Part shown: one piece after another, positions 1 through 64,000 of the stretch | Numbering within the stretch: the first letter of the stretch is position 1 | How the letters are laid out: the number at the start of each line of letters is the position of its first letter | DNA from: a virus | Reading direction: 5' to 3' (one strand) | Length of the DNA: 64,000 bases | Virus record (IMG/VR): IMGVR_UViG_3300021171_000012 | Span: 6,984 to 70,983 of that record | Made by a program: the position numbers and the translations under genes | The notes under the pieces: model-generated | Seen by the model: the letters and a program-made list of their open reading frames with translations, nothing else | What the model was told of the DNA's origin: nothing | Databases searched by the model: none

Positions 1-576
1 CTTATTTTGTAGACTCTCGCCTTTCCACTCGGGGATGTTGAAGTCCCAAGGAAGAAGATGCTTGAGCTTATACCATCGGCTTTCATAGTCTTCCCAAGAA
101 GAGGGGAAGTTTTTTCCGTCGGCCATGAGGAAGTAACACCTGTCAGTCAGCGCACCAATGTTATTCGGCCCTAATTCGAGTGCCCGATCAATACACTCTA
201 GGGCTTCTTTATTTCTCGACATCCTGCCGTATAGTAGCGCCAGGTTGTGCCAGATAGCTGGATCGTCGGGGGACATATCCGCTGCTTTCTTAAGCGCCGC
301 CTCGGCCTCGATAAAGCGAAACGAGCGCATTAGGATATTACCGTAGTTACTCCAATGCAACGGGATATCTGGTCGGATGTTAATAACTCGCTCCCATAAG
401 GTCGCCGAGGCTATTAGTTTTTCTTGATTATCCAATACAACTGCGAGGCTCGACATTGCGGGCCAAAAATTGGGCGCCTCGCGCAGAGCAGCTTGGAAAT
501 ACATCGACGCACTGTCGAGATTTCCCTTGGAGTAGAAGTCCGCTCCGGTCTGAAGAAGCTCAACGGCGGTTGGCAT
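1..576 (-). CDS. TPR-repeat protein, probably TPR + glycosyltransferase (GT9-like); runs off the left edge
   Basis: Not in the ORF track because there is no stop in the window. Manual translation from ATG at 576: MPTAVELLQTGADFYSKGNLDSA...HWSNYGNILMRSFRFIEAEAALRKAADMSPDDPAIWHNLALLY...EALECIDRALELGPNN (TPR units), then WEDYESRW...PEWKGESLQNK, the linker that typically precedes the GT domain in TPR-GT9 proteins. Confidence 0.75.
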   Translation of the reverse strand, partial: MPTAVELLQTGADFYSKGNLDSASMYFQAALREAPNFWPAMSSLAVVLDNQEKLIASATLWERVINIRPDIPLHWSNYGNILMRSFRFIEAEAALKKAADMSPDDPAIWHNLALLYGRMSRNKEALECIDRALELGPNNIGALTDRCYFLMADGKNFPSSWEDYESRWYKLKHLLPWDFNIPEWKGESLQNK

Positions 577-581
577 CGGGT

Positions 582-1274
582 TTAGATGTCCGCAACAAGG
601 AATGTCGCTTGGAAACCGTAGGTGTGGGTTCCATTAGGCGCGGTTGACGGCTGAACACACCCGCCTGCCGCTTGCGCTGCTGAAACGACCCAGCCTGTAT
701 CCGCCCCGTCGACATTAGCTTTCACAATAGCGAAGGACTGGAAGCCAGGGCTAACAGGGAGACCGAAGATATTCAGCGTGTCGGATTGCATAACCGGCGA
801 GGCGCCGCCCACGAGTCCTGACACAACAATCGAATTCACATGCGAAACGCCCTTCGACGTGTTCTGGCTTAAGACAGTGGCGGCGGTAACGAGCGAAAGG
901 ACATCGGTTGTAACCGTTCCATCATTAGCAATATAGCTGATCGCAGCTTGGCCGGCAGTGATTGTCCCCGTCGTTGGATCGACCCGGAAGGAGATCATCC
1001 GAGGATAATCGGGTTGGTTTGCAATCGTCGCGGAGCCGTTTGCTAGTGTTGCTGAAGCGACAATTCTACCAACAACTCCTGCTGCTGGGGCCGGCGTTAG
1101 TGGATACCAGATATTCACATTGTTAACGAAAATCCCACCTGCGCGAAGAATATCCAATGCATCACGACTGTCGACAGTAACATTCCCTGCGGCATCTGCG
1201 GCAAGGACTCCAGAGAATCCTGTCTGAATCGTACCGCCAATGGCGGAAATGTTCATCTTAACTAGTGTTGCCAT
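582..1274 (-). CDS. Putative virion structural/decoration protein
   Basis: 230 aa, Ala/Gly/Thr/Val-rich beta-type sequence, GGAG RBS, lies in the late operon. Confidence 0.5.
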   Translation of the reverse strand: MATLVKMNISAIGGTIQTGFSGVLAADAAGNVTVDSRDALDILRAGGIFVNNVNIWYPLTPAPAAGVVGRIVASATLANGSATIANQPDYPRMISFRVDPTTGTITAGQAAISYIANDGTVTTDVLSLVTAATVLSQNTSKGVSHVNSIVVSGLVGGASPVMQSDTLNIFGLPVSPGFQSFAIVKANVDGADTGWVVSAAQAAGGCVQPSTAPNGTHTYGFQATFLVADI

Positions 1275-1289
1275 TTAAAATCTCCTTAA

Positions 1290-3824
1290 TCAAGCGGGTG
1301 CATAACAGGGAAATCTAGTAGATGCTTCGGCAATATCGGGATCGGAGCGGGCGCAGGAAAGCTCAACAATGTAGAAAACATCAGGAAGACAACCCTCAAC
1401 CTGCCAAATAATCGAAGTGTTGGCTAGTCCCGTCCCGTTGAGCGCAGGGCTTATAGTTCCAACAACAGGACCAGCAGAAATTCTAGACTGTGGGTTAGGG
1501 TCATTTCCAAAGGATGTAGTTAGCTTCACCGTCGGAGTTCCAACTAATGTCACACCTGGTGGTAGGAAGTTGCCAAAGTCCACTCCCATTGTCTGGGCTT
1601 GGTTAACACCAACTGCGGGTAGCGCGGCGATGGCGGGCATTGATCTACTTCCCGGGTTCGATGGGACTTTGACAACATAGTAGGTCGCGGGAACGGCTAT
1701 GTTGTAGGAAATCTTTTGAACTTGCTGAACATAGCGCCGGGTGATATGGAGAGTCGGAACACTGGGCGGAGGGAAAACAACTGGACGCTGGAACCGCCCA
1801 CCCTCTGGCTGATACCACGCCATAAGGCCGGCGGGCATCGAACTACGAAGTGGTGGAATTGACGAAACTGGGCCGGAACTCGGCGGTGTCTGGTGTCGGG
1901 AGAATGTAATATCGTAGGCTGAAACTGCCCACGAAAGGGCGATTCCAGGTGGTAGAACAGTCGCGGGAACAAACGCCGATGGCTGTGGTAGAATGGGTTG
2001 TGTTGTTGACGGGGTCCAAGCTGGCTGCTCGTACCAGGATAGAACTGTCGTTGGGACACTAGCTGCGACATTAGATGGAGGAACTTGTGCTGAGGGACCG
2101 CTGATCGGCGGGGTTAGTAGCGTTGGAGTTGGTAGTTGATAGGTCTGTAGACTGCCCCACGCAACTTCAATCGCTAAAACTGGTGCAAGGCCGAAGGGTG
2201 GATTCGTTGATGTCGGAAGTAGAGCAACGACATATGATGGCAGCTGGGGCTGCGCTGGTAAAGCGAGCCACGATTGTAGTATTACGTCTGGCTTGTTTCC
2301 AAATATTGGTGGATTTTGCGGAACTGGTCCTGATTGCGGTGGCTCGAGAATCGACGCTGATGGAGGCCTCGGAGGCAGCGGGAGCCATGCAACCTCAACC
2401 GCTAGCGGGACAGTAGCGCCGGTCGGTAGATAACCTGGTGGCGGAGCAGAAATTGGCGGAACAAGATTCCTAGCAGTCTGAAATCTCGGATCGGATGGTA
2501 GCCACGAAATCTCGATCGAGACCTGATACGGTGGTGTTGGTATAAATGCCGACGGCGCGGAGATCGGGGGATTTAGATTTATTGTCGACTGGTACGTTGG
2601 GGGTGCGATTATCCAGTCGGCTAAAACTGCTTCAGGAACAGACGCGCCACCTACGAAGGGTGGGTTCTGCGGAACTGGGCCGGCGATCGGGGGGCTTAGA
2701 TTGTCCGCAACAATGGGCGGAATTGGCGGTGGGGGAAGCCAACTGACTAAGACCGACTCAGGAACTTGCGCGCCGCCAGAAATTGGAGGATTCTGCGGAG
2801 TCGGACCGCTAATGGGCGGCGTTAGCTGTTGTAAATCTTGCCATTGCCAGCTACCGAACGATTGCCAAGAGATTTCAATGGCAACTGGATATTGATTCGC
2901 GGGTAAATAACTGGGTGCCGAGATTGGCAACAACGGAGCGATATTTCGGGGAAGAGTCGGGAGACTTCCAGGATCTAACCAACTGATCTCAAGTCCACCG
3001 GGGAACGGAGGATTTTGTGGCGCAGGGCCACTGATTGGGGGATTTAAATTGACCGCAGTAATCGCCGCTGGCTGAGGCGGCAGCCAAGAAACTGAAACGG
3101 CTAAGGGCTCGACTGCTCCGGTTGGGACATAGCCAGCTGCCGGACCGGAAATTGGGACTGGAATTAAGTCGACAGTTATCGCCGCCGGTTGTGGAGGTAG
3201 CCACGCAACAAGAACCGACTCAGGAACCCCCGTCCCCGCGAAGGGAGGATTTTGGGGAGTCGGACCTGAAATTGGAACAGGAATTAAGTCTGTAGTTTGA
3301 TACGCGGGTGGGGGCGGAATCCAGGCGTCTAAAACCGCTAACGGAACTTGCGATCCAGTAAATGGGGGATTCTGCGGAGTTGGACCCGCAATAGGTGGAT
3401 CAAGGTTTATTGCTACCGGCGGTAACGGGGGTAGCGGCAACCAGGCAACTAAAACTGACTCGGAAACTTCCGCCCCACCCGCGAATGGCGGATTAGTCGG
3501 CGGCGGGCCAGACTGCGGTGGAACTAGCTGTTCCAGAGTCTGGATCGGCGGTGCCGTCGAAGCCCAAGCCGATAGAATGGTCTGAAGGGCCGTGTTATTT
3601 AATAAGGGAGGACCGCTTACGACTGCTTGGGGAACTAGCTTAGGTGATGTCTGCGGCGCGGCACTAGCTGGCGCCCACCCGGACAATATAATCGCCAGCG
3701 TCGCCGCTGTGAGCAACACTGGCGGACTTTGCGGTAACGGACCCGAAGGCGGAGTCAGCTTTTTACCTTCTAGTGGCTGACTCGCGCCAATGTGCGGGGG
3801 TTGTGGGTTGTAGTAGAGACCCAT
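1290..3824 (-). CDS. Pro-rich repeat protein with a C-terminal globular domain (possible fibre/adaptor)
   Basis: 844 aa; about 17 degenerate ~40-aa units of the form PPISGPxPQNPPF..V/L..W(L/I)P; non-repetitive C-terminal ~110 aa (MGVDFGNFLPPGVTL...). Confidence 0.7.
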   Translation of the reverse strand: MGLYYNPQPPHIGASQPLEGKKLTPPSGPLPQSPPVLLTAATLAIILSGWAPASAAPQTSPKLVPQAVVSGPPLLNNTALQTILSAWASTAPPIQTLEQLVPPQSGPPPTNPPFAGGAEVSESVLVAWLPLPPLPPVAINLDPPIAGPTPQNPPFTGSQVPLAVLDAWIPPPPAYQTTDLIPVPISGPTPQNPPFAGTGVPESVLVAWLPPQPAAITVDLIPVPISGPAAGYVPTGAVEPLAVSVSWLPPQPAAITAVNLNPPISGPAPQNPPFPGGLEISWLDPGSLPTLPRNIAPLLPISAPSYLPANQYPVAIEISWQSFGSWQWQDLQQLTPPISGPTPQNPPISGGAQVPESVLVSWLPPPPIPPIVADNLSPPIAGPVPQNPPFVGGASVPEAVLADWIIAPPTYQSTINLNPPISAPSAFIPTPPYQVSIEISWLPSDPRFQTARNLVPPISAPPPGYLPTGATVPLAVEVAWLPLPPRPPSASILEPPQSGPVPQNPPIFGNKPDVILQSWLALPAQPQLPSYVVALLPTSTNPPFGLAPVLAIEVAWGSLQTYQLPTPTLLTPPISGPSAQVPPSNVAASVPTTVLSWYEQPAWTPSTTQPILPQPSAFVPATVLPPGIALSWAVSAYDITFSRHQTPPSSGPVSSIPPLRSSMPAGLMAWYQPEGGRFQRPVVFPPPSVPTLHITRRYVQQVQKISYNIAVPATYYVVKVPSNPGSRSMPAIAALPAVGVNQAQTMGVDFGNFLPPGVTLVGTPTVKLTTSFGNDPNPQSRISAGPVVGTISPALNGTGLANTSIIWQVEGCLPDVFYIVELSCARSDPDIAEASTRFPCYAPA

Positions 3825-3835
3825 TTAGAGAATCA

Positions 3836-4090
3836 CTACTTCCACGGAACCGCAACAACTAGGGTCGAAGCGGGATCGAGAGTGTCCAGCTTCTTCCCCG
3901 TTTCGGGATTCGATAGATCATACATTGACCAACCCCGATCTAGAAGATCGTCGAAGACTTTCTGGGTAGTCATACCCTCCTCGACCACTACAACCCCGTG
4001 GCCTCCCGGTGCTAATTTATAAATAACGGCCATAGTTCCGTGCTCCCATAAAGTCGTAAGCCGCTTAACGAATTCACTTCCTATCGTCAA
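3836..4090 (-). CDS. Hypothetical protein
   Basis: Tightly packed ORF between neighbours; start uncertain. Confidence 0.5.
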   Translation of the reverse strand: MTIGSEFVKRLTTLWEHGTMAVIYKLAPGGHGVVVVEEGMTTQKVFDDLLDRGWSMYDLSNPETGKKLDTLDPASTLVVAVPWK

Positions 4091-4092
4091 GT

Positions 4093-4590
4093 TTAGCTAC
4101 CTTCGCCGTAGTTGATGCCGCAGGCCCAGTTAGTAAGCGAAGCCGCTGCAGCGGGCAGGAATAGTCCAAATCCCGACGCATCACCCGCAGTGAGTTCGAT
4201 GACCTCTCTAGGTGTTGGCACCCACAAATATCCGTTCAAGACGTTGAAGTTATCTCCAAACATCACAGTTTTTGACCCGGCACCTTCCGCAGATGCGTTA
4301 ATTCCACAAGTACCGGCGGCGCCGGCCGTACCACCGACAATGAGCGAAGCCACCGTGTCGGATCGTTTGAGATGTCGCGGTGTGGCGGAAACTAATGTCG
4401 GAAACGCGGTCACTTGCGTCTCCGCCTCGATCCTCTGTTGCGCCGAGGTCGCTGAACCCTGTTGACTTGCCCACATACGGAGCAAGTTCAACATCGGTGT
4501 CACGGCCGCCGCTGGGTTGATGAAAACTAATGTCACCGCTTGGTTTGCAAGTGTAAGGCCGTCACCGCCAACCGAATATTCCTTTGCCAT
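4093..4590 (-). CDS. Putative structural beta-sandwich protein; paralog-like to 47974..48441
   Basis: 165 aa, AGGAG RBS; shares NFNVxNGY and terminal INxxEG motifs with 47974..48441. Confidence 0.55.
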   Translation of the reverse strand: MAKEYSVGGDGLTLANQAVTLVFINPAAAVTPMLNLLRMWASQQGSATSAQQRIEAETQVTAFPTLVSATPRHLKRSDTVASLIVGGTAGAAGTCGINASAEGAGSKTVMFGDNFNVLNGYLWVPTPREVIELTAGDASGFGLFLPAAAASLTNWACGINYGEGS

Positions 4591-4608
4591 CTAAATTCTC
4601 CTAGAGGT

Positions 4609-4914
4609 TTAAATAAACGATTTACTCGACCAACGCTTTTTTCCGTTAACGCCGTATATTGTCACAACACCTTTCTGATACTCGATCTTATATGCCACTT
4701 CCCCGGTGTCGACATCATTCCTGAGAACATTAAACTCGAAAATCCAACCGTGCTTAATATACTCAGGCCCGAAGCTCCACATTCCACCGTCGGCATCTGT
4801 AATTAGAAACGCGGGAGGAATTGTGACGTAATTTTCCGACTTATTTTCCCGCTCATATCGAAGACCTCCAACAGTCCCCGCTAGAATTTCCTTGTCGAAG
4901 AGAAAGTCAACCAT
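4609..4914 (-). CDS. Hypothetical protein
   Basis: 101 aa ORF in operon context. Confidence 0.55.
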   Translation of the reverse strand: MVDFLFDKEILAGTVGGLRYERENKSENYVTIPPAFLITDADGGMWSFGPEYIKHGWIFEFNVLRNDVDTGEVAYKIEYQKGVVTIYGVNGKKRWSSKSFI

Positions 4915-4917
4915 CGC

Positions 4918-5751
4918 TCATTGTGCCAAAACGGGTGCCCATTGGGGCCACGGATTATATGGGGTTGCTCCAGCCGCTACAGCTGCAACTAGATCGACGC
5001 CAGCTATTGCACAATTACCGATTGCTGTCACTGCGCCGCTGACTGATACTGACGCTGCCCCGCTAGCATATTCAGCAGCGCCGTCGATGTTAGCGCCGCC
5101 GTTGTCAATGAATAGATTCGTATTTCCGGTCGAGCTTATGGTCCCCGGCGCATCTGTCGTAAATGCTCCGACAACCGCATTACCAGTGGCACTCGTAATA
5201 GCTACCGATGGTGCCGCGGTTGCGGTCGCTGAGGAACCAAAATGTGCAAATGAGGTCGTACCGCCAGTTTGATTAACACCACTGAACGAAACTCCATAAA
5301 GCATAGCCTGACAGGATGTCGTCAGCCACGTTGCTACGAGAGAGTGATTACCGGAGGCAGGGTTTACCAGTCCGTAAAGATCAACACGCCCATTATTTCC
5401 ACTGGCTGTATTGATCGTGCCGATTAGTGGGCAATTCACTCCATTCCAAGTTACCGCGGCGCTCGCCGGAAGATGATTGTCTAGAAGAAGGATCGCTATT
5501 AGCGCCCCGTTGCTGATAGTTCCAATCGTCAGGTTAGCATTTGTGACCGTGAGAACCGATGCGCCCGAAAGCGTATCAGCCGTACTCTTGGCGTCGAACG
5601 CGACAGCGCTAACAATCGGTTCGCGGTCGAATTTATACCGAAATCGGCAATGGGGTATAAATGGACGATAGACAGGAATTTCTAATTTAGCACGCGGGAC
5701 TTCGACAGTCCGTCGGCGGGGTAGCAGCGGTTTATGTCGGAGCGTTATCAC
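4918..5751 (-). CDS. Putative virion decoration/fibre protein
   Basis: 277 aa; basic N-terminus, Ala/Thr/Gly-rich beta domain, C-terminal YNPWPQWAPVLAQ. Confidence 0.55.
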   Translation of the reverse strand: MITLRHKPLLPRRRTVEVPRAKLEIPVYRPFIPHCRFRYKFDREPIVSAVAFDAKSTADTLSGASVLTVTNANLTIGTISNGALIAILLLDNHLPASAAVTWNGVNCPLIGTINTASGNNGRVDLYGLVNPASGNHSLVATWLTTSCQAMLYGVSFSGVNQTGGTTSFAHFGSSATATAAPSVAITSATGNAVVGAFTTDAPGTISSTGNTNLFIDNGGANIDGAAEYASGAASVSVSGAVTAIGNCAIAGVDLVAAVAAGATPYNPWPQWAPVLAQ

Positions 5752-7067
5752 GGAGTGACCGTGCCGCCGGTGCTCATGTCGACGTTGCCGCTATTTGTCC
5801 AACCAACTAAATCGCCCGAAAGCGGCGTACTGCTAAACGAGTTCGGGTAGTAGAAAATATAAAACCCAAGTGCAGCGTTGCAGCTAGCTACGGCACCGCT
5901 GGTCGCGCCGAAGTAGTTATTCTGATTCAGCAGCGGGCTCGACCCAGACACGTGCGTTGGAAAGTCCGAGCTTGTCGTACCGTGATAGCCGGCACACATC
6001 TCTCCAGACGTATCCAGCATCGTGTTGTTGGAGATCGTCATCGGAGTGGCTTGAGTACTAAGACCGTTTGAATATAGCTGATAGCCTTCGTTTCCCGCCG
6101 TCGGGCTCTGGTACATATATTCGGTGTTGTAGGAGATCGTGGTCGGCCCATTGTTTTGACCAAATTGTGACCAGTTCATATGGGCACTGGATGCAAGACC
6201 GTTATTCGGGTCATCCAGTAAATTGTATTGTATAGTGACTCCTGTCGAATTTGCCGTCCCTATTTGCTCATATGTATGGTCGCAATAGTGCGCCAACCAA
6301 TTATACTTCATCACCAACGACCCATTGGTCTGGGTAATGATGCTTAGTCCGGGTTGGCCAACTGTCTGGCAATTTGCCCCAACGGAACTACAAGGGGAGA
6401 AGTCTAATGTACTATTAGTAATAGTTAGATTCGTCCCGCCTTGATCGTGAACGAACCATGACAGCGCGCCGGAAGATGAACTAGCCTGGCAACCGATCTT
6501 ATTCTTGTCTAGTGTAATACTAGCGCACCCACCCGTATGATAGATATTCCCTGGGCTACCTGATTGTGTAAACGTCCAATCAATTGCTGTTAAGACTGCA
6601 TTACCGCTAGTGCATTGAAGGAATATGCTGGATGAGTTGTAAGTCCAACTAGCCCCACCAACTGTACAGCTTCCACCACTGATGCAAGTTGCGAATGCGG
6701 TTCGCCAATCAGTTAGAGTTGTTCCAGTTGGAATACCAACTGAATAATCCACGCCAGCCACATTCCAGGGCTGACAATTAGTCGCGCTAGCAGCGCCGGT
6801 TGATTGGATAATAACAAAGCCTGGAGCACTCGTTCCTCGACCTGAGCAAATCGGGTGGGAATTTGAGCCCTGACTTACTGTCAATAGGTTAGGGTACTGA
6901 ATTGTCGCAATTGGTGCATTTGGGCAACCGTCGCCTAGTGACGACCCTTGTGGACAGGTTCCGCCTGGGTTCGTTATTGTAATTGGTATATCGACTGGAG
7001 GACTGAGTATCTGAGCAGTAGCGACACTAGTAAGAAACAAAACACTAACAGCAAAATATCTAATCAC
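5748..7067 (-). CDS. Signal-peptide-bearing, Cys-rich beta-helix (pectin-lyase-fold-like) protein
   Basis: N-terminus MIRYFAVSVLFLTSVATA-Q; repeating ITNS/MKYNW/IQYNL/ISYNT/ISNNT Asn-ladder strands; 14 Cys. Confidence 0.55.
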   Translation of the reverse strand: MIRYFAVSVLFLTSVATAQILSPPVDIPITITNPGGTCPQGSSLGDGCPNAPIATIQYPNLLTVSQGSNSHPICSGRGTSAPGFVIIQSTGAASATNCQPWNVAGVDYSVGIPTGTTLTDWRTAFATCISGGSCTVGGASWTYNSSSIFLQCTSGNAVLTAIDWTFTQSGSPGNIYHTGGCASITLDKNKIGCQASSSSGALSWFVHDQGGTNLTITNSTLDFSPCSSVGANCQTVGQPGLSIITQTNGSLVMKYNWLAHYCDHTYEQIGTANSTGVTIQYNLLDDPNNGLASSAHMNWSQFGQNNGPTTISYNTEYMYQSPTAGNEGYQLYSNGLSTQATPMTISNNTMLDTSGEMCAGYHGTTSSDFPTHVSGSSPLLNQNNYFGATSGAVASCNAALGFYIFYYPNSFSSTPLSGDLVGWTNSGNVDMSTGGTVTP

Positions 7068-8185
7068 TGCTGGGCCTCTAGTGTAACATGCTCAGTAGTT
7101 GGAGTCGATCCAACTCCCGGGCCAGATGGATTAACGATCAAATTTCCAGAGCCGTTAGCATTTAATATGACGGAATAAATACTACCGTCGCTGAAATTCG
7201 GCGCAACGAACGGATATGAACCTGTAAACGCCGCGCCATTGCTCCATTGACCTTGAATAGTTGTTACTATGGTTCCCGGCGGTGCGTTTGTTGGTAAGGC
7301 TGGATTCGGGTTTGCAACGTTGAGAGTCAAAGTTGGCGCCGCTGTAACAGTAATAGACTCACCCTGGGTAAAGGGCGAGTTATTGATTCCGCTTTGCGTT
7401 GCGACGATTGAGGTATTGTACGTCCCTGCCCCTAGCGGTGTTTTCGTTGTCAGAATCGCCCCTGACATCTGAAAATAAGCATCGGTAGTGGGAGTTGCAA
7501 GGGCACCTGAAAACGTCGGCGCTGTTGGCGACATCACTACGCTAGCTTGTCCAACAATCGTCCCTGCTGGCTGGTTTGCGGCGATTGTCTTATTTGACAA
7601 ATTGATTGAGGAAATTACTTGCTGAGGCGATATCGTTGGGGTGAAAACTATGTCGACGAAATAGTTGCTAGCGTTCCAACTGCTCGTTGGAAAAGCGATG
7701 CCTGATCCGTATCGGTATACGCCATCTCCCCCAGAAGACCCGTTTGAGAGCGCCGTTAGCGGAACATTGGTTATGTTACTAATTAGTGCGTATTGGTCGT
7801 CGGGATAGCCGCCGTGTGGTGTCCAATATGCTGCAACGTAGCGCGTGTTCGCATTGATTGAGACCGGTGCTGAGAAGCTAACCTGTTCCCAGCATGGCAC
7901 CGTGCAGGTGTCCTGTGCAGTACTAGTCCGTGCAAGTCGAGTACCCGTTGCACTGTACAAAGCAACCGAATAGCCACTAGGACTCGATTGCGCTCGATAG
8001 AATCTTATTCCGCTAATTTTACCTGCTTGCGTCGAGGTGAACTTAACACCTAACGTCACCGCTGCGGTATCTGGGTCAATGGGGGTCTTTGGTATTGAAC
8101 TACCAAAGATAGTATATGTCGTCTGAGCTGGACAGACAGTAGTGCTCGATAGTAGAAATAGGAAACTTAAGGTTAACTTCTTCAT
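7064..8185 (-). CDS. Signal-peptide protein with DUF4082 domain plus Ig/cadherin-like domains
   Basis: MKKLTLSFLFLLSS signal; VTLGVKFTSTQAGKISGIRFYR...WEQVSFSAPVSINANTRYVAAY...FPTSSWNASNYFVDIVF is the DUF4082 pattern. Confidence 0.8.
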   Translation of the reverse strand: MKKLTLSFLFLLSSTTVCPAQTTYTIFGSSIPKTPIDPDTAAVTLGVKFTSTQAGKISGIRFYRAQSSPSGYSVALYSATGTRLARTSTAQDTCTVPCWEQVSFSAPVSINANTRYVAAYWTPHGGYPDDQYALISNITNVPLTALSNGSSGGDGVYRYGSGIAFPTSSWNASNYFVDIVFTPTISPQQVISSINLSNKTIAANQPAGTIVGQASVVMSPTAPTFSGALATPTTDAYFQMSGAILTTKTPLGAGTYNTSIVATQSGINNSPFTQGESITVTAAPTLTLNVANPNPALPTNAPPGTIVTTIQGQWSNGAAFTGSYPFVAPNFSDGSIYSVILNANGSGNLIVNPSGPGVGSTPTTEHVTLEAQQ

Positions 8186-8188
8186 CAG

Positions 8189-8515
8189 CTAGCTTCTCGC
8201 CTCGATTGTAACGTGTTCGATAGTTCCACCAGCACTACCGACTCCGGGACCGTTAGGGTCGATTATCAAATTCGCGCTATGATCGGAATTTAATGTCATT
8301 GCATAAACACCACCATCGTTGAAGTTTGGCGACGCAAAAATATAATCACCCACGAAGGCTGACCCATCATCCCAAGTACCTTGGAGTGTTGCAACTACCG
8401 TTCCTTTGGAAGTCGTGGATGGCCAAGATGGATTTGGGGGCGTGACGACTACTGTGAGTGATCGGGCGAATTTTCGTCTTGCCGGCCGAAAGGCCCATTG
8501 AACGCTGGTGTCCAT
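8189..8515 (-). CDS. Stand-alone paralog of the C-terminal domain of 7064..8185
   Basis: GTVVATLQGTWDDGSAFVGDY...PNFNDG...NLIIDPNGPGVGS...EHVTIEA aligns with GTIVTTIQGQWSNGAAFTGSY...PNFSDG...NLIVNPSGPGVGS...EHVTLEA. Confidence 0.7.
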   Translation of the reverse strand: MDTSVQWAFRPARRKFARSLTVVVTPPNPSWPSTTSKGTVVATLQGTWDDGSAFVGDYIFASPNFNDGGVYAMTLNSDHSANLIIDPNGPGVGSAGGTIEHVTIEARS

Positions 8516-8517
8516 CG

Positions 8518-8586
8518 TTAGATATAATAGCTAGCAACGGCTAAAACTAGGGCACAAATTATAATCGCTAAGACAATCGCCGCCAT
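8518..8586 (-). CDS. Possible 22-aa hydrophobic mini-protein
   Basis: MAAIVLAIIICALVLAVASYYI fills the gap between the portal and the next gene; below the ORF-track cutoff. Confidence 0.3.
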   Translation of the reverse strand: MAAIVLAIIICALVLAVASYYI

Positions 8587-8607
8587 AGCATTCTGCTGGA
8601 AACTCAA

Positions 8608-11013
8608 CTAAGCTGCTCCCAATTGAAGCCACCGAGGGCCGCGACTCGGTCTACGACGTTTCTTTTTCGGCTTCGGCACCGCAGCGCCCTGGCTATACCA
8701 GTTTAAACCTGTTGCGGTTGAGATTGTGTCGGCCTTTTCGATGTCGTTCTGGCGAAGAACGACGGTCCCAACCCGCTGGTCTGCGATTGGCTGTTTCATG
8801 TCACCCGACTTTAGCCAAGATTTGAAATCACCGATGCTGATCTCTGTAACGGCCCAAATTCGCTCATGGCCATGACCGTCGAAATGCGACTTTAGATAGT
8901 CTTTGAGGGCTTTTTTAAGGCTATTATATCCGAGCATGACCTTGTGTTCGTCGAAACCTTTATTCGCACCTTGTGGGGTTACTTTATCCTGGTCTATAAC
9001 CCAGACGGTTGTAGACTTTGGGTGCTTGCCCAAGTAGACGTCGACTTGCATATTGTCGGCGCCGAGGGTTCCTCGAATATAACCGTAGGCGGTTGGCATT
9101 TTAACTTGCCACTTCTTCCCACTTTGATCTTTCTCACCTCGGTAGGAGCCTTTTTCATTCTCGATAGAGATGTTCAATCCTTGAATCCAGATATGACCCT
9201 TCTTATAGTTCCCAACGTGCTGAACAAGGTGGCTTACCCTGTCTATATCGCCTTCAGATTCCGCAGCTGCGTGCCGAACGTCGCTATAACTGACCTTGAA
9301 TAGGAGGTCATCAATCCATTTTGAGACTGTTGTCGGTGTCGGGGTTGCATTTCGCGGTTTTGGGGGACCTCTTTGCGGGACATTGTTCGCTGGCGGACCT
9401 TCAGTCTTGACATTTCCGCCTCCGTCGCCGGGTTTCGCAGCGCCCATACCGCCCTGAACAGGCATTGCGTCGCCCTGCGCTGCGTTTTTCAGGGGAATAA
9501 CTGCATTGCCGACTTGTATCGTATAAATGTCGCCATACTGAATTGGCTCTAGACCCTCGACCTCCCGCGCCTCGTTCCTCGACATCTCTCCCGACTTGAT
9601 CTTTATGTCATGGATTTTGGCTTGTTTCTCCAAATCGGGTTCCGGTCTTGGTAGGAAGACGAACTCGATGTCATCGTAACCAAATCTATCTTGGATAATT
9701 GGATCAATTATGTCGTCCTTCCAGAACGACATAAGCGGATAAAGACCCTCTTCCTCTGCCATCTGCTGAGCATTCTGCGCCGTCGAACGATTGAGCATCC
9801 GAACAAACGGTGCTGGCGAAACTGAATAGGCATAGCAGGCAAGTCGGATAAGAGTTTCATCGCGCTGAGACCACAGACTCTCACCTGAAGAGTTCTTAAT
9901 GTCAAAAGGCTTCATTCCACCAGGAAGGAACCGAACTTTCGACTTTAGACGCAGATTACCGCTCAACATTGCGTCGAAATGGGCCTGAAACATCGCAATT
10001 TGGCGCGGCGACCATTGATCTGGTACAGTGACTACTAAGTCGGGGATCGTTCCCTCGGCCCAGAAGTTCAGCTGATAGAAGGTCTTCCGAACCGCTTCCG
10101 ACGCTTCAACGAGAATCTGCTCCGTCGCTGGATAGCCGAACATTGGCATCTCTGGTCGGGGCCGCATCGGACAATAGAGGATCTCACTCTCGTCGAGATC
10201 CACCATCGGAAGGCCCTTGATTATCTGTTGGAAGGCCGGCTGTCGTTTGAGGTATTCAATCCCGTTTGAGTCGATTTCGACAATAGAATCAGGCCGTCTA
10301 CCGGCGTCGTCGATAAGGGGAAAGATAGTTTGTCCAGATAGCACTTCCGCGGTAAGAGGGCGTCCAGCACGGTCCCTTGCAAAATAGATGCAAGGAGCAT
10401 CGAGTATGAGCAAGTCATCGGTTAGCTTTCGGCTCCATTGACTATAAGACAATTTACCGTCGGGTTTCCTGAAGAACTTTCGCATTTCGTCGACGGCTTT
10501 CGACGACTGTCGAGGTTTATCGCGACGCTGAATGGTCCAGGGGATTCGTAACAACTGATCTTGGCGTGTTGCGATGATCGTAGCCAACACCCCCCACGTC
10601 CGAGCCATGCCCTTAAGCATAGCCATAAGTTCCATTCGAGGCTGGATATAGTTTAAGTTATATCCAACTGGAAAATCCCACTCCCTAGGCCGATTGACAT
10701 AGGGCGGTCCAAAGGGCCAAATAGGTTGAAATGGACTGTACCAATTTGCACCCATATCAACGTCGTCGATCCAAGGATCGGGTTGATCGGGGCGCTCATT
10801 TGTGTATTTGGAGTTAGATAGTCCGCCAGTGTTACCAGGCGCAGGGAGGCCAATATTACCGCCAGGACCGTATCCGGGTCGGTTAGCAGGGACTCCGGTA
10901 TGACCTAGCATTCCCATTCCAGGAGAAATTGGCGTCTGCGCCCCGCCGCGCGCGGGGGACTTCTTTAGCTCTTCCTGTCGTCGCCACTCATGGAAGGAGA
11001 GATCACGACTCAT
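8608..11013 (-). CDS. Portal protein with a C-terminal inorganic-pyrophosphatase-like (InPase) domain
   Basis: Follows TerL. Portal core (DLLILDA..., FWAEGTIP..., EMSRNEAREVEGLEPI) to about aa 500, Pro/Gly linker, then GNYKKGH..IQGLNISIENEKGSYR...YGYIRGT.GAD...VDVYLG...FDEHKVMLG. Confidence 0.85.
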   Translation of the reverse strand: MSRDLSFHEWRRQEELKKSPARGGAQTPISPGMGMLGHTGVPANRPGYGPGGNIGLPAPGNTGGLSNSKYTNERPDQPDPWIDDVDMGANWYSPFQPIWPFGPPYVNRPREWDFPVGYNLNYIQPRMELMAMLKGMARTWGVLATIIATRQDQLLRIPWTIQRRDKPRQSSKAVDEMRKFFRKPDGKLSYSQWSRKLTDDLLILDAPCIYFARDRAGRPLTAEVLSGQTIFPLIDDAGRRPDSIVEIDSNGIEYLKRQPAFQQIIKGLPMVDLDESEILYCPMRPRPEMPMFGYPATEQILVEASEAVRKTFYQLNFWAEGTIPDLVVTVPDQWSPRQIAMFQAHFDAMLSGNLRLKSKVRFLPGGMKPFDIKNSSGESLWSQRDETLIRLACYAYSVSPAPFVRMLNRSTAQNAQQMAEEEGLYPLMSFWKDDIIDPIIQDRFGYDDIEFVFLPRPEPDLEKQAKIHDIKIKSGEMSRNEAREVEGLEPIQYGDIYTIQVGNAVIPLKNAAQGDAMPVQGGMGAAKPGDGGGNVKTEGPPANNVPQRGPPKPRNATPTPTTVSKWIDDLLFKVSYSDVRHAAAESEGDIDRVSHLVQHVGNYKKGHIWIQGLNISIENEKGSYRGEKDQSGKKWQVKMPTAYGYIRGTLGADNMQVDVYLGKHPKSTTVWVIDQDKVTPQGANKGFDEHKVMLGYNSLKKALKDYLKSHFDGHGHERIWAVTEISIGDFKSWLKSGDMKQPIADQRVGTVVLRQNDIEKADTISTATGLNWYSQGAAVPKPKKKRRRPSRGPRWLQLGAA

Positions 11014-11237
11014 CAGTTAATCACCAGCTCGACTTGGGCGTTGATCGTCTCTCGCTTTGCCCAAGACTTTATCTTGCGTTCTAACTTGCGAGGAATTTTC
11101 GGTAATAGACATTTGTCTAACGACACCGCAACGGGATGTGGGGCAAGGCCAATTACGATTGCTTGCGGACCATTCTTCCCCGGTCCATAACCGACTATCA
11201 CTGCGGGCTGGCCATCTATTTTGATATAGAGTTTCAC
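11013..11237 (-). CDS. Hypothetical protein
   Basis: 74 aa, overlapping start/stop with both neighbours. Confidence 0.5.
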   Translation of the reverse strand: MKLYIKIDGQPAVIVGYGPGKNGPQAIVIGLAPHPVAVSLDKCLLPKIPRKLERKIKSWAKRETINAQVELVIN

Positions 11238-11524
11238 AACATGCGCCGCTGGGTAGCGATTTTCGTAATATTTTCGTCCTTAAACCAAAGAGGTCGGGCG
11301 AATGGGGCAGAGAGCGGAATTGTCTGTCGTTCTACTGGCACCGTATATGCAGGTCGAGGGCCTTGCTTATAGCTAAAGGTTAGCTTGCCGATAAGCCTAG
11401 CTCGGCGCTCTTTGATTGACGAATAACTACGACCCAACTCTGCTGCGAGACCTTCACCGTTTCCGTGTCGCCAATTTAGAATTGCCCGATCTTCAGCTTC
11501 GGTATAAGCACGTCCTTTTGCCAT
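11234..11524 (-). CDS. Small HTH (Myb/GcrA-like) DNA-binding protein
   Basis: Likely ATG overlaps the TerL stop (TAATG); YTEAEDRAIL...LAAELGRSYSSIKERRARL. Confidence 0.55.
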   Translation of the reverse strand: MAKGRAYTEAEDRAILNWRHGNGEGLAAELGRSYSSIKERRARLIGKLTFSYKQGPRPAYTVPVERQTIPLSAPFARPLWFKDENITKIATQRRML

Positions 11525-13011
11525 TAGGCTGCTAACCTCCCACCACGAATGGTGCATTCTGGGTGCCAAACAGAGAAGCCGTCGCTGACTCTCGTTGGTC
11601 CTTTAATCTCAACACCGCAACGGGCACACTTTGTCGCCTGGGGTTCATATTGTTTCATGGTTTCATTATAGAGGTTTGTTAGTTCGTTGTCGAAGATTTC
11701 CTCCTTCGTTAGGAGGGCTCGTGCAAATTCACGTCCAATTCCTTGTTCGGGAATAGTAATGTCGGACTCGGACATAGCTTGAGCGCGCTTTGCCTCACCC
11801 GCGTAAAACTCCATCAAGTTTGCGCCGGGCGCGGTTGTCGACAATTGTTCGCGAGCGAGGGCAAGAGAGCAGACACAGTCATCAAATAGTCCTTCCGGCG
11901 CGGTATAGCGTACTCCGGTCCGTGTTAGCTCATACTCGAAGCTCTCAAGCTCGGACCGAATAACCCCACTAGGGAAGTGAATCTCTTGGCCCTGAATCGA
12001 AACCGCAAGACCCTCCATAAGACGCTGCTTCGAGAGCGGAGAGAAGTGGTATCCGACGAAGTTACCATGCCCGACTTGGAGTTCTTCCAAGATTGGGTCG
12101 CCGATTCCAGTAGAATCGACTAGCGCAGGAACATCCTCTCCAATTATGTCCCAAATTCGTTTAATCGACTCGCGCCAGGGAATGTTGTTCCAGCGTTGAA
12201 AAACACAGACAAAACCATCCTCATCTAGGCCGATCACAACTAGATAGTCGTGCTTCTTAGCGAGGTCGATTCCGAAGGCCACCGCCGGCTTTTCGCTAAG
12301 TCGATTAACCGTGCATTTAGCGATATGGTCTAAGCCAAACGGATTACCCGAGTCATCGCTTGGCTCGGCCATGTAGAGTTCTTTGAAGACATTCTCCGGG
12401 AGCGTCCTTCGGGCGTCCTCAAGCTCAGACTGTGGAATAACGCCAGCTTCGATTGCGTCAAGAACGGTTATCTTGACGTACTTCATGTTTGAGTTGGGGT
12501 TGTTCGCCATCTCGCTCTGGGCAAGGCGGCTAAGATCGTAGAACCAGTTCTTACGACCTTTAACGTTTCCAATGATGCGAACGGGGCCGCCGGTCGCGGT
12601 CAGGGTTGAGCGCAGGGCGTGCCAAGATTCGGCTTTGCAACGACTTGCCTCATCCACCACCGCCGCGAAAACATCCTCGCCGAATAGCGAATCGGGATTG
12701 TCGGCGCTCTTGAAAGAGATCGTAGCGCCAGTTATTAGACGAATAGTCGGAGTAGGAGATTCCCTCGCTACAAAGGAACCTACCGTTAAATTTGCTTTAA
12801 TACGCCGAAAAGCAATGTCTGCTTGGGGAGCTATTGGTGCAACCCACCAATAGTTCATATTGTCCTTACCGGCAAAGGCTTGTTCGAGAATCCAGGCAAT
12901 TGCCCCTACCGTCTTGCCCGATTTCGTGCTCGCCTCTGTCAGAACATACCTAATGGGAACGAAAAACGCATCATGTTGCTTTGGATAGAGATAAGGTCGA
13001 ACGTATTCCAT
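11524..13011 (-). CDS. terL: Terminase large subunit
   Basis: Q-motif LYPKQ, Walker A ASTKSGKT, Walker B AVVDEA, nuclease motifs GIDLAK and DDCVCSLALA; extra C-terminal CxxC...HxxC tail. Confidence 0.92.
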   Translation of the reverse strand: MEYVRPYLYPKQHDAFFVPIRYVLTEASTKSGKTVGAIAWILEQAFAGKDNMNYWWVAPIAPQADIAFRRIKANLTVGSFVARESPTPTIRLITGATISFKSADNPDSLFGEDVFAAVVDEASRCKAESWHALRSTLTATGGPVRIIGNVKGRKNWFYDLSRLAQSEMANNPNSNMKYVKITVLDAIEAGVIPQSELEDARRTLPENVFKELYMAEPSDDSGNPFGLDHIAKCTVNRLSEKPAVAFGIDLAKKHDYLVVIGLDEDGFVCVFQRWNNIPWRESIKRIWDIIGEDVPALVDSTGIGDPILEELQVGHGNFVGYHFSPLSKQRLMEGLAVSIQGQEIHFPSGVIRSELESFEYELTRTGVRYTAPEGLFDDCVCSLALAREQLSTTAPGANLMEFYAGEAKRAQAMSESDITIPEQGIGREFARALLTKEEIFDNELTNLYNETMKQYEPQATKCARCGVEIKGPTRVSDGFSVWHPECTIRGGRLAA

Positions 13012-13013
13012 CA

Positions 13014-13050
13014 GACTCCAGGAACTTACTATCGACTCCAGGAACTTACT
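13014..13050. repeat. 17-bp direct repeat x2 (GACTCCAGGAACTTACT) over the terL RBS
   Basis: Copies at 13014-13030 and 13034-13050. Confidence 0.85.
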
Positions 13051-13071
13051 TTAGGAACCTAGAACACCGAC

Positions 13072-13109
13072 AAAAAATGGACGGAAGATCCTAGGGAACC
13101 TCCCGTCCA
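13072..13109 (-). terminator. Intrinsic terminator in the leader upstream of terL
   Basis: Minus strand TGGACGGGAG-N12-CTTCCGTCCA followed by TTTTTT. Confidence 0.75.
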
Positions 13110-13170
13110 AGTAACAACCCCACCGAAAAGCCCCGGAGCGCCGCAGGGGCGCATCAAACGAGGCTATCGG

Positions 13171-13199
13171 AGCGTCCCATAAGGATTGAAAGAATGCAA
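13171..13199 (-). promoter_or_regulatory. Candidate sigma70-type late promoter
   Basis: Minus strand TTGCAT-N17-GACGCT in the intergenic region upstream of the terminator. Confidence 0.4.
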
Positions 13200-13215
13200 G
13201 GGGTTTCTGCTCTGT

Positions 13216-13671
13216 TCACGTTATGTTTTGGAGCGCGAAGGCTATCCGGCATACCTTTACAGGATCGGCTTTCGCTACGACTTCCCTAAGTCCTTTAGCG
13301 TGCCAATTTCGTACAGTTTGACGATCTGTATGGAGAAGTTCCGCGATTCTAGTCCATTTGTAAAGGTAGCGATGATTTACTGGGTGAACTAATGCGCGCA
13401 CATGTAAAACGCGGCGGGTGTATATGTCCTTGCAGACACTTGGAAATGTAAGTATTTCGTCAACAAGAGGAATTTCGTCCTTAGATGGCGCCGAGGCACG
13501 AAGTGGGGCGATTTTACGAAACTCTAGAACCTGAAATGTTTCTTGCGAGAACTCGGGCCAATAGACTTTATAATTCGCTGGGCCTATTCGACCTCCGGGC
13601 ATTGCGATAAGTCGGGCGCCGGCCCACTCTAGCCATACTCGAAGCTCGTCGGGAGTTAACCTATAGCTCAT
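13216..13671 (-). CDS. DUF6362-like protein, putative late-gene regulator/antiterminator
   Basis: WLEWAG..L..MP...YWPE...APSKDEI...W..IA..L C-terminal HTH; sits directly upstream of the late leader. Confidence 0.55.
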   Translation of the reverse strand: MSYRLTPDELRVWLEWAGARLIAMPGGRIGPANYKVYWPEFSQETFQVLEFRKIAPLRASAPSKDEIPLVDEILTFPSVCKDIYTRRVLHVRALVHPVNHRYLYKWTRIAELLHTDRQTVRNWHAKGLREVVAKADPVKVCRIAFALQNIT

Positions 13672-14120
13672 AGAACCACCGAATTCGATTCGAGCCACTG
13701 GAATAGCGGGGAGGTTCCAGCCATCAGTAAGCCTAGGCGCGGTGAAGGGGCTTCCGGTGTTAGGCGCTTTACGACAACTAGAGGTTCTGTATCGCAGCCA
13801 AGGGCTTTCGATACAACGGGGCAGTAGAGAGTCTTTAGCTTAACTAATGCTGCGGGAACCCAGGTGTATTTGACCTCGATCACATAGGTTATACAAAGCT
13901 CGTCGTCATGGAGAAGAATGTCGGGCGCACACGCGGAGCGATTACCCTCCCCGTCGACATAGAAAAACCACGGTTGATATTCGACCTGGAACTTACTGCC
14001 GACTGTTTCGCGCAGCGTCTTAATGAAGCGGCGTTCGTAGCGAAGTCCAAGAACGATTCCAGGTTGCTGAGAGCGGGAAGGTCGGTGGATCTTCGGAGCA
14101 CGGGTGGCTGATATAATCAT
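13668..14120 (-). CDS. PD-(D/E)xK nuclease-family protein
   Basis: G..YE...APDILL...VIEVK motif; ATGA overlaps on both sides. Confidence 0.6.
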   Translation of the reverse strand: MIISATRAPKIHRPSRSQQPGIVLGLRYERRFIKTLRETVGSKFQVEYQPWFFYVDGEGNRSACAPDILLHDDELCITYVIEVKYTWVPAALVKLKTLYCPVVSKALGCDTEPLVVVKRLTPEAPSPRLGLLMAGTSPLFQWLESNSVVL

Positions 14121-14557
14121 GGCGGTGGAAACAGCTTGCCAATGTAGGTAACCCAGAAGTACCCGTCTGCCATTGGACCGATAATTCCACAATTATTCGG
14201 ATGTGGGTCGTGAATTATCTTATCGTTGTATCCAACAACCGTGTGGCCAGCGCCGCGACCTGCATCTCCTCCAAGTAGATAGTACGCATTAGGGCAATTA
14301 TGGGCAATAGAAGCTAACAAGGTATCTAGGCCGTCGGTGCCAACATATGGAACAATAATGGGAACATACCCTAGTGTGGCTAGAAACCCCCTCTGACGAC
14401 GCTCAAATTCTTCACCCTCAAGCGGTCCGAGACCATCCATAAAGTGAGGAACGTCTAGAATTGGAAGATCTAGAATAGACGCTAAGGCAGCACGATGGCA
14501 ATCGCCATAAAGTCCATTAGCTGGACTATGTGGAAATAGCTGCTTCTGCGGTGTCAC
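14117..14557 (-). CDS. Conserved phage protein, papain/C39-like Cys-His-Asp pattern
   Basis: GDCHRAALASIL...GHTVVG...IIHDPHP. Confidence 0.5.
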   Translation of the reverse strand: MTPQKQLFPHSPANGLYGDCHRAALASILDLPILDVPHFMDGLGPLEGEEFERRQRGFLATLGYVPIIVPYVGTDGLDTLLASIAHNCPNAYYLLGGDAGRGAGHTVVGYNDKIIHDPHPNNCGIIGPMADGYFWVTYIGKLFPPP

Positions 14558-15156
14558 TCGACCGACTCCACTTTCGGCGTTATGTCCTTCGCATTATCGC
14601 CGAGTTCTTTCGGGCGAAGATCCTGTCTTCCGATGTTGAAGGTTATTTGCGTTGGTGGCGCGGAGGTCGGGGTTGCTTGTTTCGGTGGAGCGACTGTCCG
14701 ATCAGCGCCGGCTGTAGCGAGCTGACGAAGTTCGCTTACAGGAATGGAGATCCTACCGTCCTCCGCCTTCTCAAGCTCACCGTCGATAAGGTCGAGCGCC
14801 CGCTCTGACATGTCGAGGAATTTTGCCTGAACGCGTTGGGCGTCAGAGATGTTCGCCTCACTGATTTGATCTTGGTAATAGGCTTTCAGGTGTTGAAAGG
14901 CAGGGTCTTGGCGGTCGAGGTCGCCGATGCGCTGCGCGGTGTAGCCTGTCGCGATAGCTGTATCTTCGATAGAGCGCCCCGCCGCTAACATGCGCGCGGC
15001 GGTGTGGTGAATTGACCGAAGCTTTTTCAAAACAGGCACACCGATGCGCTCCCGCGGTTCGGTTGCGAGTTTTAGAATATCCCCCGAAGTCAGTTCACGC
15101 TCGACGGACATTAGAAGAGTCACTCCGGGCCGACCGCGAGAGGGGAGAAAGGGCAT
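14554..15156 (-). CDS. HTH protein, possible terminase small subunit
   Basis: HHTAARMLAAGRSIEDTAIATGYTAQRI HTH, helical core, C-terminal QITFNIG strand; upstream of terL. Confidence 0.45.
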   Translation of the reverse strand: MPFLPSRGRPGVTLLMSVERELTSGDILKLATEPRERIGVPVLKKLRSIHHTAARMLAAGRSIEDTAIATGYTAQRIGDLDRQDPAFQHLKAYYQDQISEANISDAQRVQAKFLDMSERALDLIDGELEKAEDGRISIPVSELRQLATAGADRTVAPPKQATPTSAPPTQITFNIGRQDLRPKELGDNAKDITPKVESVE

Positions 15157-15168
15157 TAGAGTTCCTAA

Positions 15169-15405
15169 CTATGCTGCTAGAGAAGGAGTCCATTCATAGC
15201 TAATGGACTCTTTCCCTATTACGACATGCTTCGCGTGGGCCTCCGGGAGAAGGGAACTCGGTTTGGTCTGCTCCGTCGAGAGAATGCCCTCGACGAACCA
15301 AACGAGCGCCGGGCGCCGAGTGCTCTTATAGGAAGTAACTGTTTTGACAAAAACCGAGCGCCATGCGCTGAGTTCCTTAAAGTCTGAAGTCTTAGACATT
15401 GCCAT
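15169..15405 (-). CDS. Hypothetical protein
   Basis: 78 aa from ATG 15405 with AAGGA RBS; ends SLAA. Confidence 0.4.
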   Translation of the reverse strand: MAMSKTSDFKELSAWRSVFVKTVTSYKSTRRPALVWFVEGILSTEQTKPSSLLPEAHAKHVVIGKESISYEWTPSLAA

Positions 15406-15524
15406 GATCCTTATACGGGTGAAGAACGATTGACAAAATAGTGAAAAAGTTTGGATTTTTCGGTAAGGGGGTGGTGCGGGACTCGAATACTTGAAGTCTG
15501 ATTGAGGCTCCAACGGGGTGCGGG

Positions 15525-15570
15525 GGTGTTGCGACACGGGCAACGCTCTAGTCGCTCGCATCGCAACACC
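15525..15570. other. Stem-loop downstream of 15594..16193
   Basis: GGTGTTGCGA (15525-15534) pairs with TCGCAACACC (15561-15570); no clear U tract. Confidence 0.45.
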
Positions 15571-15593
15571 TATTGCGTTAGTCGTTACGCTCT

Positions 15594-16193
15594 TTACAAT
15601 TCCATAACCGCATCGGTTTTCGGGGCGGCCTTGGCGCGCTTGCGCTCTTTCGCGGGAATTACGCTTTTCCCGTCTTCGATTGCCGAGGCGATGATCGCGT
15701 CGAACAGATCCTTTCGACGCGCCTCACCCGTGGCGGTAACGGCCGTCGCACGTGCGGCCTTTTCTTCCTTGGTTGCCTTTTCCCCGAGCTCGCCATACCG
15801 CGCGGCGATCCGGTCGGCGATCTCATCGAAATATACCGACTCAAACGCATCCTTTTCCTTCGCGCTCGGTATGCTCGCGCCGCTCATCGCCTGAGCAACG
15901 CTTTCGACCAACGCCTTACCGTCGGTGTTCTGCCCGACGCGGTTCACGGCAAATTCGTAGATCGCCTGAAACGCAAAGGGCTGAAACGGTTCGGCAAGGT
16001 GAGCGAAGCCAACGGGTGCAGGAATGGGATAGAGCCGACCATCGTTGGCTCCCCACACCTGTCCATTGTGAACGCCACACTTGCGAAGCGCAGCGGATTT
16101 CAACCACGCTTCGTGATCGGCATTGGTATCGTTCGCATCCTTGCGAAGCGCGTCAACGTCGGTCAAGCGGCCAGCATGAACTGATTGTGCCAT
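15594..16193 (-). CDS. Hypothetical protein
   Basis: 199 aa, GAGGA RBS, basic tail ending DAVMEL. Confidence 0.65.
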   Translation of the reverse strand: MAQSVHAGRLTDVDALRKDANDTNADHEAWLKSAALRKCGVHNGQVWGANDGRLYPIPAPVGFAHLAEPFQPFAFQAIYEFAVNRVGQNTDGKALVESVAQAMSGASIPSAKEKDAFESVYFDEIADRIAARYGELGEKATKEEKAARATAVTATGEARRKDLFDAIIASAIEDGKSVIPAKERKRAKAAPKTDAVMEL

Positions 16194-16610
16194 GATCTAG
16201 TTCCTCGTTTGGGGTTTTCGTAAATCCGCAGTGCGCTGCGCCTCATTTAGGTATGGCAGTAAAGACCCTTGCCGCGCAAGCGCGTGAAGGGCTGCCCGCT
16301 TCTGCCTCGGAACCTGCCTTGGGCAGGTGTTGGGGAGAACCCAACGATCTAAATAATGCGCCCGCGCGCGAGGGATTGCAAGCGCGGCGAGAGGAAAAAC
16401 GCGCTGCGAGCTACGCAAAGATTGCATGGCTCATTTGGCCTATCGCGCCCGGCGCTCGATCTCACGCATAGCTCGATGGCTTGCAAAGTCGGGAGAACGA
16501 TCCCAGCGAGCTAAGGCGCGATAGTAAGTAGAATAGTAAGTACGACAATCGGGTTGATATGATTATCGGGGTGTGGGTGCGAGGTTGTGAGACGATCTAG
16601 TGGCTTTGAT

Positions 16611-16705
16611 GGGCATACACTTTGCTTCTGACTATCTTCTTATATAGTATAAAAAAAAAATATATAAGAAGAAGAGTCTATAGTCAGTTCGATAAAGGTA
16701 TGCCC
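16611..16705. repeat. Long imperfect inverted repeat centred on A10 at the transcription divergence point (candidate origin/terminus)
   Basis: GGGCATAC/GTATGCCC, CTGACTAT/ATAGTCAG and CTTCTTATATA/TATATAAGAAG arms around A10 (16651-16660). Confidence 0.7.
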
Positions 16706-16842
16706 CTTTAGGCTGATCCAAATACAAATCAAACAAACCATTTGAAAACCAAACAAACACCCGTTACTCTACTTGCACACCACTTACCATATCACCCTGT
16801 TAATCCTACTCACAATCAAACTTACTAAAGGAAACCCAAGTC

Positions 16843-17229
16843 ATGCCAGGCAAACCAGCCCGCTTCATCCCCGGCGCGATCTTTGGACAATTACGAGTGC
16901 TGTCCCGCCGCATGAGTCCATACGGCGTTTTACAGAACAGAGTCACTGTTGAGTGCTCTTGTGGGAATGTCATAGAAGTAACAACGCCAGCGCTCGCCGC
17001 TGGTAAGACCGACTGCGGCTGCTCTAAGCGTGGAGCTGTTGTTGACGATGCCTTGAATTGGACTTGGAAGAACATAATGGACCGAAACCACGATCGAGTC
17101 TGTAGTAGATGGCAAGACTTCAACAACTTCTATACTGACATGAATCCACGCCCAGAAGGAACAAAACTTTCTCTAAAGAATAAAGACGGACTATACGAGC
17201 CCGATAATTGCTTCTGGGAGGAAATATAA
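16843..17229 (+). CDS. HNH homing-endonuclease-like protein, degenerate active site
   Basis: FGQLRV...CSCGN...GKTDCGC, VCSRWQDFNNFYTDM..RP, YEPDNCFW; the usual SIDRID motif is replaced by LSLKNK. Confidence 0.7.
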   Translation: MPGKPARFIPGAIFGQLRVLSRRMSPYGVLQNRVTVECSCGNVIEVTTPALAAGKTDCGCSKRGAVVDDALNWTWKNIMDRNHDRVCSRWQDFNNFYTDMNPRPEGTKLSLKNKDGLYEPDNCFWEEI

Positions 17230-17810
17230 TGCCCATTACACAAGCTCGAATGCTTGAGGTCGTAACGGCTGCATCAAAGATTCTAGACCATGCAAAATCT
17301 ATAGCCGACGAGACTAAGTTCATTAGACAAAACCAAGTTCAACACGCAATCAATACTATGAGCGCCGAGGTCAACCTAGACATAGAAAACAATCCGCGCG
17401 ACAAGATCATATACGAGCAATTCAAAAGCGTCTTAGACGTAATAGATCAGATAGTAGAGAAAACAAACAATATAATAGATTTTAAAACCCTATTGATAAT
17501 CGGAAAAGAACAATCCCATTTCGCCGCGCGAGGAAAAAGCAACGACTGGGCTCGAGAGCATCGAAGAAAAAAGCGTAACGAAACAGCAAGTTCCAATTCA
17601 GGACTACCATTAAATCTATTCGATAACGTGCTAGAAGTTCTAGATGTAGAACCGCAAACCGCAGCAGAGATCATAAACAACATGGACGAGTCAGTCTCAA
17701 TCACCCTAGACGAGGTTCAATACATTCTAAACGATCTCGCAACCCAAGGGCGAATTTCTAAAGTCGGTTCAGATTCTTGGAAGATCATGAGCGCAGCAGT
17801 CGAGATATGA
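17229..17810 (+). CDS. Hypothetical protein with a C-terminal winged helix
   Basis: PQTAAEII...LDEVQYILNDLATQGRISKVGSDSW. Confidence 0.55.
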   Translation: MPITQARMLEVVTAASKILDHAKSIADETKFIRQNQVQHAINTMSAEVNLDIENNPRDKIIYEQFKSVLDVIDQIVEKTNNIIDFKTLLIIGKEQSHFAARGKSNDWAREHRRKKRNETASSNSGLPLNLFDNVLEVLDVEPQTAAEIINNMDESVSITLDEVQYILNDLATQGRISKVGSDSWKIMSAAVEI

Positions 17811-17919
17811 GATCCGACACGCGCTGCGCGCCACCCCGCGTTGCGATTTTCGCAATTAATTAGGGGCTTAAAATTGCAACCCGCTGAAATCGCTCAAAAC
17901 TCCATTGCGATCTCTCGGC

Positions 17920-17948
17920 TTGATCGAAGGCATACCTTGTGATACACT
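17920..17948 (+). promoter_or_regulatory. Candidate sigma70 early promoter
   Basis: TTGATC-N17-TACACT in an intergenic region; GGCATAC in the spacer. Confidence 0.55.
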
Positions 17949-18012
17949 GAAAATAAAAATCGTAAAGCTTAAACCGACGTTGCGAACCTAAACCTCAGAT
18001 GGGACGTGTAAC

Positions 18013-18390
18013 ATGCCCGCCCAATTAGTTCTTTTCCTCGACACCGTCGGCGTTCTCCACTGCGAAGCGCCTGGCGCTAACGGATCGCGGCGCAAGGTCG
18101 ATCTACCGTTCGATTTCGCGCAAGTAAATCCTGAGATCATGACTGAACTAAACGGACAGCTAGAAGCCGAACGCGATCGCAAACGCGCTGCGCTGCGCGA
18201 AATACAAAATCAGAACATCAACTATGTCGCGGTTGAACACGGTAAACACCTAGCTAAGAAAATCTGGAAAAATGGCGAGCTCGCCTTCAGTCGCGCAATT
18301 GCCCGCAAGCTCGCCCTAGTCGAGTCGGAAAAGCCAGTTAAGAAAAACGCACCGCGCCACACGGCACCGGGTGTCGTTTTGGAGATCTGA
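18013..18390 (+). CDS. Hypothetical early protein (C-term VVLEI)
   Basis: 125 aa ORF after the promoter. Confidence 0.65.
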   Translation: MPAQLVLFLDTVGVLHCEAPGANGSRRKVDLPFDFAQVNPEIMTELNGQLEAERDRKRAALREIQNQNINYVAVEHGKHLAKKIWKNGELAFSRAIARKLALVESEKPVKKNAPRHTAPGVVLEI

Positions 18391-18391
18391 A

Positions 18392-18655
18392 ATGCTAATC
18401 TCCACTCGCGAAATCGCCGGCGAAGTTTTCTATGTTTTGACCGACCCAACACGCGGCATCTATCGCCTCGCGTCGCAGAGTCGCGCCGACGCTCGACGCA
18501 CAATCCCGAAAGCACTCGCCGCGCCAAGTTCCGACTGGCTATCAGCGAGTCAATACCAAAAGGCGGTCGGAGTTCTTAGTCACGAGCGCAGCGAGTGCGC
18601 AGGCCGAGAAGTCTGTCGAGGAGTCTACCGCAATAACCCGATCCTAGAGATTTGA
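18392..18655 (+). CDS. Hypothetical early protein (C-term PILEI)
   Basis: GGAG RBS before ATG 18392. Confidence 0.55.
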   Translation: MLISTREIAGEVFYVLTDPTRGIYRLASQSRADARRTIPKALAAPSSDWLSASQYQKAVGVLSHERSECAGREVCRGVYRNNPILEI

Positions 18656-18685
18656 CGAGCGCAGCGAGCACCTAAGAGGCTTAGA

Positions 18686-18934
18686 ATGTCCATCTTCACC
18701 AAGCGCCACTACATCTGGCTCGCCAGCGTCGGTCGAGACCAGATGACAGAAGCGAGAGCAGTCGGTGGAGCTAGCGGAGCTAGCGCGGTACTGATAAGTC
18801 TACTGACTCTTGCCGACGCCCTCGCGAACGAAAGTCCCGACGGTTTCGATCGAGACTTATTTCTCGAAAACTGTGGAGTCTTTTCCTCAAACCCGGAGAT
18901 GAGAAATGTCCACTCCAAAGGCACAGCCGATTAG
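18686..18934 (+). CDS. Hypothetical early protein
   Basis: GAGG RBS; FTKRHY...LAD.L..E...FDRDLFL..CG pattern seen in small phage proteins. Confidence 0.6.
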   Translation: MSIFTKRHYIWLASVGRDQMTEARAVGGASGASAVLISLLTLADALANESPDGFDRDLFLENCGVFSSNPEMRNVHSKGTAD

Positions 18935-19148
18935 ACTCAGCCTATGGCGCCTTGTCAACGGCGCGGATCAGGTTGAGTACGACTACGGAAGCAACAACCA
19001 CGAAACCAGCGTGGCAATCGCTAGTTTAAATCTCGACTATCTAATGGCCGAGTCGGATCTCGACGCCCACACTATTTGCGACCTCGTTCGCCCGATCATG
19101 CTCGACCTTCAGCGCGTTTGGCTGGACTCTAAACGGAGGACAGTCTGA
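18906..19148 (+). CDS. Hypothetical protein
   Basis: GGAG upstream; TGATG coupling to the next gene. Confidence 0.5.
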   Translation: MSTPKAQPIRLSLWRLVNGADQVEYDYGSNNHETSVAIASLNLDYLMAESDLDAHTICDLVRPIMLDLQRVWLDSKRRTV

Positions 19149-20791
19149 TGATCGGCGACAACCCTGCCGCGGAATTGTGGGATCATATCACCATACTATT
19201 GGGTGATAGTAATCTAAATCCTAATACTCTGCAAGCCTCGGACCTCAGAGTTCGCCTCACTCTAAAGTCTGCAATCCGCCAATGGATAATCGCCAAGGGC
19301 GTCTCCGAGCGCACCGCGGCTGGAATGGGCGACGTCGGGCTTGCCAAGTGCGTTTCGATCGGCAATGTCTATATCAATGGCATTATCCGCCGCGAGGCGG
19401 AGGAACAGGACGGCCGGCGTAAAGTCCGCGGGGGCGATCGCTTCGGACGCAACGATGTTTTAGACTTAGACAGCCCACCCAAAGTTTTTAAGCCGGACGA
19501 AACTCCGAAACTCGGCGATCTCCTTGGAACTCCGAAAGTCGAAAATGAGATCGAAAAACCGAAACCCCAATTCGATCTCGATGACCTAGCAAAGGCCGCC
19601 GATGCCGTTATCGCTCCCCGTATTCACGCAGCGACAGCGGCGCTCACAGGTTCAGTCGCGGAGGCAGTTAAGACCTATACACGCACTGAGATCGAGAGAA
19701 TCGGTCTAGGCAATAACTTATCTAAAGAGATCGAAGATCTGGTCGAGCGGTCTACGATCGCTGCGGTTGAGAAGCTAATGCCGCGAGCGATCGACTTAAG
19801 AATGCCCCACGGCGAAAACCGTATCCTAAAAGCCGAACCGAGGCATCGAAAGTTCGACGTGATTCTCAAGTGGCTCTCAACCGGACAGCATGTTTATGCC
19901 GTTGGGCCAAAAGGCTCCGGTAAGACCCACATGGGAGTGCAGTTAGCAGAGGCGCTCGATCTAAAGTTCTATCCGATAGCGCAAGCGTTGACAAAGTACG
20001 ACCTCAGCGGCTATACCAGCCCCACCGGCGAGTATATCAAGACGCTGATGCGAGATGTGATCGAGCATGGTGGTCTAGCTCTGATCGACGAAGGCGATAT
20101 GTGGGCAGCAGCGGCATTAGGCTTCCTAAATAGCGCGCTCGCGAATAACTTCATCGCCTTCCCCGACAAGGTTATCGAGGTCCACAAGGACTTCCGATGC
20201 CTGTTAGCGGCGAACACTTTCGGAACCGGCGCCGATCGCCAGTATGTCGGCCGTAATCCCCTTGACGCCGCATCCCTCGACCGCTTTGCTTTCGAGGTTA
20301 TCGACTACGACCCCGATATGGAAAGGCAGATATTCGGCCCAAGTGCGTGGCTCGACTATGTTCACCGAGTTCGCTCAGCGTGCAGTCAACTCAATCTTCC
20401 GCACCTAATTCCCTCGATGCGTGCGATCTCAAAAGGACTAAAGGGCTATTCTGTCGATATGGATGCGGACTCGATAGCAGCAAGTTCAATCTGGATGGGC
20501 GCCGCGCAGGACACAATCTCTAAGATCAAAAACATCGCCGGTGAGCCACCACGGGTTAAGGAAAAGCAAAACGTCGAATCTCCTATCAATAACGACTATT
20601 ATACAATGCGGGACTTTAGAGACTTCGTTGTAAAGGATCAAATGATTGATGCAATCAAAGTTCTAAGAGTCCAGTTCCCCAATCTTGGCCTCAAAGACGC
20701 TAAAGACCTAACCGAGAACTACCGCGACGGCCTTAAGACTATCGGCGATGTCTGCATAATCGCCGCGGAGAAGGAAAGGGCCGTCGCATGA
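19148..20791 (+). CDS. MoxR/CobS-like AAA+ ATPase with a C-terminal ribosomal L7/L12-like domain
   Basis: Walker A GPKGSGKT, Walker B LIDEGD, AANTFG.GADRQYVGRN.LDAASLDRF; tail IDAIKVLR...LGLKDAKDLTE. Confidence 0.85.
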   Translation: MIGDNPAAELWDHITILLGDSNLNPNTLQASDLRVRLTLKSAIRQWIIAKGVSERTAAGMGDVGLAKCVSIGNVYINGIIRREAEEQDGRRKVRGGDRFGRNDVLDLDSPPKVFKPDETPKLGDLLGTPKVENEIEKPKPQFDLDDLAKAADAVIAPRIHAATAALTGSVAEAVKTYTRTEIERIGLGNNLSKEIEDLVERSTIAAVEKLMPRAIDLRMPHGENRILKAEPRHRKFDVILKWLSTGQHVYAVGPKGSGKTHMGVQLAEALDLKFYPIAQALTKYDLSGYTSPTGEYIKTLMRDVIEHGGLALIDEGDMWAAAALGFLNSALANNFIAFPDKVIEVHKDFRCLLAANTFGTGADRQYVGRNPLDAASLDRFAFEVIDYDPDMERQIFGPSAWLDYVHRVRSACSQLNLPHLIPSMRAISKGLKGYSVDMDADSIAASSIWMGAAQDTISKIKNIAGEPPRVKEKQNVESPINNDYYTMRDFRDFVVKDQMIDAIKVLRVQFPNLGLKDAKDLTENYRDGLKTIGDVCIIAAEKERAVA

Positions 20792-20979
20792 CCGACAACG
20801 CTAACAGCGCGGTAATGTGGCGAGTGAACTATCATGCACCGCGTAGCAGACTAGAAAAATACGGAAGCGTTCTAGTTCTAGCTGAGCGGGCAGATGAGGC
20901 TATAAGGCAGACCATCGGTATGACATTAGCCTTAAAACTGGGCAAGGTAAAAATAATAAGTGCCGAGGTAGAGCCATGA
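20788..20979 (+). CDS. Hypothetical protein
   Basis: ATGA overlaps on both sides. Confidence 0.45.
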   Translation: MTDNANSAVMWRVNYHAPRSRLEKYGSVLVLAERADEAIRQTIGMTLALKLGKVKIISAEVEP

Positions 20980-22070
20980 CCACCGACTGGCCAATCTGGA
21001 AAACCCGCTTAGGCCTAGTCCCAGATCAAGATAAGGGTCTTAAGCCGCAACCGAATGACGAAGAGGATCTCGACTTTGAAGATCAAGATCCTCTAGATGA
21101 GGACGGTGATGATCTAGACCCGGATCTTGACGAGCAACGCGAGCAGACACCGCAACGTGGACAGCTAGATGATCCCCTAGAATGGGAAACATCAGTTATA
21201 CCGTTCCCGACTAAGGTCGCCCTCCCCCCGTGCAACGCCCGCGACTTCAATTCGTGGAGCGAGTTCGTCGAAAGCACCACGGACGAATCATTAGTTGGTT
21301 GGAAAGGTCGCCGCGCTAGTCGCGATGAGTCGGACAAAAATCAAAAATCAAACCCATGGTCCGGGACCGCAACCTGGCAGCAAGCCGTCGACATGGCAAC
21401 TAGGACAGGCTGGCCCGAAGGACGTAAGCTCTTAAGCGAAATGCTCGTTGCGATCAGTCCACGACCGGAGCCCTACAGGACACTAGAATATAGTGTCGCC
21501 GGCGCGTTCCCAATGGTCCCAAACTATTGCGCCGGCGATCCCGAGTGTATGGTTATAGATCCGGGGTCGGATCTTAGACACGCTAAGCCAATTATTCGGA
21601 TCGACTACAATCACTGGGTAAGTGCCTATGTAACCCCGAAAGACATGATGCTCCGCGGCGCCGCGATAATTAGTCTCGCCGACAGTCTCGAGCGAACCGG
21701 CTTCAGCGTTGAGCTTCGGATTGTCGGAAACTCTCGCAGCCATTATTCTAGCAAGGAGTTCCGCTACTCTATAGTCTATAAGCGCGCTGGGGAGATACTA
21801 GACCTCGACCGTGCGGCATTTGCAATCGCCCATCCGAGTTCGATGCGAAGACTAGCTTTTGCAATCCTCGAACAACACTACGAATGCGAACAGGCATTCT
21901 CCGTCGGCTACGGCCAACCCATGTACGAGTCGAACGACAAGTCAAGCGACGCAATCTTCGTCCCTGGAAGTCGCGGCGGAGAGACACCAGAGTCTGCAAA
22001 AGCAGCGGTTGAGAAAGCCGCAGAAAGACTCCTTACCGAGATCCAAGAAAACCGAGAAGTAGGAGACTAG
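20976..22070 (+). CDS. vWA-like (CobT-like) partner of the AAA+ ATPase
   Basis: Acidic N-terminus; AGAFP.VP.Y.AGDPECM; RGAAI..L.D.LE..G..VEL; FAIAHPSSMRRL; near the MoxR-like ATPase. Confidence 0.65.
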   Translation: MTTDWPIWKTRLGLVPDQDKGLKPQPNDEEDLDFEDQDPLDEDGDDLDPDLDEQREQTPQRGQLDDPLEWETSVIPFPTKVALPPCNARDFNSWSEFVESTTDESLVGWKGRRASRDESDKNQKSNPWSGTATWQQAVDMATRTGWPEGRKLLSEMLVAISPRPEPYRTLEYSVAGAFPMVPNYCAGDPECMVIDPGSDLRHAKPIIRIDYNHWVSAYVTPKDMMLRGAAIISLADSLERTGFSVELRIVGNSRSHYSSKEFRYSIVYKRAGEILDLDRAAFAIAHPSSMRRLAFAILEQHYECEQAFSVGYGQPMYESNDKSSDAIFVPGSRGGETPESAKAAVEKAAERLLTEIQENREVGD

Positions 22071-22176
22071 AAGTGACTAACCTTTACCGCGTATCCCGGA
22101 TCAGGACTACGAAAGTCTAACCTTTGCTATCTACGACCCACCGATTGGAAAAGTATCTCGTTCTAGGAGAACAGAA

Positions 22177-22386
22177 ATGACCGACAAAGACACTGAATTG
22201 CTAAAGAAAGCTGTAAGAGCAGCATTAGACGCTACTCAAGGCCCACACACCGATGAAGAGTTCGAAATTAGATGGAAATTTAACCCAGATCCAGAGCACG
22301 TCAGACTTGGTGGTCCCTGGTATTTACTTCAAGTGGCACAGATAGTCCTTGAAGTCTTTAAGAAAGACCGCGGAGAAGCGCAATGA
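22177..22386 (+). CDS. Hypothetical protein
   Basis: AGGAG RBS. Confidence 0.55.
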   Translation: MTDKDTELLKKAVRAALDATQGPHTDEEFEIRWKFNPDPEHVRLGGPWYLLQVAQIVLEVFKKDRGEAQ

Positions 22387-22724
22387 CCAACAAAGTCGAA
22401 AAGGTCTATACCCTTCCAATCGTCGGAAGTAGGTTCCATCCTCCAGCTGATGATATTCTCGAGGTCATTGCTATCGGAACTCTGCTAATCCTCCGGGCCG
22501 ATCCCCACAACCGTTTCGACGAAAACGCCATCGGCATTTGGATTGCTAAGATCGACTCCCCAATCAAGACCACTCTTCGTCAACCCGAATATCACCTTGG
22601 CTTCATTCCGAAAGACCTCGCAAAAGTTCTCCGAGAACGAGGCTTTCCCACTGACACCGACATCCCCGGTGAATTCTATTTAAAGTCCGACAGCAACCAA
22701 CCCCACATTAGGTTCCAGCTATGA
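22383..22724 (+). CDS. HIRAN domain protein
   Basis: IVGSRFH...LRADPHNRFDENAI...LGFIPK. Confidence 0.8.
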   Translation: MTNKVEKVYTLPIVGSRFHPPADDILEVIAIGTLLILRADPHNRFDENAIGIWIAKIDSPIKTTLRQPEYHLGFIPKDLAKVLRERGFPTDTDIPGEFYLKSDSNQPHIRFQL

Positions 22725-22826
22725 GACTTCGACTAACCAATCGCGACCGGCGAATAATCGCCGCCTGGAAGAAGGACTTACTCACTACCCCTGACGATCT
22801 ACTATCCAAACCAAAGGAGACTAGCC

Positions 22827-23144
22827 ATGAAACCAGTATCGAGGACTATCGTCGTCGTTGGCGCGGTACTAAGCAGCCTCGCCGCGTGCGCCCCGACAAC
22901 CTACATCCGCCCCGGAACACCCGTTCAGGTCGCAAACATTGACCGTGCTCAGTGTGCACTTTTTGCGCAGACGACCGACCCCGGCTACCATGACCCAAAT
23001 ACGGGAAACTGGAAAGCAAACGTCGCGCTCTCTGTCGTCGATGGCATAAGCCGCGGTCTTACGATCGCCGGGAACTTCCGACTTTGCATGGAGGCTCGGG
23101 GTTATGAGGCGGTTCAAGCAGGGGCAAACAATGTCCGACAGTGA
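22827..23144 (+). CDS. Lipoprotein
   Basis: Signal with LAAC lipobox; D.AQC...F.LCMEARGY. Confidence 0.65.
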   Translation: MKPVSRTIVVVGAVLSSLAACAPTTYIRPGTPVQVANIDRAQCALFAQTTDPGYHDPNTGNWKANVALSVVDGISRGLTIAGNFRLCMEARGYEAVQAGANNVRQ

Positions 23145-23406
23145 AATCCCGGCTATCAACGAGGACCTAATTCGTCGCTATTTCGAGGCCGGCGACCTGA
23201 AGAACCTTCTCTCGATTTTTAACTTCCAACAACGATGCAAGAACCGAGCAGAAGAGCTTAGTCGGGCATATCTCGCCCAGATGGTCGTTCTCGGAAAGAC
23301 TCTCGACGCTCTACGCGAGGGACTCAAGCCCGAAAGACCAGAGAAGTCTGAAGCGAAGAAACCGAAATCCGAAGCCCTGTCGAAGTCCCAAGTTCTCGAC
23401 ATCTAG
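23131..23406 (+). CDS. Hypothetical protein (C-term QVLDI)
   Basis: Coiled-coil, Lys-rich linker. Confidence 0.55.
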   Translation: MSDSEIPAINEDLIRRYFEAGDLKNLLSIFNFQQRCKNRAEELSRAYLAQMVVLGKTLDALREGLKPERPEKSEAKKPKSEALSKSQVLDI

Positions 23407-23419
23407 AAGGATCAACCTC

Positions 23420-23953
23420 ATGACAACAGCCAACCCCACAACCCGCGAGTTCATGTCCCACACAATCGAACTCACCGACGATCTCAGGTTTAAAGTAACG
23501 GGAGAGGAGTTCGCTAACAACCAGCCCCGCGACTGCATTTTCAACAGCCTAGTCGACGCCAAAGCTAGGATCGAGAAGTTAGTGTCAGAGACAAGTAAGG
23601 TTCGAGCCCAGAACATCGTTCTCGCTCTATCGGTTCTTCAAGAAGACGGAACAGTCGTTAGGGTAACGAAAATCAACCGCCGCGATGGAACTATGAATGA
23701 CGTCTCGGGAAGATACGTTTACCCTAACACCGACTGGCTCAGAGGTATAATCCGTGAGCATACAAGACTCAACGTCGAGGCACGAAAACTCTATAATATA
23801 ATGTCCTCAGTACAAATAAGTGTGACGCGCAGATACGGCCGCATTGCAGCAGAGAGCTATGGCCAAGCTATCTCAGAACTCAAAAAGCAATACGACGAGA
23901 TGCTCGCTCTCGCAAAGAAAATGGAATTCGAAGCAGCCAAAGTAAGTTCCTGA
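23420..23953 (+). CDS. Hypothetical protein
   Basis: 177 aa, AAGGA RBS. Confidence 0.6.
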   Translation: MTTANPTTREFMSHTIELTDDLRFKVTGEEFANNQPRDCIFNSLVDAKARIEKLVSETSKVRAQNIVLALSVLQEDGTVVRVTKINRRDGTMNDVSGRYVYPNTDWLRGIIREHTRLNVEARKLYNIMSSVQISVTRRYGRIAAESYGQAISELKKQYDEMLALAKKMEFEAAKVSS

Positions 23954-23983
23954 TCTAAGTTCCTAAAAGGAAAGTCCCAAATC

Positions 23984-24277
23984 ATGCCTACAATCACACC
24001 AGAGAACAACGACGAAGTTAGACTGGACCTCGTTATTCGGAAGCACTCGAACTTAGGAACGGTGATAGTTCCTATATCCGGTAGGATCTGCGAAACCGAT
24101 GCTAGTCGCGAAGCCGTCTCAGTCACAATCGAAGTAAAGCCATATAAGCTCGTCGCACTCATTGCAATCGCAGACCTGGAATGGAACTCTGTCGAGTCTG
24201 TGTGGAAGGTCAAGACTCCAGTTCTCGACAAACCTCCAGGATCAGACGAGATAACCCCTTACCGCGTAGTCAGCTAA
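23984..24277 (+). CDS. Hypothetical protein
   Basis: 97 aa, AAGGA RBS. Confidence 0.5.
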   Translation: MPTITPENNDEVRLDLVIRKHSNLGTVIVPISGRICETDASREAVSVTIEVKPYKLVALIAIADLEWNSVESVWKVKTPVLDKPPGSDEITPYRVVS

Positions 24278-24342
24278 ATTTAGTCGGATAGCTATTGTAT
24301 GCCTCCTATTCCACACGCCTATCCTGTGGATAAGTATGCCCC

Positions 24343-24372
24343 TTGACCCCTATATGCCTTCCATGCTACACT
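24343..24372 (+). promoter_or_regulatory. Candidate sigma70 promoter
   Basis: TTGACC-N18-TACACT with TGn extension; flanked by TATGCC motifs and a TGTGGATAA box (24325-24333). Confidence 0.55.
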
Positions 24373-24399
24373 CTTAACTCAAAACAAAGGACTAGCCAA

Positions 24400-24642
24400 A
24401 TGCCAAAGTCGCTAGACCAAATGACCCCCCAGGAAGCATATAAGAAAGCCGAAGAACTGCGCAAATTCGGCATCGAATTACACCATTATGCAAAAGAGAT
24501 CATGGGTCTAACAGACCCTGAGATCCTAACCGCCTGCGTTCAGATTATAGACAAAGTTATCAGCGAGCTTGCTGGAAATCACCCTCTCGAAGCGATCATG
24601 CGAGTCGCAACTGCAGAGATAATCGTCCGAGGACATATCTAA
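24400..24642 (+). CDS. Hypothetical protein
   Basis: AAGGA RBS before ATG 24400. Confidence 0.55.
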   Translation: MPKSLDQMTPQEAYKKAEELRKFGIELHHYAKEIMGLTDPEILTACVQIIDKVISELAGNHPLEAIMRVATAEIIVRGHI

Positions 24643-25040
24643 TGAATCGCGAAGCGGAACTCGCTAAACTCGCCGCAGATCCCGATCCTGCTGTCCGACG
24701 CTGGGCCGAGATCGACATGCTACCCGATGAACAAGAAGCATGTTCCGTTATTCATAGCAACGGGACTATTAGGCTCGTTGTTCTAAGATCCAACAGAATT
24801 GCGATCTTCGGCCAGGACGGTCAGCTCTATAAGATCCTCGATGACGCACCCTCGACTGAAGAACTTCGCCGGCTCTCGGAAGAGTTACGAATCAAGCTAA
24901 GCCAAAAAAGTGCCGCCTGGTTCTACGGAGAGCCATCAGACTCAGAGTTCAAACGCGATCTCAAACGGGCCGAACGCGCAGAGCAAGCACAGACTAGACG
25001 CCGAAACATACCATCACCGGCTCAAGTTCTCGACATTTAA
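24642..25040 (+). CDS. Hypothetical protein (C-term QVLDI)
   Basis: 132 aa, TAATG coupling. Confidence 0.6.
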   Translation: MNREAELAKLAADPDPAVRRWAEIDMLPDEQEACSVIHSNGTIRLVVLRSNRIAIFGQDGQLYKILDDAPSTEELRRLSEELRIKLSQKSAAWFYGEPSDSEFKRDLKRAERAEQAQTRRRNIPSPAQVLDI

Positions 25041-25056
25041 CAAGGAACGAATTATC

Positions 25057-25326
25057 GTGCCCACTAAACATCTTCAGCTATCCGAGCTAATAGATCGTGA
25101 AGCTCGCTTTATCGCAACCGAGATCCTCGAAGCTCGATTGACTAAATTCGATCTCCCACTACCGAAAGAGTCTGCACTCGACATTCATATTGATGCAATT
25201 CTAGCTGCAAAGCCGGAACTCTATGAGCAGGCAAAAACTCGTGTCGAAGCTCGAAAGGACGCCTTTAGCGAGGCCCTTCGCGCGATCGACATAGAAGTCG
25301 AGATCGCCCAAGTGTTGGACATCTAA
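25057..25326 (+). CDS. Hypothetical helical protein (C-term QVLDI)
   Basis: AAGGA RBS, GTG start. Confidence 0.6.
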   Translation: MPTKHLQLSELIDREARFIATEILEARLTKFDLPLPKESALDIHIDAILAAKPELYEQAKTRVEARKDAFSEALRAIDIEVEIAQVLDI

Positions 25327-25331
25327 GTTCG

Positions 25332-25559
25332 ATGACCTTATTGGCAGATTCTGCTCGAAACATCCTGCGCGAGGCAATAGTCTCGGAGTTAGGAATAGTC
25401 GTTCGAGTTCAACCAACTTCTGACATGATCGCCCCCGCGCTAAGAGCGAAGCAAGTATTATATAGATTCCGACAAGAAGATTCGGATTTTGCAACATTAC
25501 AGATCGTCCTATCCCCCACAGACCCAGACCGAGAAATCTGGATCATTAAGAAGGACTAA
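25332..25559 (+). CDS. Hypothetical protein
   Basis: 75 aa in operon. Confidence 0.55.
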   Translation: MTLLADSARNILREAIVSELGIVVRVQPTSDMIAPALRAKQVLYRFRQEDSDFATLQIVLSPTDPDREIWIIKKD

Positions 25560-25561
25560 GA

Positions 25562-25765
25562 ATGCCCACCGTCTCTAGCGAACCCCTCATTCGCGTCTGT
25601 ATTCGAGTCCGAAAGGCCGACTACGATTACATCCGAACGGTCACTGAGACCGTTGACGCAGGTGGGATTAACCTAATAATCCGAACCGCCATTCACAGCT
25701 ATGTGACCCAGCTAAAAGCCATCGAAAGACGGAATCTCGACAAACTAGAAAGCCCCACAAAATGA
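25562..25765 (+). CDS. Ribbon-helix-helix-like small DNA-binding protein
   Basis: RVCIRVRKADYDYIR...INLIIRTAIHSYV. Confidence 0.5.
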   Translation: MPTVSSEPLIRVCIRVRKADYDYIRTVTETVDAGGINLIIRTAIHSYVTQLKAIERRNLDKLESPTK

Positions 25766-26022
25766 AGAGCCAGGCCGAAACCCCACACGAACAACACAAT
25801 AGACTAGCCTACGAATTAGGCTTAAGGATACTAACTGAAGTCCCCGACACAATTAACCAGATAATCATCCTCGAAAGTATAGTATCTGGTATCATTAGTA
25901 TGTTTCCGTATAAAGACGAAAAGAGCCGAGAGAAAGCTTTAGACTTTCTTCTAGACGAAATAACAACCGCAGTACGCAAGCGGGTTTTAGAAAAGCCCTT
26001 AGTAAGCAGGAAATCAACATGA
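25762..26022 (+). CDS. Hypothetical protein
   Basis: ATGA coupling. Confidence 0.5.
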   Translation: MKSQAETPHEQHNRLAYELGLRILTEVPDTINQIIILESIVSGIISMFPYKDEKSREKALDFLLDEITTAVRKRVLEKPLVSRKST

Positions 26023-26273
26023 CCCACCGCAGAGCAGGTCTAATGACCCACCGCTTCATTACTCACGCGCGGAACATGGAAGAATTAAGGTCCGAGTTCA
26101 TTTCGGACATCAACAGACGACTGAACATCGTCATGCTCAGAATAAAGAACGCCCCATCAGCGCGCCGATCAGCTAGTCTAGTCCTCCTTCGTGAGGAACT
26201 CGAAAGTCAAAAGGAATTTTGGGAAGACATCGAGTTCGCCGCGCTCAGGAAGAAGGGAGCTCCAGTTCCGTGA
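26019..26273 (+). CDS. Hypothetical protein
   Basis: ATGA coupling; MTHR duplicated at the N-terminus. Confidence 0.5.
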   Translation: MTHRRAGLMTHRFITHARNMEELRSEFISDINRRLNIVMLRIKNAPSARRSASLVLLREELESQKEFWEDIEFAALRKKGAPVP

Positions 26274-26449
26274 CAGAGGATCTATCAAGTTATCAATCGT
26301 CAGAGACAGCGTGGCGTTATGATTCTGCCATTTTCCGCGCCGAGTGTGATATCAAACAGGCTCGCCTAGACTTAGATAAAGCAGAGAAACGTCTAAAAGA
26401 TTTAAAAGATAAACCGCCGCTCTATCATCTATTTAATTGGAGCGCATAA
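26270..26449 (+). CDS. Hypothetical protein
   Basis: GGAG RBS, GTGA coupling. Confidence 0.45.
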   Translation: MTEDLSSYQSSETAWRYDSAIFRAECDIKQARLDLDKAEKRLKDLKDKPPLYHLFNWSA

Positions 26450-26452
26450 GAA

Positions 26453-26773
26453 ATGACCGACACCCCAAATCCAAATCTCAAAGCAGCTTTAGTCGGATCG
26501 CTGAGATTGATAGAGTCTGAGTCGGAACCGCAAAGTGGAACCGACGAATCCCCGCTTCGCGAGGCTACAGTCGACAGTGTAGACTATTTCCTCGACCGGA
26601 TTAATCAAAAGCTCATTGACGGAATGCCAGTTCCGAATCAGGACTTAGAGCAGCTAGCGAACTTCTATCGAGCACAAGCTCTAAAGTGGGCTCAAGAGGA
26701 GGACATTAAGAAGACAAAGTCCCAAACCAAGCGCGAAAAGAAATTCGCCCCCGGAGAGATTATGGACATATAA
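26453..26773 (+). CDS. Hypothetical protein (C-term EIMDI)
   Basis: 106 aa, GGAG RBS. Confidence 0.6.
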   Translation: MTDTPNPNLKAALVGSLRLIESESEPQSGTDESPLREATVDSVDYFLDRINQKLIDGMPVPNQDLEQLANFYRAQALKWAQEEDIKKTKSQTKREKKFAPGEIMDI

Positions 26774-26788
26774 AGGAAATAGACTAAA

Positions 26789-27040
26789 ATGAAACCCCTC
26801 ACCGTAGAAATACGCCACGCGGACAGTGACACAGTATTAGTTAAGCAGTCAGCCCTGCCTCCGCATTCCACCGACAAAGGTATATACTACATAAAAATCG
26901 AGGTAAATGATACATCAGTTGCATGGAGTGCATCTCCAGTAGAAACTCTACAGGGACCACTCACTTTAATTGTCAACATTCCAGACTTACATCCCGAGTC
27001 TGGCTTTGGAAAATTCCTAGACCAAGAAATCGGCGCTTAG
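26789..27040 (+). CDS. Hypothetical protein
   Basis: AAGGA RBS. Confidence 0.5.
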   Translation: MKPLTVEIRHADSDTVLVKQSALPPHSTDKGIYYIKIEVNDTSVAWSASPVETLQGPLTLIVNIPDLHPESGFGKFLDQEIGA

Positions 27041-27078
27041 CGAGCGAAGCGAGTTGTCTTAGACATTAGAGAGTTCCA

Positions 27079-28206
27079 ATGTCAATGTCTGATCTAATTT
27101 CGACCATCGAAGAAGTAAAAACCGAAACAGACTCGGCTCTTCGGCCCGTAAACACCGCATTCTCAACCAAGGTGCCGAATTTGCAGCTATATCTAGACTC
27201 AACAAGCCTTGGTGATTTCAAAAGCTGCGCCCAACTTTATAAATATAGGATCATAGACGGTTATTCCTCACCCTATAGCTCGACCGATTTATTCTTCGGA
27301 ATTTTATTCCACTCTGCAACCGAGGTCTATGAACGCTCTCGCGCGTCGGGCATCCCTCACGACGAAAGTGTTATTGATGCTCTCCGTCACGCGGTCATGG
27401 CAACCTGGGACAACGAAAAAAAGCGCCCTTGGACTTCAGATGTCACAGACAAGAGCAGGAACACGCTCCTACGAACTATAGTTTGGTATTTAGACACCTT
27501 TAAGGACGAAAATCTTAAGACGGTAGTATTTCCCAATGGCGATCCTGCAGTCGAAGTCTCGTTTCGCTTCGATACCGGGATTCGTACAGAGGCTAAATTC
27601 GAGTGTCCAGTTTGTTTTGGAGCTGGTGCTGCCAAAATTAGTGGAGCTCGGAAGTCCGAAGATAGTCCTGGCGACATCGAATTTACTATAGAGCAATGTA
27701 CTGAATGTAACGGAACCGGAGCTGTTGGTGAACCGTTTTACCTCTGCGGGCATCTCGACCGTGTAGTCTACTGGAACTCCGAACTATGGATCATGGACAA
27801 GAAGACAACGCGATACGCACTTGATGATAACTACTTTCGCCAGTTCTCCCCCGATAATCAGATGAGTCTCTATAGTGTCGCCGGCGCCGTGACACTGGAG
27901 TCTGAAGTCGGTGGGCTTATCATTGACGGATGTCAAGTGTTAGTCACAGGATCTCGCTTCCGACGCAAAACCATCCCACGCTCCCCCGAGCAGCTTGAGG
28001 AATGGCTCGTTAGTCTAAAACATTGGCTCCACTGGCTTGAGTATTGCGCCAAGAACGATTATTGGCCGCAGAACGAACGAAGCTGCGGCTACGGTAATCG
28101 CCAATGCCAATTCCGACCCGTCTGCTCTAGTGACCCAAGCACTCGGCAAGAAATGCTCGACGGGATGTACGTTAGAAGGACTTGGGATCCCCTAATTCCG
28201 AGATAG
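27079..28206 (+). CDS. Cas4/RecB-like PD-(D/E)xK exonuclease with an inserted DnaJ-type Zn finger
   Basis: KSC...G..FH; GHLDRV...IMDKKTT...Q...Y; C-terminal C..C..C; insert CPVCFGAG...CTECNGTG. Confidence 0.8.
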   Translation: MSMSDLISTIEEVKTETDSALRPVNTAFSTKVPNLQLYLDSTSLGDFKSCAQLYKYRIIDGYSSPYSSTDLFFGILFHSATEVYERSRASGIPHDESVIDALRHAVMATWDNEKKRPWTSDVTDKSRNTLLRTIVWYLDTFKDENLKTVVFPNGDPAVEVSFRFDTGIRTEAKFECPVCFGAGAAKISGARKSEDSPGDIEFTIEQCTECNGTGAVGEPFYLCGHLDRVVYWNSELWIMDKKTTRYALDDNYFRQFSPDNQMSLYSVAGAVTLESEVGGLIIDGCQVLVTGSRFRRKTIPRSPEQLEEWLVSLKHWLHWLEYCAKNDYWPQNERSCGYGNRQCQFRPVCSSDPSTRQEMLDGMYVRRTWDPLIPR

Positions 28207-28215
28207 GAAAACCTA

Positions 28216-28416
28216 ATGCAAATAGAAATCGAACCCCACGAACTAAGCCCGTTTATAAGCGGGGCAACTAGAGTAGTCGACAATAAAACGGGACCAATAA
28301 GACTAGAAATCTCTCTAAGAGAAGAAGGAACGTTGGTTCTTCAGTTCGATGACTATCATGCCTTAGATGGCTTTACAAACCGTCTGGTAAACGCCGTTAG
28401 AAATAGGAAATCCTAA
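28216..28416 (+). CDS. Hypothetical protein
   Basis: AGGA RBS. Confidence 0.45.
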   Translation: MQIEIEPHELSPFISGATRVVDNKTGPIRLEISLREEGTLVLQFDDYHALDGFTNRLVNAVRNRKS

Positions 28417-28418
28417 AG

Positions 28419-29468
28419 ATGCCCGGACTAATCGACCCCAGTTCCGAACTCGCAAAGATTCTCCTTATTGGCGATCAGGGCGACGGAAAGACCGGAGCAA
28501 AAGCGGCGCTTATAGCGATGGGTTACAAGCTCTTAATGATAGACACAGATCGTGGCTTCAAGATCCTCAGGAGCCTATTAACCGACCCACACTATCCCTA
28601 CGCCGCGTTTATGAAGAAGCACGGAATCAACCCCGCTGAGCCTGGTAGAATCTCCTACATCCCCATCGACGTTCCGATCGACTTCACTGATGTTAGCGTA
28701 AACCGCAAAGGCCGTGCAGTAAATTACTCCGTTCTCGGCCCAACCTCCTCCGCCGCGTGGGAGACCGTAACAAAGCTTCTCAAAGAATGGAAAGACACCT
28801 CCGACGGAAAAGCGATCTCCCTCGGCGGGATTAATGACTGGGGACCGGATACGGTTTTAGACTTCGACACGATGTCTACTCTCGCCGAGCTTGCCAAATA
28901 CTGGATGCAAGACATGAACGGACATTTAGGTGCGTTCGAGGACGATCACGGTCGAGACAGCGGCGGCGCGCAAGAACTAATCATGAGGTTAATGACAAAG
29001 TTAACCAACGACGCCGTGAAGTGCAACGTGATAGTCACAGGGCACATTAAGTGGGTTGACATGTCGAACGACGTTCCCCAAGGTATCGAGGAACGAATTA
29101 GGGAAAAGAAAGCCATCGACGCTCAAGGCTTCCCGGCAGTAATTGGCAAAGCCACCTCTCCGTATATCGGCAAGAAGTTCAATGACGTCTTTATCGTTAA
29201 ACGGGAGGGAAACGGAAGCAGTTTAACCCGAAAAATCTACTCTGTTCCAACAAACAACACAAGCGCAAAAAACTCTGTATGGCTCGAACCATCCTATCCA
29301 CTATCCACGGGCTTAGGCGAGATTTTCTGCGCTCTGCAATATAAAGATCCACCCGTTGAACTCATAAAGGCCATCCGTGGCACAACCTCTACTGGGAAGG
29401 ACACTGACGTAGCTACTTCGGGTTCTTCCCCCGTAGCGAAATCCGGCTTCGGATTTCGACCTAACTAA
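28419..29468 (+). CDS. Sak4-like / AAA_24 P-loop recombinase
   Basis: KILLIGDQGDGKT, IDTDRG, FDTMS, NVIVTGH; sits between the exonuclease and an SSB-like gene. Confidence 0.7.
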   Translation: MPGLIDPSSELAKILLIGDQGDGKTGAKAALIAMGYKLLMIDTDRGFKILRSLLTDPHYPYAAFMKKHGINPAEPGRISYIPIDVPIDFTDVSVNRKGRAVNYSVLGPTSSAAWETVTKLLKEWKDTSDGKAISLGGINDWGPDTVLDFDTMSTLAELAKYWMQDMNGHLGAFEDDHGRDSGGAQELIMRLMTKLTNDAVKCNVIVTGHIKWVDMSNDVPQGIEERIREKKAIDAQGFPAVIGKATSPYIGKKFNDVFIVKREGNGSSLTRKIYSVPTNNTSAKNSVWLEPSYPLSTGLGEIFCALQYKDPPVELIKAIRGTTSTGKDTDVATSGSSPVAKSGFGFRPN

Positions 29469-29496
29469 CCTTTAAACCCTAAAGGATCTTACAACT

Positions 29497-29991
29497 ATGG
29501 CAAACGAAACAGTCGATCTTCGCGATCTCCTCACCGCACCACTGTCGAACTTTCCCGACAAACCCAACCTCCCCGCGAACAAGTCTTTCTACGGGAAGAT
29601 CCTCAACATGGAGGCAACACATAGCAAGGTCAAAGGAACTCCGGGTTTTCACGTTTCGGTTCGTCTGACCGATCCCGGAAGCGATGTCACCCCGAGCGAC
29701 CTCCAGAAACTCAGCGACGCCGGGCTGAGTCTCGCCGACTATGAGGTCGGTTCGGACTTCTGGCTCACCCCCGGATCAATGACCTTCCTTCGCCGGTTCC
29801 TGACCTCTATCGGAATCTCGGAGAATGTCTCAACAGCGGAGGCCCTTCATCTCGACGAGCACTTTAACCCGACTTCCGAGACCCGCGACATCGTTCGCGG
29901 GCTCGACGTGGCGATCAAAACTCCACCAGCAGACGCCGAAGGCCGCGTCTTCACAAACAATCTCGACATCATCTACGGCGTTAAGCGTTAG
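29497..29991 (+). CDS. Putative single-stranded DNA-binding protein (DUF669-like)
   Basis: Follows the Sak4-like gene; SKVKGTP...FWLT....FLRRFL...G pattern. Confidence 0.5.
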   Translation: MANETVDLRDLLTAPLSNFPDKPNLPANKSFYGKILNMEATHSKVKGTPGFHVSVRLTDPGSDVTPSDLQKLSDAGLSLADYEVGSDFWLTPGSMTFLRRFLTSIGISENVSTAEALHLDEHFNPTSETRDIVRGLDVAIKTPPADAEGRVFTNNLDIIYGVKR

Positions 29992-30082
29992 TCTGTCCGA
30001 ATTCCTGAAGTAAGTTCCGGCAGGTGTATCATGTAAAACTGCCCAAGCTCTCGCGAGCATCAAGGACGATAGCACTATACTC

Positions 30083-30136
30083 GTTACGGGAGGGACTGGG
30101 AAATGCAAACGGAAGTGCCAAACTCCCTCCCGTAAC
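30083..30136. other. 13-bp perfect stem-loop in an intergenic region
   Basis: GTTACGGGAGGGA / TCCCTCCCGTAAC with a 28-nt loop. Confidence 0.6.
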
Positions 30137-30182
30137 ACCCTTTCGGATCTTAGATCACTCGGGTCTCGGGGACAAGGTGATA

Positions 30183-30770
30183 ATGGAAGAAAATCCGAAA
30201 ACTAGATCCAAGGAAGAAATAATAAACGATCTAGATTTACTACGCAAAGTAGTAAAGAGCCATTTGAATTTGAATTCTTCCGACTATGGACTTTGCCCGT
30301 TTCACGAGGAGAAGACTCCGAGTTTCCATATTTACAAGGCCCGCTCTGGAAAAGCTCGATACCATTGCTTTGGTTGCGAGGCGAACGGGGATGCAATAAA
30401 CTTCGTCTCAATAATCGAAGGACTTTCATTTAAGAGTGCCCTTGAGAAACTAGGTGGGGTATTCCTATTATCTTCCACCCCCGAGCACCCGAGTGGAGTA
30501 AGTTCCTCTTGCGAGCAAGGTTGCCAAAAATATATAAATCTTCGAGAGGACTACGATTTCGTCTCGCAGGAGAATAAGCTCTTTAGACTATATCTAAATC
30601 TTGGAGAGAAAGATCCCGGTTCAGTAGGTTGGACAGTAGCTAGAGCCAGCCTGGAGAAATGGTTTACTACGGAAGCCGAGGCACTAGCATATTCTCTAGG
30701 ACTTCGAGACGCCCAAGGCGAGTCTATAGTTCTAGGTGATATAACGATTTGGTCAGGAAAAACTAGATGA
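30183..30770 (+). CDS. CHC2 zinc-finger (DnaG N-terminal) protein lacking TOPRIM
   Basis: GLCPFHEEKTPSF...YHCFGC...GDAINFV..IEGLSF..ALEKL. Confidence 0.8.
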   Translation: MEENPKTRSKEEIINDLDLLRKVVKSHLNLNSSDYGLCPFHEEKTPSFHIYKARSGKARYHCFGCEANGDAINFVSIIEGLSFKSALEKLGGVFLLSSTPEHPSGVSSSCEQGCQKYINLREDYDFVSQENKLFRLYLNLGEKDPGSVGWTVARASLEKWFTTEAEALAYSLGLRDAQGESIVLGDITIWSGKTR

Positions 30771-31156
30771 CCGAGCTTTTAGACCCAACCTGCCCATATT
30801 GTGGATCTAAAGTCGGGATAGTCCCTGGACTGACAATCTACCCATCCCGTTTAGACTTAGCGGATAGAATGTTTTGGGCCTGCTCTAGATTCCCTATTTG
30901 CGATTCCTATGTCGGCTGCCATTACGGTACAAGTAAACCTTTAGGTCGATTAGCCAACCCAGAGCTGCGCCGCGCAAAGATGCAAGCCCACAGGGTATTC
31001 GACCCACTATGGAGAAGGTTGCCTCGAACACGACGCGAATGCTATAAGTGGTTATCGGAGCAGATGGGGATATCCGTTGAGCAATGTCATATAGGAAAGT
31101 TCGACGTCGAGCAATGCAATCGAGTTGTAGATATTTGTTCTAGAGAGACCATGTAG
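30767..31156 (+). CDS. DUF3268-like zinc-finger protein
   Basis: CPYCG...CDSYVGCH...PLGRLAN..LR..K..AH..FDPLW...CHIG.FD. Confidence 0.8.
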   Translation: MTELLDPTCPYCGSKVGIVPGLTIYPSRLDLADRMFWACSRFPICDSYVGCHYGTSKPLGRLANPELRRAKMQAHRVFDPLWRRLPRTRRECYKWLSEQMGISVEQCHIGKFDVEQCNRVVDICSRETM

Positions 31157-32527
31157 ATGGCTGAGCTTCTAGACCCAAACTCGATTGTCGTACAACATCG
31201 CCAGCGCGGGGAGCTTGGTGACCTATCTAGTCTTGAGACTTCGATCAAAGAGATCGGCCAGATTCAGCCCATCGTAGTTCGTCGAGAGAACGACTTAGTC
31301 GTCTTGATGGTCGGTGGAAGGCGCTTAAAAGCCTGTGCGAATTTAGGCATAGCCGTTCGGGCAGAATTTTGGGAAGACCTAGATCCTATTTCGGCAAAAA
31401 TAATCGAACTAGAAGAGAACATTCGTCGAGATGACATTTCTTGGCGCGACCGAGCAAAGGCAACGGATGAGATTCACCGGCTATTCAAGCTAACCGAACC
31501 CGACTGGACCTTACAAAAGACCGCAAAAAGACTAGGTGAGACTCCAACCTGGATCTCGAGAATCCTAACAGTGTTTAAGAACCTAGACTCACCGCTCTTA
31601 ACTAACTCTACTGGAATCGATAACGCCTTCTCTATCCTACAGACTGCCGCCGAACGCCGCGCCGCGAGTATCGTCAACGATATCATCCAGGCTGGGACGA
31701 ATATCTTTAAGCAGGAACCCGAGAAGGAACTAGTCAATGTCCCTATGGGAGATAACCCTGTTATTGAACTCGATAAACCTGATCGCCCAGATAATGATCC
31801 TAGCCCTATTAATATACAAACGTCACCGCAACCGATACAGGTAATTCTAAATATAGACTTTACGAAATGGATTTTAGAATACACCGGACCTAAATTCAAC
31901 CTAATTCACTGTGATTTCCCCTTCGACGTCAAATACGACAGCTACGCAAAGAGTGTAACATCGAACAAGACTGAGGACTATGATTTCAGTGGTTTCTGGC
32001 CCCTTTTAGACTGCCTCTGCGACAATCTAAACACAATCTGCTCCTATTCAGCACATATAATGTTTTGGTTCTCAATGAAATTCTACAGCGAGACAAAGTC
32101 AAGACTAGAGCGCGCCGGTCTCTATGTGCATGACCATCCGCTAGTTTGGCACAAGACCGACAATTCTGGCATAATCCCCGGTCGCGATAACGCATTTCCT
32201 CGAAGGACTTACGAAACCGCGTTCCTATGTAGTCGCGGCAAGCGCCCGCTAATCCGATCTCAGTCTAACATCTACGGCGCGCCGATGGCATCCGGCTCAC
32301 TTCATCCAAGTCAAAAACCGGAGCCAGTCTTAAACCACTTCCTCTCGATGCTTATTGACGAAACAACCGACTTCCTCGATCCAACCTGTGGAAGTGGAAC
32401 GGCGATTCGCTCTGCGGAATACTGTGGCGCGAGATCCGTTCTCGGACTGGAACTCGACCCTAACTACGCTGCAAGTGCTGAGGCGGCAACTCAGAACGCA
32501 AGAAGACTGCGAGGACTAAAATTATGA
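31157..32527 (+). CDS. ParB-N domain fused to a beta-class amino-DNA methyltransferase
   Basis: GQIQPIVV...GGRRL.A...ELEENIRR; motif IV-like HCDFPF; HPSQKP; motif I FLDPTCGSG; GLELD. Confidence 0.8.
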   Translation: MAELLDPNSIVVQHRQRGELGDLSSLETSIKEIGQIQPIVVRRENDLVVLMVGGRRLKACANLGIAVRAEFWEDLDPISAKIIELEENIRRDDISWRDRAKATDEIHRLFKLTEPDWTLQKTAKRLGETPTWISRILTVFKNLDSPLLTNSTGIDNAFSILQTAAERRAASIVNDIIQAGTNIFKQEPEKELVNVPMGDNPVIELDKPDRPDNDPSPINIQTSPQPIQVILNIDFTKWILEYTGPKFNLIHCDFPFDVKYDSYAKSVTSNKTEDYDFSGFWPLLDCLCDNLNTICSYSAHIMFWFSMKFYSETKSRLERAGLYVHDHPLVWHKTDNSGIIPGRDNAFPRRTYETAFLCSRGKRPLIRSQSNIYGAPMASGSLHPSQKPEPVLNHFLSMLIDETTDFLDPTCGSGTAIRSAEYCGARSVLGLELDPNYAASAEAATQNARRLRGLKL

Positions 32528-33723
32528 GAGCCGTCTTAGTCGGCGAAGCCTATGGACGACATGAAGCTCAATTCCAACACGCTCTCGTTGGTCCGTCGGG
32601 AAGAGAACTCACCCTCGAAATGGGAATCGCCGCGCTCGCCCCGTATATGAAAGTTCTCTGTCGACGTTGTAAGACCAACACGGAGTTCATCGACGGCTTT
32701 TGCCGACACTGTCGCGAGCGGATTTGGCCAAACGAATTTGACTTAATGGAACATTGGAAGCTACTAAGATCCGATCTCAAGATCGCAGTTACGAATGTCT
32801 TCAACACACAGCCCCCAAATAATGACCTAGGAAACTTTTTCGGCTATGAAGCACAGACTGAAATGCCAGGATGGAAGGCAAGTCGAAAGACCGGAGGAAG
32901 CCACTTACTCGCAGAGCACTTTCACCATTTAAAGCGACTATGGAACGAACTCGAAGAGCTTGACCCGAACCTAATAGTCTGCCTCGGTAACGCCGCGTGT
33001 TGGGCGGTCTTAGGACAAACTAAAATCACCGCGCTACGCGGAACGGTGACTTTCAGCGAGCGGTTGAAGAAAAAGGTGTTGCCGACATTTCACCCTGCTG
33101 CCGTTTTGCGTCAGACTCCGATGCGTGTTTCGGTAATAGCGGACCTTCAGAAAGCCTCTCGCGAGATCGAGTTTCCTGAAATAGTTCGACCTAAGCGCTG
33201 GATTACAATACCTGCACCGAACGAATCTGGACTAATCGAGATCCAAGAGTGGCTCGCTAGAAATGCCTTTTCCTATTCAAACGACATTGAGACGATTCGC
33301 AATCAGATTTCCGTAATTGGTTTTAGTCTATCAAATAGCGATGCGCTAGCCATTCCGTTCCGTGATGCAAAAATGGACAAAGGAAAGATAGTTGATGTTG
33401 GAAAAATCGCTGCCTCGATTGGTTTTCCCGATAATGGAATAAACTATTGGCCTACGTCAGAACTCGAAGTCAAGGCATGGAGCCTTGCTAAGGCGGGAGT
33501 AGAGTCTAATAAGGGAAAAATATATCAGAATGGGGTGTTTGATATTTCTTACTTTCTACAGATGGGAATCATCCCGCGAAATGTTAAAGACGATACAATG
33601 CTTTGGCACCATTCTGAGTATTTAGAACTGCCGAAAAGTCTTGGCTTCCTCGGTTCGATATATGCAAACGATATTCCGTGGAAGCAGATGAGTCGAAGTG
33701 AGAGCTTGAAGAGGGATGAGTAA
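32524..33723 (+). CDS. Family-4-like uracil-DNA glycosylase fused to the N-terminal part of the PolA 3'-5' exonuclease
   Basis: LVGEAYG..E...LVGPSG, TNV, IVCLG, TFHPAAVLR; then ExoI NDIET, ExoII QNGVFD, DDTML. Confidence 0.85.
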   Translation: MRAVLVGEAYGRHEAQFQHALVGPSGRELTLEMGIAALAPYMKVLCRRCKTNTEFIDGFCRHCRERIWPNEFDLMEHWKLLRSDLKIAVTNVFNTQPPNNDLGNFFGYEAQTEMPGWKASRKTGGSHLLAEHFHHLKRLWNELEELDPNLIVCLGNAACWAVLGQTKITALRGTVTFSERLKKKVLPTFHPAAVLRQTPMRVSVIADLQKASREIEFPEIVRPKRWITIPAPNESGLIEIQEWLARNAFSYSNDIETIRNQISVIGFSLSNSDALAIPFRDAKMDKGKIVDVGKIAASIGFPDNGINYWPTSELEVKAWSLAKAGVESNKGKIYQNGVFDISYFLQMGIIPRNVKDDTMLWHHSEYLELPKSLGFLGSIYANDIPWKQMSRSESLKRDE

Positions 33724-34112
33724 TGCGCGACGACTGGCTTCACTTAGAATTTTACAGATTCAAGCATAAGCTACCAGACTATCAAAGTCAATTCGGAGAT
33801 AAACATGGATGTTTTATATTACAACATCCAAAGACCAAAGCAATGTTGAGAATGATAGTATCAAATGGAGACTATAAAGCCGCTAGGGTAGGTCCAGAGT
33901 ATGCTTGGGAACATGTTTCAGTCTCTATAGAGAATCGCTGTCCAACATGGGAAGAAATGGACTACGTTAAGGATTTGTTCTGGAAACCAGACGAGTGCGT
34001 GATGCAACTGCATGTTCCTAAGGCGGAACATAAGAATTGTCATCAATATTGCCTACACCTTTGGCGACCACTAGAAACTACAATACCTCGGCCACCAGTT
34101 GGGGCTGTATAA
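33723..34112 (+). CDS. Conserved phage protein inserted between the two polymerase halves
   Basis: WEHVSVS..NRCPTWEEM..VKDLFW...CLHLWRP. Confidence 0.7.
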   Translation: MRDDWLHLEFYRFKHKLPDYQSQFGDKHGCFILQHPKTKAMLRMIVSNGDYKAARVGPEYAWEHVSVSIENRCPTWEEMDYVKDLFWKPDECVMQLHVPKAEHKNCHQYCLHLWRPLETTIPRPPVGAV

Positions 34113-34115
34113 ATA

Positions 34116-35630
34116 ATGCCCGTAATTGCCTTTCACGAGACTGAAATTCGTGATGCAAATCAGGCGATCTACAACGGCGGAGATTGTTGCCTAACGTTTG
34201 AAATCGACGAGGCAAGACAAAGGCTTCGACAAAACGACACTCTGATCTACGACTTCGAGCGGGCAATGCAGGCTCCAGCAATGGAGATGATGCTACGCGG
34301 ATTTCGTGTCGACATAGCAGAGCGTGAGAAAGCAATTCTAGCAACCCATTCTAGAAAGGACTCAAATGAAGAAGTCATTAAAACTATTATAACCGCCATA
34401 ATGGGCTCATATAACGAAAAACTCCCGAACTCCCCAACACAATTACAGCATCTTTTCTACGACATAATGAGAATCCCCCCAATAGAACGACATATAAATG
34501 GCGAAACAAAGCGCCCGATGAACCGCGAGACGCTAGAGCGACTAGAGACCCGAGACAAGTGGGCCGCACCGATTATCAACGCAATATTGCGTCATCGAGA
34601 TTGGACAAAAACCCTCCAAGTTCTCGAAACCGAAATCGACTCCGATTGGCGCTGGCGCTGCTCATACAACATCGGTGGAACTTCGACCGGAAGGTGGAGT
34701 AGTTCCAAATCCCCATTCCTGTCCTATAATGAAGAGACGCAAAAATGGAAGCAAGTAGGAAATAACTTTCAGAATATAAACGAGGAACTCCGTCGAATCT
34801 TCATTCCCGATCCAGGATTTAAACTCTATGGAATCGACAAGGCTCAAAGTGAAGCCCGCGACGTCGGATGGTTCTGTGGCACAATATTGGGAGACTGGAG
34901 TTATCTTGACGCTTGTGAGTCAGGAGACTTACATACATACGTTACTCGCCTTGTCTATCCAGAATGGTCGTGGACAGGAGATATTAAAAAGGACCGTCAG
35001 TTATCTGAACGGCGCTTCTATAGACTATTCACTTATCGTGATGCCAGTAAGCGCCTCGGACATGCAACGAACTACCTTGTCACCCCTAATGAAGCCTCTC
35101 GCCAAATCCGAATCCCCCTAAACCTGGTTGAAGACTTCCAACGTCGCTACTTTGCCGCCTTTCCCTGTATTCAGCGAATGCACCAATGGGTGAGTCAGCA
35201 ACTTCAACGAAGCCGTTTCCTTGTCAATTCCTTTGGTCGGCGCCGCGACTTCTTTGACCGACCAGAAGACCGTGAGACACTAAAATCTGCCATTGCATAT
35301 TTATTCCAAAGTGCCACCGGAGACTGTCTAAATCTGGGCCTATGGCGCCTTTGGCGAAAGATGGAAAGCAAGATCCAGATCCTAGCACAGCTTCATGATG
35401 CAGTTTATTTCCAGGCTCCAATATCGAACGATAGCGAGGAGCAAAACCTACTCCGGGAATCCCTTAAGCTTGTCGAAATAACACAGCGAGATCCGAAGTC
35501 GGGAAGAACGATGACAATTCCCGGAGAGATAGTCGGGGGTTTTAATTGGGCACACCGCTTTAGACTCCTAGAAGATGGTACGAGAGATGAATGGAACCCG
35601 CGTGGCTTAAGTGAAATAAAAATAGCATAA
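34116..35630 (+). CDS. polA: Family A DNA polymerase (ExoIII + polymerase domain)
   Basis: YNGGD, NSPTQL, TGRWSS, NFQNI, motif A IDKAQSEAR, motif B RDASKRLGHATNY, motif C LHDA. Confidence 0.92.
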   Translation: MPVIAFHETEIRDANQAIYNGGDCCLTFEIDEARQRLRQNDTLIYDFERAMQAPAMEMMLRGFRVDIAEREKAILATHSRKDSNEEVIKTIITAIMGSYNEKLPNSPTQLQHLFYDIMRIPPIERHINGETKRPMNRETLERLETRDKWAAPIINAILRHRDWTKTLQVLETEIDSDWRWRCSYNIGGTSTGRWSSSKSPFLSYNEETQKWKQVGNNFQNINEELRRIFIPDPGFKLYGIDKAQSEARDVGWFCGTILGDWSYLDACESGDLHTYVTRLVYPEWSWTGDIKKDRQLSERRFYRLFTYRDASKRLGHATNYLVTPNEASRQIRIPLNLVEDFQRRYFAAFPCIQRMHQWVSQQLQRSRFLVNSFGRRRDFFDRPEDRETLKSAIAYLFQSATGDCLNLGLWRLWRKMESKIQILAQLHDAVYFQAPISNDSEEQNLLRESLKLVEITQRDPKSGRTMTIPGEIVGGFNWAHRFRLLEDGTRDEWNPRGLSEIKIA

Positions 35631-35651
35631 AATGGGAGTGGAAACCACCTT

Positions 35652-36839
35652 GTGTCAGATTGGATTGAAGAATTTATCGCCAAGACGACTTCGATACGGA
35701 GCCCTGAGATTTTCCGTCTTTGGTCTGCTATTGGAACCGTCGCGGCAGCACTCGAACGCCGTGTTTGGACTTCGACGGACGTTGCACCACTCTATCCGAA
35801 CCTCTTTACGATCTTAGTAGGACCGCCAGCTTGTGGAAAGACTAATTCGGTTAAGGAATCACGAAAGATGTTAGCCCCCATAACGGGTATGAAGCTCGGA
35901 CCGGACAACCCAACTCCGGCCTCGTTTATGGACGAATTAAGCAAAGCAACAGTCTTTGGTCTGAACGGTCAGAATAGCGGCCCAAGCGCGGCGATGACCG
36001 TCTTATGCGAGGAATTTGGGGTTCTAATTCCAAAGTATGATGACTCTTTCTTTGCAACATTAAGCAAACTCTATGACAACCCTTCAATGTACACTGCTCC
36101 ACGGCGGACCTCAGTGTCGATTAAGATCGAAAACCCGACAATTAATATCCTTGGCTGTGCAACGCCGCCAGCTATAGGTAGTCTGCCCGAAAGTGCTTGG
36201 GGCGAAGGTTGTACGTCGAGAATAATATTCCTCTATGGAACCAAGCCAAACTCCCACCGTGATGCGTTTAAGAAGCGCATAGACTCCGATATGAAAGAGC
36301 TCCAAAATCGAATCTCCGAGATTTTCTCCGATATTCATGGTGAGTTCGAGTGGGAAGAACCAGCGCGCTTAGCCTATAATCATTGGTATAATGACGAACA
36401 GATGGCCCCAGTCCCAACCTACGGTCGCCTAGTAAACTACAATGGTCGTCGCGATACCCATGTTATGAAACTCTCCATGATTTCCGCAGTTAGCGCGGAG
36501 CACGGACTTACGATTACCCTAGACGATTTCATCCGCGGGCGAAAGTGGCTTTTAGACGCGGAGCAGACTATGCCCGATGTCTTCCGAGCTATTACACAGA
36601 AGTCTGATGCGCAGCTTCTCCAGGATCTACACTATTGGATGTACACGGAATATTCTAAAGTCGCCCGTGACAAGCGAAATCCAATTCCCGACGGGGAGGT
36701 CTGGAAGTTCCTTGAAAACAAGACAACTAGTGACAAAATCCCCGGACTCTTCAAGGCCGCGGAGTCCTCGGGTCGAATGAGAAAGAACTTTGGAACAAAC
36801 TCCTGGATACCAAACCCGTTTAATGGGGTCGAGGAATGA
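35652..36839 (+). CDS. DUF3987-like P-loop ATPase (putative replicative helicase)
   Basis: LYPNLFTILVGPPACGKT, EEFG, L..LYD, INILGCATP, SRIIF. Confidence 0.7.
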   Translation: MSDWIEEFIAKTTSIRSPEIFRLWSAIGTVAAALERRVWTSTDVAPLYPNLFTILVGPPACGKTNSVKESRKMLAPITGMKLGPDNPTPASFMDELSKATVFGLNGQNSGPSAAMTVLCEEFGVLIPKYDDSFFATLSKLYDNPSMYTAPRRTSVSIKIENPTINILGCATPPAIGSLPESAWGEGCTSRIIFLYGTKPNSHRDAFKKRIDSDMKELQNRISEIFSDIHGEFEWEEPARLAYNHWYNDEQMAPVPTYGRLVNYNGRRDTHVMKLSMISAVSAEHGLTITLDDFIRGRKWLLDAEQTMPDVFRAITQKSDAQLLQDLHYWMYTEYSKVARDKRNPIPDGEVWKFLENKTTSDKIPGLFKAAESSGRMRKNFGTNSWIPNPFNGVEE

Positions 36840-36951
36840 CTTCTTCTTGGCACGTTAACCGAATCGGGGTCAATATCTGGCTAATGATCGCCGCGTCGCT
36901 CCTTCTCTGGTTCATCATCTACGAAATCGCCATCTGGCTAGGAGTCTAGAG

Positions 36952-37311
36952 ATGAAATACTCTGTTAAAGAGACCCAGACAGCACTCGGTAAAACTTGGC
37001 AAATAACTCTCAATGGTATGCCAGTCTTTGTTGTCCAGAGTGCCGACGACGAAGCTGGAACAGTCGAGGCGCCGCTCATTAAGCCAGACGGTAGAGCTGT
37101 GTTCGACCATGGTAGAGGCAGAGACGATACAATGGGCGATTATGCAATAGTATCTAGATCTGGAAAAGTCGAAATAACCTTGGTTGATTTCGACGGGAAA
37201 ATAGACTATCCTAAATCGTATCCCAATGCCGACCATCCATTCCGAATTGAGAACGCGAAACCCGGCGAACTTTCTAGCAATTGGGACAAACCACGGTTTA
37301 GATCGTCATGA
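36952..37311 (+). CDS. Hypothetical protein
   Basis: AGGAG RBS. Confidence 0.5.
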   Translation: MKYSVKETQTALGKTWQITLNGMPVFVVQSADDEAGTVEAPLIKPDGRAVFDHGRGRDDTMGDYAIVSRSGKVEITLVDFDGKIDYPKSYPNADHPFRIENAKPGELSSNWDKPRFRSS

Positions 37312-37622
37312 CTTGGCTCGTTTTTCAAGTCCTACACGCGCTTATCTGGTGCTCAGTTGCATATGTCTTTTGGGGCTATGTCCGAGCCCATAATAGACAG
37401 CGGACTTACTATGTAAGGGGACAACATACGATGATCTACAAACAGCATGAGAACGAGCTAACTGACATTACTGGGGAAATTCGAGGAGAGACTGAAAGAG
37501 CATGGCGCTTCTTCGACGGAAAGATCATAGTTTGGCTTCCAAAATCACAATGTGAGTGGGACGAAAATGACAAAACAATGACCCTGCCAGTTTGGCTCGC
37601 GAAAGACAAGGAGCTAATATAG
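37308..37622 (+). CDS. Hypothetical protein (TM segment + ETxxA...WLPKSQ domain)
   Basis: ETERAW...VWLPKSQC...LPVWLA.DK.LI is a common small phage domain; may start at ATG 37431. Confidence 0.55.
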   Translation: MTWLVFQVLHALIWCSVAYVFWGYVRAHNRQRTYYVRGQHTMIYKQHENELTDITGEIRGETERAWRFFDGKIIVWLPKSQCEWDENDKTMTLPVWLAKDKELI

Positions 37623-37961
37623 ATGTCGGATAGACTATCTAACGCTGATACTCTAATAAAGAGACAGCGAGCAGTAGAATTGGGTATTCGCATTGCCCGG
37701 CGTAGGGATATAGACAATTTAGCACGCCAACGATTTGGAAGGCTTACAGTAATATCATTAGCTCCTAAAGAGAATAGTGGCGACTTTAATACTAACTGGT
37801 TATGTATATGCGACTGTGGAAAGACAAAAATTATTAGAGGAATTCGATTAAAAACAGGTGAAACTAAGAGTTGCGGATGTCTTAAGAGTAAAAACGGACG
37901 AATCCAGGCATTACACCTACATCAACTTGGATATAAAGGAAGGAAACCTAGATGCGCCTAG
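37623..37961 (+). CDS. Homing-endonuclease-associated Zn/DNA-binding domain without a nuclease domain
   Basis: RFGRLTVI...WLCICDCG...L..G.TKSCGCL. Confidence 0.7.
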   Translation: MSDRLSNADTLIKRQRAVELGIRIARRRDIDNLARQRFGRLTVISLAPKENSGDFNTNWLCICDCGKTKIIRGIRLKTGETKSCGCLKSKNGRIQALHLHQLGYKGRKPRCA

Positions 37962-38317
37962 TCATTCTAGAATCTCCCTTCGCCGGCGACTTTCGTCGAA
38001 ACGAAGACTATCTAACCCGCTGTATTCGAGACTCTGTTCTTCGCGGCGAGGCGCCGTTTGCGAGTCATAGAATGTACCCCGGTGCGTTGAGCGAAGCCAC
38101 CGAACGCGACCTAGGTATTCGCGCAGGATATTCCTGGTGGAAAGTCGCAGCAGCAATTGTTTTCTATACCGACTATGGTTGGTCGCCGGGAATGCACAAA
38201 GCTAAACAGCGGGCAAAGACTATGCAAATTCTAATTGAAGAACGTCGACTCCAACGAGAAGATCCTGCTGACGAAGCTCATCGTAGAAGTTTACGGCAGT
38301 GGAGGCAACCTGAATGA
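37952..38317 (+). CDS. Conserved phage protein (nucleoside-deoxyribosyltransferase-like fold)
   Basis: LVILESPFAGD..RN..Y...CIRDS..RGEAPFASH...FYTD.G.S.GM. Confidence 0.6.
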   Translation: MRLVILESPFAGDFRRNEDYLTRCIRDSVLRGEAPFASHRMYPGALSEATERDLGIRAGYSWWKVAAAIVFYTDYGWSPGMHKAKQRAKTMQILIEERRLQREDPADEAHRRSLRQWRQPE

Positions 38318-38859
38318 CAAAAATCATTGCCCTCTGCGGCCCTGCCGGTGTCGGTAAGACGACCCTTGCAGAACTATTAGTAAAGCATCACAACTACACG
38401 CGACTAAACTTCGCCCGCCCAATCAAGATCATGCTCGGAGCACTCTTAAAGTGGCAGGGTGCTAGTGATCTCCAGATTCGTCGGATGCTAGATGGGGATT
38501 TGAAAGAAGAACCGACCGGACTACTAGACGGTCAAACCCCACGCCGCGCGATGCAAACTCTCGGAACCGAGTGGCGCGACTTAATATCGAAAAACCTGTG
38601 GGTCAATGTTTGGCAAAATACCGCAGAGCAGCTCAGAGCACCTAAAATCGTCATTGACGATATGCGCTTTCTTCACGAAGCCCAAAAAGTCAAAGAATTA
38701 GATGGAACTATAATCCGCCTAGAACGAAGCGGCTTCTCTATAAACATGGGCCATCTGTCGGAACACGAGTATATGGAAATCCAGTACGATTTTGTTTTGG
38801 TAAATCACACGACTCCGATCGACATGCTAAATGAATTAGCAACTAGAACTTCTCTATAG
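38314..38859 (+). CDS. Deoxynucleoside monophosphate kinase
   Basis: IALCGPAGVGKT, FARPIK, TPRRAMQTLGTEW, IDDMRF..E, H.SE. Confidence 0.88.
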   Translation: MTKIIALCGPAGVGKTTLAELLVKHHNYTRLNFARPIKIMLGALLKWQGASDLQIRRMLDGDLKEEPTGLLDGQTPRRAMQTLGTEWRDLISKNLWVNVWQNTAEQLRAPKIVIDDMRFLHEAQKVKELDGTIIRLERSGFSINMGHLSEHEYMEIQYDFVLVNHTTPIDMLNELATRTSL

Positions 38860-38864
38860 GAGAC

Positions 38865-40694
38865 TTGAGCATGGAACACTATGGCCCCCGTACTCTCTTC
38901 GGACAAACAATTCATGCAACAAAATACCGCGCGCCAGAAGAGAAGTTCGATGACTATTGCGTCCGTTGGTCCCGTGCAACTACGGACAACGATAAGGACT
39001 TTCGTCGGGCGCTGCGCTACACCCGCGATCAGTCGTTGCTTCCAGCTGGGCGCCAACAACACTCAATGGGAAGGCCGTTTCTAACGACAGCCTATAACTG
39101 CTTTGTGAATGGTCAAATTCCCGACAGCTACGAAGGTATAATGGAATCGCTAAAGCTCGGTGGTATGACTCTACGAACTGGTGGCGGTGTTGGATGGGAC
39201 TTTTCTACTCTGCGTCCATCTGGCGAGCCGATACGCGGTCTAGGTCACGGTAGTTTCGCCAGCGGCCCAGTCTCGTTTATGCGAATTTGGGACGTTAATT
39301 GCGACACAATCTTAACCGCTGGTCATCGGCGCGGCGCAATGATGGGAGTTTTGCGGGTCGATCATCCCGACATTTTAACATTCATAAACGCTAAACGGGC
39401 AACAGGCTTGCTAAAGAATTTTAATATCTCCGTTGCCGTTACTGACGAGTTTATGGAAGCCCTAGAGAAAGATGGCCTTTATTCACTCAGGTTTAATAAC
39501 ACAACCTACACTACTGCCCGCGCCGTCGATGTCTGGGCAAAGATCATGGAGTCAAACTGGGACTGGGCAGAGCCAGGTGTTCTATTCATTGATCGAATAA
39601 ATCAGCGCAATCCGCTATACTATTGTGAAGAAATCTATGCAACGAATCCTTGTGCAGAGCAACCACTTCCACCGTGGGGAGCATGTCTACTTGGAAGTGT
39701 AAACATAGTCAAAGTTTTAACTCCCTCTCGCATTGGTAATGTGGTTGGACTGAAACAACCTGAAAGTTATGGAATTTCAGTTAGCCACAAAATCGTCGAT
39801 CCTCACGCATCTAAATGGGATATTGATTGGGAACTACTTACCGATATAGTCGATACTGCTGTCCGATGTTTCGATAATGTTCCAGAACGTACAGTGTTTC
39901 CCTTAGCCGAACAGCGTAACGAGGCACTGAATAAACGTCGAATGGGTCTTGGCGTAACGGGTATGGCAAACGCCCTAGAGATCATCGGACATCGTTATGG
40001 ATCATCAAGTTACATTGAACTCCAAGACCAGATTTTAGAGCATATCGCCAATCACGCATACAGAACCAGTATCGAACTTGCAAAAGAAAAGGGTTCGTTT
40101 CCGTGTTTCGACGCTGAGAAATACCTAAACGGCTGGTTCGTTAAAAACTCTCTTACCGAAGACATTCGAGACGGAATTTCAAAATATGGTCTGCGAAACG
40201 GCGTATTACTGTCCATTGCCCCGACTGGAACCATCTCAATGGCCGCGGATAATGTATCGTCGGGAATCGAGCCGCCGTTTGCGATGAAGGGTAAGTTTAC
40301 AATCTTCATGCCGGATGGAAAGCGCGATTTCGACACTATAGATCATGCCTTTGAATTTTTCGGAATAACTGGACAGACCGCAAACGAAACAAGTGCAGAG
40401 GAGCATGTCGATGTTCTTTGCGCCGCGCAAAAGTGGGTCGACAGCTCGATTTCAAAAACCTGCAATGTGAATGGACAAATTGCTGGACAGGGACCGGGAG
40501 TCACGTTCAATGATTTTAAACAACTCTACCCACGAGCTTATCAAAATGGGGCGAAGGGTTGTACGACGTATAACCGAAACGGGAAATTGGAAGGTGTTCG
40601 TAAGGAGGAACCTGATGAAGGACTATTAGTAGAAAATGAAGGTCTAGCTTGTCGAATCGACGGAACAACAGGACGTAGAACTTGTGACGAATAG
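38865..40694 (+). CDS. nrdJ: Class II (adenosylcobalamin-dependent) ribonucleotide reductase
   Basis: NCFV, GGGVG.DFS.LRP, RRGAMM, TNPCAEQPL...ACLLGS, IAPTGT, ISKTCN, KGCTTY, C-terminal Cys pair; no beta subunit gene nearby. Confidence 0.9.
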   Translation: MSMEHYGPRTLFGQTIHATKYRAPEEKFDDYCVRWSRATTDNDKDFRRALRYTRDQSLLPAGRQQHSMGRPFLTTAYNCFVNGQIPDSYEGIMESLKLGGMTLRTGGGVGWDFSTLRPSGEPIRGLGHGSFASGPVSFMRIWDVNCDTILTAGHRRGAMMGVLRVDHPDILTFINAKRATGLLKNFNISVAVTDEFMEALEKDGLYSLRFNNTTYTTARAVDVWAKIMESNWDWAEPGVLFIDRINQRNPLYYCEEIYATNPCAEQPLPPWGACLLGSVNIVKVLTPSRIGNVVGLKQPESYGISVSHKIVDPHASKWDIDWELLTDIVDTAVRCFDNVPERTVFPLAEQRNEALNKRRMGLGVTGMANALEIIGHRYGSSSYIELQDQILEHIANHAYRTSIELAKEKGSFPCFDAEKYLNGWFVKNSLTEDIRDGISKYGLRNGVLLSIAPTGTISMAADNVSSGIEPPFAMKGKFTIFMPDGKRDFDTIDHAFEFFGITGQTANETSAEEHVDVLCAAQKWVDSSISKTCNVNGQIAGQGPGVTFNDFKQLYPRAYQNGAKGCTTYNRNGKLEGVRKEEPDEGLLVENEGLACRIDGTTGRRTCDE

Positions 40695-40708
40695 CGAAAG
40701 GATAAAAA

Positions 40709-41062
40709 ATGACTGACATCGAGCGCGCCGCGCAGGCGCCGGAACGCGTGTCGGTGCGGGAGCCGACAATGACTGACGCCCCTGTGCCGATCAACGAGCA
40801 AATCGCGTGGTTCCGCATCCTGCTCGAAGAAGCCCACAAAGATTTATGGAGTGCCGACGAGTTCCCCAAAATGCGCGCAATCCTGGCGACGCTGGAGGCT
40901 CAGCCGGCGCTGCTGGCGGTTGTCGAGGCGGCTCGCAAACTGGAGTTCAGCGCATATCCGGCACATGGCAGCGGCTTAGTGACGATCGTTACCGCTGGCG
41001 ATATCGGCGAGCTGCAAGCGTCCCTCGGCGCGCTGCCGCCCGCGCCGGACAAGGAGGGGTGA
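40709..41062 (+). CDS. Hypothetical protein
   Basis: AAGGA RBS; GC-rich block. Confidence 0.5.
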   Translation: MTDIERAAQAPERVSVREPTMTDAPVPINEQIAWFRILLEEAHKDLWSADEFPKMRAILATLEAQPALLAVVEAARKLEFSAYPAHGSGLVTIVTAGDIGELQASLGALPPAPDKEG

Positions 41063-41397
41063 TGCCAACGCTCAAAACTGCCGTGTTCTCGAAAGACGGA
41101 CGCGAGTTCATCCTGCCCGGATTACAGTATGTGATGGGAAGCGATTTGCCGGCGGACGAAGATGGCGATCCGATTCAAATAACCTGGAAGGCCATTAACT
41201 GCAGTGTGATGCTACAAGCAAAACTTGAGTGGCGAGAATATCAGACCAGCGCCGAAGAACCATTTACGGCGGAAATTCCGAGCGTTACCGGAAAGATCAT
41301 CGGCCGCCAATTTGAGCACGGAGCGGTCAATGTATGGCTCATATCGGGGCCAGAATTTGACGCAATAGCCGATACGGGAGACAGCGATGCCCGATAA
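41062..41397 (+). CDS. Hypothetical protein
   Basis: AAGGAGG RBS, TGATG coupling. Confidence 0.5.
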   Translation: MPTLKTAVFSKDGREFILPGLQYVMGSDLPADEDGDPIQITWKAINCSVMLQAKLEWREYQTSAEEPFTAEIPSVTGKIIGRQFEHGAVNVWLISGPEFDAIADTGDSDAR

Positions 41398-41731
41398 CGA
41401 ACCGAGTGCCGAGGCGCCATTATGGCAGCGGCAATTCTGGACCGATTTGTGTGAGAAGGATGATCGAACCAGCCCCGAAGAATATCCCGATATGGCGCTG
41501 ATAGCGCAGGACGAGTTGTGCTCCATTCTCGACGCCGCCTACCGCCGGGGCATCGAGGAGGCGGCACCGCTTATCGCCGCAGTTATCGCTTGGTCAGAGG
41601 CTGGCGATCGGCTCACTGCGACCAAGGGCGATCGATTACCAGCTAACCGCGCATTCAGCGCGGCTCATCTTGCGCTTCACAAGGCGGCCAAAGAATACCG
41701 CGCCCTCGCCCCACCACGGGAGGGATCGTGA
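41387..41731 (+). CDS. Hypothetical protein
   Basis: W.DL.EKDDRTSPEEYPDM.LI motif seen in proteobacterial phages. Confidence 0.6.
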   Translation: MPDNEPSAEAPLWQRQFWTDLCEKDDRTSPEEYPDMALIAQDELCSILDAAYRRGIEEAAPLIAAVIAWSEAGDRLTATKGDRLPANRAFSAAHLALHKAAKEYRALAPPREGS

Positions 41732-41931
41732 CCGACGCAGAATTGGCGAAATATCTCGGCATTGACGACGATCCACGTTGGCCGCGTGCAATTGCCAAAC
41801 TAGACCCGCAGAAGCGCGCGACTTACGAGCGTATGGCCAAGGTCGAGATGGAACTGAAACTGCATGACGCTGGGCTGGGGCCGATGCCGAAAAGTGTTAT
41901 CGTCTGCCGACCTCATCGGAGGCATCTGTGA
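41728..41931 (+). CDS. Hypothetical protein
   Basis: GGAGG RBS, GTGA coupling; last plus-strand gene. Confidence 0.55.
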   Translation: MTDAELAKYLGIDDDPRWPRAIAKLDPQKRATYERMAKVEMELKLHDAGLGPMPKSVIVCRPHRRHL

Positions 41932-42067
41932 CCGACACACCCCCGCCCGGCCAAGCCAAGAGAGGACTAGAACATTGCTAATCCACAACACGTCCAATCC
42001 GCGAGTGCTTTCAATAGTAAAAAGACTAGCACTATACTAATACATAGTAGAAACACAAGTAGTCGAG

Positions 42068-42769
42068 TCAAATCTTGACCCCCGCACGGCGCGCGTTGCG
42101 GCCGACACGGGTTGCACGCCACGACTGGTGACCATTATTTTGGCGAGCAGTTATTTGAGTCCACTGGCCGTTCAGGTCGATAATGCTCTGGTATCCACCT
42201 GAAAGCAATGCAGGACACGGTCCCGGTAAATGATTACCAAAGTCGTACTGTATTGCTGACGAAGTAGTCGGAATACCGAAATACGGCGGCAACACGAAGT
42301 CGCTAAGCTTGAAACCCTGCCAATCAATCGCATAGAGATCATCTTCGCAGGGATCGCATAATTCTCGCGCAGCAATGCGACCATCCAGTAACGTAACAGT
42401 CACATTAATGTTTGGATCGCCGCGCATCTCCCACGCCTCGTGCGTAAGGTCGACCAGCGGGCTTACCTTATATGCAATGCAATCCCCGACGAAGCAACGC
42501 GAGAACACCTTGCTACTCTGATCGTCGTGCCAACCTAGCGCACCGGGATCGGTCGAATGCTTGTTGAGGAAGATCGGCCACGACGTATCGGGGATCGACG
42601 CGATGGCCGGTGAGCCGTCGTTCCACGGCATGAACGAGTAATTCGCCGGCTCCAGGCCATAAGCCGGCGCTATTGCCTGTGCGTCGAACGATTGGATCGC
42701 CGTAAGCCATGACGAGACTTCGATGTCCGTTAGAACGTCACAGGCATTGACAATGACAATATCGGGCAT
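42068..42769 (-). CDS. Putative zincin-like metallopeptidase
   Basis: GALGWH...THEAWEM..DP...ELCDPCE...LSDFVLP.YF. Confidence 0.6.
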   Translation of the reverse strand: MPDIVIVNACDVLTDIEVSSWLTAIQSFDAQAIAPAYGLEPANYSFMPWNDGSPAIASIPDTSWPIFLNKHSTDPGALGWHDDQSSKVFSRCFVGDCIAYKVSPLVDLTHEAWEMRGDPNINVTVTLLDGRIAARELCDPCEDDLYAIDWQGFKLSDFVLPPYFGIPTTSSAIQYDFGNHLPGPCPALLSGGYQSIIDLNGQWTQITARQNNGHQSWRATRVGRNARRAGVKI

Positions 42770-43066
42770 CTATCGAACCCCTCTACGCATCGCTGCTTTC
42801 TGTTGTCCAGACGAGACAGACTTAATCAATGCCTGAACGGCGTCGGCAACAAGGGCTTGACACGCAGACGAACCGAGCGCCGCGGTACCTAGAACCGTTG
42901 GATCAGTGCTCCCTGTAGCAACCAGTGCTTCGACACAAACTGCGCCGTCGCCGAGTGGGGTTGTAGTCGTTGCTGTAGATGTAGCACCCCCTGTCGAACC
43001 TGCGCAACCCCCAAGCGAGCACGATACGACAATAATAGTAGCCCGAAGCGAATATCGCATATTCAT
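42770..43066 (-). CDS. Lipoprotein (lysis module)
   Basis: LGGC lipobox, Thr/Ser linker, Cys pair. Confidence 0.6.
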   Translation of the reverse strand: MNMRYSLRATIIVVSCSLGGCAGSTGGATSTATTTTPLGDGAVCVEALVATGSTDPTVLGTAALGSSACQALVADAVQALIKSVSSGQQKAAMRRGVR

Positions 43067-43260
43067 GGACTTTCTCCCATAGGAAGGATTTGCTTTAACG
43101 GAGTCTTACCAGGTGTATTCTGCATCAAGGCGGTGTCGAGACCGATGACATCTTTCGCAACAGTTATGATACCCCCCGCAACCGCCCACGCTGCGGCAGA
43201 GCAACCACTTAGCAGTAGAGCAAGCAATAGAGCTGCAAGGCAGTTGGCTACTTTAGCCAT
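43063..43260 (-). CDS. Lipoprotein (lysis module)
   Basis: LLLSGC lipobox. Confidence 0.6.
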   Translation of the reverse strand: MAKVANCLAALLLALLLSGCSAAAWAVAGGIITVAKDVIGLDTALMQNTPGKTPLKQILPMGESP

Positions 43261-43510
43261 TCGACACCGCTCCCCAGCTTTTCGGAATATTCAACGTCTC
43301 GCCGACTTGGAGCGTATAATCCGCGTCGAATTTCCGTTCTGGGTTCGCTGTGACGAGTTCTTGCCAACGATTTTCGTCGCCAGTCATATCTTTTGCTAGA
43401 GACGACAGAGAAGCCCCCTTACTTACAATAACGACATACTGACTTTCCTCCTTCCTAACATGAGAGAACCAGGAAAAGAATTTGTGGAAGATATCCGTTG
43501 ATATGTCCAT
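43253..43510 (-). CDS. LysM domain protein
   Basis: VSKGASLSSLA...W.EL..AN...LQVGETLNIP. Confidence 0.75.
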   Translation of the reverse strand: MDISTDIFHKFFSWFSHVRKEESQYVVIVSKGASLSSLAKDMTGDENRWQELVTANPERKFDADYTLQVGETLNIPKSWGAVSNG

Positions 43511-43572
43511 TTTAATTCTCCAAAATGGCAGACGCCAGAGGCGCCCACCAAGGTTGAATGTTCATTATAAGT

Positions 43573-44409
43573 TTACGCCGCCGGCGTATTCGCCGTAACC
43601 GCCGCCGCAAGAGTGGCTGTGTCGGTGTCGAGTTTTGCCGACAATGCCTGAAGCCGCGGTGTGTCGTTCGCCGCCAGGGCATCTTTAAGCTCCGTTGCAA
43701 TGGTCTGCAAGAGCGTAATCGCTGACGCTTCAACAGTCTCTTCTGCAGTTACTTTGGCTTCCAAATCATCAATCGCTGCCATGATCTTCTCCAAGGTTGA
43801 GTCGAGTTTGTCGAACTGACTAGTCATATCGACCTGGGGGTTCAACTGACACCAGGTCCATATCTTGTTTAGGATTTCTATTTGAGCATCAACCACGACG
43901 GGAGTAGGAATAGGAGCTGGAACTGGAACAGGCTCCGGTGGAACGATCGACCCAGCAATCGCCTGTCGAGCAAACGCCGTTCGCGCTGCGAGCCCGCTTT
44001 GTAAATTCGCTGGTCGTTCAAAAATAGCTTCAAATGTAAAAACTGCCGCTTCAACTGTCGTTGTCTTCTGTAATTGGGCAATAGCATGAAGCTGCGTTGT
44101 GTGAAGTTCAACAACTAAATAGCGATAATTCGCCTCATCGGAAGCTACGTCGAGATTCTGCGCCGCGCACCAATTTTCAAACGCGACGCGACGAGGTCCG
44201 GTCCATTGAGCCCAGCCATAACCACCCCGATCGCCACGGTTTTCAATCTCTTGAACGGCCTTCAAGCCGCTTTCGCCGCCCAAGTTTCCGACAATTCCGC
44301 TAGCCTGCTCCGTAGTTAGGGTAAATTCCTTTGCTAAGTGCGTTAGAACCCACCCACCCCGTGCCTCGAACGATGCTGTTAGCCCCGGCATATTGAATGT
44401 ATCGGTCAT
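43573..44409 (-). CDS. Endolysin, phage-tail-lysozyme (Phage_lysozyme2-like) domain + Pro linker + coiled coil
   Basis: QASGIVGNLGGESG...GYGWAQWTGPRR..F...FE..FERP. Confidence 0.8.
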   Translation of the reverse strand: MTDTFNMPGLTASFEARGGWVLTHLAKEFTLTTEQASGIVGNLGGESGLKAVQEIENRGDRGGYGWAQWTGPRRVAFENWCAAQNLDVASDEANYRYLVVELHTTQLHAIAQLQKTTTVEAAVFTFEAIFERPANLQSGLAARTAFARQAIAGSIVPPEPVPVPAPIPTPVVVDAQIEILNKIWTWCQLNPQVDMTSQFDKLDSTLEKIMAAIDDLEAKVTAEETVEASAITLLQTIATELKDALAANDTPRLQALSAKLDTDTATLAAAVTANTPAA

Positions 44410-44412
44410 CGA

Positions 44413-44718
44413 CTAAACGACCTTCACTGGCGTTGCAACGCCATTAGCCAATGTCGCTTTTGCCGACGCCACGTTACCCGCATGATCCCTCTGCGCCGCA
44501 CGAATTTTCTGGTAGATAGACCATGCTACAGTTCCAAGGATAACCAACGGACCAGCAAGACCAAGAATTGCTGCTTCGCTAGGATTACAGAAACTGCACG
44601 TCAAACCAAATAGCGTCATTCCCCCACCAATAGCTTGAAGAATAGACCTAATAATCGCCGCCGTATATGTAACCAACTGTGGATTTGGTGTGCTCGGAAT
44701 TGTTAAGTCATCAGCCAT
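44413..44718 (-). CDS. Putative holin
   Basis: Two hydrophobic segments, WSIYQK; immediately upstream of the endolysin. Confidence 0.6.
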   Translation of the reverse strand: MADDLTIPSTPNPQLVTYTAAIIRSILQAIGGGMTLFGLTCSFCNPSEAAILGLAGPLVILGTVAWSIYQKIRAAQRDHAGNVASAKATLANGVATPVKVV

Positions 44719-44742
44719 GATGAAGTCTCCCTGTTTTAGGAT

Positions 44743-45141
44743 TTAGATTTCCGCCACAGTTACACCCAACTTAGAAACGGATGCAATACCACCTGCGGCG
44801 GCAAGGACGAGATCGACCCAATATGTAGTTCCTAGAGTCAAGCCGTTTGCAACGGCGGATAGAGAAAACGGAATCCGACTTCCTGCAACACCCCAAGTCA
44901 GGACTGGGTTCGCTGACAGTTGAGACCCGCTTGGTCGGTCGCCATTTGCCGGCGCTGCGCCAGGACCGCCAAAGATCGCTAGCTCGACACTAGCACCGTT
45001 AGTATCAACAGAAACAGATCCATCAATTAGGATAAGGACTTCTCCAGTCTTATCCGGTGCGAATGTCACATTGAGCCCCATGCAGACTCCAATAGTGTCC
45101 GAAGTACCCGTCGGATCCGTTGGCTTTACTTGCTTAAGCAT
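44743..45141 (-). CDS. Putative tail fibre/receptor-binding head domain
   Basis: Beta-sandwich-like, GLTLGTTYWVDL; strong AAGGAG RBS. Confidence 0.45.
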   Translation of the reverse strand: MLKQVKPTDPTGTSDTIGVCMGLNVTFAPDKTGEVLILIDGSVSVDTNGASVELAIFGGPGAAPANGDRPSGSQLSANPVLTWGVAGSRIPFSLSAVANGLTLGTTYWVDLVLAAAGGIASVSKLGVTVAEI

Positions 45142-45171
45142 TAGATTTCTCCTTTAGTTAGATATGTAGAC

Positions 45172-45552
45172 CTAACACGTCTTAACAATCCCTCGCACTG
45201 TTGCAAAGAGAGACGTAGGCGTTCCTACACAAGTAGCCCCACTTGTATCAATCGTCACATTCGTTGTCCCTGATAGGGAGATTGTCGTCGTTCCTGTTAA
45301 AAGGTTCGATATAGACTCCCACATAGATGAGGTTGGCCCAGTAGCAACAATTAAAAACCCCGTTAGTGGTAAGTTCGTCACCGCAACGGTATTTATCCCT
45401 CCAACAGACACTCTTCCATTCGTATCCACGGATAGGTCTGGAGACGCAAATACTATCGGTCCCGAGATTGTTGTATCAGCGTAGACTAGACCGATACTAA
45501 GTAGAAATGCCAGAGTTAGTAGCAAGAGCTTACGCAATATTATTTTCTTCAT
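45172..45552 (-). CDS. Signal-peptide protein with tail-spike-like beta content
   Basis: MKKIILRKLLLLTLAFLLSIGLVYA-D; ends with C..G...GIVKTC. Confidence 0.5.
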   Translation of the reverse strand: MKKIILRKLLLLTLAFLLSIGLVYADTTISGPIVFASPDLSVDTNGRVSVGGINTVAVTNLPLTGFLIVATGPTSSMWESISNLLTGTTTISLSGTTNVTIDTSGATCVGTPTSLFATVRGIVKTC

Positions 45553-45557
45553 CTGTC

Positions 45558-46634
45558 TTACCACCGCCTATACCAGGTTGTAGTTGCAGCGTTGTAGCGA
45601 TAACTGACTCCACCGTGAGCAGAGAGCAGAAACGGTCCACCCCCGTCAATCGACTGAAGAGACGTAACGGTTAGAGACGAAATAGTTTGGGTCGTCTCGA
45701 TGTCGAATGTCTGGCCATCTTGCGGGATTCCCGGTAGGGCAACCGTTAGCGACGCTAATGTTCCCGCTGGAGTTAGCGTATAGCCCTGCTGAACAGTGGT
45801 TGGCGTAAGGGTCACTCCCGAAATCGGTGACGCAACCACCCACAAGGCACCATTCCCCGGCCCTTGAAGCCCAGCGCCGACGATTGCATACGACGTGGCA
45901 GATACCAGTGAGATGTCTTGAATTTCTTGACCGAAGATGTTAAAACTAGTGAGCTTAATATGTACTGTCTGCCCGACCATATTTATCGGATACTCGAAAG
46001 AGAATATCTGATCGACTACGACTCGTCCAAACGTTCCTCCAATCGAGTGTGGCTGAATCGGGGTTCCATAACATCCACGACGAAGTAGTGTTAAATCGTA
46101 GGCAAATGGCCCAGTTAAGGTTGCCGTTTCATAACTTATCAACTCTCCATCGACAATGCAGAGGGTGATAAAGTTATCTTTATCCGATGCAGAGCCCGAT
46201 AGCAACTGACCTTGACTTAGGGCGATAACAACCGAAAGAGTATTAACATTATCCGGGTCAGCATGGCTCGCTAAATTCGCCGTTAATTGTCCCTGTCTAT
46301 TACCACGATATATAGCTCCAACATTCCTATACGTGCTTCCGTCATTAGACACCCAAACAAAGCAACCACCCCAATTAATCGACCCACCCGAAGCTATCAT
46401 CCAAATTAGCGGCGCACCCTGACTAAGCGGCGGGAACGGCTCAAAGATAATCGGCGGGTTTGTAATCCCCGGATCAACCAACATATTATACGGAATAGCA
46501 CCCATAGTCGCTTGACGAACTAATGGAACATTCGGCGCAACTGGAACAGGGATTTGTCCACCCGAAATCGACGGTGGAACCCCTGGCCAGTTAAACCCTC
46601 TTCCCTGTTTCGATCTCCGTGGTCCAACAATCAT
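45558..46634 (-). CDS. Tail tip/host-specificity protein, C-terminal part
   Basis: PIIFEP...WGGC.VWVS.DG.TY...DGELISY..A.L...L.RG.YGT...K..SFN.FG. Confidence 0.75.
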   Translation of the reverse strand: MIVGPRRSKQGRGFNWPGVPPSISGGQIPVPVAPNVPLVRQATMGAIPYNMLVDPGITNPPIIFEPFPPLSQGAPLIWMIASGGSINWGGCFVWVSNDGSTYRNVGAIYRGNRQGQLTANLASHADPDNVNTLSVVIALSQGQLLSGSASDKDNFITLCIVDGELISYETATLTGPFAYDLTLLRRGCYGTPIQPHSIGGTFGRVVVDQIFSFEYPINMVGQTVHIKLTSFNIFGQEIQDISLVSATSYAIVGAGLQGPGNGALWVVASPISGVTLTPTTVQQGYTLTPAGTLASLTVALPGIPQDGQTFDIETTQTISSLTVTSLQSIDGGGPFLLSAHGGVSYRYNAATTTWYRRW

Positions 46635-47953
46635 GTTGTAATTCCAGGAATTTCTTCAGCCGTTATTGTCAGTTCCCAGTTATCATCCTCTTCAATTGAT
46701 GTTATTCGGAAGGCAGATTGACTTAGACCAGAGTAGCTATCGGTTATTAGAATAATATCCATTGGTTCTAAGAGCGCAAACCTCCAGCCAACTTTGAACT
46801 TAACCGTCGTACGGACATAGGCTTTCCGCTGAAGTAGATATGCGACGGAGGCATTCGCGCACGCGGGATTTGTAAATTCATGTCCGGTAACAGATGCCTC
46901 AGTTCGGAGACCATACTGGTCAATTAGACTCTGATCCCAAGTCGGAACTAGGGCAGTATTAAAGCTGTTTCCACTATCATAATATTCTAATGCTAACCAA
47001 TTTGTCATCGTAGCTGGATCGAGCCGAGTGACGATAACCGGGTCTGATGTTGGACCGAAGTTGATATAATCCGAGTCGGTAAATGAATATTGCCAAGTGA
47101 AATTCGATACCCAAGAGGTTCCGTTATTGCTTATAGATCCAATAGTATATGGAATAATCTTTAAAGTTGATCCCGACCAAACAACAGCCGCGTTTGTTAG
47201 AGTCGTAATCTCCTCAAGCCAGCGCGCCGCCGGCTGCTGACGGTCCATTAAGAGCGACATACCTAGGGTCGCCGCTTGACAGTAGTTTCCATAATCAGAG
47301 ATCGTCCCGCTAACATCGAGGTTGCCCAGGGGAAACCCTGCCCCGTAGCGGGAATTGCAAAGCATATCAATAATTATTAAATCCGGCCGCGCATCGTCTG
47401 GAAGATTAGTTCCAGTTGTTCCTCTAAGGAATCCTGCGATCTCGAATTGAATGTTGGGCAGGGCCGGCGATTGACCTAGCTGAAGCGGAGTTCCGGTCAC
47501 GTATGCGAGTCCCGAATAGCCGATAACCGGAGTGTTCGGATCGGTCGACACGAATGTTCCATCTGGTGCCTGACCGTCATCTCCTTCATAGAAATTCATT
47601 CCAATCTGATTAAAGAATGCAATTCCACCATTTGACCAGACTCGATTATACCCTCCAGTTCCATGAACAGACCCAGTAACCTGCACCGGGCCTTGGCAGA
47701 TTGCAAAGGCAACATCGACGGTGAAGGTCTGGTTACTTTGTTTCTTTCCTCCGCCGCCGCCGAGTCCTTTTCCTCCTTTTGACCCACCTTTGGAGCCAAC
47801 AAAATTGAAATACTCTAACAGATTAACCGAAACCCGCTGAGTTCCGTAAACGATAAAAACCGGCGACCCATATTGGGACGTATTATACCGAAGCGAATTA
47901 AGCGTGGGGTCAAAGAACGCATTCGAGAACGGTGATGGGGTGTGGCCGGACAA
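46631..47953 (-). CDS. Tail tip/hub protein (GTA megatron / Phage-tail_3-like), N-terminal part
   Basis: YG.PV.IVYGT.R, GGSKGGKG, YSGLAY, LP...FE, LEPMDII. Confidence 0.8.
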   Translation of the reverse strand: MSGHTPSPFSNAFFDPTLNSLRYNTSQYGSPVFIVYGTQRVSVNLLEYFNFVGSKGGSKGGKGLGGGGGKKQSNQTFTVDVAFAICQGPVQVTGSVHGTGGYNRVWSNGGIAFFNQIGMNFYEGDDGQAPDGTFVSTDPNTPVIGYSGLAYVTGTPLQLGQSPALPNIQFEIAGFLRGTTGTNLPDDARPDLIIIDMLCNSRYGAGFPLGNLDVSGTISDYGNYCQAATLGMSLLMDRQQPAARWLEEITTLTNAAVVWSGSTLKIIPYTIGSISNNGTSWVSNFTWQYSFTDSDYINFGPTSDPVIVTRLDPATMTNWLALEYYDSGNSFNTALVPTWDQSLIDQYGLRTEASVTGHEFTNPACANASVAYLLQRKAYVRTTVKFKVGWRFALLEPMDIILITDSYSGLSQSAFRITSIEEDDNWELTITAEEIPGITT

Positions 47954-47973
47954 GGCTCTAGGTTCCGTCTAGA

Positions 47974-48441
47974 CTAATTACCTTCTTGCCAATTTATGAA
48001 GTAGTTGCTAAGTCCGTTATCCACCCCGGCGAGATTCCTACATGATACTGAGCCTTGCAGAATACCATTTATAATCGTCCATTGTGAGTCGTCAGCTAGA
48101 ATAATATAGCCATTCCCACCCTGGACATTCCAGTTCTGATAATGTAGATTTCCTACATTCTCTGTTGGTAGTACCGGCGGTGTGGAATAGGACGAGACAA
48201 ATGCCATACCAGGAGTTGCCAAATCAGGTGTTCCAACTACTATCGCAGTAGATGTAATCCCTTTTGTCGTTGGCCGAACCCATCTTGTACGATAACCGAT
48301 GCTTGTTGTTCCCGACCCGCCCCAAGAAAACGCCGTAACTTTACCAACTAAGCCTAATGGCGTTACACTAGCATCGAGGGTAAAGTTATCCGCCGATAGT
48401 GATGGAGTAAAATTTGCAACTCCATTAGAAAAAGCTGCCAT
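47974..48441 (-). CDS. Putative structural protein; paralog-like to 4093..4590
   Basis: NWNVQGGNGY and terminal INWQEGN. Confidence 0.5.
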   Translation of the reverse strand: MAAFSNGVANFTPSLSADNFTLDASVTPLGLVGKVTAFSWGGSGTTSIGYRTRWVRPTTKGITSTAIVVGTPDLATPGMAFVSSYSTPPVLPTENVGNLHYQNWNVQGGNGYIILADDSQWTIINGILQGSVSCRNLAGVDNGLSNYFINWQEGN

Positions 48442-48454
48442 AATTTAAGTCCCT

Positions 48455-48748
48455 TTATATTCCGAGAACCCTTGCATTCTGCTCAATTCGATAGCGGCGC
48501 GCCAGTTCTTGGTCTATAAACCGCTTAAACGACTCACAAACGCCACCAACTTTCATCTTCTCGGCACAATTTAGACAGAGCGGCTTGTCACAATTGCAAC
48601 AGTAACCACCACTCTTGCGCCAAACAGACTTCTTTATCGTTGCCTGGCAATGACTACAGCCAAGAATATCATCTTCTTCCAGACTATTCCAATCCGAAGC
48701 ACGGTTGTCGGAAAACAAATACCCTGCGCCGTTGAATCGGCTTCGCAT
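48455..48748 (-). CDS. Small Cys-rich zinc-finger protein
   Basis: CSHC...GGYCCNC..LC.NC...C. Confidence 0.6.
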   Translation of the reverse strand: MRSRFNGAGYLFSDNRASDWNSLEEDDILGCSHCQATIKKSVWRKSGGYCCNCDKPLCLNCAEKMKVGGVCESFKRFIDQELARRYRIEQNARVLGI

Positions 48749-49197
48749 TAGAGCTTGTCCTTAAACGGGCTCATGTATTTAACTTCGCGGGGTTTACCCT
48801 GTTTGTCTAATAGGGGTTGCTTACCAATATCAGCGTAGACAACCTCATTCTGGGTCCAATAGGCATGAATGATTCGGGGATACTCGATCACAATACCTGC
48901 ATGGGAAAATACCCGACCAAATTTGAACAGCGCCACGTCACCCGGTAATGGCGACGTAACTTCATGAGCAACCTCTAATAGTCCCATCAAATACCGCTCT
49001 GCATCACGATGAAGATGCCAATCGGGAGGATAGTAGCCAATCTCTTGATGCGGTAAGACTCCAGCGCGCTCATATACTTCCGCGAGTAACATGACGCAAT
49101 CAACTCCAACTTCCTTCAGTCTAGCTTGATGATGAAACGGCGTACGGAGCCAAGTTAGTGCCTCTATAACGACCTGCTCTCGCGGAGTCAGTTCCAT
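48748..49197 (-). CDS. NlpC/P60 tail-associated peptidase
   Basis: W..TPFHHQAR...GVDC...PGDV.LF...SHAGI...IIHA. Confidence 0.88.
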   Translation of the reverse strand: MELTPREQVVIEALTWLRTPFHHQARLKEVGVDCVMLLAEVYERAGVLPHQEIGYYPPDWHLHRDAERYLMGLLEVAHEVTSPLPGDVALFKFGRVFSHAGIVIEYPRIIHAYWTQNEVVYADIGKQPLLDKQGKPREVKYMSPFKDKL

Positions 49198-49198
49198 A

Positions 49199-50554
49199 TC
49201 AGTTAATAATCTCCACAAGAAACTCATTAAGTGCAATGTCAGCAGCGACGGTAGTAGAATTGCCTGTTATTGCAACTAATATAGCTCCGCTCTCGGTTGC
49301 GGTGGTCAGTGTCGGAGCCTGATAGCCTAAATGCGCTACGCCAGCGCCTTTGCCATTCGAGGTTGCTATCTGGGTATTCGACGCTGCTGCGCCGTATTTG
49401 AAAACATCGGCAGAAATAAACCAACCCCCAGTCGCACCGCTAGTTGTAATGGTTCCAGTGTCTTCGACAGTCGTTCCCCCCGTAACGGCGCTACCAAGTA
49501 CTGCTGTTGTCGCATTAAAGATTATTTTAATTCGCTTATTGTTCGCATTCGACCCCAGAGATCCCTTCGCTGATATACAAACGCCGCGCCCTGCAACGTC
49601 GAAAACATTCGCCGGAATGCTATATACAGCGATAACGTTGTCATTACCTGTCGACCCTGGAACAACGCCGGCGCCGCTGATCGAGCGCGCCAAGGTTCCG
49701 ATCAACGATACTGGCGCTACTCCTGACGAGCCAGCCCCTGGCAACAAGGAAGATGCTAATAGCCTAATCGAGATCGCCCCAGGTCCGGTGTAGGTAACTA
49801 AGAATAGACTGGTGCTATTTCCAGGAAATACACTTGCAACACCGGATAGCGTTACCCCGGAACCCGCTGCAAGAGTTCCATTATACGGAGAAGTGTTTAT
49901 ATATGTAAGTATCCACGATTGTCCGATTGACGGATTCGGTATTGCAGCAATTATATTCGCAGCAGTGTCTGTTGTGTCAGTAAATGGTCCGTTTGGCCCC
50001 GATCGAGTAATAACTGCTCCAACTATAGCAGCGGCAGTCAAAGTCCCAGCACCGACAGTAGTAATAGCCGTATTCATATCCGCCGCGCCAACGGTATTAG
50101 CCGCAATGGCCATTCCCGTCATTGAAACTGCGGCGGCGCCAGTATAGGACAGCAGGAAAATTCCGGTCGAATTTGCAGGAATTACTGAAATACCCGCAAG
50201 AGTGACTCCCGAGCCTCCAACTATGGTTTGGTTAAACGGGGTCGTGTTATTGATAAAAACAAGCCAAGCGGTGTTAAATGGGGACTCGGGAGCTAGAGTT
50301 CCAATAATATTGGTCGCACTGTCAGTCGTATCAGTAAAGGCCGCCGATGGGCCGGTTCGAGTTATGAAACCCCCTACTATTCCCGCCGCCGACAATGTTC
50401 CATTAGACCCCGTTGCGATAAACGTATTAACCTGTGGTGGGAATGAATCCGCCAGCGCAGCGATCTGTTTTGTCGTTATCATAGACGGCGAGATAACGCC
50501 GCCGCTGGCGGTTTCTGAGATAGTCTGTTCTGTTCCGAGTAATGGTCCGGCCAT
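49199..50554 (-). CDS. Virion protein with a tandemly duplicated ~100-aa domain
   Basis: GTLxAAxIVGxxITRxGPxxxFTDTTDxAxNII...GSGVTLxG...NST.LF..YTG occurs twice. Confidence 0.65.
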   Translation of the reverse strand: MAGPLLGTEQTISETASGGVISPSMITTKQIAALADSFPPQVNTFIATGSNGTLSAAGIVGGFITRTGPSAAFTDTTDSATNIIGTLAPESPFNTAWLVFINNTTPFNQTIVGGSGVTLAGISVIPANSTGIFLLSYTGAAAVSMTGMAIAANTVGAADMNTAITTVGAGTLTAAAIVGAVITRSGPNGPFTDTTDTAANIIAAIPNPSIGQSWILTYINTSPYNGTLAAGSGVTLSGVASVFPGNSTSLFLVTYTGPGAISIRLLASSLLPGAGSSGVAPVSLIGTLARSISGAGVVPGSTGNDNVIAVYSIPANVFDVAGRGVCISAKGSLGSNANNKRIKIIFNATTAVLGSAVTGGTTVEDTGTITTSGATGGWFISADVFKYGAAASNTQIATSNGKGAGVAHLGYQAPTLTTATESGAILVAITGNSTTVAADIALNEFLVEIIN

Positions 50555-50570
50555 GTTAGGCTTCTCCCGA

Positions 50571-50597
50571 CTAAAGAGCAAACTCAGGCGGCGGAAT
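50571..50597 (-). repeat. Displaced duplicate of the DUF2163 gene 3' end (IPPPEFAL*)
   Basis: ATTCCGCCGCCTGAGTTTGCTCTTTAG versus ATACCCCCGCCCGAATTTGCACTTTAG at 51160-51186. Confidence 0.85.
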
Positions 50598-50598
50598 T

Positions 50599-51144
50599 TT
50601 AAATGTCTAATACAATGCCGGGTATGGCCTTGCTTATACGTACTCGTGAAGATTTCGTAGTAGCTAATACATTATCAATCTCATCGTATTCTCTATATAG
50701 GCGAATAGTGGTTAGAGCCTCCGCTAATTGTGCAACATCTGCCCACAACGCAGGATTACTCTGCTTCAATCCACCATGTATGTCCCTACTGCAACATGCA
50801 AGTACCGCCAGTCTCCATATAGCAAAATCTGAAGCCTTTTTTGCACGAAGCGGGTACTTATCAAATATATCTACTAGAACTCTGCAATCTTCCCGGGCGC
50901 TAACTGCATACACAACTGTTGGATTCAAACGACTATGATCTCTATCTGCGTATATATTGCCTACCCCCACTTTATTACGTACTTCCACTAAAATCTTATA
51001 ATCGTCTGCGCGCAGACGAAGTTGAAAACTACATGTATATCCATATCTATTCTTTCCACGCTCAACGCGTCGAGTTATACTGAAACTACCTTCTCCATCG
51101 GTAAATCCTGCAAACCAATGAAAAAATGCATCATCTTCAGACAT
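50599..51144 (-). mobile_element. Free-standing single-motif LAGLIDADG homing endonuclease (C-term IVLDI)
   Basis: WFAGFTDGEGSFSI...D..IL......GVG.I...FDKYPL..KK..DF..W. Confidence 0.88.
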
Positions 51145-51159
51145 ATCAATCTCTCTCGA

Positions 51160-52113
51160 CTAAAGTGCAAATTCGGGCGGGGGTATGTAGGGCATTCCGC
51201 CGAACCGAGCTAGATTTTGAAACGTCCCATTACAGGTTGCAGTTGTATGGTCACAGCCAGGTAGAATGTAGAATGTATCACCGGCAGTGACTAAGCTCAG
51301 CCACGGTTTAATCAGATAGACAAATCCAGGTTGAATAGAACTAATCGTCCGTGTCTGGCCAGCGTTTGCGCCGGTTAGACACACAATAGTTCCATCATTA
51401 TAAACCGTTGCCGGCGATGGGCTGAAGCTAGTAGCAACAGCACCGCCCCCACTACTGGACAGAGCAGTAATATTAACCAAACCAATCCCTGTCGACGTTC
51501 CATTCGCCGCGGTGCCAGTTACTCGATTATAGCCGCATCCAACATCACCGAAGACATGACTACACGATGACATGAACATCCTTCGAGGCATCTGCTGAAT
51601 CTGAAGCAGATTCATCATTGATTTTACTTTTATCATTACTTTCGATCGCCCAACGTCGCAATCAGCAACCCGACCATAGAACCAGATTAAACAACCTAAA
51701 GCTCCTGTGTCGATATGATCTCCAATCGGGGGCGGGGCAAACAGACGGTCTAGTTCAATCGTTGCGCCATCGAACAACCCGATCCTAACTGCCTCAGCGA
51801 AAGGCGTTTGTCCGACTAAGTCATTAATACTCGGATAAACTTCAATATCAAGTTCCGCAGGTTCAATCCCAATCTTTACTGTCGCTTTTGTTGGTCCGAA
51901 CTTCGGCCCCGCGGCGAAAAATGACACAGGAAATACAGTTAACAAACTCCCCGCTGGGAAACTCGAACTAGGCACGGCTAGGGGCGATGTCCAAGACGTG
52001 TAGAACAGGGTAGGGGAACCAACCAGATCAAATGTATACAGATCCACAATCGCCGCGGCTAAATTCGCTGGATTCGCCAAATATGCTTTAAGGGCCGGCG
52101 TACAGGGTCTCAT
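51160..52113 (-). CDS. DUF2163/BR0599-like baseplate hub protein
   Basis: G.FDGA...L.R, C.H.FGD.GC, PGCD.T..TC...F.N..RFGG.PYIP. Confidence 0.85.
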   Translation of the reverse strand: MRPCTPALKAYLANPANLAAAIVDLYTFDLVGSPTLFYTSWTSPLAVPSSSFPAGSLLTVFPVSFFAAGPKFGPTKATVKIGIEPAELDIEVYPSINDLVGQTPFAEAVRIGLFDGATIELDRLFAPPPIGDHIDTGALGCLIWFYGRVADCDVGRSKVMIKVKSMMNLLQIQQMPRRMFMSSCSHVFGDVGCGYNRVTGTAANGTSTGIGLVNITALSSSGGGAVATSFSPSPATVYNDGTIVCLTGANAGQTRTISSIQPGFVYLIKPWLSLVTAGDTFYILPGCDHTTATCNGTFQNLARFGGMPYIPPPEFAL

Positions 52114-53012
52114 TGAAGAACACTCTGTAGCTTAATTGCCTTGGCTTCCCAAATTTGCCAAAGAAAATTAGAAAAATCTGTTGAATCCTCAGCAAAGCGA
52201 ACGTAGAAGTAATATGAAAATGACGCGGTGACGGCTGAACCGGGCATCGGAAGCGTGCTCCCACGGAACGTGAGACGTTGGTTGAGTGCCACATTATTAT
52301 CTACAATAAAATTAAGCGGATCAACCGGCAGTCCGTTTACTTGAACAACCGTCGGGACTCCTGGTAAATTACCCGTTACGAACCCTACGTTTTCTGTTGT
52401 TAGTAGAAATGTCCTTTGCATCACTATTGGCCGCTGCCAAGAAATAATATCATTCGGCCCTGTTGGAAGGACAATAGGAGGGTTTATAGAAACAGTGAAC
52501 GGAGATGGGAATCCGGTTACATATGTCGGAAAGGTAAATGGCTGAAATCCACCTATTATCGTTTCATCTTGTATCATATCTCCGATCTGCATTCCCACAA
52601 CGGGAGCAGGAAGTGAAAGTACATTTTGTCCAGGAAATGCTGGCCCTGAAAGCATACCAATTCCGCTGATGGTATTCGCCAATGGCTGACCAAATACGTG
52701 ATTATCACTTGTGTCCCAGAAGGCAAACCCACCAAACTGACCCTGCATAAGGGTGAATGTGCCCATAAGGGTTCGTAATTCGTCGAAATTACCGAACTGA
52801 CCACGCCCGCCATTAGAACCACGAACGTCCCACATATCACGAAGAAATTCAAATGGGAGGGTCCAGGTCCAGACAGGAAGAGGACGGTCTAGGATTCGGA
52901 GTTCTCGACCAGATACAGATGTTTGAATCCGAGTTCCAAACTTAGGAACCTTCATGACGGGAAAGCCTACTCCCGGAAGGAATGGGAATTTTATATATGG
53001 GTCGATCGCCAT
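52110..53012 (-). CDS. DUF2460-like distal tail protein
   Basis: P.F.T.IQ.S.SGRE.R...GQ..GF.F.D..D...VTA.F.Y...VRF.ED. Confidence 0.8.
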   Translation of the reverse strand: MAIDPYIKFPFLPGVGFPVMKVPKFGTRIQTSVSGRELRILDRPLPVWTWTLPFEFLRDMWDVRGSNGGRGQFGNFDELRTLMGTFTLMQGQFGGFAFWDTSDNHVFGQPLANTISGIGMLSGPAFPGQNVLSLPAPVVGMQIGDMIQDETIIGGFQPFTFPTYVTGFPSPFTVSINPPIVLPTGPNDIISWQRPIVMQRTFLLTTENVGFVTGNLPGVPTVVQVNGLPVDPLNFIVDNNVALNQRLTFRGSTLPMPGSAVTASFSYYFYVRFAEDSTDFSNFLWQIWEAKAIKLQSVLQ

Positions 53013-53013
53013 T

Positions 53014-56000
53014 CTAATACGCCATGCTTCGCAGAGAGTTCGCTCGGAACATGTCTCGGAACACGTTCGAGTTATTACTTATTATACCCTTAAACCAGCG
53101 GTCTATGCTAGGTCCGTCAGCTGGACCGTGGAAGTGCATATGGACTTCAGGAGACGAACCGCCAGCATTGCCGGAGTTTATCATATTCTGCATTCCAGTT
53201 GAGAGATGCTCTGGGAGGACCATCTCTCGGGGATGAAGGATACTAAGAGAACCTCCAGTAAGTCCCCCAGACGCAAAACTAGGGACAACCATTCCCTTCT
53301 CGGCAAATGCCAAAGCAAGTGTCGCAGCTTCCCCTATCGCACTGGCACCGCCGCCTCCCGCGCCACCCGCTGCCATTGCCGCTGACAAAATTGGCGCCGC
53401 CTCGACAGCGCCGGCAACAATTCCTGCACTGAGAATTGGTGCTCCCGCTGTCGCTCCAGCAACCTCCGCTGATGTTTTCGTAGCAGTTTCTGTTCCAACA
53501 TCGAATAGTTTGCCAACACCTTTTGAGATAAGATCACCAAAGACCTTGTCAAGTCCTTCACCAGCAGTATTATCGAACAAAGTTTTTGCTAAAGCTTTCG
53601 ATGCTGTCGATGCAAACGCCTTTAGAAGACCTTCGCCGATCGCGGTTGCAACCTGACCTTCAGCCTGTTTCCAGGTCGTTTTCTTCGACAAGACTCCAGT
53701 AATCGCGTTCTCAAGCGCCGAGGCAACGGAGTCGAATGCCTTCGTCCATGGCTCGGCCCACTTCTTCGTAATCGCCTCCTGCGCTGTTCGCATCTTTTCC
53801 AATAGTTGCTCGACTTCGGTTGTTTTCTTAATCCCGAGATCCCACTGTTGCCACCAGATTCGAGTCTGCTCAACGGAACCTTTAGTTGCATCCGCGATAC
53901 CGTAGACGGCATCGGCGGCATCCATTTCTTTCTTTAAGACTTCAGATAAAGCCCCGTTGAGTCGTTCAACCTCTTGGATGTCGTACTTATATGCATCGAC
54001 TTTAGAAATCCCCGGCCGCTTCTGAATATCAGCTTCAAAGCCGCGTAGAATGTCCGCAGCGGCTTTACTTTGCCCAGCATAGGACTCCTGATTTAGTCGA
54101 ACCTGTTCTTTCAATACGTCGTTCTGAGCCTGTTGTAGTCTAGTTTGCGCAGCGATTTTCTCGGCAGCGGACTTATATGGATCAGCTTGGATGATCGCTA
54201 GTTCTTCTTTGCGAATATTGACGATCTCAGCTAAATCGTCCCTAGCCCGAGCTGCGGCCTCCCGCTGCTGAAGCTGGGCCATTGTAGATTGCTGAGTATA
54301 ATTAAATTCTTGTTGTTTGAGTCTAACACCATCCTCAACAGTCTTTATAATCGCCACTCGCTGGTCGGCTTCAACCTTTCCCAGAGCAACATTCTGACTA
54401 TTTACGACATTAACCTTTAGAAATGCCTCTTTCTGATCCGCGCTCATAGACGCAAATTCAGTCTCTTTCTCCCGAAGACGATTCAAGGCTTCATAATCAT
54501 GCCTCTCTTCAGCAACTAGCTTTCGTAGACGCAGCTCGGCTTCATAAGCTTTCTCTGACGCTCCTAAGTCAAATGGTGACATTTCCCCAGAAGTCGACGG
54601 AGCACCTGGAACTGCTGTAGCCGCGCCAGTACCTTGTACAACACCGGACGTATCATACGGACCGCTCTTGGCCCAAGATTGCGATGCGTTCGGACCATAC
54701 TTACGAAGTAAAGCTAGGGCATTTACGTCTTGCGACGCTGGGGATATGTCGTACTTGCCAGTTATCGCCCCCATTTCGCGATAAGTCCCTGGCTGAAATC
54801 CATACGCGCCGAAGGCGTGAGACTTAAAGCCCTTTAATGCCTCGATTTCCTCTAACGAGGAGACAGTCTGTCCAGTTGCGTGGAAGGTATCGTAGCGTCC
54901 ACCACCTTCTCGTTGACGTACTTGGGCTAGAATAGCACTCTCGCTCGCAGTTGCGCTAGGTATATTAACTGCTCCAGACCCGTATGGATCAGCATAGCGC
55001 CACGCATTTCCCTGATCCATACGGCGCTGAATAGCGTCGGGAACTTTGACCGCCGCCTCGCCAGCGCGATCTAACATAACAATTAGAAGTTCAAGACCCT
55101 GTATCCAATTACGGAAATACTCTCCCGATGTAACCGACGCCTTGAAGCCCTCCCAGGCAACCGAAAGTTCGTTAATATCCTTATTTATAGAAACCAGTGC
55201 ATCATGATTCGCAGTCATGAACGGGTTAAGTGACTCCGATGCCGACATCAATTCGCGGAAGTTTTGGGAACCACCCTTAATTGCCGACATAATTTCCATA
55301 AACTGTTGTCGGCCACCAAAGGCTTCCATAATTCGCGAAGTTCTCTCCGCGTCGCCTCCAATTCGGACAATATAGTCCGAAATATCCATAAGCGTTTGCA
55401 TCGCGCCCTGTGGATCGCGAAGGCGCTTTAGCATTTCGTCCCAAGTTAGACCCATGTCACGAAAGGCCGACATCGCCGGCCCTTGCGGCGCCATAACCGC
55501 TTCTTGCATTCGACGCTGGAGGGTTTCTAATGTCCGTGCAGCAGTTTCGGCAGAGCCTCCCGTTAAACGAAGGGCACCAGAAAATGCAATATACTGAGGA
55601 ACCGAGATCCCAACCGCTGCCGCAACATTCTCTTGCCGCTCAGCAAGTTTGCCTAACTCTTCTCCCCACTTAGTTAAGTCGCGAGCTACAGCAGCCCCGA
55701 TAGCGATGCCCGCTAGGCCGACTAAACCTGAAATTAGAGTTGAGGCCCCCGCGCCAGTATCTCTCAACATCGAGCCGAATGTCGAGAACATCTGACTGAA
55801 GCGGCCACTCTTAAATTCGTCAAAGAGGGCAACGAAATGCTTTGCCTCCCGTTGGGCAAAGGCAAAATTGTCTCCAGTGTCTTTGACTCCCTTACTCAAT
55901 TGTGCATGTGCCGTTGCAGCTGCTTGAATCGACGCAACACTCTCTCGCTGAACGGCTTCATTCGCCTTGACTTGAGCATAGTAAAGTGCCGCGTCGCGCA

Positions 56001-56469
56001 TCTGATTCTGTTCGAGCTTAGCACGCTCAGCAGCGAACTCTTGCTCCATTCGTAGTCGTGCAGATCCCTTGGCGACATCGGCAAGACCTGCTTGTCCAGC
56101 TGCAAACGATTGAGCAGACTTTAACCGCGCTGCTAGTAACTCGGCTTCAGCAGTGGCTTGCTGTCGTACAATACTCGTCGAGTTTTGTCGTATCGTGTTT
56201 TGAGTCTCAAAAGCGCGAGTTATTTTATTAATTGCCGATAGCTCTTCTGGTAGAGCAATATTAAACTGCGCGCGTAGCGCATTCATCTGCGTTGTTGCAC
56301 TTGTTATCTCAGTATTTATTCGCCGTATAGCATCTGCCGCCCCAGCACCGCTAGTATTTAAAAGTGCAAGAAGAGTCTCACGCAGACCACTGATATTTCT
56401 TTTCAGACTCTCTACTGCATCTATAGCCTCATTACGAGCTGTTAGTCTAATTCTATATTCATCGGACAT
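53014..56469 (-). CDS. Tape measure protein with an embedded lambda-R-like lysozyme/transglycosylase domain
   Basis: 1151 aa, Ala-rich helical; REGGGRY...SHAFGAYGF...T...ISPASQD..A; C-terminal LHPREMVLP. Confidence 0.88.
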   Translation of the reverse strand: MSDEYRIRLTARNEAIDAVESLKRNISGLRETLLALLNTSGAGAADAIRRINTEITSATTQMNALRAQFNIALPEELSAINKITRAFETQNTIRQNSTSIVRQQATAEAELLAARLKSAQSFAAGQAGLADVAKGSARLRMEQEFAAERAKLEQNQMRDAALYYAQVKANEAVQRESVASIQAAATAHAQLSKGVKDTGDNFAFAQREAKHFVALFDEFKSGRFSQMFSTFGSMLRDTGAGASTLISGLVGLAGIAIGAAVARDLTKWGEELGKLAERQENVAAAVGISVPQYIAFSGALRLTGGSAETAARTLETLQRRMQEAVMAPQGPAMSAFRDMGLTWDEMLKRLRDPQGAMQTLMDISDYIVRIGGDAERTSRIMEAFGGRQQFMEIMSAIKGGSQNFRELMSASESLNPFMTANHDALVSINKDINELSVAWEGFKASVTSGEYFRNWIQGLELLIVMLDRAGEAAVKVPDAIQRRMDQGNAWRYADPYGSGAVNIPSATASESAILAQVRQREGGGRYDTFHATGQTVSSLEEIEALKGFKSHAFGAYGFQPGTYREMGAITGKYDISPASQDVNALALLRKYGPNASQSWAKSGPYDTSGVVQGTGAATAVPGAPSTSGEMSPFDLGASEKAYEAELRLRKLVAEERHDYEALNRLREKETEFASMSADQKEAFLKVNVVNSQNVALGKVEADQRVAIIKTVEDGVRLKQQEFNYTQQSTMAQLQQREAAARARDDLAEIVNIRKEELAIIQADPYKSAAEKIAAQTRLQQAQNDVLKEQVRLNQESYAGQSKAAADILRGFEADIQKRPGISKVDAYKYDIQEVERLNGALSEVLKKEMDAADAVYGIADATKGSVEQTRIWWQQWDLGIKKTTEVEQLLEKMRTAQEAITKKWAEPWTKAFDSVASALENAITGVLSKKTTWKQAEGQVATAIGEGLLKAFASTASKALAKTLFDNTAGEGLDKVFGDLISKGVGKLFDVGTETATKTSAEVAGATAGAPILSAGIVAGAVEAAPILSAAMAAGGAGGGGASAIGEAATLALAFAEKGMVVPSFASGGLTGGSLSILHPREMVLPEHLSTGMQNMINSGNAGGSSPEVHMHFHGPADGPSIDRWFKGIISNNSNVFRDMFRANSLRSMAY

Positions 56470-56906
56470 TATAGTAATCCCGTTGCAATAAGATCGCGCA
56501 ACTTCTCTGCGGCAAGTTCAGCTTCGTTTCGGATGTCACGAAATTCTCTAGACGGTGGGTGGAATACCGACGGAGTATGAACCAGTGCTCCGTCTTTCGT
56601 TCCGATAAATCGAAGTAGGTTTGCCTTCGTCGGTACGATCCAATAGTAACTCTTTCCCCCAAACTCTCTTGCGATCGCCTTCGGCTCCGCCGGCTCAAGA
56701 TACCCGATAACCGTATTTCCGAGTTCCTCAACTCCATAGTCGATCTTAAACGACGGTAGGGCGCCGGCTAATTTCGTATGGGCCTCACCAATAACGAGGT
56801 TCATCTTCTCGACTAGAGCTAGCTGAAGTTTTCTAGGTAACTGATCTAGGTTAGCAATAACCTCAGATGAGTTATCAGAGAACGCTAGAGATATTAGATC
56901 CGTCAT
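56469..56906 (-). CDS. Putative tail completion/neck protein
   Basis: A...EFGG...I.P.KA..LRF...V.HP pattern. Confidence 0.55.
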   Translation of the reverse strand: MTDLISLAFSDNSSEVIANLDQLPRKLQLALVEKMNLVIGEAHTKLAGALPSFKIDYGVEELGNTVIGYLEPAEPKAIAREFGGKSYYWIVPTKANLLRFIGTKDGALVHTPSVFHPPSREFRDIRNEAELAAEKLRDLIATGLL

Positions 56907-57230
56907 TGAATAGTTGCGGTTCCGGGTTGACCGGGGGTTAGGCCAAAACGACCTAGTAGGCTATCAAGACTCGACACTGAGGAACTTACACTAGCGGTCT
57001 GGTCAAAGGTGACCATGCGAGGGGGCTTGTATTGAAAGTATGCTGCAATAAACCAATCTGCTGGAGGATGTCGGGACCACGCCTTCTGAAGTTCCGCGTA
57101 CCATTTCAGGGTGATGGTTCGCTTGACGGCGAAGGGGTTTCCACCGCAGATTCCCCTGATGGCAAGCTCGGCGACGAGGGAGTCAATGTTCCAATCCCAC
57201 TGTTCTCTCTCGTCGCCTCGGCTTCCCCCG
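56903..57230 (-). CDS. -1 frameshift extension of the tail assembly chaperone (gpGT-like)
   Basis: Slippery CGGGGGAA at 57230-57223; the -1 frame is open to TGA 56903 (…WSRHPPADWFIAAYFQYKP…). Confidence 0.75.
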
Positions 57231-57570
57231 TTATTAGGCCCGACTTCGCAAAGAGTTCATTCAAAGTCGCTGCTAAGCCCATAGCTTCACTGGCAGAGCA
57301 AGCGCGAGATAGTTTAATTCGAGTTGCCTCTGGTTCCCCCACTCCATCCGACGGAGCGGTTAGTTCCGCAATCATACTAACAATGTTCGACGCATAGCCA
57401 ATCCAATCACCTGGAACTAGGGCTTGGATGTACGGCTTTGTCCGTTCGAGGTCGAACAACGTTAGTGCTCGAACTCGGATCTGAGTTCCGCCAATAATAA
57501 AGTCGACATACTCGCTCGGTGCCATCGGCGGAATCGACATATCCGCCGTCTTTCCATTTCCGTCTGCCAT
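57106..57570 (-). CDS. Tail assembly chaperone (gpG-like)
   Basis: Lies between tail tube and TMP; SGL..GE followed by a low-complexity tail. Confidence 0.75.
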   Translation of the reverse strand: MADGNGKTADMSIPPMAPSEYVDFIIGGTQIRVRALTLFDLERTKPYIQALVPGDWIGYASNIVSMIAELTAPSDGVGEPEATRIKLSRACSASEAMGLAATLNELFAKSGLITGEAEATRENSGIGTLTPSSPSLPSGESAVETPSPSSEPSP

Positions 57571-57582
57571 GATTATAAGCCT

Positions 57583-58596
57583 CTATTGACTTGTTCCACC
57601 AAATCTCGCCGCCCAAGCGCCGCGCTGCTTCGGGTAGTTGACGAGATCCCCATTATATCCTGAGCCATTGCCGCCGTTCCAATAACCGACAAACCCACTC
57701 GCACTCCAATAACCACTGGTAGCAGCGGGAGCGATCCAATTAGTATCGACCCAATTTGCCATCTTATTAATAAAATATGGGTTATCCCCTACCGTCGAAT
57801 CCCCCGCTGCCCACTCAGGTAGAGCTAACGGCTTTGGAAAACAGCACCACCCGTTCTGAGTCAGGTTGTTGTTGAACGTGGTGAGATCGTCCAACATGAT
57901 CTGCACGCGGCTAGACCAGTATTCCACTGGGTCACAAGTAAAACCGCTGCAAGTATGATCGTAGATATCCACCCCGATTATGTCTACGTACCACCAACCG
58001 GGAAAGGTGTCTTTATAGTTGGGCATCTGGTAGTAATCGCCGTTGGGGTTCCACACAAATTTAAAGTTCGGGCTGTACTGGCGGAACTGGTTAACGACGC
58101 GCTGGAACGCAGCAATGTAGTGTTGTACATAATTAGAGTCGCTAGCATTGGCCTGTACGCCCCACGGATAACAACAGTTAAATTCCCAAGCCACACGGAC
58201 AATCGAGTCGCCGTAGCCGCAAGCGACAAGCTGAGAGGCAGCGTTGGCATAATGTGCGTCGTAAGCGCCGGCCGCCGCCTGGGCCATCGTTGCATTCTCG
58301 CCAGCCGGAAAGAACCCAATTGCATAGACCATTCGTCGAATACGCGGCTGATCTACAGAACAGGCCCAATACCACGCCGAGCCGTCGAAATTAGCCCACC
58401 CACCTTGATTGTTTGGTTGGTCGGCAACAAAGATATAGTCCATAATCTCGTGCGCCGGTCGGTTCGTCCAGCCGTCGAGCTGATCAAGCGTTTCGGCCCC
58501 GTAGCCCGTGTACATGGCGACCGGGACATTAGGATCAGCACAGGCAAGTCCATACCAACAGACGGTAGCCAGTGCCGCTAACAACCAACGCTGCAT
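57583..58596 (-). CDS. Secreted glycoside hydrolase, GH26-like
   Basis: Signal MQRWLLAALATVCWYGLACA; RVAWEFN (acid/base), FVWNPN, VDIIGVDIYD, KPLALPEW (nucleophile). Confidence 0.85.
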   Translation of the reverse strand: MQRWLLAALATVCWYGLACADPNVPVAMYTGYGAETLDQLDGWTNRPAHEIMDYIFVADQPNNQGGWANFDGSAWYWACSVDQPRIRRMVYAIGFFPAGENATMAQAAAGAYDAHYANAASQLVACGYGDSIVRVAWEFNCCYPWGVQANASDSNYVQHYIAAFQRVVNQFRQYSPNFKFVWNPNGDYYQMPNYKDTFPGWWYVDIIGVDIYDHTCSGFTCDPVEYWSSRVQIMLDDLTTFNNNLTQNGWCCFPKPLALPEWAAGDSTVGDNPYFINKMANWVDTNWIAPAATSGYWSASGFVGYWNGGNGSGYNGDLVNYPKQRGAWAARFGGTSQ

Positions 58597-58606
58597 ACCG
58601 AGTCTC

Positions 58607-59410
58607 CTAAACTGCAACACTCAACGTACCGATATTCCCCGACCCGTCTGCAAATGCAGAGAAGTCCATTTCAGGGATGACGTAATCGTCAATTCGAGTC
58701 GGGTACGTTAGGCGCTGGCTAGTGCATTGATTTAGAACTAGTACAACTTGACTGATTGGGGCAGGATTAGACCCAGCATACTGTTGGTAGAATGTCGCTT
58801 GAAACGTCGGTGTGTTACCCATCGGCTGATTCGACAGTGTAAGCAGCTGTCCCGTAGCAGCTTTGTATGTGTAGTTAATATTAAAGAGATTTCCCTGATC
58901 GGCGGAGAAGAAGCTATAGACACCCGTAGCAGGGTTAAAGTGATATGTTGCACTCACCGACGGAACGGCAGTCGCTACAGCGGTTAGCTGAGCACCGGGA
59001 ACTCCACCCGACAATGAGCCACTGGCGTAAAAGACTCCAAGATCGACAAGAGGAACTGACGAAGCATTGGCGACAGTGTAACTGAGTGCAGGACTTGGAA
59101 GTGTTGCAGCTTCGTTTCGGGCAAACTTCAACTGTCCTGTCGTCTGTGCCGAAACGGGGCCAAAGAAAATGTCGTTATACATCGCCGCCTTTATGCCGGC
59201 GAACTTAGCCTTTCCAGAGATTTTAGTCTTCCCACGGGCGGTGTCGACAGGATACTGCAACTGGCCATATAGTTCCTTGATGTCGCCAGAAAACTCGATA
59301 GTAACATCCTGCAACGTCCCAAACGGGCGCGGCGTTTGGGTTCCACCTAAGTCGGTCCGAACACCTGTTAGAAAACCCGAGCCGAATTCATAGACATCGT
59401 TAACGGCCAT
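58607..59410 (-). CDS. Major tail tube protein
   Basis: FGSG.L...P..FG.LQDV..EFSG..KELYGQ.QYP...ARGK.KI.GKAK...DDY.IPE.DF.AFAD. Confidence 0.8.
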   Translation of the reverse strand: MAVNDVYEFGSGFLTGVRTDLGGTQTPRPFGTLQDVTIEFSGDIKELYGQLQYPVDTARGKTKISGKAKFAGIKAAMYNDIFFGPVSAQTTGQLKFARNEAATLPSPALSYTVANASSVPLVDLGVFYASGSLSGGVPGAQLTAVATAVPSVSATYHFNPATGVYSFFSADQGNLFNINYTYKAATGQLLTLSNQPMGNTPTFQATFYQQYAGSNPAPISQVVLVLNQCTSQRLTYPTRIDDYVIPEMDFSAFADGSGNIGTLSVAV

Positions 59411-59422
59411 ATTCTATACTCC

Positions 59423-59917
59423 TTATGGAAGAAGAACTCTAATTGGAAGACACAAGAATGCCTGGCCGTCAATGTCGCCAGGATCACGGATATGAAGACC
59501 GTTTGTTCGGTCTATTCTAGCCCAATAGCAAAGACCGTTTAGAGTTAATTCATTTCGCTCAGTGTCGTCAGGGACAAGAGCGTTTTCAATAGCAATTTCC
59601 ATCGCATCAAGTAGGTCATCGCCGATGATCGTATTGTCTCCCGCGGCAGGGTCGCCGGTTGGGGCATAACACCAAGCACCGAGATCGAGATACCGACGTC
59701 GTAACTGTCCTGCTCCATATTCCTGATACGTCTCCCGATGCTGAACTAAAAACATCGCCGGTTGGCTTTCTTTCGGCACTGCAGTCCAAAGCTTCAAGCG
59801 GCGCCCGGTTAAGTTCCAGGTCGAAAAGCCGTTTACCGGAATATCGAACACCGCGGTCGATATTAGACTAAACAGGGCTGACTTGATCTGGAAGCGGATG
59901 TTCATTAGACGGTTCAA
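59423..59917 (-). CDS. Tail terminator-like protein
   Basis: RRLKLW..V....QPA.F...TL.GL...DPGD.DGQ; upstream of the tail tube. Confidence 0.65.
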   Translation of the reverse strand: MNRLMNIRFQIKSALFSLISTAVFDIPVNGFSTWNLTGRRLKLWTAVPKESQPAMFLVQHRETYQEYGAGQLRRRYLDLGAWCYAPTGDPAAGDNTIIGDDLLDAMEIAIENALVPDDTERNELTLNGLCYWARIDRTNGLHIRDPGDIDGQAFLCLPIRVLLP

Positions 59918-60335
59918 TCACTCTTCGGGGAAACTCAACGTGCTTTTCGCCAATAATAACCTCGATCGCCGCGCCTCGATTTAGCCAAAACTCGATCAAC
60001 TCCATGATAACAGGTTGGGTCCACGCTGTAGGGTGCGCCGGATCGACATGGACGTACAGTAACTTCGGGTCATCGCGATCATACGGACCAAACATAACGT
60101 GGCAGTTGTTCGGCCGCAAGTCCCACGACATCTGTTCAGTAGGGTCTTCTCTCAATTGTGATGAGAGCCAGAGACAGGCAAAATCTACACAGGCATCAGG
60201 TTTTCCCGACTTATGTACCGCACAACCACCATGAGGTCTTTCGGCGTTCCAGCACCACATTCGAGCAGGCTTTTTCAGATCGGGAATTGCCAGAAGATAG
60301 CAACAGAGACTACAGGAACCACAGCTATACGGCAT
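59868..60335 (-). CDS. YkgJ/FliB-like cysteine-cluster protein
   Basis: CGSCSLCC...C...GC.VH...P.AC..F.C.WL...RP. Confidence 0.7.
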   Translation of the reverse strand: MPYSCGSCSLCCYLLAIPDLKKPARMWCWNAERPHGGCAVHKSGKPDACVDFACLWLSSQLREDPTEQMSWDLRPNNCHVMFGPYDRDDPKLLYVHVDPAHPTAWTQPVIMELIEFWLNRGAAIEVIIGEKHVEFPRRVIEPSNEHPLPDQVSPV

Positions 60336-60621
60336 TGTGTGACTCAACTGCTGTCTTTGGAGTAATAATATAGCGTCGCTCAACATGCTGACGAATTAGC
60401 CCACCCAAGTTCGTCATGATGTCTTTAGTCAATTCTGCCCGAACCCCGGGTGGTTCAACACACGCAACGATCGACGCCAAATGGTTCATTAGCATCTGAA
60501 TAACGTCATGGGTTGGAACCCCGATCGCCAACGCTTCGCGCTCTGCGGCGGCCAAGGCGTGCTCAACAGGGCGCAGGATGAGCACCCCGAGGTTGGCTGA
60601 GGGCTTCTGATCGTCTGGCAC
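60325..60621 (-). CDS. Hypothetical protein
   Basis: GGAG RBS, GTG start. Confidence 0.5.
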   Translation of the reverse strand: MPDDQKPSANLGVLILRPVEHALAAAEREALAIGVPTHDVIQMLMNHLASIVACVEPPGVRAELTKDIMTNLGGLIRQHVERRYIITPKTAVESHNAV

Positions 60622-60624
60622 AGG

Positions 60625-60858
60625 CTATCTCCGCAATGACAATCCACTACCAAGAAGACACGACAACACATCGAATACTATGACAACTATTCCAATCAAG
60701 ATAGCAGCCCCGATCAGAATCTTCATAATGGCTACCACAAGATTACCGTAACTTCCTAATGGAATCAATGGTAAGATAAGCTGCACTATAGCAATCAATG
60801 CTCCAACGACGATTAGCCATACAATAATTACCATAACGAAGTGAAGGTCTATGCACAT
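60625..60858 (-). CDS. Small two-TM membrane protein
   Basis: Two long hydrophobic segments. Confidence 0.6.
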   Translation of the reverse strand: MCIDLHFVMVIIVWLIVVGALIAIVQLILPLIPLGSYGNLVVAIMKILIGAAILIGIVVIVFDVLSCLLGSGLSLRR

Positions 60859-61724
60859 CAGACGCTTGCTCCCATCGGGGGTGGTAGGACGTTCAGATAC
60901 GGAAGCAGAATGTCAACAGCGTATTTCGGAATCCCGCTTAGGTCAAATGTAACCGTCATCTGTCCGCCTACATTGTGACTATGCTCTCCAACACGACTTC
61001 GATAGCTCGCTCGCTCCGCGATTAGTTCGAGAGCAACCTGTTCAATGTCAGCAGGGACATAACCATAGTTGAATAAGACCGCATTACTGGACTCACCAGT
61101 ATTGAATGTGTATTTGGTCGTCGGACTAGGCGCATCCGGCGCTGGCGGAATATACTGACCTAAAGATGGCGCCGTCGAGACCGCTACTAACGGGGCTTTC
61201 GTCGCGGCGTATGTAACCCCCTGATCCGTTGCCCACGTCCCAAATGGTGTTTGTGGAGTGTATGAGCCTGATGCATCGAGCGTCGCGGCTTCGCCAGTGA
61301 CCTGATACCCCGCCGTGTATGTCGCAATGACATTTTGTTTTCCCCAAATAAAGGTGGCACCACTAAGTTCGATCGCCGCGGGTTCGCCCGGAGGTTGACC
61401 GTCCCACGGTTGATAGCGCCAACCATACGGAATAATCGCAGTAGTCGAATTACTTGCTGGAAGCGCCTGTTGGATGACAACCCCATCGACTACTAATGAC
61501 GCTAGCGAAACAACAGGCCACTCCGGTAGAACTAGTTGTCGTGTTCCAGTTCCATCAAATTGATGAACGTAAGTTCGTGGAACTAGAAGTCGCCGGTTAA
61601 GCGAGTTCCGAATCATGGCCGAGATTCGAGTTATTAAACCAGCCAAAACTGGGTCAGCGGGCGGCGAGTTTATATACAGCTTCGCCGCGCCTAGAGTCGT
61701 CAAATCTCCGCCGGCGAGACTCAT
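60858..61724 (-). CDS. Head-tail connector/adaptor (gp6/gp15-like) with an inserted domain
   Basis: DLTTL..AK.Y...L..LI...S..I...L.R...DG.G...L.L..WPV...VPADIEQ..LEL. Confidence 0.75.
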   Translation of the reverse strand: MSLAGGDLTTLGAAKLYINSPPADPVLAGLITRISAMIRNSLNRRLLVPRTYVHQFDGTGTRQLVLPEWPVVSLASLVVDGVVIQQALPASNSTTAIIPYGWRYQPWDGQPPGEPAAIELSGATFIWGKQNVIATYTAGYQVTGEAATLDASGSYTPQTPFGTWATDQGVTYAATKAPLVAVSTAPSLGQYIPPAPDAPSPTTKYTFNTGESSNAVLFNYGYVPADIEQVALELIAERASYRSRVGEHSHNVGGQMTVTFDLSGIPKYAVDILLPYLNVLPPPMGASV

Positions 61725-61990
61725 ACTGGATCTTTCGGTTGTTGAGTCGGAGCGTTCGGATCAACAGCCGGCTCCGCCGCTCCCGGTTCCTGAACCTGAC
61801 CGCCCGGTAGATTTGGGTCAATCTCCATCGGAGCCGGCCCAGTTCCAGCGACTCGAACAACCCCAGGAATCTCCTTCAATACTTGATCTCCGAGTTCATC
61901 AGGAACCTCAAATACACCCTCCTCATCGACACCGTATTCAATTCCGCCAATACTGACGCTAGTATGGCCCTCGGGAAGTTTGAACCACAT
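61721..61990 (-). CDS. Small head-associated protein; paralog of 61995..62396
   Basis: MWFKLPEG..SVS...D..G.F..PD. Confidence 0.55.
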   Translation of the reverse strand: MWFKLPEGHTSVSIGGIEYGVDEEGVFEVPDELGDQVLKEIPGVVRVAGTGPAPMEIDPNLPGGQVQEPGAAEPAVDPNAPTQQPKDPV

Positions 61991-61994
61991 AGAC

Positions 61995-62396
61995 TTATCC
62001 TTTCACTTTCGTTGTTGGCTTCTTCAGTTCTTCGATCTCTTCCTTCAATTGAGAGACTTCACCTTTAAGGTTGTTGTTCTCAACCTTGAGATCGTCCCGT
62101 TGCGCTGAAAGCTCTGCGATTGTTGAACGTAAGTTGCCATTTTCTAGCTTAAACGCTTCAACCTGACTAGCAACTCTAACGAGCGCGTCGTCGCTAGATC
62201 GACTCTCCATCGGTATCTGGATCTTATCTGCGTCGGGTGGCTTTTTCGCGATGAAGCCGGGGAGGTCGAGAATCAATGGTGCGAAATGGTCGGGAGCATG
62301 AAAGTACTCCCGACCATTTTCGTCAGCGGCTTGAGCAGAGAAGTCCTGAAGCTGAACCGAGATGGCACTAACGCCTTCGGGAAATTGGAACCACAT
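61995..62396 (-). CDS. Head-associated protein with coiled coil
   Basis: MWFQFPEG.SAIS...DENG...F.APD plus heptad tail. Confidence 0.6.
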   Translation of the reverse strand: MWFQFPEGVSAISVQLQDFSAQAADENGREYFHAPDHFAPLILDLPGFIAKKPPDADKIQIPMESRSSDDALVRVASQVEAFKLENGNLRSTIAELSAQRDDLKVENNNLKGEVSQLKEEIEELKKPTTKVKG

Positions 62397-62398
62397 TT

Positions 62399-63088
62399 TT
62401 ATATCTCCAAGACAGAAGAGTGTTTGATACGTGGGGAGCTTAACCTTCGCACAATTGGAGGCGCAGGTTTAATGTTTACTACTTCTGGTACGCTACTATC
62501 AGGCTCAACTTTTCCAGATAGTGTAGCGATTACATCCTGGCAAAACTGCAAGAACTGTCCGTCGGTAAACTCTCCGCGGGCTCTATTTGCTTGATATGTT
62601 ACGAGACGAATGTTGCCTTCAACGTATCCTAAACTAGCTTCTATCCTATCAACTGACAGCGTATCGCGATGCCAGCCTCCTTGACCCCATAATAGTTTAC
62701 GGCCAGTCAAAGCACATAACCCGTCTTGCATCTCATATACATCTTTTACATACTCCGGTGTAATCTCGAAGACAATACCTTTAGCCTCACACTGTCGCCG
62801 ACGCACATGGAAAGCCATTCGCATACAGTCTAGAAATTCACTTCTAGCTCTAACATAGGCCCGGCGCCGGTTATTACTATATCGAGTCGGATCTTCAATG
62901 TTCTTGCGTTTGTGGCAAGCCAGTGAGTGTGGATTGTTCTTTTGAATGTGACAATCTTTACAGTCCGATCTGTAATTATTCAGACCGTCGCCGCGCTTAA
63001 AGAACTCGGTCACTGACTTTGTTTCGCCACACGTTCCGCATTTCTTGTAGCCAACGCTGTTGCTAAGTGGTATATTGTTCACGGCCAT
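62399..63088 (-). mobile_element. HNH-type homing endonuclease (C-term SVLEI)
   Basis: KKC..C.E.K...EF...CK.C; Q.G.CALTG...SVDRI....GY..GNI.LV...AN; AGGAG RBS before ATG 63088. Confidence 0.8.
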
Positions 63089-63118
63089 TGATCGCACTCC
63101 TACTGCGGTTGATGGATA

Positions 63119-63153
63119 GACACCGGACAGTGTTGGTAGCATTGTCCGGTGTC
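63119..63153. other. 11-bp stem-loop between the capsid gene and the HNH gene
   Basis: GACACCGGACA / TGTCCGGTGTC; loop reads ATGCTACCAACAC on the minus strand. Confidence 0.6.
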
Positions 63154-63177
63154 GTCTTTTCGTCGAGCTAGCTATCA

Positions 63178-64000
63178 TCAGAATATAAAGGTCCCCGTCG
63201 AGGGGTTCTTGTTAGTGATAACAGCGAACGCGGGCGTGAAATAACAGGAAAAAACTTCATCTACATAGACGCCATACTCGTAACGACGTGAACGCCATGG
63301 CCACTGGATTTGGTAATAGTCCTGCCTGACTCTTGCCTCCAACAAGTTAGAAACTCCAGAGAGTTCGTATGGACTCCGATCACTCCAGAAAATGATCGTC
63401 CCCGGCGGAACAAACGGATGGACTTCAACATCAAGGGTATTGTTGAAGAATTTATTCATATACGATGTAACTTTCCGCCCCGCAATTATGCGGCCCGTTT
63501 CCTGCTCAGCATCAAACAAGATTCGGAAGATATTGGCGTTCGACCCCTGGTTGAGCATCGCACCGAAGGTATCGAGCATGTCGGCGGATGACATCAGGAT
63601 TCGATCAAAGCCGAGCTTGTATTGGTCATATGCGGCTTGAAGGACGGCATCAAATTGGGGAATTGTCGAGCCAGTAATAGTCAACCCCGTGTTGCCAGTT
63701 CCAAGATTATAGAGAATAGACCCTCCTGCGGAGAGGCTGATTCCCGCCGGGACCACTGGATTCGTCGCCATCGCGCGGCCCGGATCTGGACCCATAATGG
63801 CACCGAAGATCTGAGGCAATAGACCGTCGGGAACTAGAGTATCGACGCTGTTGTCCGCCGGACTTCCACCGACATAAACTGCCGAGAGGGGTTGGCCCGT
63901 CGAAGCAGGGACTTTGGTGAAGATCGCCTGATTCGACGGCGTAAGGCCGGCTAGGTACATTGTCGAGGGCGATGCGGCAGTGGAGCCGACAAACCATGCA
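63178..64000 (-). CDS. Major capsid protein, C-terminal part (runs off the right edge)
   Basis: DGLL.Q...VHPFVPPGTI...DYYQIQWP..SR.YEYGVY.DEV...Y..PAF.VI.N; upstream of head-tail genes. Confidence 0.8.
   Translation of the reverse strand, partial: AWFVGSTAASPSTMYLAGLTPSNQAIFTKVPASTGQPLSAVYVGGSPADNSVDTLVPDGLLPQIFGAIMGPDPGRAMATNPVVPAGISLSAGGSILYNLGTGNTGLTITGSTIPQFDAVLQAAYDQYKLGFDRILMSSADMLDTFGAMLNQGSNANIFRILFDAEQETGRIIAGRKVTSYMNKFFNNTLDVEVHPFVPPGTIIFWSDRSPYELSGVSNLLEARVRQDYYQIQWPWRSRRYEYGVYVDEVFSCYFTPAFAVITNKNPSTGTFIF

What the first reader, a model, noticed from the sequence alone, without database searches (positions are those of the whole stretch)
18013..26773. A shared C-terminal peptide tag, [VI][LM][DE]I-COOH, on many unrelated phage proteins
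Seen: six otherwise dissimilar early ORFs end in nearly the same residues: 18013..18390 APGVVLEI, 18392..18655 NNPILEI, 23131..23406 SKSQVLDI, 24642..25040 SPAQVLDI, 25057..25326 EIAQVLDI and 26453..26773 APGEIMDI. Two late-arm homing endonucleases do the same (50599..51144 IPGIVLDI, 62399..63088 HSSVLEI). Weaker variants are 15594..16193 DAVMEL and 17229..17810 AAVEI. Most tags follow a Lys/Arg/Pro-rich, probably disordered linker. Codons differ among copies (CTC/TTG/CTA/TTA for Leu, ATC/ATT/ATA for Ile, all three stops), so the conservation is at protein level and is not a DNA repeat. Established parallels are the C-terminal clamp-binding motif shared by T4 gp33/gp55/gp43, SSB tails, PDZ ligands and ClpX degrons; none of these has this consensus as far as I know. 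Inference: the phage uses a genome-wide addressing code that docks a set of proteins on one hub, such as a host clamp, RNAP, protease or a phage-encoded receptor. This is the best candidate here for an undescribed system.
Basis: partly seen in the sequence, partly recalled or inferred. Interest (0 to 1): 0.9.

Follow-up and report, generated by a model that had tools for sequence, protein, structure and literature searches.

The report
Shared docking tail on phage proteins
Eight otherwise unrelated proteins of this uncultured soil phage end in the same four-residue tail, and related phages put their own spelling of that tail on the matching proteins, so it behaves like an address label read by one partner that is still not identified.

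Summary
Eight of 107 called genes of this 71-kb siphophage end in [VI][LM][DE]I. The same four-residue pattern occurs once in 21,666 internal positions. Codon third positions and flanks are random, so the conservation is in the protein.

Five related phage lineages put a tail on the orthologous small proteins, each with its own spelling (xLDLDL; ΦIxI[TDK]L; A[LI]DL; A[IV][DE]I[DE]L; A[IV][DN]V[ED]I). The tail follows a Lys/Arg-rich linker. It has been gained and lost on single families, and here it sits on two homing endonucleases whose distant homologues lack it. This concerted change across unrelated proteins supports an address label read by one co-evolving partner.

The partner is not shown. 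My best candidate is the phage's own CobS/CobT-like MoxR ATPase and vWA-like protein, encoded among the tagged genes. The ATPase carries a basic patch plus a tag-like motif in its disordered linker in 24 of 24 clade members. The main rival is a host β-clamp, because the tail resembles the hexameric clamp-binding motif.

One complex prediction gave no answer. The scan has noted such tags before on other DNA, including a close relative. I found no description in the papers I searched.

The parts
18013..18390 (+). Tagged protein, family A (125 aa, ends GVVLEI)
   Evidence: orthologues in G001, G002, G003 and L004/L006 end in EILDLDL, VIDIKL, LAIDL and AIEIDL.
18392..18655 (+). Tagged orphan protein (87 aa, ends PILEI)
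   Evidence: No homologue in the relatives. No Pfam or PHROG family.
23131..23406 (+). Tagged protein, family B (91 aa, ends QVLDI)
   Evidence: orthologues in G002 and G003 end in VIDIDL and LALDL.
24642..25040 (+). Tagged protein, family C (132 aa, ends QVLDI)
   Evidence: the orthologues in L004/L006 carry AIDIDL followed by four more residues; the G003 orthologue ends LAIDL.
25057..25326 (+). Tagged protein, family D (89 aa, ends QVLDI)
   Evidence: Profile search: 12 of 25 strong hits end aliphatic-[DE]-hydrophobic, and 18 of 25 have that pattern within the last 9 residues.
26453..26773 (+). Tagged protein, family E (106 aa, ends EIMDI)
   Evidence: orthologues in G002 and L004 end in IIDITL and AVDIEL.
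15594..16193 (-). Tagged protein, family F (199 aa, ends AVMEL), at the head of the minus-strand operon
   Evidence: the G003 orthologue (E 2e-22) ends AALDL after a similar basic linker.
50599..51144 (-). LAGLIDADG homing endonuclease with linker and tag (ends GIVLDI)
   Evidence: Pfam LAGLIDADG_1 covers residues 12-112. None of 14 homologues from elsewhere ends in this tag.
62399..63088 (-). HNH/endonuclease VII-like homing endonuclease with a 38-residue linker and tag (ends SVLEI)
   Evidence: PHROG endonuclease families match residues 12-191. Seven of 9 aligned homologues stop at the end of the nuclease domain; the two closest have tails.
19148..20791 (+). CobS-like MoxR-class AAA+ ATPase, candidate reader or fellow client
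   Evidence: Foldseek: CbbQ2 6l1q_A E 4.5e-11, TM (target) 0.73; NorQ 9qh4_F E 1.1e-10. Model mean pLDDT 80.
19415..19474 (+). Internal basic patch plus tag-like motif (V-L-D-L at residues 104-107) in the disordered linker of the ATPase
   Evidence: A comparable block stands in 24 of 24 aligned clade ATPases. pLDDT is below 50 for residues 94-140.
20976..22070 (+). DUF7192 protein: short N-terminal segment, long acidic disordered linker, C-terminal vWA-like domain (CobT-like layout); candidate reader
   Evidence: Pfam DUF7192, alignment. VIA-align: MDN1 MIDAS 8ql1_A Z 5.8, rmsd 3.9, 145 aligned; NorD VWA 9qh8_G Z 5.3. The model is poor (mean pLDDT 56).
17229..17810 (+). Possible weak variant (ends AAVEI); membership undecided
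   Evidence: no basic linker (3 K+R against 5 D+E). No orthologue.

Best explanation
The [VI][LM][DE]I end is this phage's spelling of a clade-wide C-terminal short linear motif: alternating aliphatic and acidic residues at or near the C-terminus, after a flexible Lys/Arg-rich linker. It works as an address label. It docks at least six conserved small proteins of the early/replication arm on one reader that co-evolves with the label. It also docks locally acquired carriers such as the two homing endonucleases.

In this model the extended acidic-aliphatic tail is captured by the vWA-like domain or by the ATPase ring. The basic linker is steered by the partner's long acidic linker. The ATPase then remodels, loads or releases the client.

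Shown: the enrichment; the protein-level selection; orthologous conservation with genome-specific spelling; gain and loss of the tail; the tag-like motif inside the ATPase linker; and the MoxR class of the ATPase.

Inferred: My odds are about 0.8 that the tail is a label read by one common partner, and about 0.4 that the partner is this ATPase/vWA pair.
For: (1) Enrichment: 8 of 107 genes against 1 internal match in 21,666 positions. Third codon positions and flanks are random.

(2) Clade-wide enrichment: aliphatic-[DE]-aliphatic ends 30 of 489 genes in six clade records. Controls give 9 of 1,432 genes in 49 loci that hold only the ATPase core and 7 of 1,483 genes in 73 loci that hold the neighbouring exonuclease (odds ratio 11.8, P = 2.5e-15).

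(3) Private spellings: each genome's own pattern hits 8, 5, 6, 4, 5 and 3 of its genes and almost none in the other genomes (matrix). L173 adds a sixth spelling on 6 of 29 ORFs.

(4) The tails sit on orthologues: families A-F. In family D, 12 of 25 strong profile hits end in the pattern and 18 of 25 have it within the last 9 residues, against 2 and 4 of 27 distant hits.

(5) Modularity: orthologues of 25332-25559 and 25562-25765 are tagged in L004/L006 or G002 but not here. The HNH tail is absent from 7 of 9 aligned homologues. The tag is absent from 14 of 14 LAGLIDADG homologues.

(6) Link to the ATPase: 24 of 24 clade ATPases hold a basic run followed by a tag-like block in an otherwise unalignable linker. 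The same holds in G001-G003, L004/L006 and L173. In this proteome [VI][LM][DE][IL] occurs internally only 5 times in 22,675 residues. One is in that linker behind 6 K/R, and one is in an invariant block of the vWA-like protein.

(7) The pair looks like CobS/CobT or NorQ/NorD. G001 has a different packaging module (no match to this TerL) but keeps the tags and the pair.

(8) Literature: a vWA MIDAS site takes a ligand from the target protein (PMC13036017, passages). vWA-MoxR pairs are proposed to capture an extended peptide of a substrate (PMC7159879, passages).
Against: No binding was shown.

The vWA-like assignment is weak. Z is 5.3-5.8, the tool warns that Z under 8 may be a common arrangement, and the model's mean pLDDT is 56. 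The canonical DxSxS of a MIDAS site is not present; the matching strand ends D-Y-N-H-W.

The tie between tags and the ATPase/vWA pair is confounded by descent, because all tag-bearing records form one clade.

Spelling-level covariation between the ATPase linker motif and the tags was not demonstrated. 145 of 720 permutations reached the observed score with BLOSUM 5-mers, and 50, 39 and 31 of 720 with identity 4-, 5- and 6-mers. A control region (the ATPase core) gave 5 of 720, so the test is unreliable.

In the ATPase model the linker motif is not docked on any domain (pLDDT 37-45).

L076, a more distant relative with tail-like motifs, shows no ATPase in the 8.9 kb available, although its contig ends there.

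In L078 the ATPase linker does not obviously carry that phage's Phe-containing spelling.
Confidence: 0.45

Rival explanations
1. The tails are clamp-binding motifs. They hook the carriers, and through its internal copy the ATPase, onto the host's beta sliding clamp on DNA. This is how T4 hooks gp43, gp33 and gp55 onto gp45, and how bacterial polymerases and repair proteins use the clamp.
For: The review PMC11139829 (passages) defines the canonical motifs as Q-phi-x-[L/M]-[F/L] and Q-phi-x-[L/M]-x-[F/L]. It reports that Ile is tolerated at the last position and that motifs may be C-terminal, N-terminal or internal. It also reports that the free carboxylate or acidic flanks help binding, and that the phage-display winner was LQLELDF.

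All 8 window tails fit [L/M]-x-[I] at positions 4-6. The relatives' tails fit phi-x-phi-x-L.

The carriers include two DNA endonucleases. A LAGLIDADG homologue from elsewhere ends in a Q-L-x-I-x-F type tail.

The T4 precedent: hydrophobic-acidic ends on divergent unstructured linkers, freely interchangeable (PMC2988020, passages).

Short C-terminal extensions are tolerated in L004, L006 and L173, as expected of a motif that is not anchored on the carboxylate.
Against: The conserved Gln is missing or out of register. In Q-V-L-D-I the fourth position is Asp, and only 2 of 8 window tails have an aliphatic residue at position 2.

The 'x' positions of the clamp motif are free in known clients. Here they are nearly always acidic and uniform within a genome.

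The clamp pocket is highly conserved among bacteria (established knowledge), which fits poorly with private spellings.

The phage's own polymerase, helicase-primase and exonuclease lack the tail.

No DnaN or gp45 family is encoded by the phage, so the clamp would have to be the host's, and the host is unknown.
Confidence: 0.22
2. The tail is a C-terminal degron. A host protease, or a phage-directed one, recognises it and keeps early proteins and toxic nucleases short-lived.
For: The tail is C-terminal, exposed on a flexible linker, and sits on early proteins and on nucleases whose level should be limited. Shared C-terminal degrons are an established principle (recalled, not from a call).
Against: An acidic residue next to the last residue is unusual for the classical nonpolar C-terminal degrons (recalled). 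Several relatives carry 1-6 extra residues after the motif. An internal copy sits in the ATPase linker, which a strictly terminal degron does not explain. The phage has no recognisable protease partner among the families searched.
Confidence: 0.1
3. The tails dock on another phage protein of the shared replication/recombination module: the split family-A polymerase, the helicase-primase, the RecA-like AAA_24 protein or the PD-(D/E)XK exonuclease. This would resemble the acidic, hydrophobic-ended tails of T7 gp2.5 and gp4, which dock on T7 polymerase (recalled).
For: The module is shared by all tag-bearing records, including G001 with its foreign packaging module. The tagged genes lie directly upstream of it. 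In more distant relatives the exonuclease itself ends in an acidic-aliphatic R-G-D-[IV] tail, and small upstream proteins have other acidic-hydrophobic tails.
Against: The same module occurs in 73 loci outside the clade, where multi-gene tails of this kind were not seen (7 of 1,483 genes). Nothing ties a particular module protein to the tag.
Confidence: 0.1
4. There is no reader. The endings reflect a DNA-level signal that overlaps stop codons (ribosome-binding site or promoter), copying of one 3' end between genes, or chance.
For: In two cases (18390 and 62399) the codons for L-E-I hold a GGAG that lies 7-8 nt before the next start codon. Two tails (23406 and 25040) share 14 of 15 nucleotides.
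Against: Third-position identity is 0.31 and flank identity 0.27-0.28 over 28 pairs. Distances to the next gene range from 2 to 31 nt. Five D-I tails hold no ribosome-binding sequence. The tail is kept on orthologues in other genomes with other spellings. The enrichment is far above chance.
Confidence: 0.03

Closest known systems
T4-family sliding-clamp-binding C-terminal epitopes of gp43, gp33 and gp55 (PMC2988020, passages read)
   Same: [quoted passage not shown] It is shared by otherwise unrelated proteins of one phage and can be interchanged between them.
   Different: No gp45-type or DnaN-type clamp is detectable in this phage. The phage's own polymerase lacks the tail. The carriers are mostly small proteins of unknown function. 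Each related phage has its own spelling.
Bacterial beta-clamp-binding motifs, Q-phi-x-[L/M]-[F/L] and Q-phi-x-[L/M]-x-[F/L] (PMC11139829, passages read)
   Same: A short linear motif in disordered ends, often at the very C-terminus. Positions 4-6 read [L/M]-x-[L/F/I], and acidic flanks or the free carboxylate help binding.
   Different: Gln is absent or out of register. The free 'x' positions are fixed as acidic here. The spelling is uniform within a genome and differs between genomes.
MoxR AAA+ / vWA partner machines: NorQ-NorD (PMC13036017), CbbQ-CbbO and CobS-CobT (bioRxiv 10.64898/2026.10.09.757910), midasin MIDAS-UBL; peptide capture proposed for vWA-MoxR conflict systems (PMC7159879). 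Passages read.
   Same: An adjacent MoxR-class ATPase gene and a partner with an N-terminal segment, a long flexible linker and a C-terminal vWA-like domain. In the known systems the vWA site takes an acidic ligand from the client, and a partner's C-terminus contacts the ATPase pore loops.
   Different: Known systems serve one client, not a set of tagged proteins. The partner here lacks the canonical DxSxS and its fold match is weak. No tag code has been described for any of them in the passages I read.
FxSxx-COOH type small proteins with a zincin peptidase in vWA-MoxR ternary systems (PMC7159879, passages read)
   Same: Small, fast-diverging proteins whose conserved part is a C-terminal peptide, encoded beside a vWA-MoxR pair.
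   Different: Those are bacterial, have a dedicated peptidase that releases the peptide, and use other motifs. No peptidase was found here.

Membership tests
Bacterial beta-clamp-binding motif (CBM) | Gln at position 1, in register with [L/M] at position 4 (consensus quoted from PMC11139829) | tested here: not met
   Three of 8 window tails have Gln, but in Q-V-L-D-I position 4 is Asp. In the hexamer register Gln falls on position 2. The other 5 tails have no Gln.
Bacterial beta-clamp-binding motif (CBM) | [L/M] at position 4 and [F/L] (Ile tolerated) at the last position of the hexamer; aliphatic residue at position 2 | tested here: inconclusive
   Eight of 8 tails have [L/M]-x-I at positions 4-6. 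Only 2 of 8 (G-V-V-L-E-I and G-I-V-L-D-I) have an aliphatic residue at position 2.
Bacterial beta-clamp-binding motif (CBM) | Binds the hydrophobic pocket of the host clamp | not testable with these tools
   The host is unknown: the record comes from a soil metagenome, and no prophage relative turned up in 185,579 species genomes beyond one distant match, L148.
T4 gp45-type clamp clients | The phage encodes its own sliding clamp | tested here: not met
   Pfam DNA_PPF (PF02916) and DNA_pol3_beta (PF00712): 0 matches at E <= 1 in the 99%-complete genome. A divergent clamp could escape these two models.
T4 gp45-type clamp clients | The replicative polymerase carries the same tail | tested here: not met
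   The two polymerase halves end ...SLKRDE and ...SEIKIA.
MoxR AAA+ / vWA partner pair | ATPase of the MoxR class | tested here: met
   Foldseek best hits are CbbQ2 6l1q_A (E 4.5e-11, TM target 0.73) and NorQ (E 1.1e-10). Pfam AAA_5.
MoxR AAA+ / vWA partner pair | Adjacent partner with a vWA fold | tested here: inconclusive
   The best VIA-align rows are MIDAS/vWA domains (Z 5.8, 5.7, 5.3; 129-145 residues aligned; rmsd 3.9-4.6). Z is under 8 and the model's mean pLDDT is 56. No sequence match to any solved vWA chain.
MoxR AAA+ / vWA partner pair | MIDAS residues DxSxS...T...D (as quoted in PMC13036017) | tested here: not met
   The first strand ends in an invariant D-x-N, not DxSxS. Other invariant acidic residues (D276, D278, E336-T337) exist, but their geometry could not be checked.
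Clade-wide C-terminal tag (this report) | Tail on orthologues, with one spelling per genome | tested here: met
   Families A-F. Near-diagonal matrix of spellings. L173.

The most novel reading that the evidence does not exclude
The phage's CobS/CobT-like MoxR ATPase and vWA-like partner form a client-addressed remodelling machine. A private, fast-drifting peptide code on the C-termini of early proteins, copied onto newly acquired genes such as homing endonucleases, selects which proteins the machine grips. The ATPase's own linker carries a built-in copy as tether or pseudo-client.

Earlier notes of this scan report tag-plus-MoxR/vWA pairs in unrelated T4-like and N4-like phages. If that holds, this would be a general, undescribed class of phage protein-addressing system. 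It would also give a first function to the widespread phage 'cobS/cobT' genes.
Probability: 0.3. Interest if true: 0.88.

Novelty: new variant of a known kind. Interest (0 to 1): 0.78.

Why it matters
Most small early phage proteins have no known function. A shared, co-evolving tail says that at least six such families, plus two mobile endonucleases, act through one partner. That turns a list of orphans into one testable system: a single pull-down with a tagged reporter could name the hub.

If the hub is the phage MoxR/vWA pair, the widespread phage 'cobS/cobT-like' genes would gain a role, and MoxR machines would gain a new way of choosing clients. If the hub is the host clamp, this would be a new family of clamp-binding peptides, with private spellings, used by phages and their homing endonucleases.

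The genome-specific spellings also offer natural specificity-swap experiments.

Tried and rejected
- Near-identical DNA in 50,697 phage records: none. By protein, the closest cultured phage is Caulobacter phage Kuura, at 34.6% identity in the polymerase. The ATPase matches only its core in Staphylococcus, Listeria and Mycobacterium phages. So no cultured relative was available for comparison.
- A single-protein scan of viral contigs with the ATPase found nothing. The alignment-based scan worked.
- PHROGs and Pfam found no family for the six small tagged proteins or for family F. The protein atlas gave no usable hit for family F.
- Complex prediction, with E. coli DnaN as a stand-in clamp, DUF7192, ATPase residues 1-210 and the last 40 residues of 18013-18390: score 0.00, verdict 'no answer'. 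It counts neither for nor against any binding.
- The look-up of sequencing runs: one DNA run of a soil metagenome, which may be the source itself. No RNA holder is listed, so nothing can be said on expression.
- Genome scan for prophage relatives: only one distant ATPase with a similar N-domain (L148, an Alphaproteobacteria MAG). It has no tags and no linker motif, so there is no host clue.
- Spelling-level covariation between the ATPase linker and the tags: not demonstrated (numbers in the Against line).
- Other 'dialects' in the 49 ATPase-core loci: a generic search for three or more similar six-residue ends found nothing convincing.
- A profile of DUF7192 against solved structures gave only low-complexity acidic matches.
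G001 keeps the tags but had no match to this phage's TerL and no BLAST homologue for most head-operon genes.
- Papers. Searches (listings only, apart from the papers named above) showed no description of a phage-wide C-terminal tag of this kind. Supplementary files were not opened and could hold relevant tables.

Full report
WHAT THE WINDOW IS. The window is bases 6984-70983 of a single 70,983-bp virus record. CheckV rates the record 99% complete. About 125 bases at the two ends repeat with one mismatch, as in a circular assembly. The genes describe a siphovirus:
- virion genes: portal, large terminase, tape measure and tail proteins;
- a family-A DNA polymerase split into two genes;
- a primase-helicase, a PD-(D/E)XK exonuclease and an AAA_24 RecA-like protein;
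- a ParB-methyltransferase, a ribonucleotide reductase and a dNMP kinase.
No phage record is similar at DNA level. The closest cultured polymerase is 34.6% identical. The only sequencing run that holds the DNA is a soil metagenome, which may be the source itself. The host is unknown.

THE OBSERVATION. All eight endings are as described. In a greedy gene set, 7 of 104 genes end in [VI][LM][DE]I. The eighth, 24642-25040, was the only such ending among 384 left-over ORFs. Inside proteins the pattern occurs once in 21,666 positions. The motif was defined after looking, so I also used a looser pattern, aliphatic-[DE]-aliphatic at the end. That gives 10 of 107 genes against 0.72 expected.

The nucleotide rival fails. 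Over the 28 pairs of tails, identity is 0.86 at codon positions 1 and 2 but 0.31 at position 3, and 0.27-0.28 in the flanks. All three stop codons are used. In two cases a GGAG inside the L-E-I codons may double as the next gene's ribosome-binding site, but the five D-I tails hold none.

The eight proteins share no BLASTP similarity with each other.

RELATIVES. I therefore aligned 24 relatives of the ATPase and scanned viral contigs with that alignment. Six loci (L001-L006) match the ATPase over its whole length, including the N-terminal part. The other 49 loci match only the core.

In those six loci, and in none of the 49, several genes end alike. I fetched three whole records and called genes. 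Each genome has its own spelling:

| Record | Spelling | Genes |
|---|---|---|
| G001 | [LM]DLDL | 5 of 111 |
| G002 | [VIA]I[DEA]I[TDK]L | 6 of 61 |
| G003 | A[LI]DL | 4 of 132 |
| L004 | [VI][DEP]I[DE]L or the same with a short extension | 6 of 43 |
| L006 | as L004 | 6 of 35 |

L004, L005 and L006 are close relatives of one another and count as one lineage. A metagenome scan added L173, where 6 of 29 ORFs carry A-[IV]-[DN]-V-[ED]-I, some with 2-6 extra residues.

Applying each genome's pattern to every other genome gives a nearly diagonal matrix.

With the single loose pattern, the clade has 30 of 489 genes. Controls have 9 of 1,432 genes in the 49 ATPase-core loci and 7 of 1,483 genes in 73 exonuclease loci outside the clade (P = 2.5e-15). 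G002 scores only 1 of 61 with the loose pattern, because its next-to-last residue is mostly Thr.

ORTHOLOGY AND MODULARITY. All-against-all BLASTP shows that the tails sit on orthologues:

| Family | Window gene | Tail here | Tails on orthologues |
|---|---|---|---|
| A | 18013-18390 | GVVLEI | VIDIKL, LAIDL, EILDLDL, AIEIDL |
| B | 23131-23406 | QVLDI | VIDIDL, LALDL |
| C | 24642-25040 | QVLDI | AIDIDL plus four residues, LAIDL |
| D | 25057-25326 | QVLDI | AIEITL, AVDIDL, AMDLDL |
| E | 26453-26773 | EIMDI | IIDITL, AVDIEL |
| F | 15594-16193 | AVMEL | AALDL |

The alignment of family D places this phage's tail as the relatives' motif cut two residues short. So the distance from the motif to the free carboxylate is not fixed.

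A profile of family D searched against 1.84 billion representatives found 52 proteins. Of the 25 hits with E <= 1e-10, 12 end aliphatic-[DE]-hydrophobic and 18 have that pattern within the last nine residues, with final L, F, I or Y. Of the 27 weaker hits, the figures are 2 and 4.

The tail can be gained or lost. The orthologues of 25332-25559 and 25562-25765 are tagged in L004/L006 or in G002 but not here.

The two homing endonucleases are local carriers. Seven of 9 aligned HNH homologues stop at the end of the nuclease domain. Only the two closest (53-58% identity) have tails, and one of them ends N-L-E-I. None of 14 LAGLIDADG homologues ends in this tag.

The linker before the tail is basic: 4.48 K+R against 2.41 in 20 residues (29 tagged against 377 untagged proteins, P = 4e-8).

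WHAT THIS MEANS. Unrelated proteins keep a tail at the same place while all tails of a genome change spelling together. Synonymous sites are free. The tail can be moved onto new genes. That is the signature of a short linear motif read by one partner that co-evolves with it. Binding itself is not shown.

WHO READS IT.

1. The phage's own ATPase/vWA-like pair. The tagged genes surround two adjacent genes that all clade members share. The first, 19148-20791, is a MoxR-class ATPase: Foldseek finds CbbQ2 at E 4.5e-11 with TM 0.73 and NorQ at 1.1e-10. Its model (mean pLDDT 80) shows a helical N-domain (residues 1-90), a disordered linker (94-140), long helices, the AAA+ core and a small helical C-domain.

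The second, 20976-22070 (DUF7192), has a short conserved N-terminal segment, a long acidic disordered stretch and a C-terminal alpha/beta domain. The best structural neighbours of that domain are MIDAS/vWA domains: MDN1 at Z 5.8, Rea1 at 5.7 and NorD at 5.3. These Z-scores are low and the model is poor. The canonical DxSxS is absent. The layout resembles CobT as described in a 2026 preprint (passages).

In 24 of 24 aligned clade members a Lys/Arg-rich run is followed by a tag-like block. Here it is a run with 6 K/R in 14 residues, then V-L-D-L. The same is seen in G001-G003, L004/L006 and L173. In this proteome [VI][LM][DE][IL] occurs internally only five times in 22,675 residues. One is this site, and one lies in an invariant block of DUF7192.

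By eye the linker follows each genome's spelling. My permutation tests do not establish that: 145 of 720 with BLOSUM scoring, and 50, 39 and 31 of 720 with identity scoring. A control region behaved oddly, at 5 of 720. I report it as not shown.

The published background fits a capture model. A MIDAS site takes its sixth ligand from the target protein, and the NorD C-terminus contacts NorQ pore loops (PMC13036017). vWA-MoxR pairs are proposed to capture an extended peptide of a substrate (PMC7159879).

The association is confounded by descent, since all tag bearers form one clade.

2. The host beta clamp. The tail overlaps the C-terminal half of the hexameric clamp-binding motif, and the relatives' phi-x-phi-x-L matches positions 2-6 (PMC11139829). 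T4 offers a close precedent in form (PMC2988020).

Four points weigh against it. Gln is absent or out of register. The motif's free positions are fixed as acidic and are uniform within a genome. The spellings are private, although the clamp pocket is conserved. The phage's own replication enzymes are untagged. The phage encodes no clamp that the two Pfam models detect.

3. A degron, another phage replication protein, or no reader at all. These are treated under the rival explanations.

The single complex prediction combined the stand-in clamp, DUF7192, the ATPase N-part and one tail. It scored 0.00, which the tool calls no answer.

COMPARISON WITH WHAT IS KNOWN. In form, the tail works like the T4 clamp epitopes and bacterial clamp-binding motifs: a short hydrophobic-acidic end on a flexible linker, shared by unrelated proteins. 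It is not a member of those families by the tests I could run (Gln register, own clamp, tagged polymerase). The MoxR class of the ATPase is met. The vWA fold of the partner is inconclusive, and the canonical MIDAS is not met.

Four literature searches (listings only beyond the papers cited) showed no description of a phage-wide tag of this kind. I did not see supplementary files.

Earlier AI notes of this scan describe the same phenomenon on other DNA. They include a close relative with the L004-type spelling (e1-5948579) and several T4-like and N4-like phages said to carry a MoxR/vWA pair. I used them as leads only. I confirmed independently the relative's spelling and the linker motif, but not the claims about the other phages.

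VERDICT. The address-label reading is well supported by comparative evidence. I rate this as a new variant of a known kind of system (hub-docking terminal motifs), with a real chance of being the visible part of an undescribed phage addressing machine.

Noticed in passing
window 32524-35630: The family-A DNA polymerase is split into two genes, 32524-33723 (exonuclease part) and 34116-35630 (polymerase part). They are separated by a 129-aa DUF7694 ORF (33723-34112). Relatives G001 and G003 also have two polymerase genes.
   Followed up: partly
window 28419-29468 and relatives: The AAA_24 RecA-like protein ends in a conserved G-F-G-type tail (...GFGFRPN here...GGFGR...GGFGTK and ...QGFGKR in relatives). 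This is a second, different C-terminal motif kept across the clade.
   Followed up: no
window 27079-28206; loci L077, L081, L082, L126, L139: The PD-(D/E)XK exonuclease ends ...WDPLIPR throughout the tag clade. In more distant relatives it ends ...R-G-D-[IV], and small proteins just upstream there carry other acidic-hydrophobic tails (for example ...LLGDN...LSDLGL...ADVEF). Tails may be a wider habit of this replication module.
   Followed up: partly
L078 (2550-9940): A more distant relative with the ATPase and a DUF7192-like gene has a Phe-containing spelling on three small proteins (...ILFDDL...ALFDAL...VIFDL). The first starts with Q-x-x-L-F, close to the pentameric clamp-binding consensus.
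   Followed up: partly
window 59868-60386 (-): This 172-aa gene lies in the late arm here. Its homologues in G001, G003, L004 and L006 lie a few genes downstream of the vWA-like gene in the early arm, so it may belong to that module and has been moved in this phage.
   Followed up: no
window 22383-22724: A small HIRAN-domain protein (Pfam E 1.4e-5, just above the cut-off). It is conserved in 24 of the 80 exonuclease loci.
   Followed up: no
proteins P0135, P0137, P0138 (homologues of 50599-51144): LAGLIDADG homologues from other, unseen contexts end in or near Q-L-x-[IL]-x-[FS]-type tails. Other mobile endonucleases may carry their own docking tails.
   Followed up: no
G003 (L058-L062): The 92,987-bp record that IMG/VR classes as a provirus holds two sets of tail genes similar to this phage's (around 5.5-9 kb and 32-48 kb). 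I saw no obvious host flank. It may be a chimeric or concatenated assembly.
   Followed up: no
genome C1 1-127 and 70857-70983: The record's two ends repeat about 125 bases with one mismatch, as expected of a circularly assembled contig rather than a true terminal repeat.
   Followed up: no

Follow-up and report, generated by a model that had tools for sequence, protein, structure and literature searches.

The virus record from which the DNA was taken is 70,983 nt long and has been rated as 99% complete, and the metagenome runs containing the phage sequence come from soil. We analyzed a stretch of 64,000 nt of this record, which is called the window below and to which all positions refer. The ORF list and Pfam matches place the arrangement described here, a baseplate-hub gene followed by a homing endonuclease gene, in a tail module on the minus strand. 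Read along that strand, the module comprises a tape-measure-sized ORF (56469-53014), a gene encoding a DUF2460 protein (53012-52110, Pfam), the hub gene (51160-52113), the endonuclease gene (50599-51144), a 451-aa ORF rich in Gly, Thr and Ala (49199-50554, with the ATG at 50554; no Pfam family), a gene for an NlpC/P60 protein (49236-48748, Pfam), two small ORFs, and a gene for a Phage-tail_3 protein (47953-46631, Pfam). The hub protein is 317 aa long, ends in IPPPEFAL*, and matches PF09931 (E 2.4e-18) and PF09356 (E 1.4e-17). PF09931 is Phage_phiJL001_Gp84_N (baseplate hub), and the relatives of the hub protein carry the NCBI name DUF2163. No tRNA genes were found within the 64-kb window. A scan for promoter-like and terminator-like sites stayed at chance level, and the endonuclease gene is therefore probably expressed from the transcript of the tail operon.

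The top direct repeat of the region is 35 nt long, is 83% identical between its copies, and has a spacing of 589 nt. Copy A (51152-51186, minus strand) comprises the last eight in-frame codons of the hub gene, its TAG stop codon, and a Shine-Dalgarno-like stretch of 8 nt. Copy B (50563-50597, minus strand) begins 1 nt past the TAA of the endonuclease gene, out of frame with the endonuclease ORF, and comprises an orphan hub end, TAG, and a putative ribosome-binding site, GGGAGA. The two copies are identical at 29 of 35 nt. Five of the differences fall in the 27 coding nucleotides, every one of them in a third codon position and silent, and the sixth (A/G) in the 8 nt past the stop codon. The first-pass annotation had reported IPPPEFAL* both at the hub end and again after the endonuclease stop, with five coding differences, all third-position and synonymous; the sequences are exactly as quoted there, and our recount of the differences agrees. 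The ungapped flank-to-flank score of the repeat is 20, compared to a mean of 7.8 (sd 1.0, maximum 13) in 1000 shuffles. Outside the 35 nt, no homology was seen on either side: gapped local alignments scored 9 in both cases, and shuffling gave means of 9.4 and 8.8. The GC content at third codon positions is the same in both copies (3/8 each).

The chance that five random substitutions in 27 nt would all be silent is P = 3.6e-4, or P = 8.6e-4 if a transition bias is taken into account; if copy A had been under selection with copy B drifting, we roughly estimate this probability at ∼0.005. Since only silent differences separate them, the two copies would have diverged as coding sequence, and this argues that they evolved in two separate lineages. 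The repeat spans the stop codon and the 8-nt ribosome-binding stretch as well as the coding end. Each copy ends in a Shine-Dalgarno-like stretch situated 7-8 nt ahead of a start codon: the endonuclease ATG comes 7 nt after copy A (spacer at 51145-51151, minus strand), and the ATG of the 451-aa ORF 8 nt after copy B. Hence the translation signal used by the endonuclease appears to be copied from that of the downstream gene, so that the ribosome-binding site of copy A appears to serve the endonuclease gene and that of copy B, the 451-aa gene.

The endonuclease gene is free-standing and encodes a protein of 181 aa with a single LAGLIDADG_1 domain (PF00961; residues 12-112, E 9.8e-20, with a score of 71.8 bits where the curated cut-off is 23.1). 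LAGLIDADG enzymes cleave DNA site-specifically at targets of about 22 bp, and those with a single domain act as homodimers. The protein contains the motif FAGFTDGEGSF and keeps all 15 of the 15 invariant alignment columns (G13, F14, D16, G17, E18, G19, F21, R45, D47, L99, R100, A101, K102, K103, and W110); by analogy with D20 of I-CreI, we take E18 to be the catalytic acidic residue. It matched 62 PDB sequences at E up to 0.01. In this comparison, the single domain aligns with both halves of two-domain enzymes of the I-OnuI/I-PnoMI type, and therefore a homodimer is expected. A two-copy model scored 0.78, compared to 0.46 for the best control, with the runs agreeing in at least 68% of contacts and with a partner pLDDT of at least 75; among proteins of solved structure, 20 of 30 pairs and one of 23 single chains reached the mark passed in this test. 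The modelled interface runs along residues 5-18. The pass may reflect the likeness of the protein to solved LAGLIDADG dimers.

The endonuclease gene is present as a single copy in the phage genome and is compositionally foreign to it, with a GC content of 0.41 (0.28 at third codon positions) against 0.50 (0.49) in the phage. It is a separate ORF with its own ATG and Shine-Dalgarno-like stretch, situated behind the TAG of the hub gene, and no Rfam family was matched on either strand at E up to 1. Given the lack of Rfam matches and the stop codon between the hub and endonuclease ORFs, the element is neither an intron nor an intein. The Pfam match, the Rfam result and the separate ORF bear out the earlier description of an intron-less, free-standing LAGLIDADG gene. 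The earlier remark that such genes are uncommon in tailed phages holds as well, since relatives from this endonuclease family occur in 17 of 50,697 records of cultured phages.

The DNA of the phage had no match among the same 50,697 phage records. The hub protein matched 225 of them, all at less than 60% identity, and the best full-length identity within a set of 5.8 billion proteins was about 61%. Searches for the hub locus yielded one relative among viral contigs (56% identity) and three among metagenome contigs (51-60%). In all four of these related loci (L002-L005, 51-60%), the endonuclease gene and the 451-aa ORF are absent at this position, and the hub gene abuts a gene that, by eye, resembles the NlpC/P60 ORF of the window. 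For the comparison with insert-free relatives proposed in the first-pass annotation, there are four loci without the insert, all only 51-60% identical to the window and none of them close. Two public soil runs analyzed over 48000-53500 gave no joint that skips the insert, a result that is uninformative as to the absence of an empty allele, and a second soil sample contained one identical piece of 390 nt (49762-50151).

Among the matches listed, 108 of 120 hub proteins end in PY[IVL]PPPE followed by three residues, which places the insertion point within a strongly conserved motif. The ending FAL was found only in the hub protein of the window itself among the 120 listed, and a degenerate pattern for this lineage-specific gene end had no matches in viral contigs. 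As both copies encode the lineage-specific FAL, the donor would have been a close relative, and both copies would derive from the phage's own narrow lineage.

A sister system with an endonuclease of the same family is provided by a capsid gene (L033/L166), for which there are 63 related loci, 62 of them analyzable. The endonuclease gene is present in four of the 62. In the four closest endonuclease-free phages (97.5-98.6% identity at the amino acid level), the last 24 nt of the capsid gene are identical to the orphan copy of L033. The in-frame copy of L033 belongs to a minority allele class, which also occurs in the carrier L184 and in the endonuclease-free L180, L224, and L194. When mapped to the empty allele, the two BLAST homology blocks have 15 nt in common. 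Over its last 60 nt, the carrier capsid gene is 78-80% identical to its closest relatives, compared to about 83-98% elsewhere, and its identity to the minority class over the same 60 nt reaches 88-92%; the allele switch starts about 36 nt ahead of the stop codon. As judged from these alignments, the end of the carrier capsid gene is a co-converted foreign patch that, with the endonuclease gene, sits on a native backbone, and this backbone is conserved on both sides of the insert. Another carrier in the same capsid family, L225, has a clean insertion without duplication, which means that the duplication is not obligatory.

At the hub locus, we propose that copy A arrived with the endonuclease gene and that copy B is the native terminus. 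The inserted unit would then be the 589 nt at 50598-51186 (minus strand), as given by the repeat spacing and phased with copy A inside the cassette; this phasing was chosen by analogy with the sister capsid system and with fungal mitochondrial mORFs (PMC3630166). In the fungal precedent, the inserted terminus is in phase and the native terminus lies downstream (PMC3630166). As no insert-free close relative was found in the collections searched, the polarity at the hub locus rests on analogy and on five codons. Among the differing codons, ATA, GAA, and GCA of copy A are the preferred codons of the endonuclease gene, and the likelihood ratios of codon fit, computed from the five codons, are ∼5 for copy A going with the endonuclease gene and ∼2 for copy B going with the phage. 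Codon preference thus weakly favors copy A having travelled with the endonuclease gene. The polarity advanced in the first-pass annotation, with the orphan native and the in-frame copy foreign, is recovered in the sister capsid system, and at the hub locus the codon preference points weakly in this direction too. Overall, we find the earlier interpretation largely plausible, its cleavage and immunity steps being putative.

Probably, then, a free-standing homing endonuclease cassette carrying a foreign terminus and a ribosome-binding site has inserted itself at the 3' end of the hub gene, leaving the native terminus orphaned. During co-infection, the putative homodimer would recognize and cut the conserved stretch encoding GGMPYIPPP in an insert-free phage, and the break would be repaired by copying from a closely related carrier phage, the donor. 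The cassette, consisting of the recoded end, the stop codon, the ribosome-binding site, and the endonuclease ORF, would thereby enter just upstream of the native end. Copy A would then complete the hub protein and its ribosome-binding site would drive the endonuclease, while copy B, pushed downstream, would become an untranslated orphan still acting as the ribosome-binding site of the next gene. The carrier itself would be protected because its recognition site is split and the downstream half of the site is recoded.

The empty site was modelled in silico by joining the hub sequence upstream of copy A to copy B. The modelled site has 9/9 symmetric pairs, compared to 7/9 in the resident allele, and contains inverted arms of 9 bp separated by 7 nt. 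A symmetry of 9/9 occurs at 2e-5 of centers window-wide and in one of 48 synonymous versions of the site, and the Gly-Gly and Pro-Pro codons force most of it. A 7-nt arm spacing does not suit the usual 22-bp LAGLIDADG geometry, and the empty site of the sister system had no comparable symmetry. The palindrome would fit cutting of the insert-free allele, and we regard it as a hint of little weight.

Several other histories could produce a repeat around an endonuclease gene. The record is a metagenome assembly, in which two strains may have been merged; the probability of such an artefact is negligible here, given that a 70.9-kb contig built by a second assembler from the likely source run shows the identical arrangement with one mismatch over 5.5 kb, that copies A and B have no exact run in common long enough to confuse an assembler, and that the endonuclease ORF between them is intact. 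Splicing of the 589 nt, be it as an intron of group I or group II or as an intein, such that copy B completes the hub is also very improbable. LAGLIDADG genes are indeed often intronic, one example being the capsid-gene intron of mycobacteriophage LittleE (PMC3706429). Against this stand the lack of Rfam matches noted above, the mere 43 nt of the 589-nt unit that lie outside the ORF, and the in-frame stop codon that already completes the hub, the two ORFs not being fused. Moreover, the splice-site rules applied here call for a G ahead of the 3' exon and for GUGYG after the 5' junction, and direct reading finds no G before copy B and no GUGYG after the 5' junction.

A duplication of the 35 nt in place, for instance by slipped repair during the insertion, followed by divergence within one lineage, would agree with the shortness and the sharp edges of the repeat, and divergence after insertion has been considered possible for some of the fungal cases (PMC3630166). 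However, an untranslated orphan should change at any codon position, whereas 5/5 of the coding changes are silent (P from 4e-4 to 9e-4, and ∼0.005 by the rough estimate even with selection on copy A), and the orphan of the sister system is the empty-site allele; we consider this history improbable. Somewhat more plausible, yet still unlikely, is the reverse polarity, in which copy A is native, the endonuclease gene was placed cleanly behind it, and copy B arrived later with the 451-aa gene from another phage. Recombination would then have taken place at the endonuclease boundary, and the orphan would mark a junction of module exchange and not the ancestral target. Such a history draws on the absence of the 451-aa gene at this position in 4/4 of the hub relatives examined, which puts the endonuclease gene exactly at the boundary between conserved and variable sequence, on reports of endonuclease genes at boundaries of exchange between phages (PMC10055350), and on the clean insertion without duplication in L225. 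On the other side, the sister system has the opposite polarity, with the backbone conserved on both sides, the codon preferences weakly put copy A with the endonuclease gene, and the fungal precedents agree with copy A being foreign (PMC3630166).

The proposed invasion of a gene end by a cassette with its own terminus can be compared with other members of the endonuclease family. We collected 80 viral loci and 80 loci from bacterial assemblies with relatives of the endonuclease (at most 46% identity), located the endonuclease ORF in 158 of the 160, and scanned 158 flank pairs, the window included, for runs of at least six triplets matching at two of three positions and having at least two third-position differences. 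Recoded duplicates of this kind were found in 12 of the 158 flank pairs, compared to eight of 600 mismatched control pairs; most flank pairs had no duplicate. At the peptide level, a further scan detected a duplicate in L064, which scored 98 (null maximum, 46). The cases that we judged convincing are L033/L034, L007, L086, and L064, and the duplicate layout thus recurs at other phage genes. In L033/L034, it occurs at the 3' end of the capsid gene, with the endonuclease gene on the opposite strand, and the copies share seven codons and the stop with five silent differences and a changed stop codon. The duplicate of L007, also at a 3' end, comprises four codons and the stop, with four silent differences, and its copies directly border the endonuclease ORF at either end, like those of the window. 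L086 has its duplicate at the 5' end of a gene for the large terminase subunit, whose start now falls within the 3' end of the endonuclease gene; in L064, the duplicate covers about 23 residues at a 5' end. The matches in L007 and L086 are short. No relatives were found for testing the duplicates of L064 and L007, and the terminase of L086 had relatives at no more than 40% identity.

Flank matches in L029 and L077 were judged unconvincing. Those in seven loci from assemblies of candidate-phyla bacteria (L113, L115, L122, L123, L143, L144, and L157) were set aside as a different phenomenon. The contexts of these seven loci look like rRNA or group I introns.

Mitochondrial mORFs with a duplicated C-terminus have been described in fungi, in atp6, atp9, cox2, and nad3 of Glomus and in atp6 of Allomyces macrogynus; their two termini differ far more in DNA than in protein, and the inserted terminus has been attributed to horizontal transfer (PMC3630166). 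The precedent invoked in the first-pass annotation, invasion of gene 3' ends in fungal mitochondria by endonucleases supplying a replacement terminus, is therefore real. The phage locus shares with the fungal mORFs the order of gene core, in-phase terminus, endonuclease ORF, and second terminus, and shares with the Glomus atp6 mORF a LAGLIDADG ORF within the 3' end of an essential gene (PMC3630166). By contrast, it is a tailed phage of soil bacteria that carries the element here, and the duplicate is 35 nt long as opposed to roughly 50-280 nt in fungi (PMC3630166). The stop codon and a ribosome-binding site apparently reused by the endonuclease both lie within this duplicate, and the phage endonuclease is a separate ORF, out of phase with the host gene.

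Within phages, the closest parallel in mode of spread is the intronless homing of T4-type phages by free-standing endonucleases such as SegB (PMC2330249) and mobE (PMC2790892). Like these, the gene studied here is a free-standing endonuclease gene between phage genes. It would be expected to spread by way of a break in both strands of an allele lacking the endonuclease gene, with the flanks being co-converted, and the capsid gene of the sister system contains a co-converted patch about 36 nt long. SegF and SegG are further free-standing endonucleases of T4-type phages. Unlike the enzyme of the hub locus, the T4-type enzymes belong to the GIY-YIG or HNH types and occupy intergenic positions, and for T4-type homing, the literature searched contained no account of a gene end that had been duplicated and recoded. 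LAGLIDADG genes are known in phage introns and inteins (PMC3706429, PMC10055350).

With enzymes of the I-CreI, I-OnuI, and I-PnoMI types, the protein of the window shares the LAGLIDADG_1 domain and a motif ending in an acidic residue (GFTDGEG). The I-CreI type consists of single-domain homodimeric LAGLIDADG enzymes. The matches to solved LAGLIDADG chains are weak in sequence, the best having an E of 1.4e-20 over a single domain, and, unlike these chains, the phage protein has a C-terminal tail of about 65 residues without a match. Phages of Mycobacterium and Rhodobacter carry members of the same family at 34-39% identity, and these are the sole relatives in the 50,697 cultured records. Unlike at the hub locus, 16 of the 17 matches in cultured phages fall under a gene annotated as methylase or methyltransferase, the remaining one being hypothetical.

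No report of a phage endonuclease gene with a recoded copy of a gene end at its flank was found in the literature searched, which covered few subscription journals. From their sequences, the arrangements described here would be a phage counterpart of the fungal mORFs and the first phage examples that we have found of an mORF-like cassette. More tentatively, and with somewhat less than even confidence, we suggest that this family of small LAGLIDADG endonucleases has adopted a third lifestyle in essential phage genes, in addition to introns and inteins: it would travel as a cassette with a silently recoded 3' or 5' gene end and translation signals, which would repair the invaded gene, immunize the carrier, and hijack the ribosome-binding site of the neighbor, with the orphan copies in hub, capsid, and terminase genes remaining as datable footprints of the cut sites.

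The layout also sets traps for annotation: gene ends are duplicated, and start codons may be called wrongly, e.g., the TTG at 50581. The hub locus shows how a homing endonuclease can settle in an essential virion gene, at the end of its coding region, without an intron or intein, apparently by carrying a recoded spare terminus along. If cleavage is confirmed, the orphan copy would reveal the native target of the enzyme and be useful in the search for new meganuclease specificities. The recoded patches directly trace gene flow among related soil phages.

Duplicated gene ends accompany some endonuclease genes, at 5' as well as 3' termini. At L086, a locus in a Solirubrobacterales assembly, the terminase large-subunit gene (3410-4930) carries a relative of the window's LAGLIDADG endonuclease gene (2924-3447) at its 5' end, with an orphan N-terminus (MTLSNESALLAQASP...) on the upstream side. 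The present start of the functional terminase gene is an ATG within the 3' end of the endonuclease gene, by which it has gained 12 new codons. At another locus, L064 (2830-3612 and 1685-2833, both minus strand), an oppositely oriented endonuclease gene is flanked by a duplicate, ∼23-30 codons long, of the 5' terminus of a 382-aa gene that has no annotation. The two copies differ by both silent and replacement changes, and a search for relatives of L064 that could polarise the duplicate found none.

In capsid genes, the recoded 3'-end allele class, elsewhere linked to the endonuclease gene, is also present in three endonuclease-free loci of the sister capsid family (L180, L224, and L194). These alleles may be resistant leftovers after loss of the endonuclease gene, or they may represent the pre-invasion state of the donor lineage. 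L225 is a third capsid lineage with the endonuclease gene, here a clean insertion directly behind the stop codon. Although it has no duplicate, its last capsid codons, compared with those of its relatives, are shifted to A/T-ending forms (TTA, ATT, AGT). Relatives of the endonuclease from bacterial assemblies, candidate phyla among them (L113, L115, L122, L123, L143, L144, and L157), are found in ORF-poor regions, with near-repeats containing GGCTATATGCTGGAAC or GATATAGTCC on both sides; these surroundings resemble the contexts of rRNA or group I introns.

In the window, the orphan copy of the hub-gene end (50597-50563, minus strand) is followed by a 451-aa Gly/Thr/Ala-rich ORF (49199-50554, minus strand). 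By eye, this ORF resembles a tandem repeat, in two copies, of a ∼110-residue Gly/Thr/Ala-rich unit (TDTTDSATNIIG... and TDTTDTAANIIA...). It matched no Pfam family, and its PHROG match, to head scaffolding, was weak (E 1e-6). In the four endonuclease-free relatives examined, the ORF is missing from the position between the hub gene and the NlpC/P60 gene. A 390-nt piece identical to part of it (49762-50151) was present in a second soil run. Further along the tail module, after the NlpC/P60 gene and ahead of the tail genes that follow, lies a 97-aa Cys-rich ORF with several CxxC pairs (48455-48748, minus strand), for which Pfam and PHROG searches gave no match.

The mechanical ORF call places the start of the 451-aa gene within the orphan copy, at a TTG (50581, minus strand). 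The ATG at 50554, which is preceded by GGGAGAAG, is more likely to be the start. Start-codon calling can be led astray by orphan gene ends.

Follow-up and report, generated by a model that had tools for sequence, protein, structure and literature searches.

Nine of the 108 genes called in the record of an uncultured phage end in a shared C-terminal tag, aliphatic-Leu/Met-Asp/Glu-Ile/Leu, and two of the nine, a LAGLIDADG gene and an HNH-like gene, are by genome comparison insertions relative to a related phage. We put the probability at about one half that the tag is a short docking motif by which the proteins bearing it are held at a DNA-associated hub. The gene set consisted of our own greedy ORF-based calls over the whole 70,983-bp record; positions given here are those of the window, the 64,000-nucleotide stretch that was analysed (IMG/VR record IMGVR_UViG_3300021171_000012, positions 6,984 to 70,983).

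The tag was counted with the pattern [VILMF][LIVMF][DE][ILVMF], for which the rate inside proteins predicts 0.29 genes (Poisson P 3e-11); a stricter pattern, [VI][LM][DE][IL], gives an expectation of 0.03. None of the remaining 380 ORFs of at least 40 aa in the record showed the tag pattern. Asp or Glu occupies the next-to-last position in 9/9 tags, an aromatic residue occurs in the tip of 0/9, and the 20 residues preceding the tag carry a net basic charge, with a mean of +2.5 for 8 tagged genes compared with +0.15 for 99 others (permutation P 0.004). The nine carriers, the LAGLIDADG ORF, the HNH-like ORF and seven other ORFs (Table 1), showed no mutual similarity by BLAST, supporting the notion that they are unrelated genes that would have gained the tag independently. 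We also considered whether the shared ending reflects chance, biased composition or some nucleotide signal where genes end (a ribosome-binding site or a terminator, for example), as GGAG-like strings are possible in Leu-Glu-Ile codons and the next gene lies close behind several tagged genes. Tag codons and stop codons vary among the genes (e.g. GTT CTC GAC ATC TAG vs GTA TTA GAC ATT TAA), so the conservation is at the peptide level and not the DNA level, and the sequences downstream of tagged genes also differ. Together with the enrichment, the empty set of 380 non-gene ORFs, and the same phenomenon with other residues in four relatives, this effectively refutes such an origin, to which we give almost no weight.

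Table 1. Positions of the tagged genes, the two tails and the candidate receptors in the window.
Feature	Position	Strand	Description
Tagged ORF	15594..16193	-	199 aa, ends ..TDAVMEL; no Pfam or PHROG match
Tagged ORF	18013..18390	+	125 aa, ends ..APGVVLEI
Tagged ORF	18392..18655	+	ends ..NPILEI; putative start ATG 18392, longest ORF from 18371
Tagged ORF	23104..23406	+	100 aa, ends ..SQVLDI
Tagged ORF	24642..25040	+	132 aa, ends ..AQVLDI
Tagged ORF	25057..25326	+	ends ..AQVLDI; putative start GTG 25057, longest ORF from 24910
Tagged ORF	26453..26773	+	106 aa, ends ..APGEIMDI
Sak4-like AAA_24 ATPase	28419..29468	+	PF13479, phrog_124; candidate receptor
DUF3987 helicase-type protein	35652..36839	+	candidate receptor
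LAGLIDADG gene, free-standing, single-domain	50599..51144	-	181 aa; PF00961, Foldseek
LAGLIDADG tail, residues 154-181	50602..50685	-	tag V-L-D-I = last four codons, 50602-50613
HNH-like (endonuclease VII-like PHROG) gene	62399..63178	-	259 aa; PHROG and fold only
HNH-like tail, residues 221-259	62402..62518	-	tag V-L-E-I = last four codons, 62402-62413

A sequence-only reading of this DNA had quoted the LAGLIDADG and HNH-like ORFs as sharing the phage's tail, and both were found with these endings, ...KSSRVRISKAIPGIVLDI and ...RRLSSPRIKHSSVLEI, respectively. The P-G-x context that it described as common to the LAGLIDADG tail and the ORFs at 18013 and 26453 was also seen (..AIPGIVLDI, ..TAPGVVLEI and ..FAPGEIMDI). 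The LAGLIDADG ORF matched Pfam PF00961 over residues 12-112 (9.8e-20), and Foldseek matched its AlphaFold2 model (pLDDT 79) to I-OnuI, I-PnoMI and I-TnaI (4e-10 to 4e-9). The LAGLIDADG motif, with its acidic residues, is conserved: G13, F14, D16, G17, E18 and G19 do not vary among 15 sequences. On profile, motif and predicted fold, the product is a LAGLIDADG protein and a putative homing endonuclease. The modelled fold extends to about residue 162 and is followed by a disordered basic tail (residues 162-180: pLDDT <50, no secondary structure); the tail runs 28 residues beyond the conserved R-x-Y end of the family, and the tag pattern fits only 1/158 LAGLIDADG homologues. In the related phage G004, the orthologues of the genes at 51160-52113 and 48748-49236 abut, with no counterpart of the LAGLIDADG gene found between them, while here the LAGLIDADG gene and a 460-aa gene lie between the two. 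By gene order, the LAGLIDADG gene is a free-standing insertion relative to G004.

The HNH-like ORF matched the PHROG families 'endonuclease VII' (phrog_1035, 1.8e-27) and 'HNH endonuclease' (phrog_3118, 1.7e-13), as well as 'Srd anti-sigma factor' (1.7e-7), and had no Pfam match even at E ≤ 10. PacI was the best match of the structural model with both Foldseek (1.2e-3) and VIA-align (Z 7.2), followed in the latter by Cas9 HNH domains (Z 5.2-5.9), a range that the tool calls middling. The protein contains an N-terminal Cys4 (zinc) ribbon; in the family C47, C50, C73 and C76 are nearly invariant, and N189 and N198 are invariant. At the site where we would presume a D-H pair, D177-R178 is invariant across 12/12 family members, which have no conserved His elsewhere. 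As the family lacks the expected catalytic His, nuclease activity is uncertain, a correction to the earlier description of this protein as a nuclease. Residues 221-259 have no secondary structure in the AlphaFold2 model (pLDDT block means 47-54), and 9/11 homologues end right after the domain, before the tail. Only the two closest homologues (53-58% identity) are tailed, with the tag-like ends ..NLEI and ..IEELL. The 5' end of the gene overlaps the 3' end of the gene for the major capsid protein. A metagenome locus, L072, has an HNH-like gene in the same position after a capsid gene whose product is 60% identical; its HNH-like protein is 53% identical overall, has a linker indel, and still ends in ..LEI. 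The gene is absent from G004 and, on that comparison, is an insertion relative to it. The earlier claim that unrelated mobile genes converged on the tag was supported by these results: the carriers lack BLAST similarity, their homologues mostly lack the tag, and both genes are inserted relative to G004. In the models, a domain followed by a disordered basic linker and the tip would be an architecture typical of tethering motifs.

The other seven carriers lie between 15.6 and 26.8 kb, among non-structural genes, and no function was found for 7/9 carriers here or for most carriers in relatives. The ORF at 26453 is a member of a small-protein family whose genes closely precede that of a PD-(D/E)XK nuclease. 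All members seen terminate in a basic linker and an acidic/aliphatic tip; the ends in five genomes are ..EIMDI, ..QVLDLDDLDF.., ..ANEDIL, ..KDLNL and ..NIDDLFSE. In one subgroup (15 cluster representatives) the last 20 positions are nearly invariant, and three linker positions have 3-8 residue types. Orthologues in relatives bear the tag of their own genome: the G001 orthologue of the ORF at 18013 ends ..EILDLDL. The G004 homologue of the ORF at 25057 ends ..AAQLISL.

In each of four related phage genomes a different C-terminal tag recurs: xLDLDL, A[DN]E[SD][IV]L, [EK]D[LM][GD]L and xLDI/DLNL. With tag patterns defined after the data were seen and gene sets from our own ORF calls, [LM]DLDL ends 5/115 genes in G001 (0.019 expected), [DN]E[SD][IV]L 4/84 in G004 (0 internal matches at 19,478 positions), [EK]D[LM][GD]L 4/92 in G005 (0 internal matches at 18,943 positions), and xLDI, DLNL or DISL 4/63 in G006. 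By a generic descriptor, 0/71 genes were tagged in G008 (2.0 expected), which has only PolA and a UDG-like gene in common. The sequence-only reading had raised the question of a tail specific to this phage clade. The relatives have variants of their own, so the tag is not peculiar to this phage. No description of a phage-specific C-terminal tag was found in print, and the genome-specific recurrent tags of the four relatives, with orthologues bearing the local tag, appear from these comparisons to be new. Tagged proteins in relatives include SprT-like proteins in G001 and G005 (PF10263, 6e-10 and 5e-14) and a ParB-N/methylase in G006, whose G007 homologue is likewise tagged. The tagged proteins with a recognisable fold (LAGLIDADG, HNH-like, SprT-like and ParB-methylase) would all act on DNA. 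Most carriers are without known function, so that 6 proteins form the basis for saying that all carriers act on DNA.

The distribution among relatives also bears on two other explanations. Encapsulin cargo peptides are C-terminal, and the tag could similarly be a capsid cargo signal on an HK97-fold shell, its carriers being injected with the DNA. Translation of the HNH-like gene is coupled to that of the major capsid gene, and the late structural operons contain both nuclease genes. Contrary to this, most carriers come from non-structural gene regions, the capsid proteins of this phage and G004 are 72% identical with different tags, and the tags of this phage and G001 are the most similar although capsid, portal and terminase show no detectable similarity, so we hold a cargo role to be very improbable. 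Slightly less remote is that the tag marks clients of a MoxR-type remodelling pair, a phage CobS-like AAA+ ATPase (19148-20791) and its DUF7192 partner (20976-22070). C-terminal tails are often read by AAA+ machines, and the AAA_5 gene of this phage, G001 and G004 is closely preceded by one or two tagged genes. However, G005 has four tagged genes but neither an AAA_5 match nor a second Walker-A protein, G004 is tagged yet lacks a DUF7192 homologue, and neither gene is among those with a BLAST match in at least 3/6 relatives.

Under the docking reading, the last four residues (aliphatic, Leu/Met, Asp/Glu, and Ile/Leu with its free carboxylate) would form a short linear motif that follows a disordered, net-basic linker of ~15-40 residues and ties unrelated proteins to a single shared receptor, located on or close to DNA that is being replicated or recombined. 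Its clients would be the products of the two inserted nuclease-type genes together with seven small non-structural proteins. Every related phage would have its own motif variant, borne by resident and invading proteins alike, and the likely gain for the two mobile genes would be delivery to DNA undergoing cutting and repair. We infer tag binding, the identity of the receptor and the gain to the nucleases.

The sequence-only reading had favoured a DNA-associated hub or a degron; the choice between the two is not settled, and the evidence leans to the hub. As a degron, the free hydrophobic end would be read by a host or phage protease that turns over proteins that are toxic or needed briefly (nucleases, SprT-like proteases, takeover proteins). 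The motif is at the extreme C-terminus, on a tail predicted to be exposed and disordered, and potentially toxic enzymes are among the carriers. The G004 ends ..AANEDIL and ..AADESIL may resemble the first residues of the ssrA tag of E. coli, and differences among phages could track different hosts. The last residue is hydrophobic as in the ssrA and MuA degrons, with basic residues upstream as in MuA. However, an ssrA-type degron requires non-polar residues at the last two to three positions, and acidic residues ending ssrA-type tags abolish ClpX recognition; Asp or Glu is penultimate in 9/9 tags here. No link to a protease, and no phage-encoded protease common to the tag-bearing genomes, was found, and the ParB-methylase and many small proteins are tagged with no evident need for turnover. 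LAGLIDADG homologues show clamp-binding-like and not degron-like motifs at the same position. We consider a degron unlikely. The lean to a docking hub derives from the DNA enzymes among known-fold carriers, the motifs of the LAGLIDADG homologues, and the acidic penultimate residue.

Among 70 single-domain LAGLIDADG homologues, 34 reach at least 10 residues past the domain, and 31 of these 34 have LF or Q[LM]x[LIVMF] in the tail, at the place of the tag here, compared with 7.5% of length-matched windows of the same proteins and 0/36 short-tailed homologues, using a pattern defined after the data were seen. A preprint (bioRxiv 10.64898/2026.05.27.728225) gives the clamp-binding consensus as Q-phi-x-L-F or Q-phi-x-L-x-L, with positions 1, 4 and 5 most important, and the homologue tails appear to fit this consensus. 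About half of the sampled single-domain LAGLIDADG proteins thus have a clamp-binding-like C-terminal tail, which may be of use beyond this phage; no paper on such a tail was found in the literature searched.

One tentative candidate for the receptor is the host beta sliding clamp, the tag being a clamp-binding motif without the glutamine. The tag would lie on a predicted disordered terminus, as clamp-binding motifs require, in both the LAGLIDADG and HNH-like tails, and [LM]-[DE]-[IL]-COOH is compatible with L4-x5-L6 in 9/9 tags, with no aromatic residue. Gln is in register with the consensus in 0/9 carriers, which misfit at positions 1, 4 and 5; 3/9 tags (QVLDI) have a Gln one residue out of register, and it is absent from the other six. 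The tag is also absent from phage PolA in 4/4 genomes compared. The clamp pocket is generally conserved across bacteria, making tips that are uniform within a genome and divergent between genomes hard to explain by the clamp; a co-evolving phage receptor or different hosts fits this better. At similarly modest odds, the receptor may be a phage protein of recombination or replication, either the Sak4-like ATPase or the DUF3987 helicase, that reads the tag like an SSB C-terminal tip. Genes for both occur in 6/6 tag-bearing relatives compared and are missing from one tagless relative. Searches of five tag-bearing genomes detected the positive controls but neither a DnaN-type (PF02768) nor an SSB (PF00436) gene, and a clamp or SSB, if used, would therefore be the host's.

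Were the tag a docking motif, it would place in one interaction network some nine proteins per phage whose function is unknown, and a four-residue peptide would be a handle for finding the hub of that network. Free-standing homing endonucleases would then, like transposases, rely on contact with a replication or recombination hub, re-tailored for each genome that they colonise. The tip variation from genome to genome would be a natural experiment on the co-evolution of a short linear motif and its receptor. More speculatively, and in our judgement with little likelihood, this uncultured clade of PolA-type siphophages may use a private, fast-evolving C-terminal 'address code', a tip of 4-6 residues per phage read by a hub for recombination or replication that the phage itself encodes, for instance the Sak4-like ATPase. 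Residents and selfish nuclease genes would need the local tip to work, and the tip would serve both to organise a complex for the phage's DNA transactions and as a barrier, or password, against mobile genes moving between phages.

Several known systems resemble the tag in part. Eukaryotic SPRTN and DNMT1 have PCNA-interacting tails and, similarly, the tagged classes in relatives are an SprT-like protease and a DNA methyltransferase; this is an analogy only, with motif, clamp and domain of life all different. The acidic C-termini of T7 gp2.5 and gp4 are read by T7 DNA polymerase. Like the SSB tip, the tag has acidic and hydrophobic last residues with a free carboxylate on a disordered tail, and several variants, D-[LI]-x-[LF]-COOH, resemble its D-I-P-F-COOH. 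The readers of the SSB tip are recombination or replication proteins, and all tag-bearing genomes encode both a Sak4-like ATPase and a family A polymerase. According to PMC5928155, HK620 Sak4 depends on the last six residues of its SSB, NDYPPF. Unlike SSB, the tip is on many different proteins, the linkers are basic rather than acidic, Pro-Phe is lacking, and 0/5 tag-bearing genomes searched encode a PF00436 SSB. Compared with beta-clamp-binding motifs, the tags lack an in-register Gln at position 1 and Phe and always have an acidic penultimate residue; the tips are also uniform per phage and divergent between phages, and the phage polymerase is untagged. Similar to clamp motifs, the tags are short, at or near a free C-terminus and on a flexible tail, and unrelated DNA enzymes and mobile-element proteins are the independent acquirers, as with the IS transposases of unrelated families whose C-terminal beta-binding motifs are described as convergent evolution in PMC4549789. 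The tips have in common with the C-terminal half of the clamp motif an aliphatic-x-aliphatic or [SD]-aliphatic-aliphatic ending, and the LAGLIDADG homologues bear canonical-looking clamp motifs at the place of the tag.

Nine of the 108 genes of the whole record end in [VILMF][LIVMF][DE][ILVMF], the C-terminal pattern that we call the tag, against 0.29 expected from its internal frequency (P 3e-11). For the stricter form [VI][LM][DE][IL], the internal frequency in the same proteins gives an expectation of 0.03. Genes were greedy ORF-based calls on the whole record, and the gene sets of the related phages are likewise our own ORF calls. All 380 other ORFs of at least 40 aa lack the pattern, and BLAST found no mutual similarity among the nine tagged proteins. 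Tagged genes differ from each other in the four codons of the tag, in their stop codon and in the sequence that follows, so selection acts on the peptide. A nucleotide-level signal as the origin of the tag was rejected on this same variation, which for the codons recurs in each of the four relatives whose codons were compared.

The 20 residues upstream of the tag are net basic (+2.5 versus +0.15, permutation P 0.004), several tagged proteins have a Pro 5–7 residues from the C-terminus, and in AlphaFold2 models the tails of both nuclease-type proteins lie outside the fold with a pLDDT of ~50 or lower. This layout, a folded domain followed by a disordered linker and a short tip with a free carboxylate, has the anatomy of a tethering motif. 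The tag may possibly be a degron instead, a signal for turnover, but its penultimate residue is always acidic, which argues against the best-known ClpX type. Another four genes have a [DE]-Ile end but not the whole pattern and were left out of the count. One is a third nuclease-like gene, whose acidic-Ile end lacks a basic linker. The endings of the other three, two of which sit among structural genes, may be weak tag variants or chance.

Features discussed in the text, in window coordinates unless Kuura is named
Position	Strand	Feature	C-terminus
582-1274		[DE]-Ile end, not the full tag	..LVADI
7064-8185 and 8189-8515	-	108-aa ORF that aligns at 52% identity over 91 residues with the C-terminal part of its DUF4082 neighbor; apparently a partial duplication, local to the tail genes	
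8608-11013	-	Portal, PF04860 (residues 157-487), carrying a fused inorganic pyrophosphatase-like domain at its C-terminus, PF18823 (2e-41, residues 599-735)	
16843-17229	+	Nuclease-like, phrog_374 'HNH endonuclease' 3.6e-21, no Pfam match	..CFWEEI
17208-17810		[DE]-Ile end, not the full tag	..AAVEI
18013-18390		Tagged protein	..VVLEI (G001 orthologue ..ILDLDL)
19148-22070	+	CobS-like AAA_5 ATPase (phrog_249 'porphyrin biosynthesis', 5e-42), then DUF7192 protein; small tagged genes directly upstream of the ATPase here and in G001 and G004	
25057-25326		Tagged protein	..QVLDI (G004 homologue ..QLISL)
26453-26773		Small-protein family whose genes directly precede that of the PD-(D/E)XK nuclease	
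32524-33723	+	UDG-like protein adjoining PolA, with orthologues in G001, G004 and G005; conserved charged C-terminus, unlike the tag	..[LE]KRDE in all
44743-45141		[DE]-Ile end, not the full tag	..TVAEI
50599-51144	-	LAGLIDADG ORF	tag
62399-63178	-	HNH-like ORF	tag
Kuura 33048-33374 and 39440-40105	-	Two proteins of Caulobacter phage Kuura (L061)	[NS]IDDL[FL]S, 3-4 residues before the C-terminus

The sequence-only reading had named two tagged ORFs as homing endonucleases of unrelated fold, LAGLIDADG and HNH, and both ORF readings that it quoted match the sequence exactly. The first is a single-domain LAGLIDADG protein (PF00961, 9.8e-20; Foldseek to I-OnuI and others, 4e-10) with motif residues invariant across 15 homologues. 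The HNH identity stood in part. PHROG matches to endonuclease VII (1.8e-27) and HNH endonuclease (1.7e-13) favor it, and the protein model aligns best, although at middling scores, to HNH nucleases (PacI, Z 7.2; Cas9 HNH domains, Z 5–6); however, no Pfam match was found even at E ≤ 10, and the expected His is replaced by Arg. HNH_3 and EndoVII-type proteins have Asp-His where the 12 members of this family have an invariant Asp177-Arg178, and no other His is conserved, so DNA cutting by this protein is uncertain. Possibly it binds DNA as an HNH-like protein that is inactive or unusual. Other PHROG matches of the family carry the names Srd anti-sigma factor and decoy of sigma70.

Compared with the related phage G004, where the orthologues of their neighbors are adjacent or nearly so, both nuclease-type genes are insertions. 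The earlier reading had left room for a structural origin of the tails, and comparison with homologues speaks against one in either family. The tag pattern fits 1 of 158 LAGLIDADG homologues, and 9 of 11 HNH-like homologues stop right after the domain. A tail is present only in the two closest of these (53% and 58% identity), with the ends ..NLEI and ..IEELL. One of these two tailed homologues, on metagenome locus L072, lies directly after a capsid gene 60% identical to that of the phage under study, the same position as in our phage; its linker differs by an indel, but the ..LEI end is retained.

Whole records of the related phages were fetched, and their tag patterns were written post hoc, after the data had been seen. 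Each larger relative has its own recurring C-terminus. Homologues carry the tag of the local genome: in addition to the two pairs listed in the feature table, the small-protein family of 26453-26773 ends, in five genomes, in ..EIMDI, ..QVLDLDDLDFDAPASEQ, ..ANEDIL, ..KDLNL and ..NIDDLFSE. A profile search with this family gave 44 proteins, all with a Lys/Arg-rich linker and then an acidic/aliphatic tip. Within one subgroup, 15 cluster representatives have a single residue type at each of the last 20 positions, except for one position with two, while three positions in their linkers have 3, 6, and 8 residue types. One of the two Kuura proteins with [NS]IDDL[FL]S is a member of the family. As Kuura is cultured, has a known host and carries this string, it may serve experiments on the tag.

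Recurrent C-terminal endings in the phage under study (G000) and related phages, and counts for a generic descriptor (final residue L/I/F; acid within the last five; two hydrophobic residues in the last four)
Genome	PolA identity to G000	Genes with own tag	Ending	Chance level	Descriptor observed	Descriptor expected
G000					14	4.2
G001	66%	5/115	[LM]DLDL	expected 0.019	8	4.5
G004	47%	4/84	[DN]E[SD][IV]L	0 internal matches	7	2.4
G005	41%	4/92	[EK]D[LM][GD]L	0 internal matches	8	3.5
G006	37%	4/63	xLDI, DLNL or DISL	0 internal matches	5	2.7
G007					5	2.7
G008					0	2.0
Kuura					1	2.0

The full viral record (70,983 bp, the window being 6984–70983) is estimated to be 99% complete by CheckV, and its gene content is siphophage-like. 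The left and right arms, on the minus strand, hold the structural genes, including the portal, a 1151-aa tape-measure-like protein, and the capsid. The central block, on the plus strand, is non-structural; it encodes the CobS-like AAA_5 ATPase, DUF7192, the PD-(D/E)XK nuclease, a Sak4-like AAA_24 ATPase, a primase zinc ribbon, a ParB-N/methylase, the UDG-like protein, a family A polymerase (PolA), a DUF3987 helicase, a dNMP kinase, and ribonucleotide reductase. No close cultured relative was found, as megablast of 50000–64000 against the cultured-phage collection gave zero matches and the top cultured PolA match is Kuura at 34.6%. The host search found no tRNA genes in this genome, the PolA profile matched bacterial genomes only in metagenome bins of mixed taxa, and cluster names read only 'Caudoviricetes sp.', pointing to no host. 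Scans of IMG/VR with single proteins gave zero matches for each nuclease and for DUF7192, and 37 loci for PolA. The tag of our phage is absent within 10 kb of PolA in all 37; the tagged genes of the larger relatives sit beyond 10 kb of PolA and are seen only in whole records.

Most tag carriers have no detectable family, and those with one all act on DNA. These are the two nuclease-type proteins in our phage, SprT-like proteins in G001 and G005 (PF10263, 6e-10 and 5e-14), and a ParB-N/methylase in G006 with a homologue in G007; the ParB-N/methylase of our own phage is untagged. The small tagged proteins gave no function by Pfam or PHROG, nor did a PDB sequence search of neighboring unknowns.

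A profile of 15 LAGLIDADG homologues gave 12,562 matches at E ≤ 0.001 against 1.84 billion representatives, of which the best 150 were examined together with the earlier homologues. In this set, 34 of 70 single-domain homologues extend at least 10 residues past the conserved domain end. LF or Q[LM]x[LIVMF], a pattern defined post hoc, is present in 31 of these 34 long tails, compared with 7.5% of length-matched windows from the same proteins, and in 0 of the 36 short-tailed homologues. The tail in our phage, at 28 residues the second longest of the set, has no LF/QLxL motif and carries the phage's own tag at its end. Motifs such as ..QLTLF.., ..PSLF.., ..QLRLIS, and ..AVLF, and also xxLF and QLRL[IV]S, fit by sequence the bacterial clamp-binding consensus, which bioRxiv 10.64898/2026.05.27.728225 gives as Q-phi-x-L-F or Q-phi-x-L-x-L. 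Unrelated transposase families share a C-terminal clamp-binding motif, read as convergent evolution in PMC4549789. Together, the nature of the tag carriers and the parallel in the LAGLIDADG family suggest a putative hub at DNA that would dock the tag. Of the DNA-associated hub and the degron that the sequence-only reading favored, the hub gains support and a degron is less probable.

One candidate for the hub is the sliding clamp of the host. In its favor are the tails of LAGLIDADG homologues, the likeness of the aliphatic-x-aliphatic or [SD]-aliphatic-aliphatic endings to the second, C-terminal half of clamp motifs, and the lack of a match to a DnaN-type gene (PF02768) in five tag-bearing genomes, with positive controls detected. 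The same search with PF02916, the T4-type clamp, was uninformative since its positive controls were equally silent. Atlas leads suggest a small terminase and a PD-(D/E)XK fold, rather than clamps, for the two conserved proteins without an assigned function. However, the tips lack Gln and Phe, the residues most important for binding according to bioRxiv 10.64898/2026.05.27.728225, the phage polymerase is untagged, and a conserved pocket would leave unexplained why tips are uniform within genomes and differ between them. Complex prediction with two E. coli DnaN chains (Swiss-Prot) as a stand-in clamp and LAGLIDADG residues 144–181 scored 0.02 against a mark of 0.34, without controls, and is evidence neither for nor against binding.

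The hub could also be a phage receptor, for which the Sak4-like ATPase and the DUF3987 helicase are candidates. Both, with the ParB-methylase and the small-terminase-like protein, are present in 6/6 tag-bearing relatives compared and absent from the untagged G008. A Sak4 protein needs the six C-terminal residues of its SSB, as described in PMC5928155, and several tips read D-[LI]-x-[LF]-COOH as in the SSB tip, but the linkers are basic where SSB tails are acidic, and a search of five tag-bearing genomes found no SSB gene (PF00436). The CobS-like AAA_5/DUF7192 pair as receptor and a capsid cargo or loading signal were also considered, and each is unlikely given its poor fit to the distribution across relatives.

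In a partial literature survey, we found no paper describing a C-terminal motif common to phage proteins and no report linking homing endonucleases to clamp-binding motifs; nothing relevant was found on a SprT-phage-clamp link or on the tag strings themselves. Among known systems, the tag is alike in outline to clamp-binding motifs, including those of transposases, to the SSB tip with the proteins that read it, and to C-terminal degrons, but it fails the defining positions of each. The striking features of the tag, set beside these systems, are its variation from phage to phage and its adoption by invading genes.
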